Of a DNA stretch of 64,000 nucleotides, positions 1 through 64,000 are shown in pieces. The notes under the pieces are model-generated. The model saw nothing but the letters and a program-made list of their open reading frames with translations. It was not told the DNA's origin and did not search any database. Position numbers and translations under genes: made by a program. Location: positions 1 to 64,000 of the IMG/VR virus record IMGVR_UViG_3300009420_000006, one strand, 5' to 3'. Source of the DNA: a virus (Duplodnaviria > Caudoviricetes). The stretch's first letter is position 1; each line of letters begins with the position of its first letter.

Positions 1-37
1 CAAAGTTACCTGCTGTAAATCCTGTTCCTGTTATCAT
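1..37 (-). CDS. 5' fragment of a probable cytidylyltransferase-like (TagD/HxGH family) protein, truncated by window start
   Basis: Manual translation MITGTGFTAGNF resembles the GFTxGxFD start of this family. ATG overlaps the helicase stop (ATGA). Only 12 codons are visible. Confidence 0.5.
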   Translation of the reverse strand, partial: MITGTGFTAGNF

Positions 38-1098
38 TGTAAAAAGTATGATTTGTTAGTAATAGCTGCATAGTCTGCATCAGTAATAGAAATACGTTTA
101 GGTAATTCTTTGAACATACCAATTTGACCTAGAAAACCTAGACCAATTCTAATATCATCCTCACCATAACTGTTTTTGATAACACGAAGACTTCTAAAGT
201 ATTTACCTCCATGGTCATCCTTAAGCTTGTTAAGATCATAACCTGATGGATCTGCAACCTTGTATCTCATAGGATCAAACAATGCCATACATACATCAGA
301 GTCATTCTGAGTAGTAGAACTGTCTGCAAAATCTTCTAGTTGTGGTTCAACATCACCATTCTTTATCCTAGTAGGATTAGATATAGATCGATTGAACTGA
401 CTAACAACTACTGGTGAGTAACCATAGAAATCACGTGCATAACGTAACTCATCAGACATCTTATCAATTGCTTGCTTCTTAGTAGGCTGTGCACTTGTTG
501 TCTTTAGCAAACCTATATGATCTAACACAACTAGTGTTATCTCTGTAGGATCATTAGGTATGTATCTCTTGTTATACTTATCTATCTGCTCTATCTTTCC
601 ACGTTCTAATGCATAAGCCTTTAGTTCTTTAGCTATACCTACAGGATTCTCTGGCCCATCGATAATAGTTACTATCTCAGTTAGCTCATTCATATAATCC
701 TCATACTTAAGAAACAGGTCATGCTCCTCCTTAGTCATCTTGCTTGTCCAGCCTAATAACTTGTTAACAGGAATGATAACACCTTCTTCTTGAAAGATCT
801 TCCTGCAGGTCCACTTAGCTAGCTTATAAGTCTGACTACGCTCCATAGATCTGTACCACACCTTCACCTTTATACCAGACTTCTGTCCTTCTTTAGATAA
901 GGCCCAGTCTACTGGATTAAGAACAAACGCATCATCAATGAAACTAGTCTTACCTGAACCGGTTAGTCCACCTATTAAGTAGTACATAGACCGTCTAATA
1001 CCTACATACCTGTTTAGTCTGTCAAAACCCATTGGTATGCCACCATTATTGCCAGCTAGACCCTTGTCTACCTCCTCTTTTAATAGTTTAAAGCTCAT
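34..1098 (-). CDS. DnaB-like (SF4) replicative helicase
   Basis: Walker A IGGLTGSGKTS, Walker B VVLDHIGLL, SQFNRS motif, KNSYG motif near the C-terminus. Confidence 0.88.
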   Translation of the reverse strand: MSFKLLKEEVDKGLAGNNGGIPMGFDRLNRYVGIRRSMYYLIGGLTGSGKTSFIDDAFVLNPVDWALSKEGQKSGIKVKVWYRSMERSQTYKLAKWTCRKIFQEEGVIIPVNKLLGWTSKMTKEEHDLFLKYEDYMNELTEIVTIIDGPENPVGIAKELKAYALERGKIEQIDKYNKRYIPNDPTEITLVVLDHIGLLKTTSAQPTKKQAIDKMSDELRYARDFYGYSPVVVSQFNRSISNPTRIKNGDVEPQLEDFADSSTTQNDSDVCMALFDPMRYKVADPSGYDLNKLKDDHGGKYFRSLRVIKNSYGEDDIRIGLGFLGQIGMFKELPKRISITDADYAAITNKSYFLQ

Positions 1099-1303
1099 TC
1101 TCTTTGTTTTTTTTATCTTCTGTTAACTCTTTTATTTTCTGATCTCTTGCTCTCTTAAATGCACCTTTATCCCATATGTGATCTGGTATATATTGACCTT
1201 CTTTATTTGTCCTCTGCCAGTGGTATGTAGCTTGGAATTCAGTTGCAGGTATAAATTTAACCTTTTCTCCTTTTACTAGTATTGTCTTGTTTTTCTTTTT
1301 CAT
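1088..1303 (-). CDS. small basic hypothetical protein
   Basis: 71-aa ORF tightly packed in the minus-strand operon. Confidence 0.65.
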   Translation of the reverse strand: MKKKNKTILVKGEKVKFIPATEFQATYHWQRTNKEGQYIPDHIWDKGAFKRARDQKIKELTEDKKNKENEL

Positions 1304-1304
1304 A

Positions 1305-1928
1305 TTAAATATCTGTTGAGCCAGTTGGTTCTGCAGGTTGCTCTCCTTCTTGTTCTATCAGTTCTACATATGCTTCATATGTTCTTTGATTGAGATAAGT
1401 GAGACTGTTCTGCTGATATGTTATCCTGTTGCTTCCAGTAGTATAAGACATAGTTACTTTTTGCATTATCTCAAAATCCAATGCTTTTATCAATTGATCA
1501 GATGTGTAATCACCTTCCATTAATATTGTATTGAATTTAATTTTACATGCTTGCTTATCTTTACGAAGAGCTCTAGTACCTTTAAAGGACTTACCTTTAT
1601 AAGTGAAAGTATCAGTACCAGGATACAGCTTCCACCATTCTTCGAACGCTGTGGCTTTTGGTTTTCTCTTTACAAATTTATTATTAGTTTTATCTTCTCC
1701 TACAAACGCTAGGAGATCCTTACCTACTGTTGTAAGTTGGTGTTCATCTTTTGCTATTAGACCTTTTCTTATTAATGACTGATAGATAGCAGAGAGACGC
1801 ATACTATTCTCATAGAGAGGTGTAACGTCATACTCTGAGTCTATCAATTTTAGTAAATATATTATATCTAAGCTATAGCTTTTTTTGATGAGCTCTTCGA
1901 ATTGTTGAGGAGTTATGTGTAGCTTCAT
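1305..1928 (-). CDS. putative replication initiation / helicase-loader-associated protein
   Basis: wHTH-like N-terminus, FEEWWKLYP...K...KF and TYLNQRTYE motifs typical of phage replisome-organiser C-termini, upstream of the helicase. Confidence 0.55.
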   Translation of the reverse strand: MKLHITPQQFEELIKKSYSLDIIYLLKLIDSEYDVTPLYENSMRLSAIYQSLIRKGLIAKDEHQLTTVGKDLLAFVGEDKTNNKFVKRKPKATAFEEWWKLYPGTDTFTYKGKSFKGTRALRKDKQACKIKFNTILMEGDYTSDQLIKALDFEIMQKVTMSYTTGSNRITYQQNSLTYLNQRTYEAYVELIEQEGEQPAEPTGSTDI

Positions 1929-2091
1929 CTCTTTTTGGTTTTATAACTTTAATAATTATAGGCTTCTTTTTCTTAGCCTGTTCTTCTTCCCACTGCTGGT
2001 ACTCTAGTTCTGCTATGTACTGGCGTTCTGCAGCATACATGTTATCGTTGCATGCTGCATGTTCCCAGTCTTCGTTAATTAACTTAGACAC
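1873..2091 (-). CDS. hypothetical protein
   Basis: 72-aa ORF overlapping its neighbours on the operon strand. Confidence 0.55.
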   Translation of the reverse strand: MSKLINEDWEHAACNDNMYAAERQYIAELEYQQWEEEQAKKKKPIIIKVIKPKRDEATHNSSTIRRAHQKKL

Positions 2092-2278
2092 CTGTATTAA
2101 GCTTTGGCTTATTCTTAGATCCTTTTGGTCTACCTCTACCTCTTTTCTTCTTCTTTACTGGTACTACTACATCATTCTCATCCGGTGCATAAGTTGCATC
2201 TGGTCCAAAGAAAGCATATACTATACCTCCTGCTAATGCTAAAATCATTACTACGCTGATTACTGTTTTAATTTCCAT
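2084..2278 (-). CDS. small membrane protein with C-terminal AT-hook
   Basis: Hydrophobic VISVVMILALAGGIVYAFF followed by KKKKRGRGRPKGSKNKPK. Confidence 0.7.
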   Translation of the reverse strand: MEIKTVISVVMILALAGGIVYAFFGPDATYAPDENDVVVPVKKKKRGRGRPKGSKNKPKLNTGV

Positions 2279-2302
2279 TTTTATTTAATTTAATTGTTAA
2301 TA

Positions 2303-2566
2303 TTAATTTTTGATTCTTACTCCAAACTGTTCATGAAACCATGATAAACAATCTTTTGCTTTATTACTGTTAAACTTAAACACCTTTTTCAAGGTTTTAA
2401 TTGCATATTTATTAAACTCTATACGCTGATCACTGGTCATGGTCCAGTTAAAATACCACTTGTCATCATCTAATGTATCTACTAATCGTTTACCGATCAT
2501 GTCTAACTGTTTTTCCATTAAATGTCTCATGATATTACCTCTGTTAATCTCTGCCTTCTTTTTCAT
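2303..2566 (-). CDS. hypothetical protein
   Basis: 87-aa ORF, ATGA overlap with the polymerase stop. Confidence 0.7.
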   Translation of the reverse strand: MKKKAEINRGNIMRHLMEKQLDMIGKRLVDTLDDDKWYFNWTMTSDQRIEFNKYAIKTLKKVFKFNSNKAKDCLSWFHEQFGVRIKN

Positions 2567-4527
2567 ACAAATAAATTTAATTGATTAGGTGATACAACTG
2601 TCTTAACTCTTTTACCACCTGCCATTATTTTCTTTATTAACTTCTCTGCCTTAAATATGTAATACTCATAATTTACATTGTCCAGTACCTCTGGTTTATT
2701 AAGATAGTTACATACTGTGCAAATCCACTCACCTGCTTCAGCTTGTGAACGTTTAGCAGCTCTACTAGTTGATGCATCATTCCTCACCTTAAATATCTTC
2801 TCACCTGACTTAGATACATAGTATCGTATCAGTTTATTATATTTAGTAGTTTTGTTTGTTGTTCTATGGACTCCTTCAAAGTGAAAGTCTTTAGAAGACT
2901 TCTTTCTTATACAGAAATCAAATAGATTAGTATGCTGCTTTATAGTATCCCTAACTGGAATATTATTTACATAGTATTGCTCAAGAGCAATGGGTACAAT
3001 CCTAGCAGACTTGTTCTTATGTAGTTCAAAGTCTGTAAGAAAATCTCCTTTCTTCTTGACATAACCATCAGGCATGATAGCTAAATAATCATTAACTGTT
3101 GAAAAGATTATCTTTGTGTAGTCTGTTCTTTCCAAAATATACTGTGTTAGCTCAGACCACTCTGCATTTAATTCATGCATCTTAGGTATTAGTTCTTTCT
3201 TAATTCTTATAGTAACACCGTCTGTGTTAGCAGAGATCACGTGAATGCCATTCATCTCATATAGTTCAATAAGCATCATTAAGCTAAGCTCACCAGTTAT
3301 AGTAGTGAACATAGTTAACTGCCTATCATAGATCCATGAAAGCATGTCTGATGATTTACCATAGACAGAGTTTACTGCAAGTTTAAGAGCCCCAACAATA
3401 CCTTTGGTTTTTCCATCCTTCTTTCCACTAGCTTTCAGTTCAAGTCTTTTCTCAAACATCTGCTTGTAACCAAATAGAAACTCTTTTCCTAAATGTGCAG
3501 GATACTTTGCATTGTTAATTATAATTGCAGGATAGTAACTAGCCACATCCCAGTCAATGATCTCATGGTCATCATCAGCTTCAAACACACTTGGTTTATT
3601 TTCGGTATGTAGTCCACCTCTCATAAAGGAATATACATTACCGTGATAATTAATGTGCTCTTTGAAGTCATCTTGAAGACCTAAGTTCATCTTTCTTATA
3701 TTAATAAGGAACTTTTGCAGCTGTTCAGTTTTAAACTTAACATATGGTGCAATACAGTTCTTCATAGCAATAGTCTTTCTGAAGTAACCTTTTCTTGGAA
3801 GCTCTTTAATGTCCATATTCTTCTCATGACAGTAGTACTTCTTGATTATCTCATCACCTATCTTACTATCAGAGTAGTTAAGACATTGGATACCAAACTC
3901 TTCTTGTATATCTAGTCTCAATTGTATCTGATCGTTACCCTTATACAGTGGGTGATCTGTTTCCCCTATAGTTACTTTATAAAACTCATAGGTTGCATCA
4001 ACATCATTAAAACAATACTGTAATGACATGTATACCTCTTCATTAGTCATGTTTGTCTTAGTGTGATGTATAGGCATCTCTTCAATGTTCTCAAGATCCA
4101 TCTCAAACTCTAACCTCTTCAGACTTACACGTCTGTTCTTGTTATCATAGTGATGTATCTTAAATAAATCAAGCTGCTTTAACGATAGCTCCCACTCTCT
4201 ATACTCTGGAAACACATCATAGTTAGCATCATGTATAACATCTTGTGCCTTTTGTGCTATCATTGCACATATCTCTAGACCAGTACCTTCATGCCACTGC
4301 TCATAGTTTCTTAGTACCCATTCTACTACTTGTGCATCAAATCGTAGGTTGTTATAACCTACCCAGTGTGCATCTTTATGTATGTCTGTGTACTTTACAA
4401 ACGCATCTAGTTGATTCTGCCACTTACTAACTGTAAAGCTCTTAGGTGTCTTCCCTGGTTCCATACATACAACTATGAAGCACTCCTGCATAGTTTCTAT
4501 GTCATATATAATTATGTTCTCAATCAT
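2563..4527 (-). CDS. polB: family B DNA polymerase with 3'-5' exonuclease (crAss-like PolB)
   Basis: ExoI YDIET, ExoII GYNNLRFD, ExoIII YCFNDV, motif A DWDVASYYP, motif B KLAVNSVYG, motif C SANTDG. Confidence 0.95.
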   Translation of the reverse strand: MIENIIIYDIETMQECFIVVCMEPGKTPKSFTVSKWQNQLDAFVKYTDIHKDAHWVGYNNLRFDAQVVEWVLRNYEQWHEGTGLEICAMIAQKAQDVIHDANYDVFPEYREWELSLKQLDLFKIHHYDNKNRRVSLKRLEFEMDLENIEEMPIHHTKTNMTNEEVYMSLQYCFNDVDATYEFYKVTIGETDHPLYKGNDQIQLRLDIQEEFGIQCLNYSDSKIGDEIIKKYYCHEKNMDIKELPRKGYFRKTIAMKNCIAPYVKFKTEQLQKFLINIRKMNLGLQDDFKEHINYHGNVYSFMRGGLHTENKPSVFEADDDHEIIDWDVASYYPAIIINNAKYPAHLGKEFLFGYKQMFEKRLELKASGKKDGKTKGIVGALKLAVNSVYGKSSDMLSWIYDRQLTMFTTITGELSLMMLIELYEMNGIHVISANTDGVTIRIKKELIPKMHELNAEWSELTQYILERTDYTKIIFSTVNDYLAIMPDGYVKKKGDFLTDFELHKNKSARIVPIALEQYYVNNIPVRDTIKQHTNLFDFCIRKKSSKDFHFEGVHRTTNKTTKYNKLIRYYVSKSGEKIFKVRNDASTSRAAKRSQAEAGEWICTVCNYLNKPEVLDNVNYEYYIFKAEKLIKKIMAGGKRVKTVVSPNQLNLFV

Positions 4528-4625
4528 TTTATTAGTATTTGTATTAAATCGATTGTTGTGTATATGATAGAAAATAGTATATAGATTAGAAATATTCCCA
4601 CTTTGTATCTAAATTTAATTTTCAT
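4524..4625 (-). CDS. 33-aa hydrophobic peptide (not in ORF track)
   Basis: MKIKFRYKVGIFLIYILFSIIYTTIDLIQILIK; stop overlaps the polB ATG (ATGA). Confidence 0.5.
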   Translation of the reverse strand: MKIKFRYKVGIFLIYILFSIIYTTIDLIQILIK

Positions 4626-4764
4626 TTGTTGTTCTTTTTATATACTCATCTTTATCTTCTGATGCATACCACTCATCCATATGTTCTTCAAAATGCATTC
4701 TGTAGTCAAATCCTCCAGTAAATGTTTTATTACATCTACTACACTTAATGCTTGGTCTACTCAT
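4615..4764 (-). CDS. 49-aa C2H2 zinc-finger protein (not in ORF track)
   Basis: MSRPSIKCSRCNKTFTGGFDYRMHFEEHMDEW...; spacing C-x2-C-x3-F-x5-Y-x2-H-x3-H; fills an operon gap. Confidence 0.7.
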   Translation of the reverse strand: MSRPSIKCSRCNKTFTGGFDYRMHFEEHMDEWYASEDKDEYIKRTTNEN

Positions 4765-4954
4765 TTGGTTGGTTTTTATAGTCTTTATAGTCTAAATAGA
4801 ATCCAATGCCTACAATTATATGCAAACCTATACTACTTGCTATTTCGTATAGGTCATGAAAGTTATTGATAGATAAATGGATGTGTCCAACTATCCAGAA
4901 TGGTATAGCCAGCTGTTGACTTATCCATCTAATTAGAAAGGTTATAAACTTCAT
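4757..4954 (-). CDS. small membrane protein
   Basis: Two hydrophobic segments; lies just downstream of the promoter at 4976-5006. Confidence 0.65.
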   Translation of the reverse strand: MKFITFLIRWISQQLAIPFWIVGHIHLSINNFHDLYEIASSIGLHIIVGIGFYLDYKDYKNQPNE

Positions 4955-4975
4955 AAAGTTTGTGTGATTATATTA

Positions 4976-5006
4976 CAAAAATAACAAATTTAATTAGATT
5001 ACCAAA
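4976..5006 (-). promoter_or_regulatory. Bacteroidota housekeeping-type promoter reading toward polB and the helicase
   Basis: Minus strand TTTG (5006-5003), 19-nt gap, TATTTTTG (4983-4976). Confidence 0.7.
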
Positions 5007-5568
5007 CAGAAAAGCCACCACAATGCCTCAAGAAGACAATAAATTGATCTATCAACCACTTAGGTGAGCTATGTGATGGATAATATACACCATCATCACG
5101 TACTATACCTGTCATGGTTACTTTTCCATAAGGTAATACTTCATTAAGTTCCTCTATTATATCTTCTGATACTATTCCACCATTCATAGTGCTCCATGAA
5201 CCCATGTTACAATAGATTACATCTTCTTCCTCTTCAAAAGATCCATCTTTATCAATAAGATCTTGTAAAGCATCAGCTAGAGCAGTGCATTCTTCCCATG
5301 TGTCTGGGCCCATTCCATCATTACCCATCCATGACTCTGTCTTTATATCTAATTTATGGTTATGTGCTGCTACATCACATAGCATTACAATTGGTCTCCA
5401 TCCCCACCAGTTACTTCTAAAGTAATAGCCAGGGTTTTTATCTTCCCAGTCTTCTAACACTTCCCAGTAAGCTTTCTTATCTGCTTCCGTGAGTGCATCA
5501 TTGTCCCAATCCATTTCAGGTTTCTTACTTGTTAGCTTAGGCTCTTTACCGTATATATCTACTCCCAT
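4999..5568 (-). CDS. acidic hypothetical phage protein
   Basis: 189-aa ORF with YFRSNWWGWRP and FLRHCGGF motifs. Confidence 0.75.
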   Translation of the reverse strand: MGVDIYGKEPKLTSKKPEMDWDNDALTEADKKAYWEVLEDWEDKNPGYYFRSNWWGWRPIVMLCDVAAHNHKLDIKTESWMGNDGMGPDTWEECTALADALQDLIDKDGSFEEEEDVIYCNMGSWSTMNGGIVSEDIIEELNEVLPYGKVTMTGIVRDDGVYYPSHSSPKWLIDQFIVFLRHCGGFSVW

Positions 5569-5570
5569 AA

Positions 5571-5696
5571 TTATTTGATTTTTTTATATGCTGCTAGCAT
5601 TTGTTTATCGTCTTTAACGTATTTATTATTTATCTTAAGCATCCATCTTTGAAAGCCTTGTCTTCTTAGTATTTTATTTTTGCCTTTTATTATCAT
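5571..5696 (-). CDS. 41-aa basic protein (likely true extent of track ORF 5571-5807)
   Basis: ATG at 5696 sits immediately after the stop of the 5698-5832 ORF. Confidence 0.5.
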   Translation of the reverse strand: MIIKGKNKILRRQGFQRWMLKINNKYVKDDKQMLAAYKKIK

Positions 5697-5697
5697 A

Positions 5698-5832
5698 TCA
5701 AATAGTATTTTCCCAATAAGGGTCTGGTTCTTCTTGTTCTTCGTTAAACTCTGCATGTTCTTTACAATCAGAGCATATATCTGTTTCACACCATCTTGAT
5801 GCTCCACAACAGTTGCTTAGTTCTTCTTCCAT
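5698..5832 (-). CDS. 44-aa Cys-rich (Zn-ribbon-like) protein (not in ORF track)
   Basis: MEEELSNCCGASRWCETDICSDCKEHAEF...; abuts both neighbours. Confidence 0.65.
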   Translation of the reverse strand: MEEELSNCCGASRWCETDICSDCKEHAEFNEEQEEPDPYWENTI

Positions 5833-5834
5833 AT

Positions 5835-6065
5835 TTATTTATTTATTGCTCTTTCCCAATCATAGTTAGGATCTTTCATTGCATCAAGTGCTTCGTTTAG
5901 CTCTTGTTCTGCCGTTTTTTTCTTAATCCTAACTATATCTGGTCTCTTCACCTCTATTTCTAATGCATTTGCATTACAATAAAAGCATTTCTGTTCCATA
6001 TCATTACTCATGTAACTTGCGTCACAACTTCTGCAATGATAATCATAAAATGTTTCTTTACGCAT
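5835..6065 (-). CDS. Zn-ribbon protein
   Basis: YDYHCRSC...CFYC (CxxC...CxxC). Confidence 0.7.
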   Translation of the reverse strand: MRKETFYDYHCRSCDASYMSNDMEQKCFYCNANALEIEVKRPDIVRIKKKTAEQELNEALDAMKDPNYDWERAINK

Positions 6066-6075
6066 TGTTTAAGTT

Positions 6076-6528
6076 TTATGGAACTTCATCATCTTCTTCT
6101 TCTTCAGGGCTGAGCCCACGTAAGATAACTAGTTCCTGTTCATATATTGGTTCGATTTTACCTTTCTCGTACTCATCTTCATCAACAAATATTTCTAGTA
6201 ACCCATCAAAATCTCTCATAACAATATTCATCTCTTTAGTAGTAAATTCTTGTAGTTGAGGTTCATTTGGGTGATCAAACCAGCCTATTTCATCTGGTGG
6301 TATTATCACTACACCTTCTTCATTTAATAAGAAAGGTCTAACAGGATAACCATATTCATCTATGTTGACTAATCTTTTATTTGCTAAATCAGCTGTGTTT
6401 TTGTCTAGTGCAAACACTTCAACTAATTCTTTATCTGTACCAACGTACAGCAGGTTCATGTACAATGTTCCTGGTTCTATTTCATCCGGTCCGTACGAAT
6501 GGAACACTAATTCTAAAGCTATCCACAT
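6076..6528 (-). CDS. acidic hypothetical protein
   Basis: 150-aa ORF on the operon strand. Confidence 0.75.
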   Translation of the reverse strand: MWIALELVFHSYGPDEIEPGTLYMNLLYVGTDKELVEVFALDKNTADLANKRLVNIDEYGYPVRPFLLNEEGVVIIPPDEIGWFDHPNEPQLQEFTTKEMNIVMRDFDGLLEIFVDEDEYEKGKIEPIYEQELVILRGLSPEEEEDDEVP

Positions 6529-6529
6529 A

Positions 6530-6688
6530 TTATTTGTATCTTAATGTTACACCATTTAAGGTAAAGTTAGTATTACATACATTACACTGACCTTCATGTC
6601 GTGCATACATCATCACAACTGATCCTTTAAAACACTCAGGACACATAATGTGTGGTTGCTTGTTGCTTGCCATTTCTAAATCATTCAT
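6530..6688 (-). CDS. 52-aa Zn-ribbon protein (not in ORF track)
   Basis: MNDLEMASNKQPHIMCPECFKG...GQCNVCNTNF; fills the gap between neighbours. Confidence 0.65.
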   Translation of the reverse strand: MNDLEMASNKQPHIMCPECFKGSVVMMYARHEGQCNVCNTNFTLNGVTLRYK

Positions 6689-6693
6689 CTTTA

Positions 6694-6945
6694 TTACTTT
6701 ATTATGTAACCTTTAGGGTCACTAGTTATATTTATTTCTACCCATCCTTTCTCAGAATAATCTGCTTCTGCACGATGGCCTTCGTTCTCTAATATCTTCT
6801 CTAGCTTTAAAGCTGCTTCCCATAATCCTGGTTCAGGTGTTTCATCATGTTCATCGTCATAACAAACATCTCCCCTACACTCATAAAAGTGTCCAGCACT
6901 ATCGTATCTAAAGTAATATCCGTCTATTCTTTGTGTTTTTTCCAT
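6694..6945 (-). CDS. hypothetical protein
   Basis: 83-aa ORF in a packed operon. Confidence 0.7.
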   Translation of the reverse strand: MEKTQRIDGYYFRYDSAGHFYECRGDVCYDDEHDETPEPGLWEAALKLEKILENEGHRAEADYSEKGWVEINITSDPKGYIIK

Positions 6946-6946
6946 T

Positions 6947-7267
6947 TTATTTGCTTTTATAAGGTGTTGTTTTTAAATATGCTGCTTCAAATTCGTCACT
7001 CTTTTCAGACCAATAAGCGTTAAAGGTATTTTCACCGTATAGTTGTTCGTACAAGGTTTTGAATCCGTTATATTGAACTTTTTTGTTGTTTATAGAGAAA
7101 CTTAACTGTATTTCACCAATATCATGGCCATACTTGTTAGTTGATCCAGGAACTTCTGTCACCATACTGTATATGTTTGCTTCTATTTGAAACATACCCT
7201 CATCTTTAATGAAGCTAGTGTGAACGCTAAGATCCGTAATTTCCTGTACTTTTTTAATCTTGCTCAT
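6947..7267 (-). CDS. hypothetical protein
   Basis: 106-aa ORF in a packed operon. Confidence 0.7.
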   Translation of the reverse strand: MSKIKKVQEITDLSVHTSFIKDEGMFQIEANIYSMVTEVPGSTNKYGHDIGEIQLSFSINNKKVQYNGFKTLYEQLYGENTFNAYWSEKSDEFEAAYLKTTPYKSK

Positions 7268-7288
7268 TTTACTTGATTTAATTTGTTA

Positions 7289-7522
7289 TTATCTACCTTC
7301 GATAGAATCTATCGCTAAATGTTCCATTTCTTCTATAAGATCATACTCTAGTAGTTCCATGATATCTACACGGTCTACATTTATCTTCCATATATCAAAC
7401 TCTGCTGGTGATCCAGGATACTCATGTGTCATGTCTTCACCTGGTTCATAACGTCCTTCTAATTCTAGATAAAGGTTTCTAAACTTTATAGTTATTGCTG
7501 TTCCTTTTATTTTTGCATTCAT
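7289..7522 (-). CDS. acidic hypothetical protein
   Basis: 77-aa ORF, ATGA overlap with the upstream gene. Confidence 0.7.
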   Translation of the reverse strand: MNAKIKGTAITIKFRNLYLELEGRYEPGEDMTHEYPGSPAEFDIWKINVDRVDIMELLEYDLIEEMEHLAIDSIEGR

Positions 7523-7878
7523 AATGTTATAGGTTCTATACTTATTGTTATGTTATTCCACTTTCCTCCCTTTAGTTCTTTGTTAACAAGAAAGTCTATT
7601 CTTTTGGTCCATCTCTTATTCATTCTATCTTGAACTGTCCAAAGGCCATCCATATCTCCTGCACCCTCAATACAAACTAATGTACCAAATGTATAACCTA
7701 AAGGTTCAAGATCTCTCGACACTGCTATCCATCTATGTCCTGCAGGATTGAGACTATCAATAACCTTGTTGGATGCTGTAATGAATGGTGTGCTGTCTGT
7801 CTGTCCTGGAACAGCATGGTAAATCGTAGCTGTAACTGACACTTTCAATGTAAATAGTATTAGTATAAATGTTTTCAT
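7519..7878 (-). CDS. 3D-domain (MltA-like double-psi barrel) putative cell-wall lytic protein
   Basis: VTATIYH...QTDSTPFITAS, IAVSRDL, VQDRMNKRWTKRIDFL; hydrophobic N-terminus. Confidence 0.8.
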   Translation of the reverse strand: MKTFILILFTLKVSVTATIYHAVPGQTDSTPFITASNKVIDSLNPAGHRWIAVSRDLEPLGYTFGTLVCIEGAGDMDGLWTVQDRMNKRWTKRIDFLVNKELKGGKWNNITISIEPITL

Positions 7879-7969
7879 TTTTTTAGATTTATATAGATAG
7901 ACTGGTCTGCTCTCCTGCAGCGTTGAGGTTTACTAGTATACCATGATTGTTTCGCCAGCCTTCTATGTT

Positions 7970-8119
7970 TTAATATCCTATGTCTTCTAGTTTATCACCA
8001 TCTGCTTCCACAGTGTATTCAGAGTTCTGTATTGAGCATAAGAACATAAGTCCTGCTGCTAGTGCAACCTTTCTGAATCCATAGAATGCAGTAGGTAATA
8101 GTTTAATTTTACGTTTCAT
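7970..8119 (-). CDS. 49-aa protein with hydrophobic segment (not in ORF track)
   Basis: MKRKIKLLPTAFYGFRKVALAAGLMFLCSIQ...; ATGA overlap with the 8116-8523 gene. Confidence 0.5.
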   Translation of the reverse strand: MKRKIKLLPTAFYGFRKVALAAGLMFLCSIQNSEYTVEADGDKLEDIGY

Positions 8120-8523
8120 AATGTGGTAGTACTATGCTCTTCAGCTTGTAATTCATAACTCATCGTTGGATAGCAGTGTTGTTCCCACCATTCTGATCCA
8201 TCATATTCTCCTCTAGTAAACCAAACTCCATCAGTGCAGTATACAGTACCAAAGAGTTCTTGTCCACCAAAACCATCATCATACTCAAAGTTTATGTCAT
8301 TAAGGAATGTATTCCACTCTGATGCAGTGTGTCCTTCTTTTAGAAGAAACTTGTTAGTGATATAACCATCAGATTCCCAAAGATCACCATTATTCCATTG
8401 TTGAAAAGATAGTTTTGCCGCTACTATAGTAAAGTGTTCATTACCTTTATCTAAAGTTCTTTTATATATGTTACTACTTGTCAAGCCTAGTATGCCTAGT
8501 AGTTCTTCTTTTGCGTTGCTCAT
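8116..8523 (-). CDS. hypothetical phage protein
   Basis: YDDGFGGQELFGTV...RGEYDGSEWWE motif. Confidence 0.75.
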   Translation of the reverse strand: MSNAKEELLGILGLTSSNIYKRTLDKGNEHFTIVAAKLSFQQWNNGDLWESDGYITNKFLLKEGHTASEWNTFLNDINFEYDDGFGGQELFGTVYCTDGVWFTRGEYDGSEWWEQHCYPTMSYELQAEEHSTTTL

Positions 8524-8825
8524 AATGTATGTATCTTTTCTATAATGTTATTAATATCTTCTCTACTTTGCCATCCAACAACATCGTCATCTATTTGCAA
8601 AACCTCATTAGTTCCAAAGTCTCCCTCTGGGTTAAAGATTGCAACCTCAAAAGATGTGAAAGCTTCTGGATCTGTAAACTGTTCTCTTGGCTCACAGTAA
8701 GGTCCAATTCCTGCTGAAACTGAGATTTCCCATTCGTTATCGAATACATGATGTGAGTTAATCATGTGAATGTGGTTTTTGAAAATAAGGTCTTTAAACT
8801 TAAATGCTTGAGTCTTGTGGTTCAT
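8520..8825 (-). CDS. hypothetical phage protein
   Basis: 101-aa ORF with FEVAIF...DDVVGW; ATGA-coupled. Confidence 0.7.
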   Translation of the reverse strand: MNHKTQAFKFKDLIFKNHIHMINSHHVFDNEWEISVSAGIGPYCEPREQFTDPEAFTSFEVAIFNPEGDFGTNEVLQIDDDVVGWQSREDINNIIEKIHTL

Positions 8826-8941
8826 AAGTGTAGTTTTAAGTTGTGATTGTCTTTACTTGTGTCTAGCTTAGCTTTATACTTAGCGTACTCTTTATCGTTG
8901 ATACCTTTTAGATGCACCATTCCTACTTTCTTGGGTTTCAT
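8822..8941 (-). CDS. 39-aa basic peptide (not in ORF track)
   Basis: MKPKKVGMVHLKGINDKEYAKYKAKLD...; ATGA overlaps at both ends. Confidence 0.55.
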   Translation of the reverse strand: MKPKKVGMVHLKGINDKEYAKYKAKLDTSKDNHNLKLHL

Positions 8942-9075
8942 AATCTTATCGTATTTATTATTATTAGTATAAAGGAAACTATCAAACCTATATAGGAGAT
9001 AGTTGTAATAATCATAGTAGATTCATACTGTGCTTCTGATCTACCTTGTCGGTATTTATAATCTTCTTTTGTCAT
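8938..9075 (-). CDS. 45-aa membrane peptide (not in ORF track)
   Basis: MTKEDYKYRQGRSEAQYES followed by hydrophobic IITTISYIGLIVSFILIII; ATGA overlap. Confidence 0.6.
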   Translation of the reverse strand: MTKEDYKYRQGRSEAQYESTMIITTISYIGLIVSFILIIINTIRL

Positions 9076-9273
9076 GTTAATGCTATATATTTATTATAGG
9101 TGTGTTATATATTAGAGTGGGAAATAGTGGTGAAAAGTGGGTACTGTGTACACTACTTCTTTCGTATTCACATAAAATACATCAGAAGTACACAAATAGT
9201 AGTAGTATCCGTACTATATAGGTGTTATGTCTTATAATAAAGCCCAACCCTGATACTTTCCCACCCTATATAT

Positions 9274-9304
9274 AAAGAAACTAAGAGTGCAATTGCTCGC
9301 ACTC
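9274..9304 (-). terminator. probable intrinsic terminator after the 9325-9771 gene
   Basis: GAGTGC-N8-GCACTC stem (9285-9304) followed on the minus strand by TTAGTTTCTTT. Confidence 0.5.
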
Positions 9305-9324
9305 CCAGTACTTTCTAGTTGCTA

Positions 9325-9771
9325 TTAGAATGCAACCAGTTCACTTGCGTCAAACACAGGTGCAACGTAAGCTTCCACTTTGTCATTGTCAAATGTTAAT
9401 AATGCATTATCATCAGAAGGCATTTCGATTGAAGCGTAAGCCTCGAACAATTCAGCACCTGTTTCAGGGTCATGCATTTGGTCGCCATTATTATCACGTT
9501 GAAATGCTTGAGCTTCGTAAATGCTAAAGCCTAGTAGGTTAGGAATGCTAATGCTCTTCTCTCGAATGCCTGCACTTACTTTCTTGGAACAAGTAACAGT
9601 AAGCTGTGTTCCATCAGCCTTGCTAAGGATGCAAAATACCCTACGAGTACTGTTAAGGTTGCTCTTAACCAAGTTAAGTTTACCGCCTTTACCAATCAGT
9701 TTTGCAACTACTGCAAGTTCTTTTCTTTCCAATGAGGCTTTCTCCCCAAATTTTAATAAATCTTTATTCAT
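9325..9771 (-). CDS. hypothetical protein, first gene of the left arm
   Basis: 148-aa ORF isolated between two non-coding structured regions. Confidence 0.75.
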   Translation of the reverse strand: MNKDLLKFGEKASLERKELAVVAKLIGKGGKLNLVKSNLNSTRRVFCILSKADGTQLTVTCSKKVSAGIREKSISIPNLLGFSIYEAQAFQRDNNGDQMHDPETGAELFEAYASIEMPSDDNALLTFDNDKVEAYVAPVFDASELVAF

Positions 9772-9913
9772 CTCTAAATGTTTTAGGTTGCATGTCTTCT
9801 GCTAAGGGGGATACCCCCACCATGCTTTTTTTAATTGGGGTTTCAATTGGAAGGGGTCTCCTATCGCATACACACGAGGGGTGGGGTGGTTTAGAAAAAA
9901 GTTTTATATAAAA

Positions 9914-9946
9914 TTTGGAACTTTGGGGTAGAATGTTATACCTTTG
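9914..9946 (+). promoter_or_regulatory. Bacteroidota-type promoter
   Basis: TTTG (9914-9917), 21-nt gap, TACCTTTG (9939-9946). Confidence 0.55.
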
Positions 9947-10052
9947 GAGGGTGGGTGGGTTATTAATAATAAGAAATATGCTTAGCGATGTTCCTAAAGA
10001 CAGGTTAAAGTATGAATGATTAAACATAATATAGCTTTTATAGCAAGATAAT

Positions 10053-10085
10053 TTTGATATGTTAATTATATTTTATATATATTTG
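10053..10085 (+). promoter_or_regulatory. Bacteroidota-type promoter for the structural arm
   Basis: TTTG (10053-10056), 21-nt gap, TATATTTG (10078-10085), 30 nt before ATG 10116. Confidence 0.75.
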
Positions 10086-10115
10086 CATATAGTATAAAGC
10101 CAACATAACTAAATA

Positions 10116-10544
10116 ATGGAAACAAGGAAACAAAAGATAGTACAAAAGCTAGGTAAAGAGTATGATGACAAGTATGAACTTGCACAGAAGTACTATGCTG
10201 TACTATCTGCTTTAAATAACTTAAAGCTTACAGAAAGAGAAATACAACTTATAGCCTATACAGCTATCAAGGGTACGATCACCTATGCAAATGCAAGGAA
10301 TGAGTTCTGTGCTAAGTACAACACTACTACAGCTACTATCAATAACATTGTAAGTAAGCTTAAGAAAGTGGGTATATTTATTAAAGAAGATAGTAAGGTG
10401 AAGGTTAATCCTGTAATAGTTTTAAACTTCGATAAGCATATTAATCTGTTTATACAACTAAAACATGAAGAAGATCGACAAGACAGTAACATCACTCAGG
10501 CAGCATATAGTAAAGAAGATGTCAGTGAAGATGGTAGTAAGTGA
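10116..10544 (+). CDS. putative winged-helix DNA-binding protein
   Basis: LTEREIQLI...TTTATINNIVSKLKKVGIFIK pattern. Confidence 0.6.
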   Translation: METRKQKIVQKLGKEYDDKYELAQKYYAVLSALNNLKLTEREIQLIAYTAIKGTITYANARNEFCAKYNTTTATINNIVSKLKKVGIFIKEDSKVKVNPVIVLNFDKHINLFIQLKHEEDRQDSNITQAAYSKEDVSEDGSK

Positions 10545-10812
10545 GAGAGTTATTGAGAGAGTGATCACACATCAGTTTAATGCTGCAGAAGATGCCACTA
10601 AAACAAAAAACAGCTTGGAGATTTCTGGGTTTGGAAAATTTGTTTTTAATACATCTAAGGCGAATAAAAAAATCGTAAAGCTTATTAAAGTAAAGAAGGT
10701 ATACGAACAGCAGCTAGCCGAGAATACATTGCCAACAAAGAAATTAGATGTAATCAAGAGCAAGTTGAGCAATCTTAATCTTACATTGAACTCAATCGCA
10801 CCTAAAGTCTAA
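10465..10812 (+). CDS. HU/IHF-like protein
   Basis: SLEISGFGKFVF motif after a helical N-terminus; overlaps the upstream gene by 80 nt. Confidence 0.6.
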   Translation: MKKIDKTVTSLRQHIVKKMSVKMVVSERVIERVITHQFNAAEDATKTKNSLEISGFGKFVFNTSKANKKIVKLIKVKKVYEQQLAENTLPTKKLDVIKSKLSNLNLTLNSIAPKV

Positions 10813-10815
10813 GCC

Positions 10816-11118
10816 ATGTACAAAAATCTAAAAATAAACGTAGGTCAGATATACGAAGGATGGAAGAATAAGCTACTCCCTGATGCAGATATGAAGGAGC
10901 AGATAGATTTAGTCAGTGCTGAAAGGATAGCCATCTGTGAAGGATGTGCCAATCATTCTAATAACCACTCATCGAAAAGACCAGATGCACATTGTGTTAG
11001 TTGTGGATGCACTTTGTCAGCTAAAACAAAATGCCTATCTTGCAAATGTCCTATAGATAAATGGAGTGCAGTGTTAAATGATGAGCAACAAGATATAATT
11101 GAAGATAGAAAGTTATGA
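10816..11118 (+). CDS. Cys-rich Zn-binding protein
   Basis: RIAICEGC...CVSCGCTLSAKTKCLSCKCPIDKW. Confidence 0.7.
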   Translation: MYKNLKINVGQIYEGWKNKLLPDADMKEQIDLVSAERIAICEGCANHSNNHSSKRPDAHCVSCGCTLSAKTKCLSCKCPIDKWSAVLNDEQQDIIEDRKL

Positions 11119-11390
11119 TAAAGTTAACTAAGGTGCCACTATCAAGTATGATAGACATGTTGAAAAAGATTTATGATGAAGGAGCAGATTTTGTAGATAT
11201 CGAAGCCCATCCAACAGATGGGGAACAAGACACGATTAAGATTAATGTCAGACCGGAGTATTATGTAGATTCAGAAACACAAGAAGCTGATACTTTTGAT
11301 ACAGATCCAGAATATGTGGTTACCGAACAAGATTTCGAGGAAGAGTTTCCTCCTATATCTGATGAGGACATAAATGACTTAATAAAGTAA
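11115..11390 (+). CDS. acidic hypothetical protein
   Basis: 91-aa ORF, ATGA-coupled. Confidence 0.7.
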   Translation: MIKLTKVPLSSMIDMLKKIYDEGADFVDIEAHPTDGEQDTIKINVRPEYYVDSETQEADTFDTDPEYVVTEQDFEEEFPPISDEDINDLIK

Positions 11391-11394
11391 ACCA

Positions 11395-11643
11395 ATGTAC
11401 GTAAAAAAGATAATTAAGATTATAGATCTTCTAAAAAAGCAACATCCTACAGTAAATATAGGAAAGCATATTGCAACAGCTTTAGATGGTGAAGATGTAT
11501 GGTCTATAACAGATAAAAAGTTTTATAACTTAATAAACGATTACCAAGCTCAACTAGATCTCGTAGAGATTACAGATTCTAACTTTGATGTAGATAAGAT
11601 AATACAAGATGGCTTATCGATAGGTAATAACATAATAGATTAA
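11395..11643 (+). CDS. hypothetical protein
   Basis: 82-aa ORF in the operon. Confidence 0.7.
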   Translation: MYVKKIIKIIDLLKKQHPTVNIGKHIATALDGEDVWSITDKKFYNLINDYQAQLDLVEITDSNFDVDKIIQDGLSIGNNIID

Positions 11644-11647
11644 CTGG

Positions 11648-11977
11648 ATGCCAGTAAAAAAAACTACATTTATAAATGCAGAGCTAGATTGGGCTGAAGG
11701 ACAACTAGTCCAATGGAAAGCTTATGTTGATGCAAACCCTCTACCTAGTCTTAAAGATAGAATAGAGTGGAAACAAACTGCTAATGGTGGGTCTATACCT
11801 ATGGTCATAGCCTCTATTGAAGCACAAGGTAAGTTTATACAAGACACCATGAAGAACTACTTATCCTTACTTGGTCAAGTAGATGGACTACGTGAAAGAG
11901 AAGTAAAAAAAGTAGAAACAAGAGGTGGTGTAGCCTTAGGCAGTATGGCTGAAGACTTTCTAAAACAAAGAGATTAG
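11648..11977 (+). CDS. hypothetical protein, candidate terminase small subunit
   Basis: Helical 109-aa ORF directly upstream of TerL; the function is inferred from position only. Confidence 0.45.
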   Translation: MPVKKTTFINAELDWAEGQLVQWKAYVDANPLPSLKDRIEWKQTANGGSIPMVIASIEAQGKFIQDTMKNYLSLLGQVDGLREREVKKVETRGGVALGSMAEDFLKQRD

Positions 11978-11979
11978 GT

Positions 11980-14001
11980 ATGAAGCTTCACAATATTACT
12001 CATAGTGAATGGTTTATTAACCAAAAGCGTATACCACCAAAAGATTCAGTAGATCACAAAGCATTTTTTGATTTCCAAAAGGAACTATGTATGAACGGAT
12101 GCATGATGGATGGTGTATACATAAATCCATTTTTGTATTGGCACTTAAATGTATGGCATACAGAAGTAGATACTATAGATGAGTATGGTAGGATAAATCA
12201 AAAGTATGCAAAACCTCTACTAAGAGATAATGAGTGGTTAGTAACTAATGAGATAGACAGAGCACATAAAGAAAAGAAAGGACTAGTTATACTAGGAATT
12301 AGACGTTTTGCAAAATCTGTTATAGAAGCTAGTTACATTGGTCACGGTGCAACCTTTGATGAAAACTCACAGAACATTATAGCAGGTTTGAACGCACCTG
12401 ATATAAAACTTATTACAGATAAAATAGACAAAGGTCTAAACTTTCTTCCTAAAGAATGGAGATGGCAAAGAGTAGAAGACAATTGGAAAAACCAAGTCAC
12501 CTTAGGTATAAAAACTAAAGGTGGAACAAGAATACCATTCTCACAAATCCTTATTCGTAACTTAGATGGAGGTAACAATGAAGAAGCTATTGCAGGTACA
12601 AAACCTAGAAGGTTAATTATTGATGAGATAGGTAAAGGTAATTTCCTACGTGGACTGCAAGCTGCAATACCAGGATTTACAACACCATTTGGTTGGGGTT
12701 GTTCTCCTATACTCACCGGTACAGGTGGAGACATGAAAATGTTCATGGATGCAAAAAGTTTAATGTTTGATGTAGATAACTTTAACTTTCTAACATATAA
12801 CAATGCAAAGGATACAAAAAGAATCCACGGATTATTCATTTCTCATAAGTATAGAATGGAAGCAAAAGAAGACTCCACGTTGGGTTCTTTTTTGGACAAG
12901 AAAAAAACATCCTCTCTTCACGAGATACCTATGTTAGTTTCGAATGAAGAGAAAGCTACCAAAATTACAAATGAAATATTAGAAAGATTAAAGAAGGCTG
13001 GTGACAGAGTTGCCTTCTTAAAAGAAAAGATGTACTATCCTCAAGAGGTGGATGATATATTTTTAAATGAAGATACAAATATCTTTGATATAGAAGCTGC
13101 AAAGAGACAGAAGTATAGAATCAATGAACAAGAAAAAACAGGAGTTCCTGTAATTTTATATGATGATGGAGAAGGTGTAAAACATGACTTTACAGACAAG
13201 TTACCTATTACTAACTTTCCATTAAAGCAAACAGATCTAAAAGATGCACCTGTTGTTATATATGAATTTCCTATAGAAAATCCTCCATATGGCCTGTATG
13301 TTGCAGGAATTGATCCATATAGACAAGGTAAATCAGCATATAGTACATCATTAGGTTCTATATACATATATAAACGTATGCATGCTATAGCTGGTGAGAA
13401 GTATCAAGATATGTTTGTTGCAAGTTATTGTGCACGTCCTGAGAAGAAAGAAACATGGGATGAACAAGCTAGGTTACTAATTAAGTATTATAATGCTAGA
13501 GCATTGTGTGAAAACGATGAGATATCATTTATTGATTATATGATTAGTAAAGGAGATGCACACTATTTAGAAAGACAACCAGAATGGTTAAAAGAAATAG
13601 TACCAAACACTACGGTTAGACGTGACTATGGTATACATAGGTCTTCATCAAAAGTAAGAGACTTTCTACATGGATGTCTTAAGAAATATACTGAAGATGT
13701 TATACATACTGAACTTGATGATGAAGGAGAAGTGATATCATCAGTTAAAGGTATGGCTAAAATATTAGATCCTGTATTACTAGAAGAGATGATCCAGTAT
13801 AATGAGACTGGTAACTTTGATAGAATTATTGCAGCTGAGTTAGCAATAGGACTAGCAATGAAGTTAGATCCGATAATGGGTAGAGTAGGAGATAAAGAAG
13901 ATGCGAGACTAACGTCCCTCTTCAAAACAAATAAGAAAAACATTCTTTTTACAGAGTCAAGAAACCTCTTTGGAAGGAAGAAAAATAAACTTTTTTCATA
14001 A
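11980..14001 (+). CDS. terL: terminase large subunit
   Basis: Walker A-like GIRRFAKS, Walker B LIIDEIG, TGTGG coupling motif, nuclease motifs YVAGIDPY and GNFDRIIA; upstream of the portal. Confidence 0.93.
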   Translation: MKLHNITHSEWFINQKRIPPKDSVDHKAFFDFQKELCMNGCMMDGVYINPFLYWHLNVWHTEVDTIDEYGRINQKYAKPLLRDNEWLVTNEIDRAHKEKKGLVILGIRRFAKSVIEASYIGHGATFDENSQNIIAGLNAPDIKLITDKIDKGLNFLPKEWRWQRVEDNWKNQVTLGIKTKGGTRIPFSQILIRNLDGGNNEEAIAGTKPRRLIIDEIGKGNFLRGLQAAIPGFTTPFGWGCSPILTGTGGDMKMFMDAKSLMFDVDNFNFLTYNNAKDTKRIHGLFISHKYRMEAKEDSTLGSFLDKKKTSSLHEIPMLVSNEEKATKITNEILERLKKAGDRVAFLKEKMYYPQEVDDIFLNEDTNIFDIEAAKRQKYRINEQEKTGVPVILYDDGEGVKHDFTDKLPITNFPLKQTDLKDAPVVIYEFPIENPPYGLYVAGIDPYRQGKSAYSTSLGSIYIYKRMHAIAGEKYQDMFVASYCARPEKKETWDEQARLLIKYYNARALCENDEISFIDYMISKGDAHYLERQPEWLKEIVPNTTVRRDYGIHRSSSKVRDFLHGCLKKYTEDVIHTELDDEGEVISSVKGMAKILDPVLLEEMIQYNETGNFDRIIAAELAIGLAMKLDPIMGRVGDKEDARLTSLFKTNKKNILFTESRNLFGRKKNKLFS

Positions 14002-16577
14002 TGGCAATTATAAGATACACAAATGATTCATCTATTAAGTATGCGTACTTAAACATCTTTCCAGATCAGTTTAAAACTACAAAGCAAAAGAAAGATGATA
14101 GTTGGGTTAAAAATACTATGGATTACTTTGCAAATCAATCATATGCAATGTATGTAAGGAACAGAGAAACGTTTGCAAAAAACTATGATCTAATGAAAGG
14201 GATTCTTCGTAGAGAAGACTTTTATCAAGAACCTGAAGTTAGAAGTTTTACTGATCAACTAGTAAGTGATATAGATCTTCCTGCATATGTAAAAATGTAT
14301 TCTATTATAACAACTCCTGTGAATGAATTAGTAGGAGAGATATCTAAACGACCAGACTCTTTTAGAGTAAAAGCATTTGATGATGAAAGTCAAGCACAAG
14401 AATTACAATTCAAAACAGACACACTTCAGAAATATGTAATATCAAAAGTTAAAGAACAGGTAGTAGCAAAAGTTGCTATGACTGGACAAGATATAAGTGA
14501 AGAGGATATAGATAAACTAACATTTGAACAAGTTAAAGATCAATTAGATAGCTATACTTCAGTAGCAGAGAAATGGGCTAACCATGTCCTCACTGCACAG
14601 AAAGCAGATTTTAATATTAAAGAAAAGTCAGAAGAAGCATTTAGAGATCTTCTTATAACTGCTAGAGAGTTTTATCATATATATGAAGACAACTCTAAAC
14701 TAGGTTATAACATTGAAGTTACAAATCCTAAAAATACATGGTTCTTAACTACACCAGATAAAAAATATACATCAGATCCTACAGGAAGAAAACAAGGAGC
14801 TTATGCTGCAGGCACAGTACAGGTGATGGAGTTATCAGAAATAATTGAAGCAGTTCCTGAATTAACTAAAGCTGAGATTGATCATTTAAGAACATCTTTA
14901 CAAGACTATGGATTAATCAATGCAAGAGAATCTAATTTAACTAATGGTGTTACACCTGGTATTGATTCTATTACATATGATACATATGATCCTTTAGTAT
15001 TACAGACTCGTATGATGATTGAGTCTGAAATGAAAGAGAATGACGATGGTTTAAGAGACTTTCTAGGATTAGCTAGTAATGTAAATGCATTTGGATATAA
15101 GTATGTTGTAATACGTTCTTATTGGGTTTCTAAAAAGAAGATAGGTAAATTAATATACATGGATGATCTAGGTAATGAGCAATCAGTACTAGTAGATGAG
15201 AACTATAAAAGTGGAATGATGCCTACAGAACAATCACTAGAGTGGGGTTGGATCAATCAATGGTATCAAGGAATTAAAATAGGTCCGGACATCTATCATG
15301 TTAAACCTTATAAATTATTAGATTACTGTCCAATTATTGGTACAGTGTATGAGCAAAAGAATACCGAAGCAAAATCGTTAGTAGATTTAATGAAGCCTTT
15401 CCAGGTTATATATAATGTTTGTATGAATCAATTATATAAACTACTAGAGAAAGAAGTTGGTAAGGTTCAACTAATGTCACTAAGACATATCCCTGTTCCA
15501 AAAGATGGAGATGCACAAGATGCTCTTGATGTATGGGAAATGGAAGCTCGTAATAGAGGTGTTGTATTTGTAGATGATAGTCCAGAGAACTTAAAAGCTC
15601 CAAGTTCATTTAATCAATTTACTGCATTAGATCTTACACGTACACAAGAAATACAATCAAGATATACACTAGCCCAACAAATGAAAATAGAATGTTGGGA
15701 ATTAATAGGAATGTCTAAACAGCGTATGGGTAATGTATCTGCATCAGAAACAGCTACAGGTACAAATACAGCAATGCAACAGAGTTACTCTCAAACAGAG
15801 CCTCTATTTGTTGCACATGAGTATGTAATGGGTCAACTATACCAAGCAATTGTAGATGCTGCACTATATACAGAAAGTTCTAAGCCACAATCTACTCTTT
15901 CATATATAACTAATGAAGGTGAATCTGCATTTGTACAAGTTAATGGTACTGATTTATCATTACGTGATATTCAAGTATTCTTAACTAACAGACCAGAAGA
16001 CACTCAAATGTTTAATGAGCTTAGACAATTATCTCAAGCTGTTATTCAAAATGGTGGTACACTTTATGATATTATTGAATTATATAGTACTAAGTCTATG
16101 AGAGAGATGAAAAAGACTTTCAAGGATCTTAAAGATAGACAAGAACAGCAACAGCAACAGCAGATGGAGCTTCAACAGCAACAACAGCAAGCTCAACAGC
16201 AACAAGCTCAAGCAGCATTAGAGCAAGCTAAGCAGATGGCAATGGAAGAACAGGTTAATGAAGATAGACAAAATGAACTAGATAGAGTTAATAAGAAAGA
16301 AGTTGCTCTTATTAATGCTATGGCTAAAGGTCCAGAAATAGTTGGAGCAGATTTAGACAATTCAGGATCACCTGATATAGTAGAGCTATCTAAATTAGAA
16401 GCTGAAACTAATAAAGCTAATAGAGATTACCAAGGTAAAATGGCAGAGATCCAAAGTAGAAATTCAATGGCTCAACAAAAACTACAATTAGAAAGAGATA
16501 AAATAAAATTAGCTCGTGAGAACCAAGCTAATGATCTAGCTGTAGCAAAACAAAATGCAAAAGGACGAAATAAATAA
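14001..16577 (+). CDS. portal protein (crAss-like)
   Basis: 858 aa directly after TerL; SLVDLMKPFQVIYN and QRMGNVSASETATG segments; Gln-rich coiled-coil C-terminus. Confidence 0.88.
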   Translation: MAIIRYTNDSSIKYAYLNIFPDQFKTTKQKKDDSWVKNTMDYFANQSYAMYVRNRETFAKNYDLMKGILRREDFYQEPEVRSFTDQLVSDIDLPAYVKMYSIITTPVNELVGEISKRPDSFRVKAFDDESQAQELQFKTDTLQKYVISKVKEQVVAKVAMTGQDISEEDIDKLTFEQVKDQLDSYTSVAEKWANHVLTAQKADFNIKEKSEEAFRDLLITAREFYHIYEDNSKLGYNIEVTNPKNTWFLTTPDKKYTSDPTGRKQGAYAAGTVQVMELSEIIEAVPELTKAEIDHLRTSLQDYGLINARESNLTNGVTPGIDSITYDTYDPLVLQTRMMIESEMKENDDGLRDFLGLASNVNAFGYKYVVIRSYWVSKKKIGKLIYMDDLGNEQSVLVDENYKSGMMPTEQSLEWGWINQWYQGIKIGPDIYHVKPYKLLDYCPIIGTVYEQKNTEAKSLVDLMKPFQVIYNVCMNQLYKLLEKEVGKVQLMSLRHIPVPKDGDAQDALDVWEMEARNRGVVFVDDSPENLKAPSSFNQFTALDLTRTQEIQSRYTLAQQMKIECWELIGMSKQRMGNVSASETATGTNTAMQQSYSQTEPLFVAHEYVMGQLYQAIVDAALYTESSKPQSTLSYITNEGESAFVQVNGTDLSLRDIQVFLTNRPEDTQMFNELRQLSQAVIQNGGTLYDIIELYSTKSMREMKKTFKDLKDRQEQQQQQQMELQQQQQQAQQQQAQAALEQAKQMAMEEQVNEDRQNELDRVNKKEVALINAMAKGPEIVGADLDNSGSPDIVELSKLEAETNKANRDYQGKMAEIQSRNSMAQQKLQLERDKIKLARENQANDLAVAKQNAKGRNK
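16140..16226 (+). repeat. CAA/CAG-rich polyglutamine tract in the portal gene
   Basis: Encodes QEQQQQQQMELQQQQQQAQQQQAQAALEQ. Confidence 0.8.
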
Positions 16578-16658
16578 CTAAATAATTATTCTCATTATAA
16601 AGTGAGAATAGTTAATGCTATATTATCTCGAATATTTATAAAAATATATAAATAAAGT

Positions 16659-16689
16659 TTTGTAAATCAATATGACTGAATTAACTTTA
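16659..16689 (+). promoter_or_regulatory. Bacteroidota-type promoter for scaffold/MCP genes
   Basis: TTTG, 19-nt gap, TAACTTTA (variant); preceded by the inverted repeat TATTCTCA-N8-TGAGAATA near 16588-16611. Confidence 0.55.
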
Positions 16690-16735
16690 CAGTCATAGTA
16701 AGTAAAACCAAGATTTTAACAAAAAATAACTACAT

Positions 16736-18010
16736 ATGTCTGATAATTTACAGCCACAAGCTAACTTTGGTATACAAGACACCATGAATATGGGTGCCGG
16801 TGATACACAATTATTGAATGATCTACTAGCTCCAGAAACTGCACAAGCAGATCCTGAGTCTGTAGAACCAATAGTAAAAGAAGTTAAAGATACAATTCCT
16901 GCAAAAACAGCAGCTAAGGGAAAAGAAATTGTTCCTCCTCTTAGTCCAGACGGAAAAACTGATGAAGAAAAACAAACAGGGGAATCCCTAATTGCTGACT
17001 TCCTAAGTGATGATCCGGATGATACTGAAGAAGAATCAATTGAAGAAGCTCCATTAGTTAAAGAACCTGAAGATATTCTTGATCAAGTAGAAACAGAAGA
17101 ATCTGAAGATGCTGCAACTGCAAACTTTGAAGCACTCTCAAACGATCTTTTTGATCTTGGAGTATTTAACAAAGAAGATGAAGAGGAAGTTTCTATATCT
17201 ACCCCTGAAGAATTTCTAGCTCGATTTGAATCTGAAAAGAAAAAAGGAGCACAAAGTTTAGTACAAGATTTCATAGGTCAATTTGGAGAAGATTATCAAC
17301 AAGCCTTTGATTCTATCTTTGTAAAAGGAGTAAACCCAAAAGAATATTTTGGAACATACAACCAGATAGTAAATTTCTCTGAAATGGATCTATCAAAAGA
17401 AGGTAATCAAAAATCAATTATGCAACAAGCATTAGCTGATCAAGGTTTTGAAAAAGAAGACATAGGTAAAGAAATTGAAAGATTACAAAATTACGGAGAT
17501 CTAGAATCTGTATCTACTAGACATCACAAGGTGCTAGTTAAAAAGGAAGCTGCAAAGCTTTCAAAACTAGAAAAACAGTCTCAACAAGAGCTACAAGCAA
17601 AGAGCCAAATTAAGGATCAGTATGTAACTAATGTACAGACAATACTTTCTGATAAAGTAAAAGATAAAGAATTTGATGGTATACCTATCAATTCTAATTT
17701 AGCAAATGAACTACAAGACTTCTTATTAGTAGACAAGTGGAAAACACCTACTGGAGACACCCTGACTGACTTTGATCGTGCTATTTTAGATATGAAAAGA
17801 CCTGAGAATCATGAATTAAAAGTTAAAGTGGGATTACTCCTAAAGATGTTAGAAAAAGATCCAACCTTGGCTTCTATACAAAGAGCAGGTGTGACTAAAA
17901 AATCTAACCAGCTATTTGGAGAAGTTGCTAGACAAGTAACTAAATCAAAAACAGTTGCTTCTCAACAGAAAACAACTAGTAAAAAGAAACCAAATTCATG
18001 GTTCTTATAA
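16736..18010 (+). CDS. acidic scaffold-like protein (crAss gene 77 position)
   Basis: Very acidic N-terminal half and coiled-coil C-terminal half; lies between portal and MCP. Confidence 0.7.
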   Translation: MSDNLQPQANFGIQDTMNMGAGDTQLLNDLLAPETAQADPESVEPIVKEVKDTIPAKTAAKGKEIVPPLSPDGKTDEEKQTGESLIADFLSDDPDDTEEESIEEAPLVKEPEDILDQVETEESEDAATANFEALSNDLFDLGVFNKEDEEEVSISTPEEFLARFESEKKKGAQSLVQDFIGQFGEDYQQAFDSIFVKGVNPKEYFGTYNQIVNFSEMDLSKEGNQKSIMQQALADQGFEKEDIGKEIERLQNYGDLESVSTRHHKVLVKKEAAKLSKLEKQSQQELQAKSQIKDQYVTNVQTILSDKVKDKEFDGIPINSNLANELQDFLLVDKWKTPTGDTLTDFDRAILDMKRPENHELKVKVGLLLKMLEKDPTLASIQRAGVTKKSNQLFGEVARQVTKSKTVASQQKTTSKKKPNSWFL

Positions 18011-18039
18011 TAATTATTAATTAACAAAAAACGAATAAA

Positions 18040-19605
18040 ATGGCAATTCAAACAATTCCAGGTTTAACTGGCTTTACTTATGCACGTGTAGCGTCTATGG
18101 ATGCACGAGCTGTAGGTAAGCTGACAGATGCGAACCACCTAGAGTCCTTTCACTCTACTGAGCCTGCAGACTATGATAAAAAGATTATCAGTCTGTATAC
18201 TCAATCTTCATTGTATAGCAATGATTTTCTAGACATGATTAACAAGAGTACTCCTTATTACATTGACACAAACTCAGATGCGTGGAAGTGGAATATAGCT
18301 GTACCTTACAAATTCCCTAAAATTATTGACATTCCAAAATCTACTAAAGATATCATTGCTGGTACTGGTAAGGTTGGAATTGATGGTCAAGAGTTTGAGC
18401 TTATATTAAGTTCTAACGAGTTCTCTAAGAACGCTATCATCTCTGTAGGAACACGTCAATATGGACCACGTTTTTACGTGATAAAAGATCCACAACCATG
18501 GAACATGGGATGGATTTACAAATTTACATTAGTAAGTGATAACCCAACAGTAGACTTCGTTAATACTACATTTTTAGCACAAGGTGTTGAATTAGAATTA
18601 GTAGATGCTGCAATTGGAGAATTTGATCAAGACTTATTAGGTCTTCCTAGATTAGGTGAAGAAATCACTATGTTCGAATCATTAGGTTCTGCATATGGTT
18701 ATGAGCACAAAATTACGGAATGGGCTGATGATAAAATGTTAAGAGACTCTTCTGGGAAACCATTAGATATTTTAGTATATGCACCACAACAACGTAATCA
18801 ACTTCCTTTAAGAAGAGAAGACGTTAAATGGGAACCGTTCATTGAGTTCTGGATGCGTAAGTCTATGTTAGAATTAAAAGTTAAACGTATGATCTGGGCT
18901 TCTCCAGGTACGGTTAAAACTAATGGATCTAAACAAGAATTAAAAAGAACTTCTGCTGGTGTATACCACAGAATGAGAAATAATGGAAACTTAGTACAGT
19001 ATAACAGAGGTGAATTCTCTGCTAACTTAATACGTGCAGTTTTCGGTGATCTATTCTATCGTAGAGTGGATGTTAAAGATCGTAGAGTTAAAATGTATAC
19101 TAATGAGGCTGGATTCGATGTATTCCAACAAGCTCTTAAAGATGATGCACTTAATTCAGGTCTTACTTTCATGGCAGATTCTGGAAACAGATACATGCAA
19201 GGTGAAGGACAAAACATTACTTATAACTTTGCTTTCGATGCAATGGTTACGAGAGAAACAGGTCGTGTTGAATTGGTTCACTTAAAAGAACTAGATTTAC
19301 CACAAACTAATTTAGAATTTGGACAAAACATGAAATCTACGCCAGTATTTATGGTGTTTGATGTTTCTCCATTATCTGATGGTGCAATGGTAAATAATAT
19401 CCGTGAAGTTCGTATGCAAGGTGCTCCTTCTATGACTTGGGGTTATATTGATGGTACTCGTTCCCACTTAGGCTTTGCGAAGTCTCAAGGAATGCAGTCT
19501 GCTAACAAATTCCCAGGATATGAGTTATGGATGAAAGATCGTTGTGATGTATTCATTGAAGACTTATCTAGAACTGTGTTAATTGAAGAAATTCCACAAT
19601 TCTAA
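18040..19605 (+). CDS. major capsid protein
   Basis: 521 aa in the crAss MCP position; VKMYTNEAGFDVF resembles the crAss MCP TGxxG region; codon usage consistent with high expression. Confidence 0.85.
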   Translation: MAIQTIPGLTGFTYARVASMDARAVGKLTDANHLESFHSTEPADYDKKIISLYTQSSLYSNDFLDMINKSTPYYIDTNSDAWKWNIAVPYKFPKIIDIPKSTKDIIAGTGKVGIDGQEFELILSSNEFSKNAIISVGTRQYGPRFYVIKDPQPWNMGWIYKFTLVSDNPTVDFVNTTFLAQGVELELVDAAIGEFDQDLLGLPRLGEEITMFESLGSAYGYEHKITEWADDKMLRDSSGKPLDILVYAPQQRNQLPLRREDVKWEPFIEFWMRKSMLELKVKRMIWASPGTVKTNGSKQELKRTSAGVYHRMRNNGNLVQYNRGEFSANLIRAVFGDLFYRRVDVKDRRVKMYTNEAGFDVFQQALKDDALNSGLTFMADSGNRYMQGEGQNITYNFAFDAMVTRETGRVELVHLKELDLPQTNLEFGQNMKSTPVFMVFDVSPLSDGAMVNNIREVRMQGAPSMTWGYIDGTRSHLGFAKSQGMQSANKFPGYELWMKDRCDVFIEDLSRTVLIEEIPQF

Positions 19606-19617
19606 ATATATAAGATA

Positions 19618-19742
19618 GGTGAATTTAATGTTCACCATTCTCAGAGAAGTGTCCCCTCACCCACACTGTCCCTCCTCAGAGGGGACATACTTCTCTAACT
19701 TGAGTACTGGATTAAGTTCCTACCTGTTCAATCAGAGTACTC
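19618..19742 (+). other. structured intergenic region with three hairpins after MCP
   Basis: Stems GGTGAA/TTCACC, AGAGAAGTGTCCCCTC/GAGGGGACATACTTCTCT and GAGTACT/AGTACTC. Confidence 0.6.
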
Positions 19743-19784
19743 TACAAATTATAAAACCAAAGAATTAATTAATAAAACTACATT

Positions 19785-20753
19785 ATGGGTAAATTAGGTA
19801 AAATCTCTACGATAACGAGAGTATACAACAATACACAAGTTCAAACTTTACAAAGTGGTCTATCAAAGGCAGGTATGACAAGAATTCCTGGAACAGGAGT
19901 TTTTAAATATCCTTACAAAGAATTAGATGGTAAATACAGAACAGGGCTAGATCCTGATGCTGGTTATATCAGAAGAATTCAAGATCCAACTGAAAAAGAA
20001 CTTGAAATAGAAAGAGTAACTGCTCTAAAAGATAAGCTACAAAGTGTATTAGGAGATATTGATTTAGGACCAAGAGCAAAATTCTGGAACTATGGATTAT
20101 CTACAGGAGTAAATGATTCACTTCATGTTAAAGCAGTAAAGCTTTTAGATGGTGATAATATGTATGACTTAGATGTACCAATTCAAGAGATTTCTTTTGC
20201 TTGGTTAAGAGTTCATCCAACTATTGCATCCTCATACCAAGCATGGGAAAGAGGAGAATTTCCAGCAGATACACAGTTTTATGTTGTTAATGATGAGATA
20301 GAAAGTCAACTAGTTTATAAAAAGAAGCAACTTATTAACAGAGCTATCATCAAGTTTGATGGCATGAGTATAGAAAAGAAAAGAAAAGTTGCAAGACTTC
20401 TAGGATTACCAGTAACAAGTGACTCTAAAGAAGAAGTAGTTTATAACTTAGTAGACAACATGTTAAAGCTAACAGAAGTAAAAACTGGAAACTTCCAAGG
20501 ATTAAATCCGATAGAAGTATTCAACAGATTTGCTGACATGAAAGAAAATTTACTCCATATTAAAGATTTAATTAAACAAGCTATACAACATTCAATCTAT
20601 AGACTTAAGCCAAGTGGCAAGGTTTATGAAGGAGAATACGAAGTAGCAATGGATGAAGAAGAATTAGTAAAATATTTAATTGATGAAGATCATCAAGATG
20701 ATTTACTAGTACTTGAAAAGAAATTGAAATCTAAGAAACTAGCTGCGGTATAA
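19785..20753 (+). CDS. conserved crAss-like protein (gene 75 position)
   Basis: 322 aa immediately after MCP; call based on synteny. Confidence 0.65.
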   Translation: MGKLGKISTITRVYNNTQVQTLQSGLSKAGMTRIPGTGVFKYPYKELDGKYRTGLDPDAGYIRRIQDPTEKELEIERVTALKDKLQSVLGDIDLGPRAKFWNYGLSTGVNDSLHVKAVKLLDGDNMYDLDVPIQEISFAWLRVHPTIASSYQAWERGEFPADTQFYVVNDEIESQLVYKKKQLINRAIIKFDGMSIEKKRKVARLLGLPVTSDSKEEVVYNLVDNMLKLTEVKTGNFQGLNPIEVFNRFADMKENLLHIKDLIKQAIQHSIYRLKPSGKVYEGEYEVAMDEEELVKYLIDEDHQDDLLVLEKKLKSKKLAAV

Positions 20754-20782
20754 GTAGCTAGTTTTTATAAACATAGTTAAAT

Positions 20783-21514
20783 ATGATACCAGTAGATAGT
20801 TTATTATACAAAATAGATCAAAAACTAAATAAACTATCAACTAACGAGCACCAACAGATTGCATTAGAAGACAAAATCTTAAGCTTGAATGAAGCTCAGA
20901 TTAAGTTGATAAAACAAAAAGTTGATGGTTTTAGTGTTCCTAGCCGATTAGGTTATGACTCTTTTAAGAAAAGGTATGAGGATTTACAGAATCTAGTTGT
21001 AGATTTTACAAATCAACCATTACCGTTAGTGGAATCTAACAAAGAATTACATCAATGGGATGCTGACTTAACTGTACTTAAACCTAAGTATATGTTTTAT
21101 GTAGACAGTTATGTACTAGCAAACAAAGGTAGATGCAAAGATCGGATAATATGGATTAATAAAGATCTTAGTAAACATGGAGACTTATCTCTTTTACTAA
21201 ACAATGATCATTATAAACCAAGTTTTGAGTATCAAGAAACTCTGAATGGAATATCTTCCTCTGCAATAAGTGTATACACTGATGGTACATTTACCCCCAC
21301 AACTATACAAATTATGTACATGAGATATCCTGTCTATATAAATAAGGCAGGATACATCATGTTAGATGGAACTCCATCAACTAACGTAAATTGTGAACTA
21401 GAACTATATCTAGAGGATGAGATTGTAGATTTAACAGTTCAGAATCTAGCTATGTACACAGAGAATGCTGCTGCTGTACAAAGTGCCCAATTTAGAATAC
21501 AAACAAATGAATAA
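20783..21514 (+). CDS. head-tail adaptor/ring-like protein (gene 74 position)
   Basis: LNEAQIKLIK, YMRYP and CELELYLEDEIVDLTV patterns; synteny. Confidence 0.7.
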   Translation: MIPVDSLLYKIDQKLNKLSTNEHQQIALEDKILSLNEAQIKLIKQKVDGFSVPSRLGYDSFKKRYEDLQNLVVDFTNQPLPLVESNKELHQWDADLTVLKPKYMFYVDSYVLANKGRCKDRIIWINKDLSKHGDLSLLLNNDHYKPSFEYQETLNGISSSAISVYTDGTFTPTTIQIMYMRYPVYINKAGYIMLDGTPSTNVNCELELYLEDEIVDLTVQNLAMYTENAAAVQSAQFRIQTNE

Positions 21515-21541
21515 TAATATAACCCTTAAACACAATAAATT

Positions 21542-22681
21542 ATGAGTACATTCGCGTTAACCACGTTATTCGTGGTGCCAGTAGGTCAGACAGCTCTGCC
21601 TAGCACTGGTTCGACTCAAGACCTTACAAAAGGTCAAGTAGGATTTTACAAAAGTGATTATGCTGTAGCAACTGCTGCAAACATAGCTGCTTCTCCGTAT
21701 TTTTACGTAGCACAAGGTAGAGAAAACACCTACCTTCAAGGATCTAAAAGATCTGACAAAATTAAAGGCTGCCCATCTGGGTCAGGCTGTAACTCTAACG
21801 TAACTGAGTGGTATAAAGCTTCTGGGTGTTCCCAAGCTGCTAACCAGATTACTGACGTTACAGACTTTAAAGTAGGATGTGGTGAGATAGTCACATTAAC
21901 ATTACGTGCTTTTTCTTCTTACATTAATACTTTATACTTCAACGGATTTACACGTTCAGTAACTGTTAACGCTCCATGTTGTGAGTGTGGTGGTGATGTG
22001 TGTACTGATGTAGATGTTAATGCATTAATCAATTCACTTATCGTTAAGTTAGAGCAATCTGCTCCTGGCGATAATCCAGACAACGTATCTTTCAAAAGTT
22101 TCTTTACATTTGAAAACGTTGGTGGAACAAAATTAAGAATACATGGTAAACCATTAACTAAATATGGACAACCTTGTGATGTTGCTGCATTCCCATTTGA
22201 ATATGACAGAATGTATTTCAACGCATTTATTTATGATGGACCAGCTACAACTGCTGACTTTATCGTTGCTGATGCTTGTAACATTGTTGCTACATCTTCT
22301 ATAATCCAAAATGCTACTTATCCTTCTGGATTAGCTGCTGAATGGAAACAAGCAGAAATCAATTACTATAGCTACCAAGCTGGGTATTTAAAATCTCTAT
22401 ACAGAATGGGAGGATACAATGAGAACTTTGAGTCTTATGTAACTGACGGAGTTGTATATGATAGCTACTATATCAGATTCAATGAATATGATAGAGGTGC
22501 ATATCAATGGGGTGATTTTATCCATCAAGATTCTATCGTAATGATAGCCGTACCTAATGCTGACACTGATGGTGGAAGTGGTATAGCTGCTGACGTAGAA
22601 GCTGTTTTAGTTGCTGCTCTTGGTGCTGTTGTTGATAATAATACTTGTATTACAACTACAACTACTACAACTGCTGCATAA
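21542..22681 (+). CDS. abundant structural protein (gene 73 / auxiliary capsid-like) with Thr tail
   Basis: Synteny, MCP-like codon usage, followed by a terminator, ends in TTTTTTTAA. Confidence 0.65.
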   Translation: MSTFALTTLFVVPVGQTALPSTGSTQDLTKGQVGFYKSDYAVATAANIAASPYFYVAQGRENTYLQGSKRSDKIKGCPSGSGCNSNVTEWYKASGCSQAANQITDVTDFKVGCGEIVTLTLRAFSSYINTLYFNGFTRSVTVNAPCCECGGDVCTDVDVNALINSLIVKLEQSAPGDNPDNVSFKSFFTFENVGGTKLRIHGKPLTKYGQPCDVAAFPFEYDRMYFNAFIYDGPATTADFIVADACNIVATSSIIQNATYPSGLAAEWKQAEINYYSYQAGYLKSLYRMGGYNENFESYVTDGVVYDSYYIRFNEYDRGAYQWGDFIHQDSIVMIAVPNADTDGGSGIAADVEAVLVAALGAVVDNNTCITTTTTTTAA

Positions 22682-22716
22682 GGAATAAACTACCTAATAC
22701 AATACTAACCTAATCT

Positions 22717-22764
22717 AATACCAGAGAGGCGAGGATAACGCTCAATCCTCTGGTATTTTTTTTT
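22717..22764 (+). terminator. intrinsic terminator
   Basis: AATACCAGAG...CTCTGGTATT stem followed by a T-run. Confidence 0.8.
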
Positions 22765-22775
22765 AAATAAAACTT

Positions 22776-23342
22776 ATGGCAGCCAATTTTCAGTTAGATC
22801 TTATTGTCCCTCCTAGCTATAGTGTAAATTTACTTGCTGTTACAGATGCGTCTATCTATCCAGATGACCCACCTCTTGTATCATCACCAAGTATTGAAAT
22901 TCAGGTCCCAACATTTGGAACCAAGATATTACCTTTTGTACCTTTAGAGACAAACATTTTTGCATCAGATACTTTAGGTATTACTGAAGCTGGATGTAAA
23001 CAAGCACTACCAGATGGTATTTACCATTTGAAGTATTCTGTTGCACCTGCATATCTAAATTATGTTGAGAAAACAATCATGCGTATAGACAAACTTCAAG
23101 AAAAGTTTGATAGTGCATTTTTAAAACTTAATATGATGGAATGTGCAAGTGAATTAAGAACACAATCAAGTGTAACATTAAATACAATTAATTTCTTTAT
23201 TCAAGGCTCTTTAGCAGCTGCTAATAATTGTGCTGAGAAAGAAGCATTAACACTATACAATCAAGCTAGTGATATGCTTGATACATTTATAAAATCAAAC
23301 TGTGGTTGTACAGGAAACAACTATAGAGTAAACTTCAGATAA
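22776..23342 (+). CDS. putative structural protein
   Basis: 188 aa with LPDGIYHLKYSVAP and a Cys-containing helical C-terminus. Confidence 0.7.
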   Translation: MAANFQLDLIVPPSYSVNLLAVTDASIYPDDPPLVSSPSIEIQVPTFGTKILPFVPLETNIFASDTLGITEAGCKQALPDGIYHLKYSVAPAYLNYVEKTIMRIDKLQEKFDSAFLKLNMMECASELRTQSSVTLNTINFFIQGSLAAANNCAEKEALTLYNQASDMLDTFIKSNCGCTGNNYRVNFR

Positions 23343-23344
23343 TT

Positions 23345-23455
23345 ATGGCCCAGTGTGCAGGATGTGGAACTAAGGTGGGATGTGCGTGCAGATTAAATAA
23401 TGGTCTATGTGCCAGCTGTCGAGCTAAATTAAAAGAAAAGCAAGGTAAAAAGTAA
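23345..23455 (+). CDS. 36-aa six-Cys peptide (not in ORF track)
   Basis: MAQCAGCGTKVGCACRLNNGLCASCRAKLKEKQGKK; fills the gap between two genes. Confidence 0.7.
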   Translation: MAQCAGCGTKVGCACRLNNGLCASCRAKLKEKQGKK

Positions 23456-23460
23456 GATAT

Positions 23461-26400
23461 ATGTTATCACCAAAATTAACCAATTGCAAAGGATGTGCAG
23501 ACATTCCTGATTTACTTAGAAGAATAGACTGTAAATTAGCAGAGCTAGGTAACAACTTATACAACAATGTTGTATTTATGTTGAATAGACCCATAGCGGT
23601 TACTGATATATCACAACTTTTAGTATACAAACGTGTACTAATGTTTAGATATTGTGATACACATTATGCAACTAGATGCCCAGAGATAAGTACAGAGGAT
23701 ATTGCTAGCAAGGTTATTCGTCTTACTGCTGGTTGTGTTTCATTATGTAATGAACCAACAGTATGTGAGATAACTACATGTGCTATTAAGCCATGTCCTA
23801 ATCCTACAACTACTACTACTAGTACATCTAGTACAAGTACAACTAGTACAACCTCTACAAGTAGTACAACAACAAGTACAACAACAATTAACTGTAACTT
23901 TACTGGTGTAATTGATTGTAGTATTACAACAACAACAACCACTACACCTCCTCCTACTACTACAACAACAACCAGTTATTTCCCAGATGCATTTGGTATA
24001 CCATGTTTATGGTCTACTAATGGAGGCAATCCAGGAAATCTAGCTGTATATAACTTTGATACTAATACGGCTACTGAAGTATTAGTTCCTAATGACTTTA
24101 CTACTACAGTAGGTATTGAAAGACCTATATGTGCTACAGAAGATAAATTATGGTTAGCTAGTGTACTTGATCAAGGATCTAATTCAAATCATAATGACGA
24201 TGTTGTATATATTAGAGAGTGGAATATAGATGGAACTACACCAAATGCTCCTACACTAACTTATGTAAGAGAAATAACAGTTTTAATAGGACAATACTCA
24301 GGAGCTAATCTTGGAGGTACAGCTGTGCAGGCTATGACTGCTATAAGTAATGATAGACTTATTATTGGAACAGGTAATCTAGATGGACAACCCTCAGGTA
24401 CTGGTGGAAGTGGTAGTATATATGTTCAAGAATTTAATATTGCTTCTGGAGGAAATATTACAATTTCCGGAAATGATATGTCTTCTAGCTGGGCAGCTGC
24501 TGGACAACCTAATGCAGCTAAATTGAGTAATCTTACTTATACAAACTCAGGGCAACTTGTATTAGGATATAGAACAGATCTTCGTCCTGATGGATCTGGT
24601 TCAGCAGGTAATGTAGGTAACTACTTAAGAGTATTCCCTACAACTCCATCTGATCCTGACTTTTCTATAAATAATACGGCAATTCAAATTATAAAACTTC
24701 AGGAACAAGGATATCCAGAATTTACAAATACTTATGTAGGACCAAAAGATGCACCTTTCTGGGGTGTAAATGGATTAGCACAAGTATTACAACCAGAAAC
24801 TCTGAATGTATATACTCTAGATCAGTTACCTCAGCAAACTTTTCCTGGAGGATATCAATTATCATTGACTACTAATGTAAGTAGTTCTAATGATTGGTTA
24901 AGTTCAGCTACAAATTGTTCTAATATTGAATTTAGTATACTTGACTCTCCTGACTGTGGTCTTACTTATTTCCCTCCATTCTTTGAACTTGGTAGTCAGA
25001 CTTATCTTGGACCTCAGACATTCCAATATGCTGGAATGACATGTACAGCAAGTCTATCTAATACTTTAACTTCTGTTAGGACTGGTCTACCATCTAATAT
25101 GGGTATGGAGTTTTTAGGATGTAGTGGACTTGTGAAACCACAATATCCTGGGGTTGGAGTAACTAAAAGTGTTATTGTACAAGGTAATGACTTTAGTATT
25201 ACAATAGATTTCCCTCAACCAGTTAATAATATTCCAATTAGAGCTGGTGTTTTAAATAGTACTACAGATGGTACAGGAGGAGATGTATACTACGTAGATA
25301 CTAATGGTGGACCTGTAACACTTTCTATAAATCAAGGATGTTTTGCTCAAGTTAATGGTAACAGACTATTTGGTGGAGTAGCAAATCCTCCAGGAGAACC
25401 AAATGCATATAGCAATGAAGGAGATGGAGAGTTTAAAGTTACTTCTACCAATAGCTTTACTTCTATGACAATATATGGTAATGCACCAACTGGTGGACCA
25501 TTGTTCTTAGGATGTCCTCCAATAAATTGTGACAACATGTTCTTTATAGAACAAGGAGGTTCTTCTTGTAATGCTCCTGAAAATGCTGGACTTTGTCCAA
25601 TACCACCAGTTGTTCCAATAAATCAAACTTCATTTACTAAAATGTATGTTTGGAATAAATTAACAGATGTGTGTACAGAAGTACCAACTCCAGTAGGTGA
25701 AGGATTTGCTTCTGGTGATACTGGAATAGGAGATAATATAATTGTAATGTCTTCTAACATTAACACCTCCAGTACCTTTAAAGAAGCCTTTATAAAATAT
25801 ACATACGATAATGTAAATGACGTTCCTGGCAACCTACAGTGGGATGGAGTACAATATGAGTTACCTACTGTCTGGAAAGATTATAACAATAATTCATTTA
25901 TTCCAAATCTTGAGGTAATTGATGATCAAACAATAGGTGTAATAGTAACTACAAGTGTTGCTGCACCAGAATATAGAGAATCTAAATTCTTAGTTTGTAC
26001 ATTCCCTACAACTGGTACAGAAATGATAGTTGAAGAGAAATTTACTCTTTCAGCAGGACATATAGGATCTGGAGATATAGTAGTAACATATAAAGTAGAT
26101 GGTGTAACACCGAACAAAGTTCTAGTGTTAGGAGGAGTAGATGTATTTGTAAATGATAATAATTTTCTAGATAGCATACTTGCAGTTCAACAATATGACT
26201 ATGATACAGGAGTTCTAGAAGTAACTACAAGAAGAGATGACTTTGGAGTTGATCCAACAATGGGTGGTGCATACTTAGCTATAGTGGATGGAGAACTTTA
26301 TGCAGGAGCTAACTTGGCATGTAAGATATCTTTTACTGCTCCATATGCGTGGACTCAACTAAATGCTAATGAGAGATCATGTCCTGCTGGTGGAGCTGGT

Positions 26401-26544
26401 ACATTACCTGGATGTAGAAAAAGTGATGGGTTTATTATAGATCCTAATGTAACCACTACTACAACTAGTAGCACAACAACGATAATACCATCTGGTGTAA
26501 GAACAATATTCACTAAATTTTATCCTATTGTAACTAATAATTGA
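23461..26544 (+). CDS. large modular putative virion/fibre protein with Thr-rich linkers
   Basis: Cys-rich N-terminal domain, poly-Thr tracts, two related beta-rich domains. Confidence 0.7.
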   Translation: MLSPKLTNCKGCADIPDLLRRIDCKLAELGNNLYNNVVFMLNRPIAVTDISQLLVYKRVLMFRYCDTHYATRCPEISTEDIASKVIRLTAGCVSLCNEPTVCEITTCAIKPCPNPTTTTTSTSSTSTTSTTSTSSTTTSTTTINCNFTGVIDCSITTTTTTTPPPTTTTTTSYFPDAFGIPCLWSTNGGNPGNLAVYNFDTNTATEVLVPNDFTTTVGIERPICATEDKLWLASVLDQGSNSNHNDDVVYIREWNIDGTTPNAPTLTYVREITVLIGQYSGANLGGTAVQAMTAISNDRLIIGTGNLDGQPSGTGGSGSIYVQEFNIASGGNITISGNDMSSSWAAAGQPNAAKLSNLTYTNSGQLVLGYRTDLRPDGSGSAGNVGNYLRVFPTTPSDPDFSINNTAIQIIKLQEQGYPEFTNTYVGPKDAPFWGVNGLAQVLQPETLNVYTLDQLPQQTFPGGYQLSLTTNVSSSNDWLSSATNCSNIEFSILDSPDCGLTYFPPFFELGSQTYLGPQTFQYAGMTCTASLSNTLTSVRTGLPSNMGMEFLGCSGLVKPQYPGVGVTKSVIVQGNDFSITIDFPQPVNNIPIRAGVLNSTTDGTGGDVYYVDTNGGPVTLSINQGCFAQVNGNRLFGGVANPPGEPNAYSNEGDGEFKVTSTNSFTSMTIYGNAPTGGPLFLGCPPINCDNMFFIEQGGSSCNAPENAGLCPIPPVVPINQTSFTKMYVWNKLTDVCTEVPTPVGEGFASGDTGIGDNIIVMSSNINTSSTFKEAFIKYTYDNVNDVPGNLQWDGVQYELPTVWKDYNNNSFIPNLEVIDDQTIGVIVTTSVAAPEYRESKFLVCTFPTTGTEMIVEEKFTLSAGHIGSGDIVVTYKVDGVTPNKVLVLGGVDVFVNDNNFLDSILAVQQYDYDTGVLEVTTRRDDFGVDPTMGGAYLAIVDGELYAGANLACKISFTAPYAWTQLNANERSCPAGGAGTLPGCRKSDGFIIDPNVTTTTTSSTTTIIPSGVRTIFTKFYPIVTNN

Positions 26545-28880
26545 TTATGAGATTAACGCAACACATATTAGATAAGATTGAAGAATTGAGATTACAATAT
26601 CCCAATGCTACATCTATTGGATTTGGAAAGAAACAATCTAATGGTGTAGAAACTGGTGAGTTTGCTATTATAGTGGGAGTAAAAGAAAAGAAAGATACTT
26701 CTTTAATTCCTGCAAATGAGTTGCTTCCAGTTGAGGTTATTGTAAGTAATCAAAGCTTAAAAACAGATGTAGTAGAAGTATATGAAAACTTTGTATTAGG
26801 AACATGTTCTTCTAGTTGTGGTAACATAAATCCTGGAACAAACAATGCAGCTAATAGAGCTACTGTAAGACCTATTCAAGGAGGAACTTCCATGTCTAGT
26901 AGAAACAATAATACTACAGTGGGAACTTTGGGAGGTATAGTACGTCATACAGATAGTGGGTGTACAGTGGGATTAACAAACAATCATGTTAGTATAAGTG
27001 ATGCATTCTTTACAACTGCTAGAGATTCAAACGGTATTCTAGAAAATGATTATGATCCAGTAAACCGAGTTTATCAAAATGGAGAACAAGGAAGTTCTAC
27101 TCCTACTTCATTAAACTTTGGAGTAAGTCTAAGATATGTTCCTATACATCCTTTAAGTACAGGATTAGTAAATCAGGTAGATGCAGCTATATTTTCTATT
27201 GATGAGAGTGCATTTTCAATATCACAGTCCTGGAATCAAGTAGGGCTAGAATCTATACTTGGAAACAACGCTCCACCTTTTGCAAGTACTACTGAACTAG
27301 ATAATTTACTAGCTACTAATCCTCGTGTTTACAGTTCTGGAAGAACAACTGGAGCAAAAGGATTTACTCCTGATTGTCCTATGACAATACATCAAACAGG
27401 TGTTACTATTAACTTAGAATATAAACTACAAGGAGTAGGTACGTTATGTCAATTTAGCAGATCTATTTCATTTATAAAACCAACTCAAGAAGAACCCAAT
27501 GCTCAAAACCCTAGTTCAGTTTGTCCTAATCCTATATTTAGTGGTGACTCAGGATCTTTCTTACTAGCAGATATAAATGGAACTATCAAGATAATAGGAA
27601 TATGTTATGCTGGTAGTGCGAATGCTTCAGGTGTAGCTATTATAGGTTATGCATGTAGAATAGATGATGTAGCAACACAATTAGGAATAGAACAATATGT
27701 AGATACAGCAACAAATGCTGGAGTAATGGTAGATCCAACTACTGTTGAATATAGAACTATAGCAGGTGCGAGTGATGAAAAGTTTATTTTATGTGAAAAC
27801 GAAGAATACTGGCAAGTAGGATTTACAGGTAGTTTATTAAATAACTGTGTTGCTGAAACAACTACTACTAGCACATCTACGAGCACTTCTAGTACTACAA
27901 CTACAACAACTACACCTGTACCTACTACAACTACAACAACTACCCCTGTGCCTACTACCACTACTACAAGTAGTTCTACTAGCACAAGTACCTCTACTAG
28001 TACATCAACTAGTACCAGTACAAGCACATCAACTAGTACAAGTACAAGTACCAGTACGTCAACTAGTACCAGTACGTCTACTACTAGTACCAGCACTTCT
28101 ACTAGTACAACAACCAGCACTACTACTTTAACACCAACTACTACAACTACTACTACAACCGAAAAGATCTTTAATTTGGACTGGAGTATAGCTGGAAGTC
28201 CTCAACCGGAGTTTAGTGGTGGTACACTTATAATATTAAAAAATAGTATTGAAGTTCTTAATGAAACTATAGATTCAACAACTCCTTCTAAGAGTGGGGT
28301 GATAACATATATTAATGGTGACTCTTTTAATTTCAAACAGGTTACTACCAATTCAAGTGGTGGTACTTTATCAATTGATCATCAGAGAAGTGGTACTCCT
28401 TCTGCAAGTATTCCTACACTTCCTGAAACTCAATTTGTAACTACTGGTAATTCGTTCCAATCAACTAGTACTGCTACTCTCGGAGCTTTTGATTCTACAG
28501 TGGCTTTTACATCGATTTCTACTGTGGCAGTTAATGGATCAGTAACTGTAAATTATGCAGATGCCGGAAATCAGAGTTTCTATTCAATTATAACAAACCA
28601 ATCTGGAACCCAGGTATTCTTAGCAGTATCTGATCCTATAGATAATGGTACTACAGCTGTAAACTTTATAATTGGTGATCAATACCAAATAGAAACTTAT
28701 TATGAAGCTACACAACCTGGTCCTCAAAGAACTATTACTCAATCTGGATCTGGAGCAGGAATGTCTCCATTTGCTGATAGTCTAACAGGTAATGTTAACA
28801 CTATAATAGGTCCTAATACTAGTACTTTTACCCCAACGACAGATTCTTCTGCTATAATAATTAGTATAAATCAAAATTAA
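26541..28880 (+). CDS. trypsin-like (Nal1-type) serine protease with Thr/Ser linker and C-terminal beta domains
   Basis: Triad motifs LTNNHV (His ~26985), VDAA (Asp ~27180), GDSGS (Ser ~27549); Nal1-like N-terminal domain. ATG at 26547 is an alternative start. Confidence 0.85.
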   Translation: MIMRLTQHILDKIEELRLQYPNATSIGFGKKQSNGVETGEFAIIVGVKEKKDTSLIPANELLPVEVIVSNQSLKTDVVEVYENFVLGTCSSSCGNINPGTNNAANRATVRPIQGGTSMSSRNNNTTVGTLGGIVRHTDSGCTVGLTNNHVSISDAFFTTARDSNGILENDYDPVNRVYQNGEQGSSTPTSLNFGVSLRYVPIHPLSTGLVNQVDAAIFSIDESAFSISQSWNQVGLESILGNNAPPFASTTELDNLLATNPRVYSSGRTTGAKGFTPDCPMTIHQTGVTINLEYKLQGVGTLCQFSRSISFIKPTQEEPNAQNPSSVCPNPIFSGDSGSFLLADINGTIKIIGICYAGSANASGVAIIGYACRIDDVATQLGIEQYVDTATNAGVMVDPTTVEYRTIAGASDEKFILCENEEYWQVGFTGSLLNNCVAETTTTSTSTSTSSTTTTTTTPVPTTTTTTTPVPTTTTTSSSTSTSTSTSTSTSTSTSTSTSTSTSTSTSTSTSTSTTSTSTSTSTTTSTTTLTPTTTTTTTTEKIFNLDWSIAGSPQPEFSGGTLIILKNSIEVLNETIDSTTPSKSGVITYINGDSFNFKQVTTNSSGGTLSIDHQRSGTPSASIPTLPETQFVTTGNSFQSTSTATLGAFDSTVAFTSISTVAVNGSVTVNYADAGNQSFYSIITNQSGTQVFLAVSDPIDNGTTAVNFIIGDQYQIETYYEATQPGPQRTITQSGSGAGMSPFADSLTGNVNTIIGPNTSTFTPTTDSSAIIISINQN
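27858..28160 (+). repeat. Thr/Ser low-complexity tract (ACN/AGT repeats)
   Basis: About 100 codons of TTTTSTSTS and TTTTTTTPVP units. Confidence 0.9.
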
Positions 28881-28900
28881 ACAAATAAAATAATAAAATT

Positions 28901-30049
28901 ATGTCAACACAAAATTGCTCAAATTGTTACAACGGCTGTACTGAAATTACTTCAGACAAGTGCGTTAAATATACAGGAGTAGATGTACCTATATTAGGAA
29001 TAAAGAATGGAGATTCTTTATCTTTTGTAGAACAAGCTCTTATTACTTTTTTAGGTGCTGCTTTAGATGGCACAGGAATACTTCCTGTAGTTCCTGCATC
29101 AGATATATGTCCTGTAGTACAGGCTAATCTAGATGATTGTAATCCTCTATCCTTAAATAATTATCTTGTAGGTATAATAAAAACTATTTGTATATTAAAT
29201 GAACAACTAGAAAATATACAAGGTGGTGCACCTAATGGTGCATATACTTTAGAATGTGTTACAGGAGTTCAAAATCCAAATAGTACATCTGATGTACTAC
29301 AGCAAACTATAGTAAAGTTATGTGAAGTTGAGCAATCACTAAACACTTTTATTACAGATGTTACAAATAACTATGTACAAATTGTTGACATAAATACATA
29401 CATAGAAAACTATTTTAATACTAATCCTGAGCAACAATTACTTAGTAATAGAATGGTTCCAGGTTCTGCTCAAGCTTACTTTGGAGCATTAACACCGTTT
29501 GATGCATCAGGTGCAGGTATAGGTATATGGAACAGAATATTTCTATGTAACGGAAACAATGGTACACCTGATTTAAGAGGAAGAGTAATAGTTACTGTAA
29601 ACTCTGCTGAAATGGGTGGAGGAACATTAGATAATGCTGTTAATCCTTCTTTAGTTGGAAACCCTGCTTATAATATAAATTCTCAAACAGGAACTAATCA
29701 AGTTACTTTATCTATACAACAAATGCCAGGGCACGGTCACACAACAAATACAGGTACAAATACAACTGGAACATCAAACCCTGCAACTCATAAACACCAA
29801 ATGTTAGTTAAACCAGGGGTGATGGGCCAACCTGGAAATACTGATTATTCTAATCCTGGAGGAAAGGGAGAAGGTGGTAGAAGAACAATGGATGCTGGTG
29901 TTGCTGGTTCTGGTAGTTATAACGCAGCATATACAGAATTAGAAGGACAACACAATCATGCAATAAGTATTGATCAAACTGGTGGAGGATTATCACACGA
30001 TAATTACCAACCTTCATACTCAGCATACTATATTATTTATTTACCTTAA
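28901..30049 (+). CDS. tail fibre-like protein with tail-collar domain
   Basis: FLCNGNNGTPDLRGRV, LSIQQMPGHGH, HxH repeats and HDNYQPSY...YIIY end. Confidence 0.8.
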   Translation: MSTQNCSNCYNGCTEITSDKCVKYTGVDVPILGIKNGDSLSFVEQALITFLGAALDGTGILPVVPASDICPVVQANLDDCNPLSLNNYLVGIIKTICILNEQLENIQGGAPNGAYTLECVTGVQNPNSTSDVLQQTIVKLCEVEQSLNTFITDVTNNYVQIVDINTYIENYFNTNPEQQLLSNRMVPGSAQAYFGALTPFDASGAGIGIWNRIFLCNGNNGTPDLRGRVIVTVNSAEMGGGTLDNAVNPSLVGNPAYNINSQTGTNQVTLSIQQMPGHGHTTNTGTNTTGTSNPATHKHQMLVKPGVMGQPGNTDYSNPGGKGEGGRRTMDAGVAGSGSYNAAYTELEGQHNHAISIDQTGGGLSHDNYQPSYSAYYIIYLP

Positions 30050-30060
30050 TACTAAAAACT

Positions 30061-30372
30061 ATGGCATACTTATCTACAAACCCTTGTTGTACAGATATAA
30101 CACTAAATTCAACTTGTGGGTGTTCAGGCACTACAACTGCTGATCCATGTAAGACTGGAGTACACTATTCAAAATCTATTACATATAATGGACCTACGTT
30201 ACCTTGTTCAAATGTGCAACCTTGTGATGATTTAAACGTTGCTTTGTCTAAAATTGACGAACTTCTTTGTATATTGAAGACTCAACAAGTAACAAATACA
30301 TCAGACATTGCTAATATTAAAGAACAAGTGATACTGATAAATCAAACATTAAACACCTGTTGTGCATCATAA
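30061..30372 (+). CDS. Cys-rich coiled-coil structural protein
   Basis: ITYNGPTLPC...DDLNVALSKID resembles the N-terminus of the 28901 protein (VKYTGVDVPILGIKNGDSL). Confidence 0.7.
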   Translation: MAYLSTNPCCTDITLNSTCGCSGTTTADPCKTGVHYSKSITYNGPTLPCSNVQPCDDLNVALSKIDELLCILKTQQVTNTSDIANIKEQVILINQTLNTCCAS

Positions 30373-30647
30373 TGGAAGCATTTATAAAACTAACAACTGC
30401 AGGAAATAATACTGGACCCTTCAATCTTTTTTCAGATGTGAATGGGTTTACTACTGTCTTTGAATCTGGTATAACTAAAGCTTCTTTATTAGCTGGTTAC
30501 ACTAGTACTGTAGTTCCTGACTTTACTACTGTGATAAAGGTAACATCAGATTCATTATGTACAAATAGTTTTGATATTATATTACAACAACCAACAACAA
30601 CAACTAGTACTAGTAGCACAACAAGCACAACAACGACAATACCATAA
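30372..30647 (+). CDS. shared-module paralog 1 (module plus Thr tail only)
   Basis: ATG at 30372 (TAATG overlap) preferred over the track start at 30360; GPFNLFSDVNGF module. Confidence 0.75.
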   Translation: MEAFIKLTTAGNNTGPFNLFSDVNGFTTVFESGITKASLLAGYTSTVVPDFTTVIKVTSDSLCTNSFDIILQQPTTTTSTSSTTSTTTTIP

Positions 30648-30649
30648 TT

Positions 30650-31783
30650 ATGGCTTTAATAGAGATAACATTAACAATAGACGGACAAGCAGGACCATTT
30701 GATTTATTTTCAAATGTAGATAACTATGTAAACCCTTTTGAAACACAAGTACCTGCTGCAAGTTTAACTGGTGGATATATAACATCATTAGCTCCTCCAA
30801 ATACTTCTATTGTTAGAATTTGCTCTACAGGCGTTTGTACTAATTGTATAGATGTTCCTACTAATTGTCCTACCACTACAACAACAACTAGTTCCAGTAC
30901 TTCCACTACTACAAGTACTTCAACATCAACATCAACAACTACTACAGAAGTACCACCAAATAGATTTAACTGGGAGCTTATAACAAATACACCAGGATCA
31001 TTAATTGCAGCCGACCCACAAAAATCTACTTTAACAGTTACTGTTAATGCAGTTGAAGTGGTAAATGTAGCTATTACAGGAAGTGCATCTTCAGCAAGTG
31101 GTTCAGTAGATATACTACCAGGAGATATTGTAGCTGCTAACATCTTTACTCAAAGAGAGGGTATGTATAACTTTATTCATACAATAGTAGAAGATGGTAT
31201 ATTCTATCAACCACAAGATGAATGTCTTGACTGTTTTGACGATTACACTACTGTTATGTCTCCAAACTTTGTAGGAGCAGGGGTAGATGTAGATTTCTCT
31301 TTTGTAGCTGATACGTATAAAGAACTTACTACAACAACTACCACAACTATAGCAGCAACTACAACAACAACTACAAGTAGTACCTCTTCAACAACAACAA
31401 CAACTACAACTTGTGATTGTTCATTAAATGGTGCAAGTGTAACTCTTGTAAGTGGCTCAACGACAACAACAACAACTCTTCAACCAACAACTACTACAAC
31501 TACTACTAATGCTGGAGCAAATATTCCAGGATTGATCTCTACTTTATTTACATCAAACCTTGCTGTTGGTATTTGTGAATATGCAGTAAATCAATTTGTT
31601 TGGAAAACCGGAACGACTACTGTTGCTTTTGGTGATTTTCTTTTCACTCAATCTGGAGGGTCTGTCGGTAGTGTATTTGATGGTGACTCTAAATATTGGC
31701 ATGCTAATTTTGATGGAGATAGCTATATAGTAAAAGTAAATAGTCTTGGTGAGATTACATATGTAACTAATTGTAACCCTTAA
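30650..31783 (+). CDS. shared-module paralog 2 with Thr linkers and two extra domains
   Basis: GPFDLFSNVDNY module; three Thr tracts. Confidence 0.8.
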   Translation: MALIEITLTIDGQAGPFDLFSNVDNYVNPFETQVPAASLTGGYITSLAPPNTSIVRICSTGVCTNCIDVPTNCPTTTTTTSSSTSTTTSTSTSTSTTTTEVPPNRFNWELITNTPGSLIAADPQKSTLTVTVNAVEVVNVAITGSASSASGSVDILPGDIVAANIFTQREGMYNFIHTIVEDGIFYQPQDECLDCFDDYTTVMSPNFVGAGVDVDFSFVADTYKELTTTTTTTIAATTTTTTSSTSSTTTTTTTCDCSLNGASVTLVSGSTTTTTTLQPTTTTTTTNAGANIPGLISTLFTSNLAVGICEYAVNQFVWKTGTTTVAFGDFLFTQSGGSVGSVFDGDSKYWHANFDGDSYIVKVNSLGEITYVTNCNP

Positions 31784-31795
31784 AATTAATTTATA

Positions 31796-32347
31796 ATGGC
31801 AAACAACATAATATTTAATATAAAACTTACCAGTGCAGGAAATTGTTCAGGACCAGTTGATCTTTATTCAGATGTAGATAACTATGTAACAGCATTTGAG
31901 AGTGGGGTTTCTATAACACAATTAACAAGTGCATTAGGTTACAACACAAGTAATGTTCCAGCTGGAACTATTATTATAAGAATACAAAATGCTAATACTA
32001 ATCATGCTTGTAATGATAACTATGTAGATGTTTCACTTCCTGGAACTGAATATACAGAAGGATATTTCTTTGATAGTACACCTTATGCTTCATCTGGTGC
32101 TGGATGTATTGCTGGAGATGATACTGATAGTCAATACTTTCATAATGGTATTGTTATAGGAAATTTATATATACCACCGGAAGGAAGTTTCTTATATGAT
32201 TTTAGTGATCCAGTGGGAGCAACTTTACTAAACTTAACACCAGGTTGGTATGGAATAGCAAATGATACAAACATACCTGTCGAAGCAATGATATTAATAG
32301 GAGCAAATGGATATGAAGTTGAATGTTGTAATGTTCTATGTCCATAA
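31796..32347 (+). CDS. shared-module paralog 3
   Basis: GPVDLYSDVDNYVTAFESGVS module plus a C-terminal domain. Confidence 0.8.
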   Translation: MANNIIFNIKLTSAGNCSGPVDLYSDVDNYVTAFESGVSITQLTSALGYNTSNVPAGTIIIRIQNANTNHACNDNYVDVSLPGTEYTEGYFFDSTPYASSGAGCIAGDDTDSQYFHNGIVIGNLYIPPEGSFLYDFSDPVGATLLNLTPGWYGIANDTNIPVEAMILIGANGYEVECCNVLCP

Positions 32348-32362
32348 CAATAAAAATATAAA

Positions 32363-33031
32363 ATGGCAATATTAATACAAGCTAGTAGTGTAGGAAGTGA
32401 TGCAGGACCTTTTAACTTGTTTTCTCAAGTAAATGGATTTACAGAATCTTTTGAAACAGGTATAACATCTCTTCAACTTCTTGTAGGGTTTGTTTCATAC
32501 AATGTCCCTGCAGGTACTACAGTGGTTAGAATTCAATCTTCTAATGATGATTGTAATTCTTTTGTAGATGAACCTATAGATACACCTCCTGTTTGTCCAA
32601 ACACTGTTCCTGTTTTTCAGATATGTAATACTAACTCATCAATGGATGATAACTTTAATATACTTTTAAACGGAGTTACAATAGGATCTGTTGACCTAAG
32701 TCAAAATGCTCAAGTAGGAGCAGTATTTATTGCTAGCACTACTCCAGTAACTTTAACTGAACCAAACTTCCCATGTCCTTTAGGTGGTATGCAATTATTC
32801 TTTTTTGATCCAGCTTTAATATCTTATAGAAACCATATAGAAATGGTAAATACACAAAATAACGGAAATGGTAATCTAGGAAACTTAGCAATAAGTAACT
32901 ACGATTTAGCAGGTAGTATATTATCAAATCCATGTCTCGTAAATACATTTCAGTTTAGTGGAAGTTCAGGAGATAATTTTAGTTTTACTTGGATTTATGA
33001 TCAATGCTGTCAATCACAACCATTACTTTAA
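32363..33031 (+). CDS. shared-module paralog 4
   Basis: GPFNLFSQVNGFTESFETGIT module plus a distinct C-terminal domain. Confidence 0.8.
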   Translation: MAILIQASSVGSDAGPFNLFSQVNGFTESFETGITSLQLLVGFVSYNVPAGTTVVRIQSSNDDCNSFVDEPIDTPPVCPNTVPVFQICNTNSSMDDNFNILLNGVTIGSVDLSQNAQVGAVFIASTTPVTLTEPNFPCPLGGMQLFFFDPALISYRNHIEMVNTQNNGNGNLGNLAISNYDLAGSILSNPCLVNTFQFSGSSGDNFSFTWIYDQCCQSQPLL

Positions 33032-33032
33032 A

Positions 33033-33094
33033 AAGTTCTCTTTTGTTGGTTTTAGAGAACTTCTCCCAGGGGCAAAAGCCCCTAGGGAGTTTTT
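33033..33094 (+). terminator. double hairpin with intrinsic terminator
   Basis: AAGTTCTCT/AGAGAACTT stem, then CTCCCAGGGGC-AAAA-GCCCCTAGGGAG followed by TTTTT. Confidence 0.8.
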
Positions 33095-33143
33095 ACATAT
33101 AATCAGATTAGTTATAAAGAATAACTCTCATGGTTAAGTTTTT

Positions 33144-33174
33144 TATGTTTAGTCAAATAATTTATCTATCTTTA
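33144..33174 (+). promoter_or_regulatory. possible Bacteroidota-type promoter
   Basis: TATCTTTA -7-like element (33167-33174); the -33 element (TATG) is weak. Confidence 0.4.
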
Positions 33175-33202
33175 CAACATTTACTAATTAAATACAGGAC
33201 AA

Positions 33203-34450
33203 ATGGCTGAAAATCAAGGACTTCTTAATGAGTTAAAATCATTATTAAAGCGAAAAAGAAGCAAACAGTGGTACGCAGAACAACTGAAAATAACACTGTC
33301 TGAAGTAAATGAATTATTAAAAGAGATGAGGGGGAAGAATGTAGATGAAGGAGAGCAGTTTTTAGACAGTGAACCAACTCATAGTAAAGAATTTGAGCAG
33401 GCATTGCGGAAAGTAAGTAACGATAAAGGAACAATAGAAAGTACAATAACTCTTGACTTTGAACCAAAGAGTGATATAGAGTTAGCAGAGTTACACAAGA
33501 TAGATCTAGAAAAGTATATAATTACTAACTACTGGTCTAAAGTACTTCCAACTGGAAAGTTTACATCTTCAATCTTTTCTAAAAGAAAAGGTCCAGAAGA
33601 TTACACAGCTGATGATTTCAGCAAGTTCTTAGAGAACTATAAATCAAACTACATTCCTATCTCTTCTCCTAAACTAGATAATGATAAATCTCTTGTAGAT
33701 ATTGAACTATCTTTATCTGATTACCATTTAGGTAAACGATATGTTGATGGAGATAATGATCCAGAGACCAGAGCTACAAGGTTTGTACATATAGCAGAAG
33801 CTTTAACACATAAAGTTAGATCTGTTTACGATATAAATAAAGTAGTGTTTCCTATATCTAATGATTTCTTTCATACTGATAATTATCAAAACACTACAAC
33901 TAACGGTACTCCACAAGATATAATCTTAGATTATGCTTCAGAGTATGAAATGGGATTTAATATTCTAGTAGATACTATTAAGATGCTTAAGACTAACTCT
34001 AAGCATGTTGAAGTTATTCTAGTACAAGGTAATCATGATAGAACTAAATCATATTATTTAGCTCATGCGTTAGATATATTCTTTAAGAATGATAAAAATA
34101 TATCATTTGTTAGAGAGGAAGGATTAATTAAAGCTACTGTAGTTGGTAGTACTTTTATTGGTTTCCATCATGGTAACTGTAAAATTGATGCTTTGCCTTT
34201 ATTATTTGCAACACATCCTGTTTATAGTAAATGGTTTGGAGATGCTACATATAGAGAAGTTCACACAGGTGATAAGCATCACTATATGGCTAAAGAGATA
34301 AAAGGAGTAAGAATACAACAAATGCCTAGCTTATCTGGAACAGATAGATGGCATAAAGATAATAATTTTGTACATAGTGTACGAGCTGCCTTAGCGTTAG
34401 TCTATGACTTTAAAGTAGGAAAGGTAGCTGAATTTGAAGAAAGAATATAG
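33203..34450 (+). CDS. calcineurin-like metallophosphoesterase with N-terminal HTH
   Basis: Motifs SDYHLG, NDFFH, GNHD, FHHG, TGDKHH; N-terminal YAEQLKITLSEV. Confidence 0.85.
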   Translation: MAENQGLLNELKSLLKRKRSKQWYAEQLKITLSEVNELLKEMRGKNVDEGEQFLDSEPTHSKEFEQALRKVSNDKGTIESTITLDFEPKSDIELAELHKIDLEKYIITNYWSKVLPTGKFTSSIFSKRKGPEDYTADDFSKFLENYKSNYIPISSPKLDNDKSLVDIELSLSDYHLGKRYVDGDNDPETRATRFVHIAEALTHKVRSVYDINKVVFPISNDFFHTDNYQNTTTNGTPQDIILDYASEYEMGFNILVDTIKMLKTNSKHVEVILVQGNHDRTKSYYLAHALDIFFKNDKNISFVREEGLIKATVVGSTFIGFHHGNCKIDALPLLFATHPVYSKWFGDATYREVHTGDKHHYMAKEIKGVRIQQMPSLSGTDRWHKDNNFVHSVRAALALVYDFKVGKVAEFEERI

Positions 34451-34452
34451 AT

Positions 34453-34599
34453 ATGGCAACAAAGTATGGAAAGCCTACACCAGGCAAAAATGTAAAAGCT
34501 CCTAAGATTCGTCCTTATAATATGAAGCGTAATTATATGAGAGAAGCTGATCAAATGGGAGGTATACAAGGATTCGGTAATTACAGAAAGAAAATATAA
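34453..34599 (+). CDS. 48-aa basic peptide (not in ORF track)
   Basis: MATKYGKPTPGKNVKAPKIRPYNMKRNYMREAD...; fills the gap between neighbours. Confidence 0.65.
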   Translation: MATKYGKPTPGKNVKAPKIRPYNMKRNYMREADQMGGIQGFGNYRKKI

Positions 34600-34600
34600 A

Positions 34601-35329
34601 ATGGCAACATTAAGAAAATTAGTTTCAGATGTGCGATCTATGCACAAAATATTATCAACAGATGCACTTATCACAGATCGAGCAATCGCTTCTGAGGTTA
34701 AGAACAATGCTCAATTGCTAATTAAGAGAGAAACTAATTTAAGAAAACTATGGGCTAGTGATACATTGTTTACTACTATTCCTTGTTTAGAGATGAAGGA
34801 AGTACCCATCTCTGAATGTTGTGATTATGTAGATGAGTGTAGTGTATCACGAACTGTATTTAAGCTACCTAGGATATCTGAAGGTAACTATCAATATGTA
34901 ATCCAAGGTGTTTATTCTATAGATGCTATGGGTGGTAGAGGTACTAAATTAAAAGAAATAACAATCAATAGATATATTAACCTATTAAAATTACCTATAG
35001 TAAAAAATGATTATTACTTTTGGATATCTAATGGATATCTTTATGTAAATAATCCTTTATTAAAAGCAATAAGGTTAGCAGCATTCTTTTTAGAAGATGT
35101 ACCTAACGAGATCATGTATCCAGAATGTGGATGTGGAAGTCCTGAATATACAGATGAAGAGTATTGTAAAAATCCTTTAGATAAGGAATATGCATTACCT
35201 GGTTATTTAGAACAACAAGCATTATCATTAACTTCTCAAAAGTTATTGTCAACATATTTCCAAATTAAGGATGACATGAGTAATGAAGGCATAGATGGAC
35301 AAGCTCCAAATGCTCAACCTACAAACTAG
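34601..35329 (+). CDS. tail ring/adaptor-like structural protein
   Basis: Position before the IHF-like and Ttub-like genes in crAss order; DDMSNEG C-terminus. Confidence 0.6.
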   Translation: MATLRKLVSDVRSMHKILSTDALITDRAIASEVKNNAQLLIKRETNLRKLWASDTLFTTIPCLEMKEVPISECCDYVDECSVSRTVFKLPRISEGNYQYVIQGVYSIDAMGGRGTKLKEITINRYINLLKLPIVKNDYYFWISNGYLYVNNPLLKAIRLAAFFLEDVPNEIMYPECGCGSPEYTDEEYCKNPLDKEYALPGYLEQQALSLTSQKLLSTYFQIKDDMSNEGIDGQAPNAQPTN

Positions 35330-35337
35330 AACTATAT

Positions 35338-35817
35338 ATGTCAAGAGTAGCAGTTGACTGGAGAAGTGCAAGTAAAAGTAATTACGAGGACTTCTGTAAA
35401 AAGAACCCTTTAATCTCCTTAACTTTTGATGAGTGGAAAAATATTCTATATGCTTTCAATGAATCTTTTAAATACTACATCCTAGAGACAGGTGAAAAAG
35501 AAAAGTTACCTACTGGGTTTGGAGAGTTTTCTATTAATAAAAAGAAAAGAAGAAAAGTTAAAGGAGTTGATGGTAAGGAGTTTGTAAATCTTCCTATTGA
35601 TTGGCAAAAGACTAAACAAAAGGGGAAAGTTATATATAACTTTAATTACCATACAGAAGGATATTTCTTTGGTTGGATGTGGTTTAAACAAACTGCTAGA
35701 TTTAGAAACTCTGATCTATGGTATTTTAAACCTTCTAGAAGAACTTCAAGAGATCTTTCTCACTATCTAAAGGCAGACAACAAGTATCAACACACATATC
35801 ATGAATGGAAAAAATAA
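35338..35817 (+). CDS. crAss IHF-like protein
   Basis: KLPTGFGEFSINKKK, IDWQKTK, NYHTEGY, YFKPSR motifs. Confidence 0.75.
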   Translation: MSRVAVDWRSASKSNYEDFCKKNPLISLTFDEWKNILYAFNESFKYYILETGEKEKLPTGFGEFSINKKKRRKVKGVDGKEFVNLPIDWQKTKQKGKVIYNFNYHTEGYFFGWMWFKQTARFRNSDLWYFKPSRRTSRDLSHYLKADNKYQHTYHEWKK

Positions 35818-35820
35818 GTT

Positions 35821-36825
35821 ATGTCATACTATTATAAATACGATTTTGTATCCCCAGAGCCTCTATATGCAACAGTAAAAGAAGAACTTAAAAGTTACTT
35901 TGACACTGGAGCTGTAGATGATTTATTATTTCCTACCTACCTAGACAAATGTCTTAGGAAGATGGGTAGGACTACATTTCAAATTACTACTGAGATTTTG
36001 TTTATAGAAGACTTTCAAGCAAGACTTCCTGATAACTTTTATGCAGTAAGAGAAGCATGGATGTGTGCAGTAGTACAAGGAAATCCTTATCCTGCAGCAT
36101 CTTCTTTATATACTCAAGCAGTTAATGCTACTACTATTCAAGTAGCTCCTTTAACAATAGGAGGAACTCCTTGTGATAATCCTTCATGTCAACATCCTAG
36201 TTGTGATGGTACGTGTATGCCTACAGTAGTACAGGCTGTATACAAAACAAATAGTGAAATTCCTAGATCCTGGAGAAGGTCTTACTTATTAAAACCAGGA
36301 AATATATCTGCACGTAAAAGTTGTAATTTATCCTATACTAATTCGTGGTCACAATTTAATCAATTAACTTTAGCAGGTCGTGAGTTTACACCTGGTGCTT
36401 CTTCCTTTGACTCTTTTGATATCAGAGATAATAACTTTGTAACAAACTTTAGATCCGGAACAGTACATCTAGTATTTTATGCAACAGATTATGATAAAAT
36501 AGGCAATCAATTAATACCTGATAACTTTCGTGTTAGAGAATATATTGAAGCATTTATTAAATTCAAAGTATTTGAAACTCTTACAAACCAAACAGTAGAC
36601 GAAACATTTAATCAATTACAAACTAAACTCATTTATCATAAACAGATAATGGATGAAGCTTGGATAATGGCAGAAACAGAACTTAAAAAAGAAACAGTTT
36701 ATCAAAAGCAAAGAAAAATTATTACTGACTTAAATCGCTTCAACCAATATGAACTTCCAGATGCAAAATCTCAAGTATCAGGTAGGTATTCAAATAGACG
36801 TTGGAGACGTAATGGTTCTAATTAA
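35821..36825 (+). CDS. tail tubular (Ttub-like) protein
   Basis: Between the IHF-like and Tstab-like genes; TNFRSGTVHLVFYA...LIPD...EYIEAFIK. Confidence 0.7.
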   Translation: MSYYYKYDFVSPEPLYATVKEELKSYFDTGAVDDLLFPTYLDKCLRKMGRTTFQITTEILFIEDFQARLPDNFYAVREAWMCAVVQGNPYPAASSLYTQAVNATTIQVAPLTIGGTPCDNPSCQHPSCDGTCMPTVVQAVYKTNSEIPRSWRRSYLLKPGNISARKSCNLSYTNSWSQFNQLTLAGREFTPGASSFDSFDIRDNNFVTNFRSGTVHLVFYATDYDKIGNQLIPDNFRVREYIEAFIKFKVFETLTNQTVDETFNQLQTKLIYHKQIMDEAWIMAETELKKETVYQKQRKIITDLNRFNQYELPDAKSQVSGRYSNRRWRRNGSN

Positions 36826-36830
36826 TACAT

Positions 36831-39800
36831 ATGGCTACTAGAAAAGAAAATGATGATGCTGCTTCAGGTTTAGCTGCTGCTAAAAAGAAAGCTGCAAGTG
36901 CTAAACAGATGGATGCTGCTCAAAAAGGTCAAGTTAGACTTGAATATGGGCAAGCTCAATCTGGCCTTAATATGGACAGTACTATTAATCAAGTACAACC
37001 AGGAAAACTTACTTATGCATTAAATGCTACTATAGAAAACTTTGATTCTAGTTCTATTAATTATCAGAATGAACCTGGGAATGAGCCATGTTTAACATTT
37101 CCTAGTGGTTATGAACTAGTAGGAAAGTATACTATACCTGAGAAAAAGAAAAATATATTCTTCTTAACAAATCCTACAACTGGTAATAGTGAGATTGGCT
37201 TTCAGTTTAATAATGATTGTCAATACCAGCAGTTAGTAGCTGCCCCATGTCTAAACTTTAACATTGATCATCCTATTCATAAGGTAGTCCACAGGATAAC
37301 AAACTGTAGTACAGAAATATACTGGACTGACGGATTAAACCCTAGAAGATATTTAGATATAGATGATCCTCCCTTCAAACTTATAGCTGGTACTCCCACT
37401 TGCGATCCTGTATATAGTAACGATTTAGATTGTAATCAACTAAAGATTCAACCTAACTTTGATATTCCTCAATTACAAATACCTGAAGTAATTAACTTAG
37501 GTACTTTAACTGCAGGAACTTATCAGTTTGCAATTCAATATTCAGATTCAGTTGGTAATGATTTAACTTCTTATTATTCTGTTACTAATCCTTGTCCTAT
37601 TGCTGATAAATTAATAACATCAGTAAACTTTAATTACCCTGTAGGAAAATCTATAAGAGTAGCTGTATCTAATTTAGATCAAACTGGACAGTTTCAGTAT
37701 TTTAATTTAGCTGTAATTAAAACGATAAATGATATTAGTTCAGTAGAGCTGGTTGGTACTTATAATATAACAGAACCTGCACAAGAAATATTGTATACAG
37801 GAGCAGATGCAAGCCCTATACAATTATCTATGAGTGATATATTTGAGAAGTATCCATACTATAGTATTGCACAAGATGTAACATCTGTACAAGATACTTT
37901 AATATGGAGTAATCTTACATCTATAGATAGAATCAATTATCAACAGATAGCTTCTAATATTACACTACAGTGGGAGTCTTATAGAATACCTGCTGGAGAA
38001 AACTATTCAGATGAATATAATGCTACTAATTTACGTGGATACATGCGTGATGAGATATATGCATTTGAAATAGTGTTCCTTTTAAGAAATGGAAAACAAA
38101 CAGATTCATTTCATATACCAGGTGCTGGTTATAACAATGTTTTTGCTGATGTACCAGAAACCAATGATGACTTTATAGGAGTTCCGGATACTTATATAAA
38201 CGGTATAGGATATAGTCCTTACTGGAAAATATATAATAATGCTACAAACCTAGGATTTTCAGATGGATATGTATCAGATAATAACTACAAAGGACCTTAT
38301 CAGTTTGGAGAGTTTGCATACTGGGAGTCTACTGAAAAGTATCCTTGTAACACAGATGTGTGGGGTAATTTAGCAGATGAATATATTAGACATCATAAGT
38401 TTCCAGATGTATTAGTAAGTCCTATCATGGAAAATGGTAATATAATATATGATAATGAAGGTCAGATTTTACCTACAATGCAAGATAATGCTGTATTTCC
38501 TATTGGTGTAAAAATAGATAATGATCAGATAGCTAATCTTATAATAAGTTCAGATCTTACTCAAGATCAAAAAGATGATATCATTGGGTATAAAATTGTT
38601 AGAGGTGACCGTAGTACTAATAAATCTGTAATTGCAAAAGGTTTAATAAGAAATGTAAACAAGTACAATAAACAAGATCAAGATTATTATTACCCTAACT
38701 ATCCATATAATCAAGTTGTGGGAGAGGATCAGTTTATTCAAGAAAACAACAACGCATGGACTGACAATGCTAAGTCATGGCTTATATATATGCCAGATGA
38801 GGATCCACAGTTTCCTTGGTGGGTAGACTTTTTTGATATACCACCTCCCATTATTGATACTAATAAAGATGATGAAGGAATATATGCATATACTAGTTTA
38901 ACTAATGGTAGAGAGGTTCAAGCAATTATAAAGGTTGGATGCGTTATAGAAGTGTGTTCTCCTACAAGACCAATAGCTTTAAAAGGTATTATGACTATAG
39001 GTCCTGGAGATTATGATGTGTGGGACTGTGATAGTAGTGGAGCCGAGCTTGCATGTGGTTGGAGATTAAATTGGTACAACCCTTTTAATAGACAGAACTT
39101 AGACCAAGATATACAGAGAGCACAATGGATGGGTGCTGGTGCAATTGTTGGTGGTACGTTTGGTACTGTAATTACTCAAGCATGGGAAGGAGACCCAGAT
39201 CTTCTAAATACTTCTGACAATCCGTATAAACCTTGGCCAACGAACAAAGGAACATTCCTTGGTATTCCTTGTACACAAGTTACAATTGACCCTCAACCTA
39301 CTGATAAGGCTCTGTTTTCAGATCCAGAAGGTCAGGAGCTTGGAGAAGGAGAGAGTCAAGGGGAGGGTCCAGATTATATTGGTCCAATTCCAGATTATGA
39401 TGGAGAAGAAGCCTTAGAATGTCTAGGAGAAACAGGAGAGCCAGGTTTTGGATTTCCTCACTTTCCAACTCCTCCACTTAATCCTGATGAACCAAGTAGT
39501 CAGGGTGTGGATACATTGCTAGGTCAGTCGATTGGTAGTGGAAGTGAAGGCTTTTTAAATGGTAGTAATAGTAGACCTTTTAGTAGAAGATCTGGTTTAG
39601 GATGTGATCGAGAATTTCCTATGCCTATTTTAGGAGAGGAAAAAGAGACAATAAAAAGTCAAATATTTAACTCACCAGATACATCATTTGGACAACCTTT
39701 CTTAGGAGACATAATGAAGTTAGAAAGTGTAATGTTTGGAGCTGGTAAAGCTCACTTTGTAGAGGTAAAAGATAATGCTAAGTATAAACTGCTTTCTAAA

Positions 39801-42800
39801 GAAGCTCAACAAGATGCATTAAATAGTGCAGAAAGAGTAGCTAAAATGGGTGCTGGTGGATTTAATGCTGGTGTAATGTTTACAGTTTATCAGTCATATC
39901 TTACTATATATGTAAACGGTATTACTAGAAGAAACTATGGTCAATCATTTAATTCTATAGCAAACTATGATTATTCTTTTCCTATTGAAAATAATGTTAG
40001 TGGTGGGATCAAACAAAGACAACTAGATACTTCTAGATATCTAATACCAGGAGTACAATCTATATATCCTAATGATCCTCCTGTGAATAATTGGAACAGA
40101 GAGTCATCAGTATATATAAAAACAAGAGAAGATATATCAAGTGTTAATCCAACTGCAGAACCATTTCTTCTTCCTCATAAAACACCTAGTTTAGAAAATA
40201 CTAATGGTGATCCTAGTATTGTAGAATACTCAAGATTTGGAATAGGAGAGTCTGGAAGTTGTGCAAAGCCACAAAAAGAACAAGATATAAAAGTAGTCTC
40301 GTATTATGGTTCTATGAAAAATTTGATACCTAATCAATATGGTCAAATAAATTCATTTTTAAGAATAGATACAGGCTATCAAAAAACTTTCGACATTACT
40401 CAATCTACTTCCTCACTTACAGGAACAGATACAATTTTTGGAGGTGATACATTTATATCTAGATTTACATTTAAAACTAAACTACCATTCTTTATAGATA
40501 ATAGAGTAGGAGCACCAAATGATTCAGACATATTTTTTGATGAATTAGGTAATGTAGGTTATCCTAAGTTCTGGCACTCTGCTAGATCTATTTTAGATAA
40601 CTATATAATAACCGAAGGGACTGGAGCTCCACAACCTATGTATAACCTTATATCTACTAAGGCTCATAATTTTGATTGTGCAAATGATCCATCACAAATA
40701 CCTGTTTCTACAGACAATCCTATATTTGGATCATTTAGAACATTCTATGATGGGTACATGTATTTATGGGCTTATGGTGTCCCTAATTTTTATTGTGAAA
40801 CTTTATATAATACAGATTTAAGACAAGCGTTCAATAATAAAGAAGGAGACTTTTGGCCTCATGTAAGTAGTGGTATTCCTGATGATTGGGTACAAGAAAC
40901 AAATGTACCTATCGCTCAAGATAATACATATTACTATAATGTAACATACTCTAAGCAAAACAAGGAAAACTCATTTAGTCAACTTCCTCCAGACTGGGAA
41001 GAGGATTTATGTTTTACATACTTTCCATTTAGAGCAATTTATTCTGACACACAAGGAGATAGTGCAGATAATAGAGTAAACAACTGGTTAGTCTATAGAG
41101 CTCTTTCTCGTCATGACTTTCCACAGAATTATGGTAATCTTACATCACTTGATGGTGTAATGGATAGAGCTATTCTAGCAAGGTTTGATAATAAAGCTCT
41201 CCTTTATGGTTCACTTTTAACTATAGACACAAGTAATCCACAAGCAGCTTATATAGGTAATCCTAGATTATTTGATGCTGCACCACCTTTAGATTTTGCT
41301 GAAACTGATTTAGGGTATGTAGGTTCTCAAAATAAGTTTTTGTTAAAGATACCATATGGTTCAATAACTGCAGATGCTAAGAGAGGTCAGATATTTCTAA
41401 TAGGAGGTAAACAAGCTGTTGATATAACAGCAGCTGCATCAGGAGTAAATAGATTTATGACAAATCATTTACCATTTGAAATACTAGAATACTTTCCAAA
41501 GGTAAACATAGACAATCATTTTAATGGAATAGGATTACATGGAGTATATGATAGTAGGTTTGATAGAGTTATAATTACCAAGCTTGATTATATTCCAATT
41601 GATGATAGGATTCAATATGATGCAGATACTAAAAAGTTTTTTATAGTAATAGGAGATGATCCTGCTACTCCTGATATTGAGAATATAACACAAGAGGTAT
41701 TCTTGTTTGATAAAGAATACTTTTGTAGTAAATCATGGACTATGTCTTTTGATTTTACTACTAAGAGTTGGATATCTTTTCACTCTTACCTACCTAATTT
41801 TTATATAGGAGAAAATAATTTCTATTACTCTGGCATAAATAGTTGCTGTACAGAGTTTACTGCGATATTAGATACTCCAGATAGAAGTAGAATAGATGAA
41901 GAAACCCCTCAACTAGAAATGATTGTAGGTGTTGTGCAAGCTCCAAAACTAATTACAACTAGTACAACAAGTACTTCTAGTCCTTTTATTACAACTACAA
42001 CTAGTACGACTGTAGCACTTGATTGTGATTTTAATATAGTACTATCAGAAGAATTAGATTGTGAGATAGATGGTGTAGGATACATAACAGTGCCTACTCC
42101 TACTACTACTACCATATGTTATAGAGAAGGAAGTTTGCAAAATGTATCTTTATCTGAAGGATATGAAAGACAAAGTGATCAACAAGTAGTTATTGGTACA
42201 GGCTCTGCAATAGAAGCATGTTCAGTAGCACGTATAGTTGACACTGCAAATACAGAACTTAGTGCTGTTCCTATAGAACAAGCTGCACAGATTACTACTT
42301 TTAATAACGGTATTAGTTTACTTTCCCAGTATGTATACAGAGGTATTGCTACTGATTGTACATATGTATCTGATGGTTGGTATACAACTTCTGAAGAGTT
42401 TAATAATAATAATAGTGTATTTTACATAGAGTCTGGACAAGTTATGGAAATATATGATTGTGGATGTAACACAACTAGTACAACAAGTACTATTGCACCT
42501 TACATACCTGAATGTTGTGTAGTTCTTGGTGTAGAAAATATAAGTCAATCAGAAAATAATCTATACTTATTAAGTGATGGAACTGATGCTAATCCTATTC
42601 CAGAAAATAGTCAAATTCCTAGAAAAGTTAAATTAGATTGGAATCCAACAGAGAATGTAGACTCAACAGCATGGTCAGAAAGTTATTTATTTACATACAC
42701 TAGTAGTACTCCTGAATTTAATATATATACTATAGACCTAAGTCCATGGAAAGTAGAGAGTAGTCAAATGATACTTGCTCCTAGTGGAACAAGTGGACCT

Positions 42801-43514
42801 ATGATAGCTAAAAATGACACTACTTTAATTACAGCAAATACCAATGGTTATGTTACAGAAATAACATTTGATTACACTGCTTCACCTTCAACCGCTACTC
42901 CTAGTAATAAGTTTTTACTACCAGCAGCACACACGTTCTCTACAGATTTTATATTTGTAAATGGAGATGTTCCAAAATTAATTACTGTAGGGTATGATAA
43001 CTCTGCACCTAGTGATGCTATCTTATTTGAATTTAATTATAACACTGGAAGTATAAACTTACAAGTTACTTACACTGGTAAAACAGTAAGAAATGTAGTA
43101 TATTGTGATTGTAATATATATCTAGTCTGTGATGGAGTTACTAATCCAACTGATATATTTATTGTAGAATCTGTATCTCCATATAGTTTAATTGGTATAC
43201 TAGATGATCCAATTTCTAATTATGACAATATAACATTGGTTAATCAACTATCACAATGTATGATAAAAGGAATAGAGAATACAACTACTAGCACAACTAC
43301 AGTAGCTCCAACTACTACTACTACATCTACATCAGCTGCTCCAGGAGTTTGTAATGAGTATGAAATAGTAGGACCTAGAGCTTTAATATATACAGATTGC
43401 TTTGGACAACAAGCTAGTATATCTGTACCTACTGGAGATACAGAAACAGTATGTGCTGTAACAATTACAACTGGATCTGGAGTAACATTAATAGGACCTT
43501 GTACAGTATCATGA
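36831..43514 (+). CDS. tail stabilization/muzzle (Tstab-like) protein, N-terminal part, with a modular Thr-linked C-terminal extension
   Basis: GLNMD..., YALNA, IYWTDGLNPRRY, GYMRDEIYAFEIVF, GGDTFISRF, WISFHSYLPNFY; Thr tracts begin at about 41950. Confidence 0.8.
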   Translation: MATRKENDDAASGLAAAKKKAASAKQMDAAQKGQVRLEYGQAQSGLNMDSTINQVQPGKLTYALNATIENFDSSSINYQNEPGNEPCLTFPSGYELVGKYTIPEKKKNIFFLTNPTTGNSEIGFQFNNDCQYQQLVAAPCLNFNIDHPIHKVVHRITNCSTEIYWTDGLNPRRYLDIDDPPFKLIAGTPTCDPVYSNDLDCNQLKIQPNFDIPQLQIPEVINLGTLTAGTYQFAIQYSDSVGNDLTSYYSVTNPCPIADKLITSVNFNYPVGKSIRVAVSNLDQTGQFQYFNLAVIKTINDISSVELVGTYNITEPAQEILYTGADASPIQLSMSDIFEKYPYYSIAQDVTSVQDTLIWSNLTSIDRINYQQIASNITLQWESYRIPAGENYSDEYNATNLRGYMRDEIYAFEIVFLLRNGKQTDSFHIPGAGYNNVFADVPETNDDFIGVPDTYINGIGYSPYWKIYNNATNLGFSDGYVSDNNYKGPYQFGEFAYWESTEKYPCNTDVWGNLADEYIRHHKFPDVLVSPIMENGNIIYDNEGQILPTMQDNAVFPIGVKIDNDQIANLIISSDLTQDQKDDIIGYKIVRGDRSTNKSVIAKGLIRNVNKYNKQDQDYYYPNYPYNQVVGEDQFIQENNNAWTDNAKSWLIYMPDEDPQFPWWVDFFDIPPPIIDTNKDDEGIYAYTSLTNGREVQAIIKVGCVIEVCSPTRPIALKGIMTIGPGDYDVWDCDSSGAELACGWRLNWYNPFNRQNLDQDIQRAQWMGAGAIVGGTFGTVITQAWEGDPDLLNTSDNPYKPWPTNKGTFLGIPCTQVTIDPQPTDKALFSDPEGQELGEGESQGEGPDYIGPIPDYDGEEALECLGETGEPGFGFPHFPTPPLNPDEPSSQGVDTLLGQSIGSGSEGFLNGSNSRPFSRRSGLGCDREFPMPILGEEKETIKSQIFNSPDTSFGQPFLGDIMKLESVMFGAGKAHFVEVKDNAKYKLLSKEAQQDALNSAERVAKMGAGGFNAGVMFTVYQSYLTIYVNGITRRNYGQSFNSIANYDYSFPIENNVSGGIKQRQLDTSRYLIPGVQSIYPNDPPVNNWNRESSVYIKTREDISSVNPTAEPFLLPHKTPSLENTNGDPSIVEYSRFGIGESGSCAKPQKEQDIKVVSYYGSMKNLIPNQYGQINSFLRIDTGYQKTFDITQSTSSLTGTDTIFGGDTFISRFTFKTKLPFFIDNRVGAPNDSDIFFDELGNVGYPKFWHSARSILDNYIITEGTGAPQPMYNLISTKAHNFDCANDPSQIPVSTDNPIFGSFRTFYDGYMYLWAYGVPNFYCETLYNTDLRQAFNNKEGDFWPHVSSGIPDDWVQETNVPIAQDNTYYYNVTYSKQNKENSFSQLPPDWEEDLCFTYFPFRAIYSDTQGDSADNRVNNWLVYRALSRHDFPQNYGNLTSLDGVMDRAILARFDNKALLYGSLLTIDTSNPQAAYIGNPRLFDAAPPLDFAETDLGYVGSQNKFLLKIPYGSITADAKRGQIFLIGGKQAVDITAAASGVNRFMTNHLPFEILEYFPKVNIDNHFNGIGLHGVYDSRFDRVIITKLDYIPIDDRIQYDADTKKFFIVIGDDPATPDIENITQEVFLFDKEYFCSKSWTMSFDFTTKSWISFHSYLPNFYIGENNFYYSGINSCCTEFTAILDTPDRSRIDEETPQLEMIVGVVQAPKLITTSTTSTSSPFITTTTSTTVALDCDFNIVLSEELDCEIDGVGYITVPTPTTTTICYREGSLQNVSLSEGYERQSDQQVVIGTGSAIEACSVARIVDTANTELSAVPIEQAAQITTFNNGISLLSQYVYRGIATDCTYVSDGWYTTSEEFNNNNSVFYIESGQVMEIYDCGCNTTSTTSTIAPYIPECCVVLGVENISQSENNLYLLSDGTDANPIPENSQIPRKVKLDWNPTENVDSTAWSESYLFTYTSSTPEFNIYTIDLSPWKVESSQMILAPSGTSGPMIAKNDTTLITANTNGYVTEITFDYTASPSTATPSNKFLLPAAHTFSTDFIFVNGDVPKLITVGYDNSAPSDAILFEFNYNTGSINLQVTYTGKTVRNVVYCDCNIYLVCDGVTNPTDIFIVESVSPYSLIGILDDPISNYDNITLVNQLSQCMIKGIENTTTSTTTVAPTTTTTSTSAAPGVCNEYEIVGPRALIYTDCFGQQASISVPTGDTETVCAVTITTGSGVTLIGPCTVS

Positions 43515-44377
43515 AAATAATAAATCTAAAAATAACAGCCGCTAGTCCTAACATAGGACCTTTTAAGATCACAGATGACCTAGGAAATATCTTAGGAGAT
43601 AATGTATCATTAAGTTCTTTAGTACAGGGTATAGCCTACTCAGTAGAAAATGAAGTTAGTGTTGTAACATTAGAGTCATCTGGTGATTGTAATTTTAAAA
43701 AACAATTTACAGTTGATAATCAAGTTAGTAATGAAGAATATATAGATGCTACATTTAGACCTCTTAGAACAGGATGTTTGTGGACACATTTAAGAAATGA
43801 TACTTTATACAATTACTACTATGGAGATATTGCTCCTTATATTATTGAGTATCCTTTTGCATATAAATATAATGATCAGATCCTTCAAAATATAAGAGAT
43901 TACAGTAAGGTGTATACATATATCCCTTCTACTTTAGGAGAGTTTGATTCTAATAGTAAGATACAAACAGATGATAAATACTTTAATAAAGCTGTATTAT
44001 ATAATGGACAACAGTCTACAGGTATATTAGAACTTGTTCCTAAACCAATGAATAATTTAAGTTCATATCTACAGTATCCAATATTAAATACTGACAGTAA
44101 AACTATTACTTTTTCAAAGACAGATAGTTTCTATCAATATAATACTTTCTGGGCACTACAAAAAAATGATCAAGTGCCTTTATTTAAAACATCCTGTGAA
44201 TCTAAATCAATAGACAAGGTTGTTAATCAGGACAATATGAACTATGGTGACCTATCTTTTAAGAAGTCACAACTAAGAGCTAAGAACGTTAAGGTGAGAC
44301 ATATACTAGATAATACTTCGACTTCACATATTGTAAGTCAGTTTATTGTAGCACCAGCACAAATATCATATCATTAA
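43511..44377 (+). CDS. shared-module paralog 5 fused to a probable Tstab C-terminal domain
   Basis: ATG at 43511 (ATGA overlap) preferred over the track start at 43451; GPFKITDD module, then LWTH...YYG..APYIIEYP...FNKAVLYNGQQSTG. Confidence 0.7.
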   Translation: MKIINLKITAASPNIGPFKITDDLGNILGDNVSLSSLVQGIAYSVENEVSVVTLESSGDCNFKKQFTVDNQVSNEEYIDATFRPLRTGCLWTHLRNDTLYNYYYGDIAPYIIEYPFAYKYNDQILQNIRDYSKVYTYIPSTLGEFDSNSKIQTDDKYFNKAVLYNGQQSTGILELVPKPMNNLSSYLQYPILNTDSKTITFSKTDSFYQYNTFWALQKNDQVPLFKTSCESKSIDKVVNQDNMNYGDLSFKKSQLRAKNVKVRHILDNTSTSHIVSQFIVAPAQISYH

Positions 44378-47300
44378 TGGCACTAACACCAGGTAAAGCA
44401 AAAAAGATGTTAAGCGATGGAACTGTCCATGGTCAATCTCTGTCTAATAAACAGAAGAGATACTTCGGTGCTATAGCTGGAGGGGCAACACCTATGAAAG
44501 CAATCAATGGTGGTTGGTTAGATAAGTTTGAAGATGGAGGTTCATTACCTAAAGCCCAAGATGGCTGGTTCAATGATGGAGAAGAAAAAGAAGAAGAGCT
44601 AATACCAAATTTAACAGATGAGCAAAAAAGAATAAAAGAATATAATATTAATTATTATGAATCTGACAAATTTAAGACAAGATTAAAGAATATGCATGAG
44701 GATTATCCTAGTACCTTTTATCTAGATAAAACAAAAAAAGAAAGGGATAATTTACTAGAAACTAATCCACGCAAATCAGGAGTGCTTGATAGGATGGTTT
44801 CTAATATGGAAAATAACACCGGCTATTATAAACCTTTAGATGTAGACAGTGTGAGTAAACGTGCTCTAAAGAAATTGAAAACGTCAAACAGTGTTAGTTA
44901 CAATAATGAAGACGATAGTCATGCAGGTTTGCCCATAAATCTTAATAGTACAGAGAAAGGAATGACAGGTCAGATAAAACCTAAACTATTTAATCTTGAT
45001 GAAGTTTTTAGTCATGAATTAGTACACAATGTACCGGTTCCTTATACTGATGTATTTAACGATACTGTATCCTCTAAAATGACAGGAGCTTTAGACTGGC
45101 ATGATAAAGAAGTTGAAGAGACTAGGGCGGATGTTGGTGGATTACGATACATCTTAAATAAAGCAGGAATTAATGATGCATCAAAAGAAGATTTTAATAT
45201 TAAAGATTTAAAGCAAGCATCTGAAAAACTTAAAGATAGTGATTTATTTAATAGGCTTAGAACTATATATTCAAATGACAAGGATTTTATATGGATAATG
45301 AATAACATAGCTTCTACAGATAATTTAGATAGTCAAACATCTAACATATCAATGGCTGAAGATGGTACAGAAATACCTAAAGCTCAAACTGGTGACAAGT
45401 ATACAATAGTACCAGAAGATGGTATAGAGTTAGATGAGGTTGTTATAACTGGAAAGTCAAACAAGAGAAAAAAGAAAGATAAAATAAGAGAGGAGTTATT
45501 TAAGGATATGCCTGATTTTATGAAGTATGGCGATGATGATTATACTCTTTCAGCTGAACAACAGCAACAACTTGATGATCTAGGTATTACAGACTTGGAT
45601 AGTTACAATGAATATTTTGGAACATCTTATGATAGAGAGAATGCAGGAAATGAGTTTAATTATCTAAACTCTTATAAGCCTGAACGTGAAGAGTTGATTA
45701 GTAGTATTCATAGTGCTACTAATGCAGCAGCAAAAAATATAATTACAGCTGCATCATTTATACCTAGTCCAATAAGTGGTGCTAGTTTATTGTCTAAAAC
45801 ACCACAAGCATATCGAGCTCTTGCTGGTCCTCTTAGACAAGCTTATAAATATACTGCTAATAGTCCTGTTGGAAAAGCTGCTTATAAGTATATAGGAAAA
45901 CCTTTTAGAAAGGCACTGGACTATAAACCAGGAGGTGGACCATTTAGTGTAGGGAACTATGCTGATATGGGTAGTGTAGGGTATGGTGCTTATAACATTG
46001 CTCCAGATGTAAAAGAATTATATAACAATCCTAGTTGGTCTAATGCAGGAAGTGTAGGTATAGATGCTTTAGGATTTACTCCTTTCTTAAATAAAAAGTT
46101 TACTGGGCCTCTTAAGAATACATTGCTTCCAAACTTCTCAGATGATGTAGCAAACCTTAAAAATGCTATAACCGGTCCATTGAATAAAATTACCAATCCT
46201 TTGTCAGACTTTAGAGTAAACCTCGGAAAAGGGATAGAAAGATTTAAAACTCAAGGTAATGTTAATGCTAGGCCATTCTGGAAAGGGTTTAATGAGAACC
46301 CTGTTCCATCGGCTGCTAAATTTGACAAAGATTGGGTAAGTGCTCCAGGATTTGATCAAAGATATGACAAGTTTGTATATCGTCATCAAGACCCTAGATT
46401 ATTGGATTTGCAAAAAAGTAATGATCGGCTATATAATTCAGGTATGGATCTGCTAAGACAAAAACAACCTGACTTATTTGCACAAGGTCCTAGCACCTAC
46501 GGATCACAGTTGACTATGCCTCTTTCACAAATCTCTAAAATGTTTCCAAGACTTAAACTTGATGCTGATATGTTGATGGGTATTAAGCGACAAAATGCAG
46601 GTATTCTTAATACATTAGATGCAGCCAAGAATGCTAGTATGAACTTAGATCAAATAGCGGCAACAGGAAAGTTTACTAAAGTGTTTAATACTAATTCCCT
46701 TAGTCCAGATGATTTAAAGTATTTTGAAGAAAACTCTAACGTTCTAGGATTCTTTAGAAATTCAGAGAATAGAGCAATTATAAACGAAGATCAACTAAGA
46801 GCATACTATGGAAACAATCCAAGTAAATTGAGTGCCTATATGAGATCTGTTCTAAATCATGAGAATTCTCATGCACTAGATGCTGGTGCAAGAGCTACTA
46901 AACCTCTATATAATAATACTACTAGGGCAGTTATTCCTGAAATAGTTGATGATGGTAAGAATGTTTTAACAGGAGTAACTCAGAAAAATATTGAGGAAGT
47001 GTGGCCAGGTTTCAAAAATCTATCAAAAAAACGACAAGAAAAACTTGCATATCTATCTGAACCAACAGAAGTTGTAGCAAGAATTAAAGAGTTAAGAAGC
47101 CAATTCATTCCTAAAAAGTTTGTAGGAACTGATAAGCAGTATGAAATGTCTGACGATTTAATAAAGAAAATAATGTCAGAAGGAAAGAAAGGTAACACTT
47201 CAGTAGATGCAACCTTCTTTAGACTGATAAAAGATAAAGAGGCATTTAAGAACCTGTTTAAAGTTCTTCCTGCTGTAGCAGCACCCATTGCTATTGGTGC

Positions 47301-48969
47301 AGGTCAACAAAGAAATGGTGGTAGTATACCTAAAGCTCAAATTGGTGACAAGGTAGCAGCTATAGCAAGTTCTATGGAAGCTAATGAAGAAGATGGAGGA
47401 AGACCGCCTGCAAGTTTTAATAGTATAGAAAGTATTGGGGGTTTCAAAAGATATATGCAAGATGCTTTTAACTCAAGTATGGATGAAGAAGGTTTGTGTA
47501 GAGATAACACATGTGTTCAAACAGTAAAAGATTTTTATAGTAAAGCTGGTGTAAAGGCTATGCCTGACGATGTTTATAACAATAGAGAGTTTTTAAAGAA
47601 CTTTAAAGAGTATGGGTTTGAAGAAATATTAGATCAGAAAAATCTTCAACCAGGAGATCTATTACAATACTACTATGGTGAAGATAGTGAAGGCATAGAT
47701 GTAAATCAGGACCTTTTAAACTTTCCATATCACATGGGCGTTTATGTAAACCCTGGAGAGTACATTGGAGATGGTGATAGTGAAGCTCCTATTCAAAGAC
47801 AAAGTATGTATACAGGTACTAAGGATGGAAAAGAATACAAGAAGGATCCTTTCAGAGCATTTAGATATACTAAACAAAACAAAAATGGTGGATGGTTATC
47901 TAAGTATGAGAACGGTGGTGTGATAGAAGATGACAGAGGGCAATGGGCACACCCAGGAAAAATAACTAAAATCAACTCCAACAAAATAACAATGAAGGGT
48001 GTTAACTACCCTGTACTTGGAATATCTGATACTGGTGACAAGAAGATGATGCAACCAGGAAAAGATTACAAGTTTGATGGTAAATCTGTAACAGAGTATC
48101 CTATGGCACAGGATGGACTTAAACTTAAAAAAGCAACACCAAGCTTTCCATATATAAACAGAGTGCCTGACGTTTCACCTCAAGTAGAGTTTTTAAAGAA
48201 CTGGACAAATTCTCCAAGAGGTCAAGAACTATTAAGTAATAGTTTTGATGGAGATGAAAAAGATATAGAGAGAGTAACTTCTAAAAGAATAAATAATTTA
48301 GATAATGTTGATGTTAGTATGGATGACAATGCTGACGATTTCCTAGGTAGATATAATCCTAGTAGGCATGACATTAAATTAAACTCTAGTCTTCTAGATA
48401 CATCAGAACCTAAACAAGTAGGTAATCAAGATGAAGATGTAATAATTCATGAACTCTCACACGCTCAAGACTTTTCACCAGGTGCTGAGTTTAACAGATT
48501 AACTATGCCATTTAGTGATCAAAAGCTCATTAAAGACTATAGAAAGAAAACTCTTAAAGAGACAAAGAATTTAGATGTGGAGAGAAAGTTTAAGAAAGAT
48601 CTTAAAAAAAGAATTAACTATATAGGTGATCCAACAGAAACTAGAGCAAGACTTAATTCTATTAGATATTTCTATGAAACTAGTCCAATTGGAAAAGAGG
48701 AAGGAATGCCTAGTATATTGGATTCAGAGGTAACTCCTGAGATGATGGAAGTAATGAAAGACAATGCTCAGTTTAAAGAATTAAGAGAAGTATATGATGA
48801 TGATCAGATACTAGAACTCCTAAATACAATATCGGATAATAGTAAATCTTCTGGTAAATCTAATATGAGATATGCAAAACAGGGAAGATCCTTGGAGAAG
48901 AAGGCTCAATTTACTAACTTTACAAATTATAACACCCCAAAACCAGGAGGCTGGTTAGACAAATACTAA
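44377..48969 (+). CDS. multi-cassette cargo-like protein: three HExxH zincin-like modules and an NlpC/P60-like domain
   Basis: HELVH (45013), HENSH (46858), HELSH (48448); CVQTV...LQPGDLL...YHMGVY; recurrent PKAQxG and GGWL junctions. Confidence 0.75.
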   Translation: MALTPGKAKKMLSDGTVHGQSLSNKQKRYFGAIAGGATPMKAINGGWLDKFEDGGSLPKAQDGWFNDGEEKEEELIPNLTDEQKRIKEYNINYYESDKFKTRLKNMHEDYPSTFYLDKTKKERDNLLETNPRKSGVLDRMVSNMENNTGYYKPLDVDSVSKRALKKLKTSNSVSYNNEDDSHAGLPINLNSTEKGMTGQIKPKLFNLDEVFSHELVHNVPVPYTDVFNDTVSSKMTGALDWHDKEVEETRADVGGLRYILNKAGINDASKEDFNIKDLKQASEKLKDSDLFNRLRTIYSNDKDFIWIMNNIASTDNLDSQTSNISMAEDGTEIPKAQTGDKYTIVPEDGIELDEVVITGKSNKRKKKDKIREELFKDMPDFMKYGDDDYTLSAEQQQQLDDLGITDLDSYNEYFGTSYDRENAGNEFNYLNSYKPEREELISSIHSATNAAAKNIITAASFIPSPISGASLLSKTPQAYRALAGPLRQAYKYTANSPVGKAAYKYIGKPFRKALDYKPGGGPFSVGNYADMGSVGYGAYNIAPDVKELYNNPSWSNAGSVGIDALGFTPFLNKKFTGPLKNTLLPNFSDDVANLKNAITGPLNKITNPLSDFRVNLGKGIERFKTQGNVNARPFWKGFNENPVPSAAKFDKDWVSAPGFDQRYDKFVYRHQDPRLLDLQKSNDRLYNSGMDLLRQKQPDLFAQGPSTYGSQLTMPLSQISKMFPRLKLDADMLMGIKRQNAGILNTLDAAKNASMNLDQIAATGKFTKVFNTNSLSPDDLKYFEENSNVLGFFRNSENRAIINEDQLRAYYGNNPSKLSAYMRSVLNHENSHALDAGARATKPLYNNTTRAVIPEIVDDGKNVLTGVTQKNIEEVWPGFKNLSKKRQEKLAYLSEPTEVVARIKELRSQFIPKKFVGTDKQYEMSDDLIKKIMSEGKKGNTSVDATFFRLIKDKEAFKNLFKVLPAVAAPIAIGAGQQRNGGSIPKAQIGDKVAAIASSMEANEEDGGRPPASFNSIESIGGFKRYMQDAFNSSMDEEGLCRDNTCVQTVKDFYSKAGVKAMPDDVYNNREFLKNFKEYGFEEILDQKNLQPGDLLQYYYGEDSEGIDVNQDLLNFPYHMGVYVNPGEYIGDGDSEAPIQRQSMYTGTKDGKEYKKDPFRAFRYTKQNKNGGWLSKYENGGVIEDDRGQWAHPGKITKINSNKITMKGVNYPVLGISDTGDKKMMQPGKDYKFDGKSVTEYPMAQDGLKLKKATPSFPYINRVPDVSPQVEFLKNWTNSPRGQELLSNSFDGDEKDIERVTSKRINNLDNVDVSMDDNADDFLGRYNPSRHDIKLNSSLLDTSEPKQVGNQDEDVIIHELSHAQDFSPGAEFNRLTMPFSDQKLIKDYRKKTLKETKNLDVERKFKKDLKKRINYIGDPTETRARLNSIRYFYETSPIGKEEGMPSILDSEVTPEMMEVMKDNAQFKELREVYDDDQILELLNTISDNSKSSGKSNMRYAKQGRSLEKKAQFTNFTNYNTPKPGGWLDKY
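45373..47352 (+). repeat. 27-nt direct repeat pair flanking a cassette
   Basis: ATACCTAAAGCTCAAACTGGTGACAAG (45373-45399) versus ATACCTAAAGCTCAAATTGGTGACAAG (47326-47352), one mismatch. Confidence 0.85.
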
Positions 48970-48973
48970 TGAT

Positions 48974-51900
48974 ATGAAAGCTCAAATATTAAAAATAGCA
49001 GGCGTTAAGTCTGAAAAAGAATTCTACAAGAAGTTTCCTACAGAAGAAGCTTTTATGAAGAAGCATGGGAAAGAAATGAATAAGCTTGAGAAAGCTCAGA
49101 GGGGTAAGAATGTAGATCCTATTTTATTTGAAGATATAGAAAAAGAAGCTCTTTCACAGTTTGAACCAATTAAGGATCAAGCAATGAACTATGGTATAGA
49201 CTCTCTTACAACTGATGATGAAAAAGAAGCTGCATATATGAATCAGTTAAAACAAGCTGCATTATTAAAAGATATTGAAGGAGGATCATCAGGAATGAGC
49301 TTTGGTGATATTGGAGGTATGATAAAAGGTGTTAGTGGAATGTTTGGTGGTGGTGCAGAAGGTGCTGGTGGTGGTGAAGGTATGGGTGAAGGTGCGAGTG
49401 AGATGATGAGTGGAATGGGTGGTATGATGAAAAAAGGTGGTAAGGTTGAAAAGTTTACACCTCATATGATGTATGACCCTAAGACTAAGAAGGGTAAGAA
49501 AGCTAAAACATTAAAGGAGCACTTAGCTCTTAAGAAAAAAGGTTGGGGTCATGATACACCTAAAGCTCAATTTGACGGAAGTTACTTTGAGGACCAAGGT
49601 ATAACTGTACCTGAGCAATCTCAATATGGTAATGCTGATGGAGCTGGTATGTTCGGAAAATCATTTAGTACAGGACAATACAATGAAGATGGAAGTGCTA
49701 TGAACTTTGGTCAAAAAATAGGAGACTTTGTGCAAAATGACTTAGGTGCAATAATGCAAAGTCCTATCACGAAAGATATCATGCAGGGTCTAGGTAAGAT
49801 AAAAGGTCAGAAAGATGCTTTAAAAGATTTAAGGCAAATGGAAGCAGTTACTGATATAGCACTTACTGCTGCTATGAGTGAGCCAGAAAAAGTAGAAAGA
49901 GATTATGTTCGCCCAGAAGATTTTGTAAATACAGGAGAAGAGTTCTTTCCAGTATATGGTGTAGGTACAAACGTACTTGCAAAGAACGGAGCTACACTAT
50001 TTAACAATCCAGACTATGCACCAATACGTAATGTAAATAAAGCTAAAACTTTTATGCATGGAGGTTATTTACCTCAAGCACAGGATGGGGGAATTGGTGG
50101 TAGTAATGTTTCATATGATCAAGCCGGTAATTTTCTTGGAAACCTGGCATACGGAAATAAATCTCAGAGAGATGCAGGAAGTAACATAGGTGGAGGAGTT
50201 GGAAGAGGTATAGGTACACTTGTTGGTGGACCACTTGGTGGTGCTATTGGTGATTTTATTGGAAGTGGTATTGGAGATCTAGTAGATAGAAATGATAGAA
50301 GACAAAGAATAACAAGAGAAAATATTGATTCTAATGTTAAAGACATGACTTATATGCAAGTAGGTCCTCAGATCCAGGCAGGTTATGCATCTCATGTGAG
50401 AAAAGGTGGAAGAGTTCCTAGTCCTAATAATGACTATGGTATGATAGGAGCACCAGGTCCACAAGTATTAAAATCTTTTGATGGTAAGAACTTAAACAAC
50501 ATGTTGCAAAAAGCTTCTAGAATGCCAGATACACTTAAACAAGGTGGTTCTGTTTCTGGTAATGGAAATATTAAAACTCTATGGGGTGGAGATGTAAATG
50601 CTGTATCATATAATCCTTATGCTGGAGGTCAGAGTATGTACTTCTCTGGAAACTCTCATGACTATAGAGATCCTGAAACAGGAGAGACTGGTATTGGTGT
50701 AGCTTATGGACCTCAGTCTGTAGCTAATAATGAAGCTGTAGTAGAAGTTGAGAATGAACCAGCACAGATATTAGAAGAGAACGGAAAAGAAAATCTAGTT
50801 ATATATGGAGATTTAAAAATACCAAAAGGTTATGCAAGTGAGATTGGTGATGAGAAAGCTGGAGGTCAGAAGTTTAAAAACTATGTAAATAATCTTAATG
50901 ATGAAGAAGCAAAAATTAATAAACAAATGGGAACAGCTGTAGATAATGCTGCTGATATTGATAATACTAAATGGGGAGAACTTTTAAGATCTACCTCAGA
51001 TGCTATTATTAATGGTGGTGATATGAAACTAAAAAATATTGCTAATAAGAAAAAAATATTATCTGATCTTCAGACTGCATTGAATGACACGTTTGAAGAG
51101 AATGGTATAGAGGGTAATAAGTTTATAACTAAGGGAGTACTTGAAGATATTAAAGATACAGAGGACTATGCTAAGAATGGTAAGAAAGAAACATATACTA
51201 AATATGCTAAGGGTGGTAGAAAGATACCTAAAGCTCAAAATGACGGTAGCCTAGGTCCAGATGAAGGTCTTACTTTAAATGAGTTACCTTTTAAATCAGC
51301 TGAAGAAGCAATCGCTGCTGGTTATACTTTAGACGAAGATAAAAACTCAGAAAACTTTGGTAAATATTATATAGATGAGGAGTCATCAGACATGGAGACA
51401 AACACTGAAGTTAGCTTTAGGGAAGATATTCCTGAAGGTCAAAAGTTTGGAGGTTCCGATATAGGAAAAATGGTTAATAAAGAAATAACTTCTGAAGAAT
51501 ATAATAAGTGGAAAAAGGATAACAAATGGTTTTTTGATAAGAACCCTGATTGGAAAGCTGATACAAAAGAAGATGTAAAGTTATTCCAAAGAGAATTTAA
51601 TAAGGTAAATCCTAATAATCTGCCATCTATTAAAGTTGATGGATTATTTGGTGATCAAACAATATCAGCTAGATTTAAAAGTGAAGATAGTGAGACACCT
51701 AAAACAGAAAGACGTTACAGAGATGTTGAGGTAGGAGAAGAAGAAATTACTACTGAAGAAACTACTACTGTTAAAGGTAAAATACCATTTGATCCAAACT
51801 TACTTAGACCTCTATTTGATAGAGATGTAAAAAATGATTTAGACTATAATCAAATATTACCAGAGATAAATGCAGCTGCAAACAATCAACTTGATCCTGT

Positions 51901-52618
51901 ATATGCACAATCCTTTCAACCTAGGTTGAGAGTACCTTATGATATTAGCATGCAAGATGAAATGAATGCTATTACTTCAGCTACACGAGCAGCTACACAA
52001 AACCCAATAGTTCAAAGTAACCCTGCACTACTAGCAGCAATGCAAGCTCCACAATATGAAGCTATTAATCAAGTTAAGGCAAAGCAATTTAGAGCTAATC
52101 AGCAAATGAAAGATACAGTATATTCTGGTAATCTTGAAACACTTAATCAAGCAAGAATGACTAATCTGGGTATTTATGATCAACAACAAACAAGACAAAC
52201 TCAAGCTGTAGCTAATACAAAAGCAACACAACAAGAGATTGTTAAGTCTATATCTGATAAGTATCAAAGAAACAAACTAGAAAATAGAACAGAGAAAGTT
52301 CTTAGTAACCTATTTCCTAATTATAACTTTAGTGATAGTTTGGATTTAAACAACCAAGGATCAACTAACTTTTCTATACCTAATATATTAGGAGGACAGG
52401 CTGGTAATACAGGAAATGGCTTAAGTAGTATTCTTAATGTTGTTGGACTGCAAGGATTACAACAGTTAATGCAAACTCCTGGTTTTAATCCAGACCCAAA
52501 TCAAACTACCACTGATACTACAACAGCACGACATGGAGCTAAGCTCACACCGATAAAAAGAAAAGTAAAAAAGAATCAGAGAAATAGTAATATTCTAAGA
52601 GAATATAAAAATCTATAA
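48974..52618 (+). CDS. cargo/ejection-like protein with Gly-zipper and PG-binding-like motif
   Basis: GIGTLVGGPLGGAIGDFIGSGIG; GNSHDY...GIGVAY...EVENEP; KLFQREFN...VDGLFGDQT; many xxxGG and KAQ motifs. Confidence 0.65.
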   Translation: MKAQILKIAGVKSEKEFYKKFPTEEAFMKKHGKEMNKLEKAQRGKNVDPILFEDIEKEALSQFEPIKDQAMNYGIDSLTTDDEKEAAYMNQLKQAALLKDIEGGSSGMSFGDIGGMIKGVSGMFGGGAEGAGGGEGMGEGASEMMSGMGGMMKKGGKVEKFTPHMMYDPKTKKGKKAKTLKEHLALKKKGWGHDTPKAQFDGSYFEDQGITVPEQSQYGNADGAGMFGKSFSTGQYNEDGSAMNFGQKIGDFVQNDLGAIMQSPITKDIMQGLGKIKGQKDALKDLRQMEAVTDIALTAAMSEPEKVERDYVRPEDFVNTGEEFFPVYGVGTNVLAKNGATLFNNPDYAPIRNVNKAKTFMHGGYLPQAQDGGIGGSNVSYDQAGNFLGNLAYGNKSQRDAGSNIGGGVGRGIGTLVGGPLGGAIGDFIGSGIGDLVDRNDRRQRITRENIDSNVKDMTYMQVGPQIQAGYASHVRKGGRVPSPNNDYGMIGAPGPQVLKSFDGKNLNNMLQKASRMPDTLKQGGSVSGNGNIKTLWGGDVNAVSYNPYAGGQSMYFSGNSHDYRDPETGETGIGVAYGPQSVANNEAVVEVENEPAQILEENGKENLVIYGDLKIPKGYASEIGDEKAGGQKFKNYVNNLNDEEAKINKQMGTAVDNAADIDNTKWGELLRSTSDAIINGGDMKLKNIANKKKILSDLQTALNDTFEENGIEGNKFITKGVLEDIKDTEDYAKNGKKETYTKYAKGGRKIPKAQNDGSLGPDEGLTLNELPFKSAEEAIAAGYTLDEDKNSENFGKYYIDEESSDMETNTEVSFREDIPEGQKFGGSDIGKMVNKEITSEEYNKWKKDNKWFFDKNPDWKADTKEDVKLFQREFNKVNPNNLPSIKVDGLFGDQTISARFKSEDSETPKTERRYRDVEVGEEEITTEETTTVKGKIPFDPNLLRPLFDRDVKNDLDYNQILPEINAAANNQLDPVYAQSFQPRLRVPYDISMQDEMNAITSATRAATQNPIVQSNPALLAAMQAPQYEAINQVKAKQFRANQQMKDTVYSGNLETLNQARMTNLGIYDQQQTRQTQAVANTKATQQEIVKSISDKYQRNKLENRTEKVLSNLFPNYNFSDSLDLNNQGSTNFSIPNILGGQAGNTGNGLSSILNVVGLQGLQQLMQTPGFNPDPNQTTTDTTTARHGAKLTPIKRKVKKNQRNSNILREYKNL

Positions 52619-52659
52619 CAAATCTGATGAGAAAGAATTACCAGAATAGGTTATCCTAT

Positions 52660-52691
52660 CTTGGAAAGTTCTATAAATAATAATACATTTG
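52660..52691 (+). promoter_or_regulatory. Bacteroidota-type promoter
   Basis: CTTG (52660-52663), 20-nt gap, TACATTTG (52684-52691), just upstream of ATG 52699. Confidence 0.6.
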
Positions 52692-52698
52692 TTAAATT

Positions 52699-55377
52699 AT
52701 GGCATCATACCTAGATAACATACCTACCTTCAATGAATACGTAGAGCAACGTCCACAAGATGAGATGCTTAAGGTTGGTCTGTTCAAACAACAACGTTAT
52801 GAAGAAGGCGTTCAAAGAATTCAAAAGAGCATTGATAATATTGCTGGACTGGATGTAGTTAGAGATGTAGATAAAAAATATCTACAGTCTAAATTAAATT
52901 CTTTAGGGTCACAACTTTCTGGTGTGGCAGGAGGAGACTTCTCAAACTTTCAACTTGTCAATACTGTAGATGGTATGACAAATCAATTAGTTAAAGATCC
53001 TAATATATTAAACGCTGTAGGGTCTGCAGCTAAATATAGAAAGCAACTAGAGAATCAAGAAAAGATTAATGTAGATGGTAAAGGTTCTCAATCCAATGAT
53101 TGGGACTTTAATAGAAGAGTACAACAATGGTATGATGGAGGTCTTGAAGATTCATTCAATGCACAATTTAAACCTTATGTTAATTACAATGAAGAAGCTA
53201 TGAAAATAGTTAAAGCTCTTGCTTCTGATAGTACTGAGAATGATGTCTACATGGGTAAAGATAAAAATGGAAGAACAGTAATATATGATGCAATTACAAG
53301 AACTAAGATAGAAGGTATAACTCCAGATAAAATACAAACTGCTTTAAGTGCTGGTCTTACACCAGATGCTTTTGCACAAATGGGTATAGATGGAGAATTT
53401 CAGTATTCAAATCAAGATGATGAAATATTTTCACAGAACGTTAATGAAAGTTATAGTTCTACTTTTAATGCACTCTTGGAAGAAAGAAATAGCCTAGAAA
53501 GTTTAATGAGTAAAACATCCACTGCTGAAAAAAAGATACAGATTCAAAACCAAATAGATGCTTTAGATGCTCAAACTAATTTACTAAAAGAAGAATACGA
53601 TAATGTATCTAGTACATTTACTAATGGAGATGTAGACAGTGCAAAAGCTAGACTATTTTCTACTAACTGGATGAGAGATTTTTCTAACTCTATGTCTAGT
53701 CAGAATGTTTCTCAAACTATACAAACCAATCCTTTTAAGACAGTACAGTTAAAACAGATGCAGATGCAACAAGCTGCTGCTCAGTTTAATGCTAAATATC
53801 AACAGACAGAAAAATATAACAAATCACGACTAAAAATAGAACAAGCTAAATTAGATCTAGCAAAAGATCCTTATGGAGGAGTTTCTCAAAGCAACCCAGG
53901 AGAATTAAGTCCTGCAGAGATTATAGCCAGAGCAGAAGTAAATATTTCCAATGATGAAAAACTATTAGAAACTAGAACATCAAATGTACTTTCTAAATAT
54001 AATATTACTCCAGATGAGTTAAGTAACATGATGATTCTGTTAGATTCTAATCCTGCTTCACTACGATCAGATATTAAACAAGATCTAATTCAAATTCAAA
54101 AATTATATAAAAAGAATACTAACTCACAAAATGTAATTACGCAATTACGTGATGAGTCTAAATTGTTGTCTCCAGATCCTAGAGGTGATGGTGGGACGCT
54201 TACATTAGATGAATATAATTATACAACAGCTGAGGCTTCAGATCTTTATAAACAATTTGCAGTAGACTATATGGATGATGTATATGTAGACAGTTTGCCG
54301 ATGATATTTATGAATCCTGGATCTACTAATAAAATTACTGATGAGTCATACGCATTAGCAGAACAGGAATTAACACCTAAAGAATTTAACTTATTTAAAT
54401 TGTTTTATATTGAGGAGCAAGATGCAAATAATCCATTTGAATTTAATGATCCTTATGATGTAAATTATGTTAATCCTCAAGATAAGAGAGATATAGATAA
54501 TAACATTCGAGACTATATGATTGATACTAGAGGTATTATGGAACGTGTAAATGAAGAAAGAAATCAATATATAAGTGATGAGCTTGCAAAAACTACTATT
54601 ATTCCTCAAGCTGTATCTTATCAAGTTCCCTTAACTAATACTGCAGAGAAGTCATCCTTTTCTTCAGCGTTGTTAGGAATAGCAAATGATAGACAAAGTC
54701 TTGATGCAGACTTTGCAAACAAGATACGTACAATAGCAAATGATATTAGTATTGCTAATGTTATTACACAAAGTCTAGAGGGTGGAGATTATCAACTTAC
54801 TATAGTTGGTGATGGAGGTGGTCCAGGTACTGTTCCTAACAAAGAAACTATTTCTCTTAGTGAAGCACAATACGAAGAATTATTTCAAGGTAGGTTTGAT
54901 AAAAGTCCTGAGGTACAATTCTTTGATGATAACTATCTTAACCCTATGTTAAATACTGTAATGCCATTAATACCAAACCCTAATTCACCAAGTGGTTATA
55001 GTAAAGATAATCAAACATTTTGGACTACTGCTACCGATGGTCAATATGAAACAACTGCAGAAAATGCTGGACTATCAGGACAAGCTGACTTTCCTAACAC
55101 TCAATACTATGGTGTTAGTGGAAATCTTGTAAGTGATAATAATCCTAAGTCATTAGAAACTACATATAAATTAATATTAAATATATATGATCCAGTTACT
55201 GATAAGTTAATTCCAAGCATAATGCCAGAAATGATAATAAGAAAAGAGCAAGTAGGTCCTACTTTACAAACCATAACTGATGAAGTAATATATCAAATTC
55301 TTAACGGAACTGATGCACAGTTTACTAATGAAAAATTCAACGAATTAAAAAAAGCAGCAGAAGGTAATCAGAACTAA
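52699..55377 (+). CDS. cargo/ejection-like protein preceding the giant protein
   Basis: 892 aa, helical; KQQRYEEGVQRIQ...GGDFS N-terminus; crAss synteny. Confidence 0.65.
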   Translation: MASYLDNIPTFNEYVEQRPQDEMLKVGLFKQQRYEEGVQRIQKSIDNIAGLDVVRDVDKKYLQSKLNSLGSQLSGVAGGDFSNFQLVNTVDGMTNQLVKDPNILNAVGSAAKYRKQLENQEKINVDGKGSQSNDWDFNRRVQQWYDGGLEDSFNAQFKPYVNYNEEAMKIVKALASDSTENDVYMGKDKNGRTVIYDAITRTKIEGITPDKIQTALSAGLTPDAFAQMGIDGEFQYSNQDDEIFSQNVNESYSSTFNALLEERNSLESLMSKTSTAEKKIQIQNQIDALDAQTNLLKEEYDNVSSTFTNGDVDSAKARLFSTNWMRDFSNSMSSQNVSQTIQTNPFKTVQLKQMQMQQAAAQFNAKYQQTEKYNKSRLKIEQAKLDLAKDPYGGVSQSNPGELSPAEIIARAEVNISNDEKLLETRTSNVLSKYNITPDELSNMMILLDSNPASLRSDIKQDLIQIQKLYKKNTNSQNVITQLRDESKLLSPDPRGDGGTLTLDEYNYTTAEASDLYKQFAVDYMDDVYVDSLPMIFMNPGSTNKITDESYALAEQELTPKEFNLFKLFYIEEQDANNPFEFNDPYDVNYVNPQDKRDIDNNIRDYMIDTRGIMERVNEERNQYISDELAKTTIIPQAVSYQVPLTNTAEKSSFSSALLGIANDRQSLDADFANKIRTIANDISIANVITQSLEGGDYQLTIVGDGGGPGTVPNKETISLSEAQYEELFQGRFDKSPEVQFFDDNYLNPMLNTVMPLIPNPNSPSGYSKDNQTFWTTATDGQYETTAENAGLSGQADFPNTQYYGVSGNLVSDNNPKSLETTYKLILNIYDPVTDKLIPSIMPEMIIRKEQVGPTLQTITDEVIYQILNGTDAQFTNEKFNELKKAAEGNQN

Positions 55378-55388
55378 CTAAGAATAGT

Positions 55389-58300
55389 ATGTCAAAAGAA
55401 ATAAAGAAAGCACAAACAGGTATAACTCTACCACCTATGGCAACTGTTCCTAACAGTCCTTCAGGTAGACCTTTGTCTAGTGGGTATACACCACCAGGAC
55501 TTCCTGGCCCTATGCCTAATATAGCTACACGTCCTAACCTAGGAGTAGCTAGTTCTAATAGTAATAAACCTAGTGCTCTACAGTCTTTAATAAGAAATGC
55601 TGGAACTCCTGGAAATATAGGAAAGGGATCTAGAAACACAACAGCAGATGAGTACGAAGGATCTGATAGATATGATTATTTTCAACCAACATCAATGGGA
55701 GTTGATAATGAGAATCTAGCTGGACAGTATCAATCATTTGGAAGTAAAGCGGTGAACGGTGTGGGTAAAGGTCTTATCCTTACAGGTACAACATTCTTAC
55801 AAGGTACTGTAGGATTAGTAAATGGTGTATATCAAGCAGTCAATGATGGTAAGTTTTCGTCTTTCTATGATAATGAATTTAATAGAGGATTAGATGAAAT
55901 CAATAAGTGGTCTGAAGATGCTATGCCAAACTATTATACTACAGCAGAAAGTAATGCTAATTGGTATTCTCCTAAATATTGGAAAACCGGTAACTTTTTA
56001 TTTGATGGTGTAATTAAGAATCTTGGATTTGCAACTGGTGCTTATCTTACAGGTAATGCATACACTAGTGCGTTAAAAGCACTTCCAGGAACCTCTAGAT
56101 TATTTTCTATGGGTAAGGCAGCAGAAACTTTAGCTGCTACAGAAAAAGGATTAAGTGCAGCAAATAAAGGAGCTGGTGTATATGGTGAAGTGAAAGCTTT
56201 ATCAGATAGTTTCTTAACACAATATAACTTACTTAACCCAGCAGGAAGAGCTGTGGTAGCAGGATTATCTACAACTGGTGAAGCAGGAATTGAAGCTCTT
56301 CATAACAGTAATGAGTTTAGACAAGAACTTATAGATGAATTTAAAGCAGAGTTTGGAGTGATACCTTCAGGTGTTGCTATGGAAAATATAAACGCAGCTG
56401 TAGAAGGAGCAGGTAATTCTTCTTTCTATGCTAATGTAGGAATACTAGCTGCAAGTAACTATATTATGTTTCCACGTATTGCACGTTCTGGATACAAAGC
56501 AAGTAAACGAAACATTAATGGATTAGTAAGAGAGATAGATGATATTGCATATGAGGGAGGAAAGTATGCAGCAAAGACATCTAAGCTACATCCTATACTA
56601 CGTACTCTAAACAATATTAGACCTTACACATTTACTGTTTCAGAAGCAATAGAGGAAGTTTCACAGTATGGAACTAGTGTAGGAACACAAGATTATTATA
56701 ATAAGCAATATAATAACGAAGCAACTAGTTGGTTAACATCTATAGGTGTAGGTTTAACTAAAGGTGTCTTTAGTGATGAAGGTGCAAAGAATGCATTGAT
56801 TGGTGGATTGTCTGGTGGTATAATGACTGGGAGAGGTAGATATAGAAAAAACAAACAAAGAGCAGCAGATACAGCACAAGCTGTAGAGCTACTAAATGAT
56901 TTTCAACTCTCTGATTTTACAAAAGAAAGTATATATTCTAATAACAGAGCTGGTGTTTTAGGAGAAGAATTAGAACAAGCTGCTGAAAGAGGTGATGCTC
57001 TATCATATAAAAACTTAGAAAACCAATACATAATTAATTATCTTACTCCTAGAATAAAGTACGGTAGGTTTGATTTAGTTCTGCAAGATATAGCAGACAT
57101 GAAAAAGCTTGCTTCTACTGAACAAGGTTTTGCTCAATTACAAGCAGAAGGAAAGGTACAAGATGGAGATACTAAAGAGGCTTTTATTGCAAGATTAGAA
57201 AACTTCAAACAAACAGGTAAAGATGTACAGAGTCTGTACCAATCTTTAGAACTTAGATATGGAGGAATTACTGAAAAGGGACCTGATGGAAAACAATACC
57301 GTGTTTATGGTCCAGATGTAATAAACAAAATGATATATGCAGCTTCTACAATTGCAGATGCAGATAATCGTATACCTCAATTAACATCTGATATACAAGC
57401 AGCTGTTCCTACTTTAGATATACAACAAATATTACAAGATATACTACGTGGAGAAACTGAAAGTTTTAATAATGCTGTAGACACTATATCAAATCTAGAC
57501 GTACTGTCTGACATAAAAGATGAGTTAGGAGAAAAGCTAAATGATGCAGCTGCCCTAATTAAGATTAGAGAGCTAATGCTACAGGAGTATGAGCTTATAA
57601 AAACTAAACCTAAAAACTTTCAAGAGAAGCCATTAAGTCAACAAGATGGTGTTAAAACATACGAGGAACTATTAGAAGATGATGCCAATAGCTTTGTGGT
57701 TAAAACTAAGAAGGGAGAACAGTCATTACAAATAGGACAAGAGTATTTTGTAGGACAAGGTGTAAACTTTGAAGGGGAAACACCTCTTGGTGAACCAGTA
57801 GTAATAAGTAGTTTTGTTCCAGTAGGACAGAATGAAGATGGAACTATTCAGATCAAAGATCAGTCTGGTCAGGTAAGGGATATATCACCAGATGTTTTAT
57901 TAGATTATAATGTAGGTAGAAAATCTACATTAGTTAATAACAAGACAGCTAATTTCTATTACAGAAATAGAGATAAAATATTTCAATTTAACTTTGGTAA
58001 AAACTTTGGAGGTAAAAGACAAGGAAGACTTATGTATAATAATGGGAAACTGTTTTTTGTATATAAAGATTCTAATGGTACTATTCTTAAAAAAGAATTA
58101 GCTAATAAGTTTTTTGCACCACAGCCTGGATTTGATCAAGCAAGAATTACTCCAGTAGGGACAGTTACTGCTGAACAACAAGATGCTGCAAATCAGTTTC
58201 TTAGTCCAGAGGAGTTAGCAAAGAATGAACAAACTCTTCAGTCAAATAGAGAGAGTAGGCTTAAGATAATGAATGACTTAGGCGTAGAGTCTAAGAGAAG

Positions 58301-61300
58301 ATTAGAGGAGATAAATAAACAGTTAGAGAAGGACAGAAAGAAACTAGCTATCATTAAGAAAGATCTCGAGTCTATCTATACAATGAAAGAGGGAGGTTCT
58401 AGAATAAAACTAACATATTCTAAGGCACAAAAGAATTTTACTAGAGCTATAAATAACTATACTTCTATGCAGCAGGATACGCAAGATCGTATCACAGAGT
58501 TAGAAAGAGAACAAGAAGAGCTTGATTTAAACATTTCATACTTTGAAGCATTTGAAGTAGATCTATTAGACCTACCAGGAAACACTGGGGAGTTTTTAAA
58601 AGAATTAAAGGATCAACTATCTTTACTAGAACAAAATGGTAAAGCTGTAAACAACGAAATAAAAGCTAACAACAAATTACTAGACTCTATTACGAAAGCT
58701 GCTAAGAAAGCAGCTAAGCTACTTAAGAGTGCTTTAGAAACTACATATGTATATGATGAAGACTATGGTGATTACTTAAGAGACCTTTTAGAAAAAGCTG
58801 CTACTGGTGAAGACTTACTAACTACATGGCCTTTATTAAAACTAGAACTAGCTAACTTTAATCTTACTAATGATATACAGAAGGAAACTAATATTTCTGA
58901 GAGAGGTGTGTTTGATGCATTGGAAAGTCTTAAAGAATTAGAAGCTACATTAGAGAGCTTAAGAGGAGAGTATAAAGCTAAGAAAGCTATTGTAGATAGA
59001 TTCCAAAGAGTAATGGATGAGTATGCTGCAGAACAACAAGCTCAAGATAAGATTGCTAATGACACTAAGTTGATAGCAGACTTAAATCAAACTGCAAGTA
59101 CTAGTCCTGTAACAGATGCAGAACCAAAATCATTTGATCCTATTTCTAAAAAGTCTAATGTAATAGTACCAAGAGCTAGTATAGGTGAACCTACAGGTCC
59201 AATACAGGATCATCATGTTAGAGCTAATACGTTTGGAGTAAACTTAAATAAGTTTGCGAATAGAAAGAATATTCGTGCTGTATATGTAACACTTAAGACC
59301 CAAGATCAAAAGCTAGATGGTGTTGTACAAAGAATACTTGACAATGGTAGTCCAGAACTTATGGAAAAGTTTGGAGATTCTATTATTGTTATGGTGATGG
59401 TAGATACAGCTGGTAACTTAGTAGGAGTTGATGGTCAACCTATACCCAACACTAAGAATCAACTAGACAATGCTATCTATCAAACTATACCTGAAGCATC
59501 TCTTACAAACACTAAAGGTAGTCTGTTTAGAGTAGAGGATAGCGAAACAGCTGGAATTAAAAAACAGTTTGGTGTCTTTAGAAAAGGTATTCTAGACAGG
59601 ACTACGATAGATGCACCTTTTCAAATAGAAGCATCTTTTGGTGTACCTCAATATGAAAAAGACTCTAACGAAAATGATGTCTTAGGAACTACATCTGTAG
59701 TAGAAGCAGACTTAATTAGTGAAACGGATTTATCTAAAACTAATGTAATATTTATTCCTACGACTAACAAGAATATATTTAAAGGTACAGTTGCATACTC
59801 TCAACCTTTTGGTAGTGTGTTCTTAGATCTACCTAATGGATATGTTAAACTAAGAAATAGAAAACATACTACACAAGAAGCAGAAGCTATATATGATGCT
59901 TTATATGCAGTGTCTAAAGAGCTAGTAGATGAAGATAAAGGAGCAACTAGTGATGCGTCTGTAAGACTGTTTAACTTTTTACAAGGTGTAACTTACTGGG
60001 GTATACCAAAAGATGCTAATGGTAATACAAAAACAGCAGGACAAAACAGTGTATTCTTTAAAAGAGAAGTTACCGAATCAGTACAAGGATTAGATTTTAC
60101 TAGACTTATGTTAACGTTAGGAACCTCTGTAAATAATATACAATTTAACCCTGCGTCTATATCAAAGAATAAAGAATTTATTATTGAGACCTTAGGTCAA
60201 ATGTATAATAACATTGACAATTCTAAGCTACAAAATATAGATCAATCCTTTGAGCAAATAACAAAGGTACTTGATGATGGTACTGTAGAGTCAATAGTAT
60301 GGCCTAACTACCAAACTTATCTACTATCTAAGAATATACCAGGAGGAGGTACAAGACAGGACTTCCAACTTCCTTTACATACTACAATGAAACCTGTAGT
60401 AGAGGGTAGTGATGAAGTTAATAGAAAGGGTGTATACTTTGTAAATGAAGATAGTGCTGAAGATTTTATATCTGAAGTAGTGCCAACAAGAGTTGAAATT
60501 ATAAGAAAGAGTAAAGCACCAGCTACAGAACCGTTATTAGATTTTGCTGCACCAACACAACAAACTAGTGAGGTTAAAGTTGTAAACGAAGTGTATGATC
60601 CAATTACTGATGATGCATATTCATTAAACTTAAACTATAAAGGTCGTAAGTATGATATGGTTATAAGTAGAAATGGTGAAATAATAGATCCTTCTTATTA
60701 TAACTCAAAAACTTTAAAAGATGTAGATGTAGAACCTAGTTTTTTTAAATTTACTTCTCAAGATATTAAGAATATCTTTTTAGAAATAGAAGGATCAACA
60801 CCACAAACTAGTGAAGTTGAAGGTCTTAAGAGAAATTACGTAGATTTAAAAAATCCAATAACAGATTTTGAACCTGAAGTGCAGAAGTTATTTAATACTC
60901 CTAATCCTACAATAGAGCAGTATAATTCTGCAGTGAGTAATTATGAATTTGATCTTTCTGCAGATTTACCTACTGACTCTTTAAGAAAAAGTATTGAGTC
61001 TAAGTTACAAGATGTTAAAAATTCGTTTACTATAACTAGATCTACGCCACAAGCTGCTGAGGTTAAAGTTGTATTTGATAATAAAACAAACAATACATAT
61101 ACCAGTGCTGGAGGTAAAAAGATTTTGTTTAAAGTTTCTCCAAATACTAGTAATGAAAACTATATGGAAGAGGGGCAGATTTCGGTTATGATGAATGATG
61201 ACTTAAAACAATTACTTGCAGAAATATCCGAAGCATATCCAAATAAAGAGCAGGAGAAAAAAGAAAAAGAAAAGCTAAAGCTAAGTATAAAGTATGAAAT

Positions 61301-64000
61301 CCTTATTTCTATAGGAGCTGAGTTAGCTAGATTAAATGCACAAAATGCACAGACAGAAATATCTGTAACTCCGGAGATGTTAGCTAAGATTGAAGCTAAA
61401 AGAAAAGAAACAGGTAAACCTCCTGTAAGTGATTCAGTTAAGGAAGCATTAGAGCGTGGTAGGAACAACATGAACAATGAAGTTCTACGTAAAGTTGTTA
61501 CTGAGTCTATAGAGGGAATGAGTGAGGAGAACTGGAAAGAGGCAAGAGCATGGATGTCTAAGAATTTACCTGGTGTTAATTTCAATAAAGTTAAGAATAT
61601 AATAAAAACTAAAAATGGAAGAAAGGCATGGGGATTTTTTGAAAAGAATAGTATATATGTATATGAAAATGCAGAAGTAGGTACAGTTTATCATGAAGCA
61701 TTTGAAGCTGTCTTTGCACAATTCTTATCTCCACAAGAAAAGGAAAAACTATTTAATGAATTTACATCTCGCAAAGGAACTTTTGTAGACAGACCTACAG
61801 GAAGAACAGTAAAATATTCTCAAGCTACGAGAGATGAAATGAGAGAACAGTTAGCAGAAGACTTTAGAGATTATATACAAGACAAGAAAAAACCAGAAGG
61901 TGGTTTCTTTTCTAGATTATTTAAACAATTAAAGGATCTTATTGAAAAATGGTTTCTTAGTCCACAGTCACAAACTTATAGTAATGAATTGTTTGACAAG
62001 ATTGATGGAGGTGGCTTTGTGTCTTTGGATTACCTTCCTCTTTTACCTTTTGGGTTATTTAATTCTTATGATACTGTTGACTTTGCAACACCAGGAACTA
62101 GTGCTGTATTTAGAGTAGAAACAGGTCTTAGTGATGTGCAATCGCATGATACGATTGAGCACATGACATATCTTACATTAAAAAATATAATTGCAAATAA
62201 TGAAAGTTTATTCTCAGTACCAGAACTTAATCAAACAGAGTTATATAATAGATTAAAAGGTGAGGTGCTTGCTTCTGTAGGACAAGTAGCTCAAGAATAT
62301 AAAGACATTCGTCCTATGTTTGTAGATTCAACTGAAGATTTACAAGAAATAGATAATAAAATAGGTGAGACTGTAGACTTAATGCAAAAGATAGATGACT
62401 CATGGGTTGAGTTAACTAAAAAGCATAAAGAATATATACGATCTTTTGGAATTACTTTTGATGAAGCTGATCAATTACAAATAGAAGAAGATAAATCTAA
62501 CAAAGGGTATAATTCTGATGCTACAAAAATAGATAACTTTAAAAAGACTGGAGCAGCAGTAAGATTATTACTAGGTACTATTCCAATAGTTACAGTTAAT
62601 GAAAATGCAGATGTAAGATTTAGCCCTAGCACTATAAACGGTGTTAAGCTTCTTCCTATTACACAAACATATATTACTGTTTTAGAAAATGTTTCTAATG
62701 CTACTAGTATAGAGAACATGTTAGAGAAACTAAGGAATGTAGCTCTTAATGATCCTAACTACCTAGCTTTATATAAACGTCTTAGTGGAAGAAGTGCTAC
62801 TGAAGGTGCAGTTAGTCTTGATAATATTACTGAAAGACATCAGTTAACATTACTAGCAGCATTGTTTAAAACATTTAAGAAACAAGATCCTACTGTTAAA
62901 TTAGTAACTGTATTAGAGAATGGAGAAACTTTAGTAACTGATGCTAACTTATCTACAGCATCTCGTCAGATGTCTCAACAGTATTTAAACTCTATTGTTA
63001 CTACATCTAAAAAAGGTAGTGGAATATTTAAGCAAATAGGTGAAGTGTTTAACCCAGATAGTAGAAAACTAGCTAAGTATCCTTTAAATACTTTGCAGAA
63101 CATGTTTAATTTCTTAGGAGAATTAGGTATACCTTTTAATACAAAAGAGTATAATAACTTTGATCAAGGTCAAAGGGGCAGATTCAAATCAGCGGTTAAT
63201 GGAATAAAGAAAAGTATTGAACAATCAAAAAATATTAAATTCTTTTCTACTAAAACATTAAACTTTGCTGGACAGATATTAAATTTAGCTACATTAAAAG
63301 TTCTAGCCACTAACCCAGAAGCAAGCAGTACATTCTTTAATATAGAGGGTGAGAGAGTTCAAACTTATATTGGAACTAATGCTGCATCTGAAGTACATAA
63401 CTTTATGACATCTGTAGGAAATAAACAAGAACTAGGAGACACTCCTTATTCTTATTTATTAACTGATGTATTTGCACAAAACTCTACTATAATAGAAAGA
63501 GTATATGATGCAGAAGGTAACCTAAGAACAGATAAAGTAAATTTATTTAAGCCAGGTTATGCTGGAGGAATTCTTAATGGGCCAAAAGGTACTGCGAAGA
63601 AATCATCTCAGTTACAATTTGCTGATAGACTAAGACAAGAATTAAATCTAAACATAAATGGTCAATACTTAAACCTTGTTCCTGGAGATTCTTCTTTAGA
63701 ACATATGTTAGAAATGGGTAATCCTATTAATGAACAGGATCTAGTAGAAGGAAGTCCAAGGTTTAATACTGTGATGAGAGGTTATTTTATTTCTGAAGTA
63801 GAACTAGCTAGAGAAAAACGTGATATAGTTGAGATAGATAATAGACAAACATCTGATTTAAGATTCTTTAAAGAAATATTAGGAGAAGAATTACATGAAG
63901 AGATAAGACAAAATGTTTTAGATCCTGCTTTAACATCAGAACAAGTATATGAAATTAGTGTAAATAAAATTATAGATGCTACTTCTTCTTATATGCGAAG
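55389..64000 (+). CDS. giant virion protein (crAss virion RNA polymerase-region polyprotein), 3'-truncated, not in ORF track
   Basis: ATG 55389 (MSKEIKKAQTG...). The same frame is open wherever spot-checked, including the window end, giving about 2,870 codons. Zincin-like YHEAFE...EQLAEDF at ~61690-61870. No RNAP catalytic motif was seen inside the window. Confidence 0.8.
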   Translation, partial: MSKEIKKAQTGITLPPMATVPNSPSGRPLSSGYTPPGLPGPMPNIATRPNLGVASSNSNKPSALQSLIRNAGTPGNIGKGSRNTTADEYEGSDRYDYFQPTSMGVDNENLAGQYQSFGSKAVNGVGKGLILTGTTFLQGTVGLVNGVYQAVNDGKFSSFYDNEFNRGLDEINKWSEDAMPNYYTTAESNANWYSPKYWKTGNFLFDGVIKNLGFATGAYLTGNAYTSALKALPGTSRLFSMGKAAETLAATEKGLSAANKGAGVYGEVKALSDSFLTQYNLLNPAGRAVVAGLSTTGEAGIEALHNSNEFRQELIDEFKAEFGVIPSGVAMENINAAVEGAGNSSFYANVGILAASNYIMFPRIARSGYKASKRNINGLVREIDDIAYEGGKYAAKTSKLHPILRTLNNIRPYTFTVSEAIEEVSQYGTSVGTQDYYNKQYNNEATSWLTSIGVGLTKGVFSDEGAKNALIGGLSGGIMTGRGRYRKNKQRAADTAQAVELLNDFQLSDFTKESIYSNNRAGVLGEELEQAAERGDALSYKNLENQYIINYLTPRIKYGRFDLVLQDIADMKKLASTEQGFAQLQAEGKVQDGDTKEAFIARLENFKQTGKDVQSLYQSLELRYGGITEKGPDGKQYRVYGPDVINKMIYAASTIADADNRIPQLTSDIQAAVPTLDIQQILQDILRGETESFNNAVDTISNLDVLSDIKDELGEKLNDAAALIKIRELMLQEYELIKTKPKNFQEKPLSQQDGVKTYEELLEDDANSFVVKTKKGEQSLQIGQEYFVGQGVNFEGETPLGEPVVISSFVPVGQNEDGTIQIKDQSGQVRDISPDVLLDYNVGRKSTLVNNKTANFYYRNRDKIFQFNFGKNFGGKRQGRLMYNNGKLFFVYKDSNGTILKKELANKFFAPQPGFDQARITPVGTVTAEQQDAANQFLSPEELAKNEQTLQSNRESRLKIMNDLGVESKRRLEEINKQLEKDRKKLAIIKKDLESIYTMKEGGSRIKLTYSKAQKNFTRAINNYTSMQQDTQDRITELEREQEELDLNISYFEAFEVDLLDLPGNTGEFLKELKDQLSLLEQNGKAVNNEIKANNKLLDSITKAAKKAAKLLKSALETTYVYDEDYGDYLRDLLEKAATGEDLLTTWPLLKLELANFNLTNDIQKETNISERGVFDALESLKELEATLESLRGEYKAKKAIVDRFQRVMDEYAAEQQAQDKIANDTKLIADLNQTASTSPVTDAEPKSFDPISKKSNVIVPRASIGEPTGPIQDHHVRANTFGVNLNKFANRKNIRAVYVTLKTQDQKLDGVVQRILDNGSPELMEKFGDSIIVMVMVDTAGNLVGVDGQPIPNTKNQLDNAIYQTIPEASLTNTKGSLFRVEDSETAGIKKQFGVFRKGILDRTTIDAPFQIEASFGVPQYEKDSNENDVLGTTSVVEADLISETDLSKTNVIFIPTTNKNIFKGTVAYSQPFGSVFLDLPNGYVKLRNRKHTTQEAEAIYDALYAVSKELVDEDKGATSDASVRLFNFLQGVTYWGIPKDANGNTKTAGQNSVFFKREVTESVQGLDFTRLMLTLGTSVNNIQFNPASISKNKEFIIETLGQMYNNIDNSKLQNIDQSFEQITKVLDDGTVESIVWPNYQTYLLSKNIPGGGTRQDFQLPLHTTMKPVVEGSDEVNRKGVYFVNEDSAEDFISEVVPTRVEIIRKSKAPATEPLLDFAAPTQQTSEVKVVNEVYDPITDDAYSLNLNYKGRKYDMVISRNGEIIDPSYYNSKTLKDVDVEPSFFKFTSQDIKNIFLEIEGSTPQTSEVEGLKRNYVDLKNPITDFEPEVQKLFNTPNPTIEQYNSAVSNYEFDLSADLPTDSLRKSIESKLQDVKNSFTITRSTPQAAEVKVVFDNKTNNTYTSAGGKKILFKVSPNTSNENYMEEGQISVMMNDDLKQLLAEISEAYPNKEQEKKEKEKLKLSIKYEILISIGAELARLNAQNAQTEISVTPEMLAKIEAKRKETGKPPVSDSVKEALERGRNNMNNEVLRKVVTESIEGMSEENWKEARAWMSKNLPGVNFNKVKNIIKTKNGRKAWGFFEKNSIYVYENAEVGTVYHEAFEAVFAQFLSPQEKEKLFNEFTSRKGTFVDRPTGRTVKYSQATRDEMREQLAEDFRDYIQDKKKPEGGFFSRLFKQLKDLIEKWFLSPQSQTYSNELFDKIDGGGFVSLDYLPLLPFGLFNSYDTVDFATPGTSAVFRVETGLSDVQSHDTIEHMTYLTLKNIIANNESLFSVPELNQTELYNRLKGEVLASVGQVAQEYKDIRPMFVDSTEDLQEIDNKIGETVDLMQKIDDSWVELTKKHKEYIRSFGITFDEADQLQIEEDKSNKGYNSDATKIDNFKKTGAAVRLLLGTIPIVTVNENADVRFSPSTINGVKLLPITQTYITVLENVSNATSIENMLEKLRNVALNDPNYLALYKRLSGRSATEGAVSLDNITERHQLTLLAALFKTFKKQDPTVKLVTVLENGETLVTDANLSTASRQMSQQYLNSIVTTSKKGSGIFKQIGEVFNPDSRKLAKYPLNTLQNMFNFLGELGIPFNTKEYNNFDQGQRGRFKSAVNGIKKSIEQSKNIKFFSTKTLNFAGQILNLATLKVLATNPEASSTFFNIEGERVQTYIGTNAASEVHNFMTSVGNKQELGDTPYSYLLTDVFAQNSTIIERVYDAEGNLRTDKVNLFKPGYAGGILNGPKGTAKKSSQLQFADRLRQELNLNINGQYLNLVPGDSSLEHMLEMGNPINEQDLVEGSPRFNTVMRGYFISEVELAREKRDIVEIDNRQTSDLRFFKEILGEELHEEIRQNVLDPALTSEQVYEISVNKIIDATSSYMR
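60552..61073 (+). repeat. three dispersed direct repeats encoding (P/S)T(P/Q)Q(TS/AA)EV(K/E)
   Basis: Copies at 60552-60584, 60795-60821 and 61041-61073; periods 243 and 246 nt. Confidence 0.75.

Follow-up and report, generated by a model that had tools for sequence, protein, structure and literature searches.

Genomic context of the motif-bearing genes

The window analyzed here, the first 64,000 nucleotides of the viral record IMGVR_UViG_3300009420_000006, belongs to a crassvirus-like phage: Crass_capsid, CrAss_Ring_2, CrAss_Ring_1, and crAss_MUZ were all matched above the Pfam cutoffs, and the gene order is that of crAss001. The region of interest contains the following genes:

34601..35329, + strand: tail ring protein 2 (Pfam CrAss_Ring_2, E 6.7e-18, above cutoff)
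35821..36825, + strand: tail ring protein 1 (Pfam CrAss_Ring_1, E 9.6e-9, above cutoff)
36831..43514, + strand: muzzle protein, 2227 aa (Pfam crAss_MUZ, E 1.9e-30; PHROG virion structural protein)
43451..44377, + strand: conserved protein of ~290 aa, function unassigned, adjoining the polyvalent gene (287-291 aa in related loci)
44377..48969, + strand: P0001, polyvalent, polymorphic putative cargo protein, 1530 aa
48974..52618, + strand: P0002, second motif-bearing protein in the cargo position, 1214 aa
52699..55377, + strand: P0003, conserved protein of ~890 aa, without motif
55389..55421, + strand: N-terminus of a giant protein, MSKEIKKAQTG (4348 aa in the full record)

P0001 and the genes that follow it lie directly 3' of the genes for ring 2, ring 1, and the muzzle, which is the position of the cargo genes in crAss001. 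According to the available sections of Bayfield et al. (2023, PMC10172136), the crAss001 genes gp45 and gp46 come after the muzzle gene, and their products are expected to be stored in the head or tail and ejected ahead of the DNA; as here, ring 1 and the muzzle gene immediately precede them and the giant genes follow. By tblastn against 50,697 phage records, P0001 matched 7 Cellulophaga records only, with no crAss001-type match, and neither P0001 nor P0002 showed homology to gp45 or gp46 in this phage collection. A search of bacterial and archaeal genomes (185,579 species) gave a single match. Two proteins of the Cellulophaga phage phi4:1, gp041 and gp040, annotated as virion proteins detected by MS/MS, carry pieces homologous to a zincin-like cassette (zincin-1) and a beta module of P0001, respectively. 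The first-pass annotation had called these genes cargo genes, and both their place beside the ring 2, ring 1, and muzzle genes and the pieces they share with gp041 and gp040 agree with this. Based on synteny and distant homologues, we regard P0001, P0002, and the giant protein's N-terminus as probable cargo (ejected proteins) of a crassvirus-like phage of marine Bacteroidota.

No copy of the motifs described below was found in the muzzle protein or in the protein encoded at 43451..44377, and the latter had no match in Pfam or PHROG. The giant protein matched a PHROG family of unknown function at its N-terminus, with no PHROG match for the rest; its identity as an RNA polymerase found no support, and a regular expression for the D.DGD signature gave zero matches. 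Among the ORFs of the head block, no match to a prohead-type protease was detected. The only protease-like gene (trypsin-like) is at 26547-28880, among the tail-fiber genes, and its product has a long Thr/Ser-rich stalk.

Organization of P0001 and P0002

The family of P0001 is large and mosaic: a constant leader of 45 aa opens the protein, the middle varies, and the tail, again constant, ends in GGWLDKY. The parts of P0001 are:

44377..44508, + strand: constant N-terminal leader, aa 1-44 (in 86/121 family members)
44509..44565, + strand: composite junction GGWLDKF-ED-GGSLPKAQDG, aa 45-63 (inside AlphaFold segment 36-80, pLDDT <50)
44566..45375, + strand: cassette with HELVH, zincin-like 1 (PHROG 24249 'tail protein' at aa 87-321)
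45376..45393, + strand: junction PKAQTG, aa 334-339 (homology borders cluster at 321-380; pLDDT <50 over 314-367)
45394..47313, + strand: large middle cassette or cassettes including HENSH, zincin-like 2 (folded core at ~aa 633-966)
47314..47346, + strand: junction NGGSIPKAQIG, aa 980-990 (borders cluster at 981-1000)
47347..47883, + strand: cassette, candidate NlpC/P60- or CHAP-like cell-wall hydrolase (atlas feature matches 0.91-0.93, NlpC/P60 and CHAP clusters)
47884..47919, + strand: junction NGGWLSKYENGG, aa 1170-1181 (57 HSP starts in 1161-1180; pLDDT 25-42)
47920..48099, + strand: beta module of ~60 aa (ITMKGV...), constant chassis (in 104/121 members)
48100..48117, + strand: junction PMAQDG, aa 1242-1247, cassette insertion point
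48118..48870, + strand: cassette, zincin-like metallopeptidase 3 (HELSH, Glu ~60 aa downstream; folded in the AlphaFold model)
48871..48966, + strand: constant C-terminal tail YAKQGRSLEKKAQFTNFTNYNTPKPGGWLDKY (in 104/121 members; pLDDT 34-41)

The leader has 22 invariant columns among 16 loci, and its profile was matched in 1469 clusters of 50% identity (E<=1e-3), nearly always at residue 1. Three cassettes of P0001 contain HExxH. The HELVH cassette is 31% identical to the C-terminal part of phi4:1 gp041, while in the C-terminal HELSH cassette H209, E210, H213, and E272 (HExxH...E) are invariant in 27 aligned sequences. The best Pfam matches of P0001 both fell below the cutoff: Peptidase_M91 with 23.4 bits (cutoff 25) and SprT-like with 18.9 (cutoff 25.6). 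A Foldseek comparison of the C-terminal model with the PDB returned nothing at E<=0.001, its top rows being zinc peptidases at E ~0.1, so that these matches of a predicted model are only a hint of a zinc-peptidase fold; phmmer of P0001 against PDB sequences gave chance-level rows only. The cassette at 47347..47883 had no Pfam match, and its assignment as an NlpC/P60 or CHAP cell-wall hydrolase is a lead only. The small beta module, all-beta in the AlphaFold model (pLDDT 73-82), aligns with aa 30-84 of phi4:1 gp040 (36% identity, pairwise E 3e-6).

Because its relatives carry ART-PolyVal, SLT, amidase, and kinase cassettes, the P0001 family can be assigned to the polyvalent proteins. ART-PolyVal, SLT, Amidase_2, PG_binding_1, and Pkinase were each present in 2-3 of the 28 members scanned, ART-PolyVal being found in relatives of P0001 only. 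In a PHROG scan of eight smaller family members, seven had no family.

P0002 begins with MKAQ (aa 1-4) and has further motifs at 49088 (EKAQRG), 49559 (PKAQFDG), and 50060 (GGYLPQAQDGG), as well as the stretch YAKGGRKIPKAQNDG at 51203-51247. It is weakly similar to phi4:1 gp040 (E 4e-4). No match to P0002 was obtained by tblastn in the phage collection or by pattern search in viral contigs, and its relatives were therefore drawn from the loci found with P0001.

Two recurring motifs and where they occur

Two motifs recur in these proteins, GG-x-[VLI]-PKAQ-x-G and NGGWLxK[YF], with the broader forms GG-x-[VLI]-[P/K][K/M/Q]AQ-x-G and NGGWLxK[YF](xxGG). All the peptide strings listed in the first-pass annotation were present in the translations of P0001, P0002, and the start of the giant protein, and the DNA word it had pointed out, CCTAAAGCTCAA, was exact at 45376, 47329, 49559, and 51227, with an extra copy with one mismatch at 44548. 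Allowing at most one mismatch, the five copies compare with 0.47 expected, and 0/100 shuffles reached five.

Among the six-frame ORFs of at least 60 aa in the window, PKAQ occurred five times against 0.034 expected from composition and GGWL three times against 0.01. All five PKAQ copies were in P0001 and P0002. A combined regular expression matched nine times in these two proteins (mean 0.033 and at most 2 over 5000 shuffles). PKAQ was found 117 times (2 expected) and GGWL 311 times (1 expected) in the 120 best P0001 homologues, counts that are not independent because the proteins are related; across 250 family proteins, AQxG was found 676 times against 60 expected, again in related and thus pseudo-replicated sequences. 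The consensus originally given as GG-x-x-PKAQxG fits the 117 PKAQ copies of the 120 best homologues, with G at -4 in 105/117, at -3 in 84/117, and at +2 after Q in 113/117, and V/L/T/I at -1.

In the 79.7-kb record and 17 loci, the motifs were confined to the variable gene, the gene that follows it, and a stretch of 6-13 residues at the start of the giant gene product. Right after the leader, loci have either GGWLDKY or (E/D)KAQxG, an alternation directly 3' of the leader which suggests that the two motif classes are equivalent. The C-terminal end is GGWLxKY in 100/120 homologues of P0001, the next gene begins with MKAQ or MKAE 4-7 nt past the stop codon in 12/13 loci, and the giant gene starts with M-x(3-6)-[LK]-[PK]KAQxG in 8/10. 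The P0001/P0002 gene border reads GGWLDKY-stop-(4-7 nt)-MKAQ, an order also seen in the composite joint within P0001.

The AlphaFold pLDDT was <50 at all motif sites, and the motifs are predicted to be short peptide signals in flexible, low-confidence linkers. The model of residues 1-1200 has a mean pLDDT of 48.8, with 58% of residues <50, and does not suffice to delimit the cassettes at 172-257, 428-632, and 1052-1200; because of this overall quality, the low confidence of the motif stretches within it carries little weight.

Cassette exchange at the joints

The motifs demarcate the cassettes, at the border of constant and variable parts. Homology borders in P0001 pile up at the motif positions 45-63, 334, 985, 1171, 1242, and 1508, and three smaller border clusters without a motif were seen near aa 250, 500, and 600. 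Together with the low-confidence AlphaFold segments over the motifs, this pile-up supports their placement at domain borders, as had been noted from the sequence. When 121 proteins of the family were cut at the motifs, 557 segments were obtained, 506 of them in families with at least 70% mutual coverage. At a mutual coverage of at least 90%, each segment had 24.3 partners on average with cuts at the motifs, and only 11.6, 8.5, and 12.9 with cuts slid by +40, +80, and -40 aa. The cassettes were arranged in 95 different orders among the 121 proteins, in agreement with the polymorphic arrays initially proposed; the mosaic family comprised 291 matches at 5-100% coverage, and the segment family of the large middle cassette (family 2) had 69 copies with 17 different left neighbors.

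Recent exchange could also be followed at the DNA level. When blocks of 200 nt or longer with 88% identity or more were taken, 44 of 86 recombination borders, counted in related sequences and so pseudo-replicated, were within 8 aa of a strict motif, against a null mean of 6.7% and a maximum of 16% in 1000 randomisations; the other 42 were more than 8 aa away. One such block border, shared with the locus L006, lies inside the junction NGGSIPKAQIG (aa 980-990). The loci L010 and L011 match almost perfectly as far as EYPMA(K/Q)DG, and the match resumes at AK(D/E)G(K/E)SLV; between the two motif copies, L011, but not L010, has a zincin cassette. This is the PMAQDG site of P0001, at which short forms read ...EYPMAKDGKSLV... 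and long forms place a cassette between PMAQxG and AKxGxSLV. In relatives of P0002, PKAQxG copies flank indels, and the homologue in L014 has an insert flanked by PKAQDG and PKAQTG. Thus, in-frame exchange, insertion, and deletion of cassettes occur preferentially at the motif joints, since every cassette has the same joint, and the gain and loss of variable regions at the motifs expected by the first-pass annotation was observed both in the border counts and in these examples. An apparent split of the polyvalent gene of L021 at a motif was rejected, the cause being a frameshift inside an SLT-like cassette.

Comparison with known systems

In the CdiA (VENN) and Rhs (DPxGL) proteins, a short conserved peptide marks the constant/variable border, at which variable cassettes are swapped. 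The Rhs motif doubles as a self-cleavage site, and is therefore a precedent for the dual-use signal of the first-pass annotation, which was to act as a cleavage or capsid-loading tag in the protein and as a recombination joint in the DNA. The present motifs are similar in their border position and in the exchange breakpoints found at them, but CdiA and Rhs have one border per protein, a C-terminal toxin, and a paired immunity gene, whereas the present proteins have as many as 8 joints each, cassettes may stand anywhere, there are no immunity genes, and the vehicle is a phage virion. MARTX toxins, which are secreted bacterial toxins, also have arrays of effector domains that differ between strains by recombination, and an internal cysteine protease domain cuts their unstructured linkers after delivery, at Leu-based sites. 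The candidate proteases here are instead zincin-like and absent in 31/121 members, and cleavage is putative. In phage T4, the internal proteins and Alt have a capsid-targeting sequence that is removed by the prohead protease, an N-terminal signal common to several packaged and injected proteins, one of them an ADP-ribosyltransferase. The phage studied here resembles T4 in having a short signal common to several proteins whose packaging is presumed, and differs from it in that no prohead protease gene was found and that the motifs are also internal and C-terminal.

Also close in kind are the polyvalent proteins (Iyer et al. 2017, PMC5512222), which are encoded by phages or conjugative elements, carry many effector or enzyme domains per polypeptide, are presumed to be delivered with the DNA, and for which processing by embedded zincin-like peptidases is a published hypothesis in the sections of that paper available. 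The P0001 family shares with them ART-PolyVal, zincin-like peptidases, cell-wall hydrolases, and kinases. In the available text of PMC5512222, 'linker' and 'crAss' each occur 0 times, and the present proteins differ from those described in it in that their leader and tail are fixed and a junction peptide recurs at the cassette borders. These three features are new, while the polyvalent kind of protein was already known. Unlike the cargo of crAss001, for which the available part of PMC10172136 reports no motifs, the present proteins are mosaic, rich in enzymes, and far larger.

Possible function of the motifs

The reading that we prefer, with a probability of roughly 0.5, is that these are mosaic cargo proteins in which linker motifs, selected as peptides, demarcate the cassettes, that exchange takes place there, and that one common factor reads the motifs, processing being the favored outcome. 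Of the first-pass interpretation, this retains the cargo position, the polymorphic cassettes, and their gain and loss at the motifs, and gives up the dedicated DNA signal. Proteolytic processing would separate the cassettes in the head or after ejection, and the cutting might be done by the zincin-like peptidases within the proteins or by a protease supplied in trans. The natural ends (...GGWLDKY-COOH, and M-KAQ... at the next gene) would then resemble the two halves of a cut joint. Since 31/121 family members have no HExxH and keep the motifs, in-cis processing by the zincins cannot be general. Two specific cleavage rules were discarded. The K common to both motif classes and the trypsin-like protease of the phage led us to consider a lysine-specific cut at L-x-K, which fails as a general rule, the K position being M in 95, Q in 29, and V in 19 of the 676 xxAQxG copies; the Thr/Ser-rich stalk and tail-fiber neighborhood of the 26547-28880 protease also speak against its being the enzyme. 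The adenovirus protease has the consensus (M/L/I)xGG|x, and reading NGGW in this way fits the copy after the leader only.

If DNA words such as CCTAAAGCTCAA were primary and served recombination, the conservation of the peptide would be a by-product. In favor of this, a single 12-nt word encodes four of the window's five PKAQ copies (P=0.002 with codon usage taken into account), three copies have the 16-nt word ATACCTAAAGCTCAAA in common, recent recombination borders are concentrated at the motifs, and direct motif repeats flank inserted cassettes. Across related phages (34 distinct PKAQ copies), however, the Ala codon is GCT in 47% and GCA in 47%, as in the background, so that the exact 12-nt word is not conserved; the two commonest 12-mers are tied with 12 copies each, and AAA, CAA, and CCT are the only codons mildly enriched. 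The codons of the GGWLDKY copies differ by position and are position-specific rather than homogenised, and shared identity of 9-16 nt is short for homologous recombination. Fixed residues with drifting synonymous sites are the signature of selection on the protein, and by these codon patterns selection maintains the peptide, and not the DNA word. We thus regard a primary DNA signal as very improbable. The least probable reading is that the motifs are passive linkers, remnants of gene fusion (C-terminal GGWLDKY, N-terminal M/PKAQ) tolerated as spacers without a function of their own. The order of elements at the P0001/P0002 border matches that of the internal joint, and fusion and fission do occur at the joints, since phi4:1 has the beta module fused to a P0002-like protein. 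Neutral spacers would decay, though, and the motifs have not: G, A, Q, and W/L/K/Y hardly vary, although synonymous sites drift and the neighboring cassettes are very different, and the more than tenfold excess of AQxG points the same way.

The motif data are compatible with a docking motif as well as with a processing site. Uncleaved docking or packaging peptides would bind a symmetric virion component (portal, rings, muzzle, or scaffold), and through them all three cargo proteins would be loaded, held in order, and released during ejection. This is a possibility to which we give clearly less credit than to processing. The motif is common to three proteins in the cargo position and at or near the N-terminus in two of them, it lies in linkers predicted to be flexible, and it persists in members devoid of HExxH; the copy at the extreme C-terminus, which cannot itself be a site needing cutting, suits a binding tag better. 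In crAss001, short segments of gp45 bind the portal and the tail barrel, and probably also the muzzle, as described in the available part of PMC10172136. For loading, on the other hand, there is no clear need of as many as 8 copies in one protein, sited exactly at the joints, and cell-wall hydrolases joined to ART or kinase cassettes would seem to need separating.

A bolder form of the processing reading, which we hold only tentatively and consider unlikely, is a dual-purpose code in an injected-effector 'polyprotein': one factor would cut every joint as the unfolded chain exits the virion, and the same joints would permit in-frame trading of cassettes. Candidates for the cutting factor are a protease of the phage and one of the host envelope that recognizes the invariant A-Q-x-G core, a core that resembles the signal-peptidase I sites of Bacteroidota, A-x-A|Q (the 'Q-rule'), given in the available part of PMC5837995. 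If true, the cell-wall enzymes would be freed by cutting in the periplasm, the ART or kinase effectors in the cytoplasm, and the phage would have a virion-borne counterpart of the MARTX and Rhs toxins in which leader, joints, and tail make up a readable grammar.

Significance

Crassviruses are among the most abundant phages, and how their cargo is chosen, loaded, ordered, and released are the questions that this locus addresses; the processing of polyvalent proteins also bears on this family. A grammar of fixed leader, joints, and tail with swappable enzyme cassettes makes these cargo questions directly experimental, and provides a rule for parsing thousands of unannotated giant phage proteins from metagenomes into functional units, leader-bearing clusters at 50% identity numbering at least 1469. 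The family also shows, in a clean natural case, how domains are shuffled in frame at conserved linkers, and its junction motifs are a concrete handle on how such phages load, cut, or deliver injected proteins.

Gene order and the cargo position

The source record (79.7 kb) is a virus genome of ~70% completeness. The large terminase in the window, identified with PHROGs, is 31% identical to those of the Cellulophaga phages phi4:1 and phi17:2, and gut crAss-like phages were matched too. The structural genes and the genes that follow them are listed below.

Main genes of the window (the first five assigned by Pfam, above cutoff)
14001-16577: P22-like portal
18040-19605: Crassvirus major capsid protein
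34601-35329: tail ring protein 2
35821-36825: tail ring protein 1
36831-43514: Crassvirus muzzle protein
Downstream of the muzzle gene, first in order, before P0001: 308-aa ORF
44377-48969: P0001, polyvalent mosaic protein, 1530 aa
48974-52618: P0002, second motif-bearing protein, 1214 aa
52699-55377: P0003, 892 aa
55389-68435 (end in the full record): P0004, giant ORF, 4348 aa

According to the available text of PMC10172136, the same position in crAss001 is held by the cargo proteins gp45 and gp46 and then by giant polymerase-associated proteins, all virion-borne and ejected. In phi4:1, gp041 and gp040 are homologues of parts of P0001 and P0002, and their GenBank annotation is that of virion proteins seen by MS/MS. 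Because of this gene position and this homology, the "cargo" label that the first-pass annotation gave to P0001 and P0002 seems reasonable, its basis being synteny and distant homologues. Beyond the window, at 73787-79733 of the full record (13787-19732 of locus L023), a further ORF with an open end codes for 1982 aa or more; it contains collagen-like GTS repeats and strongly matches tail-fibre PHROGs (E down to 1e-145).

Confinement of the junction motifs to three adjacent genes

All the peptide strings quoted in the first-pass annotation were found in the translations, and CCTAAAGCTCAA does occur in four exact copies. PKAQ was observed 5 times in the window (0.034 expected) and GGWL 3 times (0.01 expected), while a combined regular expression for the two junction motifs, GG-x-[VLI]-PKAQ-x-G and NGGWLxK[YF], gave 9 matches against 0.033 in shuffles (maximum 2 in 5000). 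No PKAQ was found outside P0001 and P0002 in the window's six-frame ORFs of at least 60 aa. Across the full record and 17 loci from related viruses, the motifs are confined to three adjacent genes: the variable gene (homologous to P0001), the next gene (~1200 aa, homologous to P0002) and the giant gene, there at residues 6-13. The nearby ring, muzzle, ~290-aa and ~890-aa genes of these loci have none. What does not vary is the core A-Q-x-G, of which 250 family proteins contain 676 copies (60 expected); the residue before it is variable (K, M, Q or V).

The cultured relative phi4:1 (L005) is without GGWL and PKAQ. Its gp040 (aa 30-84 and elsewhere) has looser joints, [FY]Q.GG or P..Q.GG, such as EVPNFQAGG, which aligns with EYPMAQDG, and the beta module of this phage is part of the P0002-like protein by fusion. 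The joint may therefore predate the sharp form that it has now.

A mosaic family with constant ends

A search with P0001 matched 291 proteins, with query coverage from 5% to 100%. The best 120 of these 291 homologues contain 117 copies of PKAQ (2 expected) and 311 of GGWL (1 expected), and GGWLxKY is the protein end in 100. When P0001 is added, the constant leader MA..KAKK.L.DG.V.G..L..KQK.YFGA.AGGATP.K is present in 86 of the 121 proteins and the tail ...LTNFTNYNTPQPGGWLDKY in 104. A leader profile matched 1469 50%-identity clusters (E<=1e-3) among 1.84 billion representatives, nearly all at residue 1, and among 88 new leader-bearing members of at least 400 aa, 66 contain at least two motifs and 63 end in GGWLxKY. 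A collection of genomes from 185,579 species of bacteria and archaea yielded one leader-bearing match only, on the 42.6-kb locus L024 in a metagenome-assembled genome labelled Saccharibacteria, most likely a mis-binned phage contig. Since there is this single match, and no PHROG family was assigned to seven of the eight smaller members scanned, the mosaic family is a feature of uncultured lytic phages.

ART-PolyVal, SLT, Amidase_2, PG_binding_1 and Pkinase cassettes were each detected in 2-3 of the 28 members scanned; P0001 contains three cassettes with HExxH and one that is probably NlpC/P60-like. This multi-enzyme content agrees with what PMC5512222 describes as polyvalent proteins. At 12100-12260 of the related locus L021 the polyvalent gene is broken into two ORFs (715 and 538 aa). 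The break is not at a motif: it comes from a frameshift within a cassette resembling a lytic transglycosylase (…AYHESG…), and may be either genuine or an error of sequencing.

Cassette exchange at the motifs

When P0001 was compared with its relatives, homology borders clustered at all seven of the motif sites in the protein, and three weaker clusters had no motif. In an all-against-all protein comparison, 23% of 8673 internal borders fell within 10 aa of a motif versus 8% at random, a figure that is descriptive only, the sequences being related. Cutting the 121 proteins at the motifs gave 557 segments, 506 of them in families whose mutual coverage is 70% or more, arranged in 95 different orders, the leader family alone having 23 different right-hand neighbours. 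At 90% mutual coverage or more, a segment had on average 24.3 partners; with control cuts slid by +40, +80 and -40 aa, the mean dropped to 11.6, 8.5 and 12.9. DNA blocks with at least 88% identity over 200 nt or more were delimited in 15 polyvalent genes; of their 86 distinct borders, 44 lay no further than 8 aa from a strict motif, compared with a mean of 6.7% and a maximum of 16% in 1000 randomisations.

Individual loci show the same. L010 and L011 are near-identical until ...EYPMA(K/Q)DG and again once AK(D/E)G(K/E)SLV... begins, and a zincin cassette stands between two motif copies in L011, not in L010; the P0002 homologue of L014 has a 57-aa insert flanked by PKAQDG and PKAQTG. The placement of the motifs at domain borders, as first proposed, is thus upheld by homology borders, segment families and DNA blocks alike, cassettes were gained or lost at them, and recent exchanges took place there. 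The two motif classes look interchangeable, as either GGWLDKY or (E/D)KAQxG, depending on the locus, directly follows the leader.

The first-pass annotation had also regarded the motif as a recombination joint in DNA. Four of the five PKAQ copies in the window are the same 12-mer (p=0.15 each, P=0.002 given codon usage). Among 34 distinct PKAQ copies from related phages, two 12-mers tied with 12 copies each, the Ala codon was at background (GCT 47%, GCA 47%), and only AAA (94% vs 68%), CAA (94% vs 77%) and CCT (79% vs 57%) were enriched; the codons of GGWLDKY differ with the position of the copy in the gene. A dedicated DNA signal is therefore not supported, and short shared nucleotide words may ease crossovers. 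Since residues are kept while synonymous sites drift, selection is on the peptide.

Gene borders and predicted structure

The polyvalent gene meets the gene after it at a near-fixed border (window 48967-48985). In 12 of 13 loci this border reads ...GGWLDKY(N/H) stop, 4-7 nt (TAATAATATG or TAATATG), MKAQ/MKAE-(I/F)LKIAGVKSE..., and the P0001/P0002 border mirrors the internal composite joint GGWLDKY-xx-...PKAQ. The giant protein starts M-x(3-6)-[LK]-[PK]KAQxG in 8 of 10 loci. Two stretches are of low complexity. A Pro-rich segment of ~70 aa (window 55422-55640, P0004 aa 12-85), directly after the KKAQTG start, is kept in kind across relatives, not in sequence; a Gly/Met-rich one in P0002 (49270-49430, aa ~100-150; GGMIKGVSGMFGGGAEGAGGGEGMGEG...) differs greatly in length from one relative to another and is followed by a conserved KKGGKVEKF(T/E)PHMMYDPKTGK block.

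An AlphaFold model of P0001 residues 1150-1530 (27-row alignment, mean pLDDT 66.8) has two folded units, a small beta module (pLDDT 73-82) and a zincin-like domain; H209, E210, H213 and E272 do not vary across the aligned sequences. Fold matches were weak, with zinc peptidases on top. Three stretches fell below pLDDT 50: GGWLSKYENGG, the residues that follow PMAQDG, and the tail from KKAQ to GGWLDKY. The model of residues 1-1200 was poor (mean pLDDT 48.8), and its three motif sites, all in low-confidence stretches, add little because 58% of residues are low-confidence.

Possible function of the motifs

The first-pass annotation had proposed a protein tag acting in cleavage or capsid loading. 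A single factor would read all the motifs, and proteolytic processing is the reading that we favour, because the family mixes cell-wall enzymes with cytoplasm-acting ones, because predicted zincin-like peptidases with intact metal-binding residues are embedded in 90 of the 121 members, and because natural protein ends (GGWLDKY-stop, MKAQ or MKAE, the start of the giant protein) resemble joint halves. Processing by embedded zincin-like peptidases is, moreover, a standing hypothesis for polyvalent proteins (PMC5512222, available text). Against it, HExxH is absent from 31 of the 121 members, a terminal motif needs no cutting, and no prohead protease was found among the head-block ORFs. The chief alternative is that the motifs stay uncut and serve in docking or loading, which fits the terminal copies and has a precedent in crAss001, where short cargo segments are described as bound to portal, barrel and probably muzzle (PMC10172136).

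If processing does occur, a lysine-specific cut is disfavoured by the variable residue before the A of AQxG. The core bears a loose resemblance to the A-x-A|Q sites that signal peptidase recognises in Bacteroidota (PMC5837995), and a cut of that kind would be no more than a bold possibility. At 26547-28880 (+) the window encodes a 777-aa protein in three parts: ~370 N-terminal residues resembling a chymotrypsin-fold serine protease (PHROG "protease", E 6e-14; Atlas matches to Trypsin_2/Nal1_C/S64 clusters, 0.96-0.97; motifs TNNHV, DAAIF and GDSGS), a Thr/Ser-rich stretch of ~130 aa with long TS repeats, and a C-terminal domain. Since its gene is among tail-fibre genes, this protein is more probably a tail appendage on the outside of the virion than a protease of maturation.

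Polyvalent proteins are already known, and so are the cargo proteins of crassviruses. The leader-joint-tail grammar was not found in print, nor were the two junction motifs or a connection of polyvalent proteins with the cargo genes of crass-like phages, which one paper mentions together in passing; a full-text search of main texts for the motif strings returned no phage paper, its PKAQ matches being unrelated, and the word "linker" is absent from the available text of PMC5512222. The comparisons presented here show the motifs to be conserved linker peptides that delimit exchangeable cassettes in cargo-position proteins.
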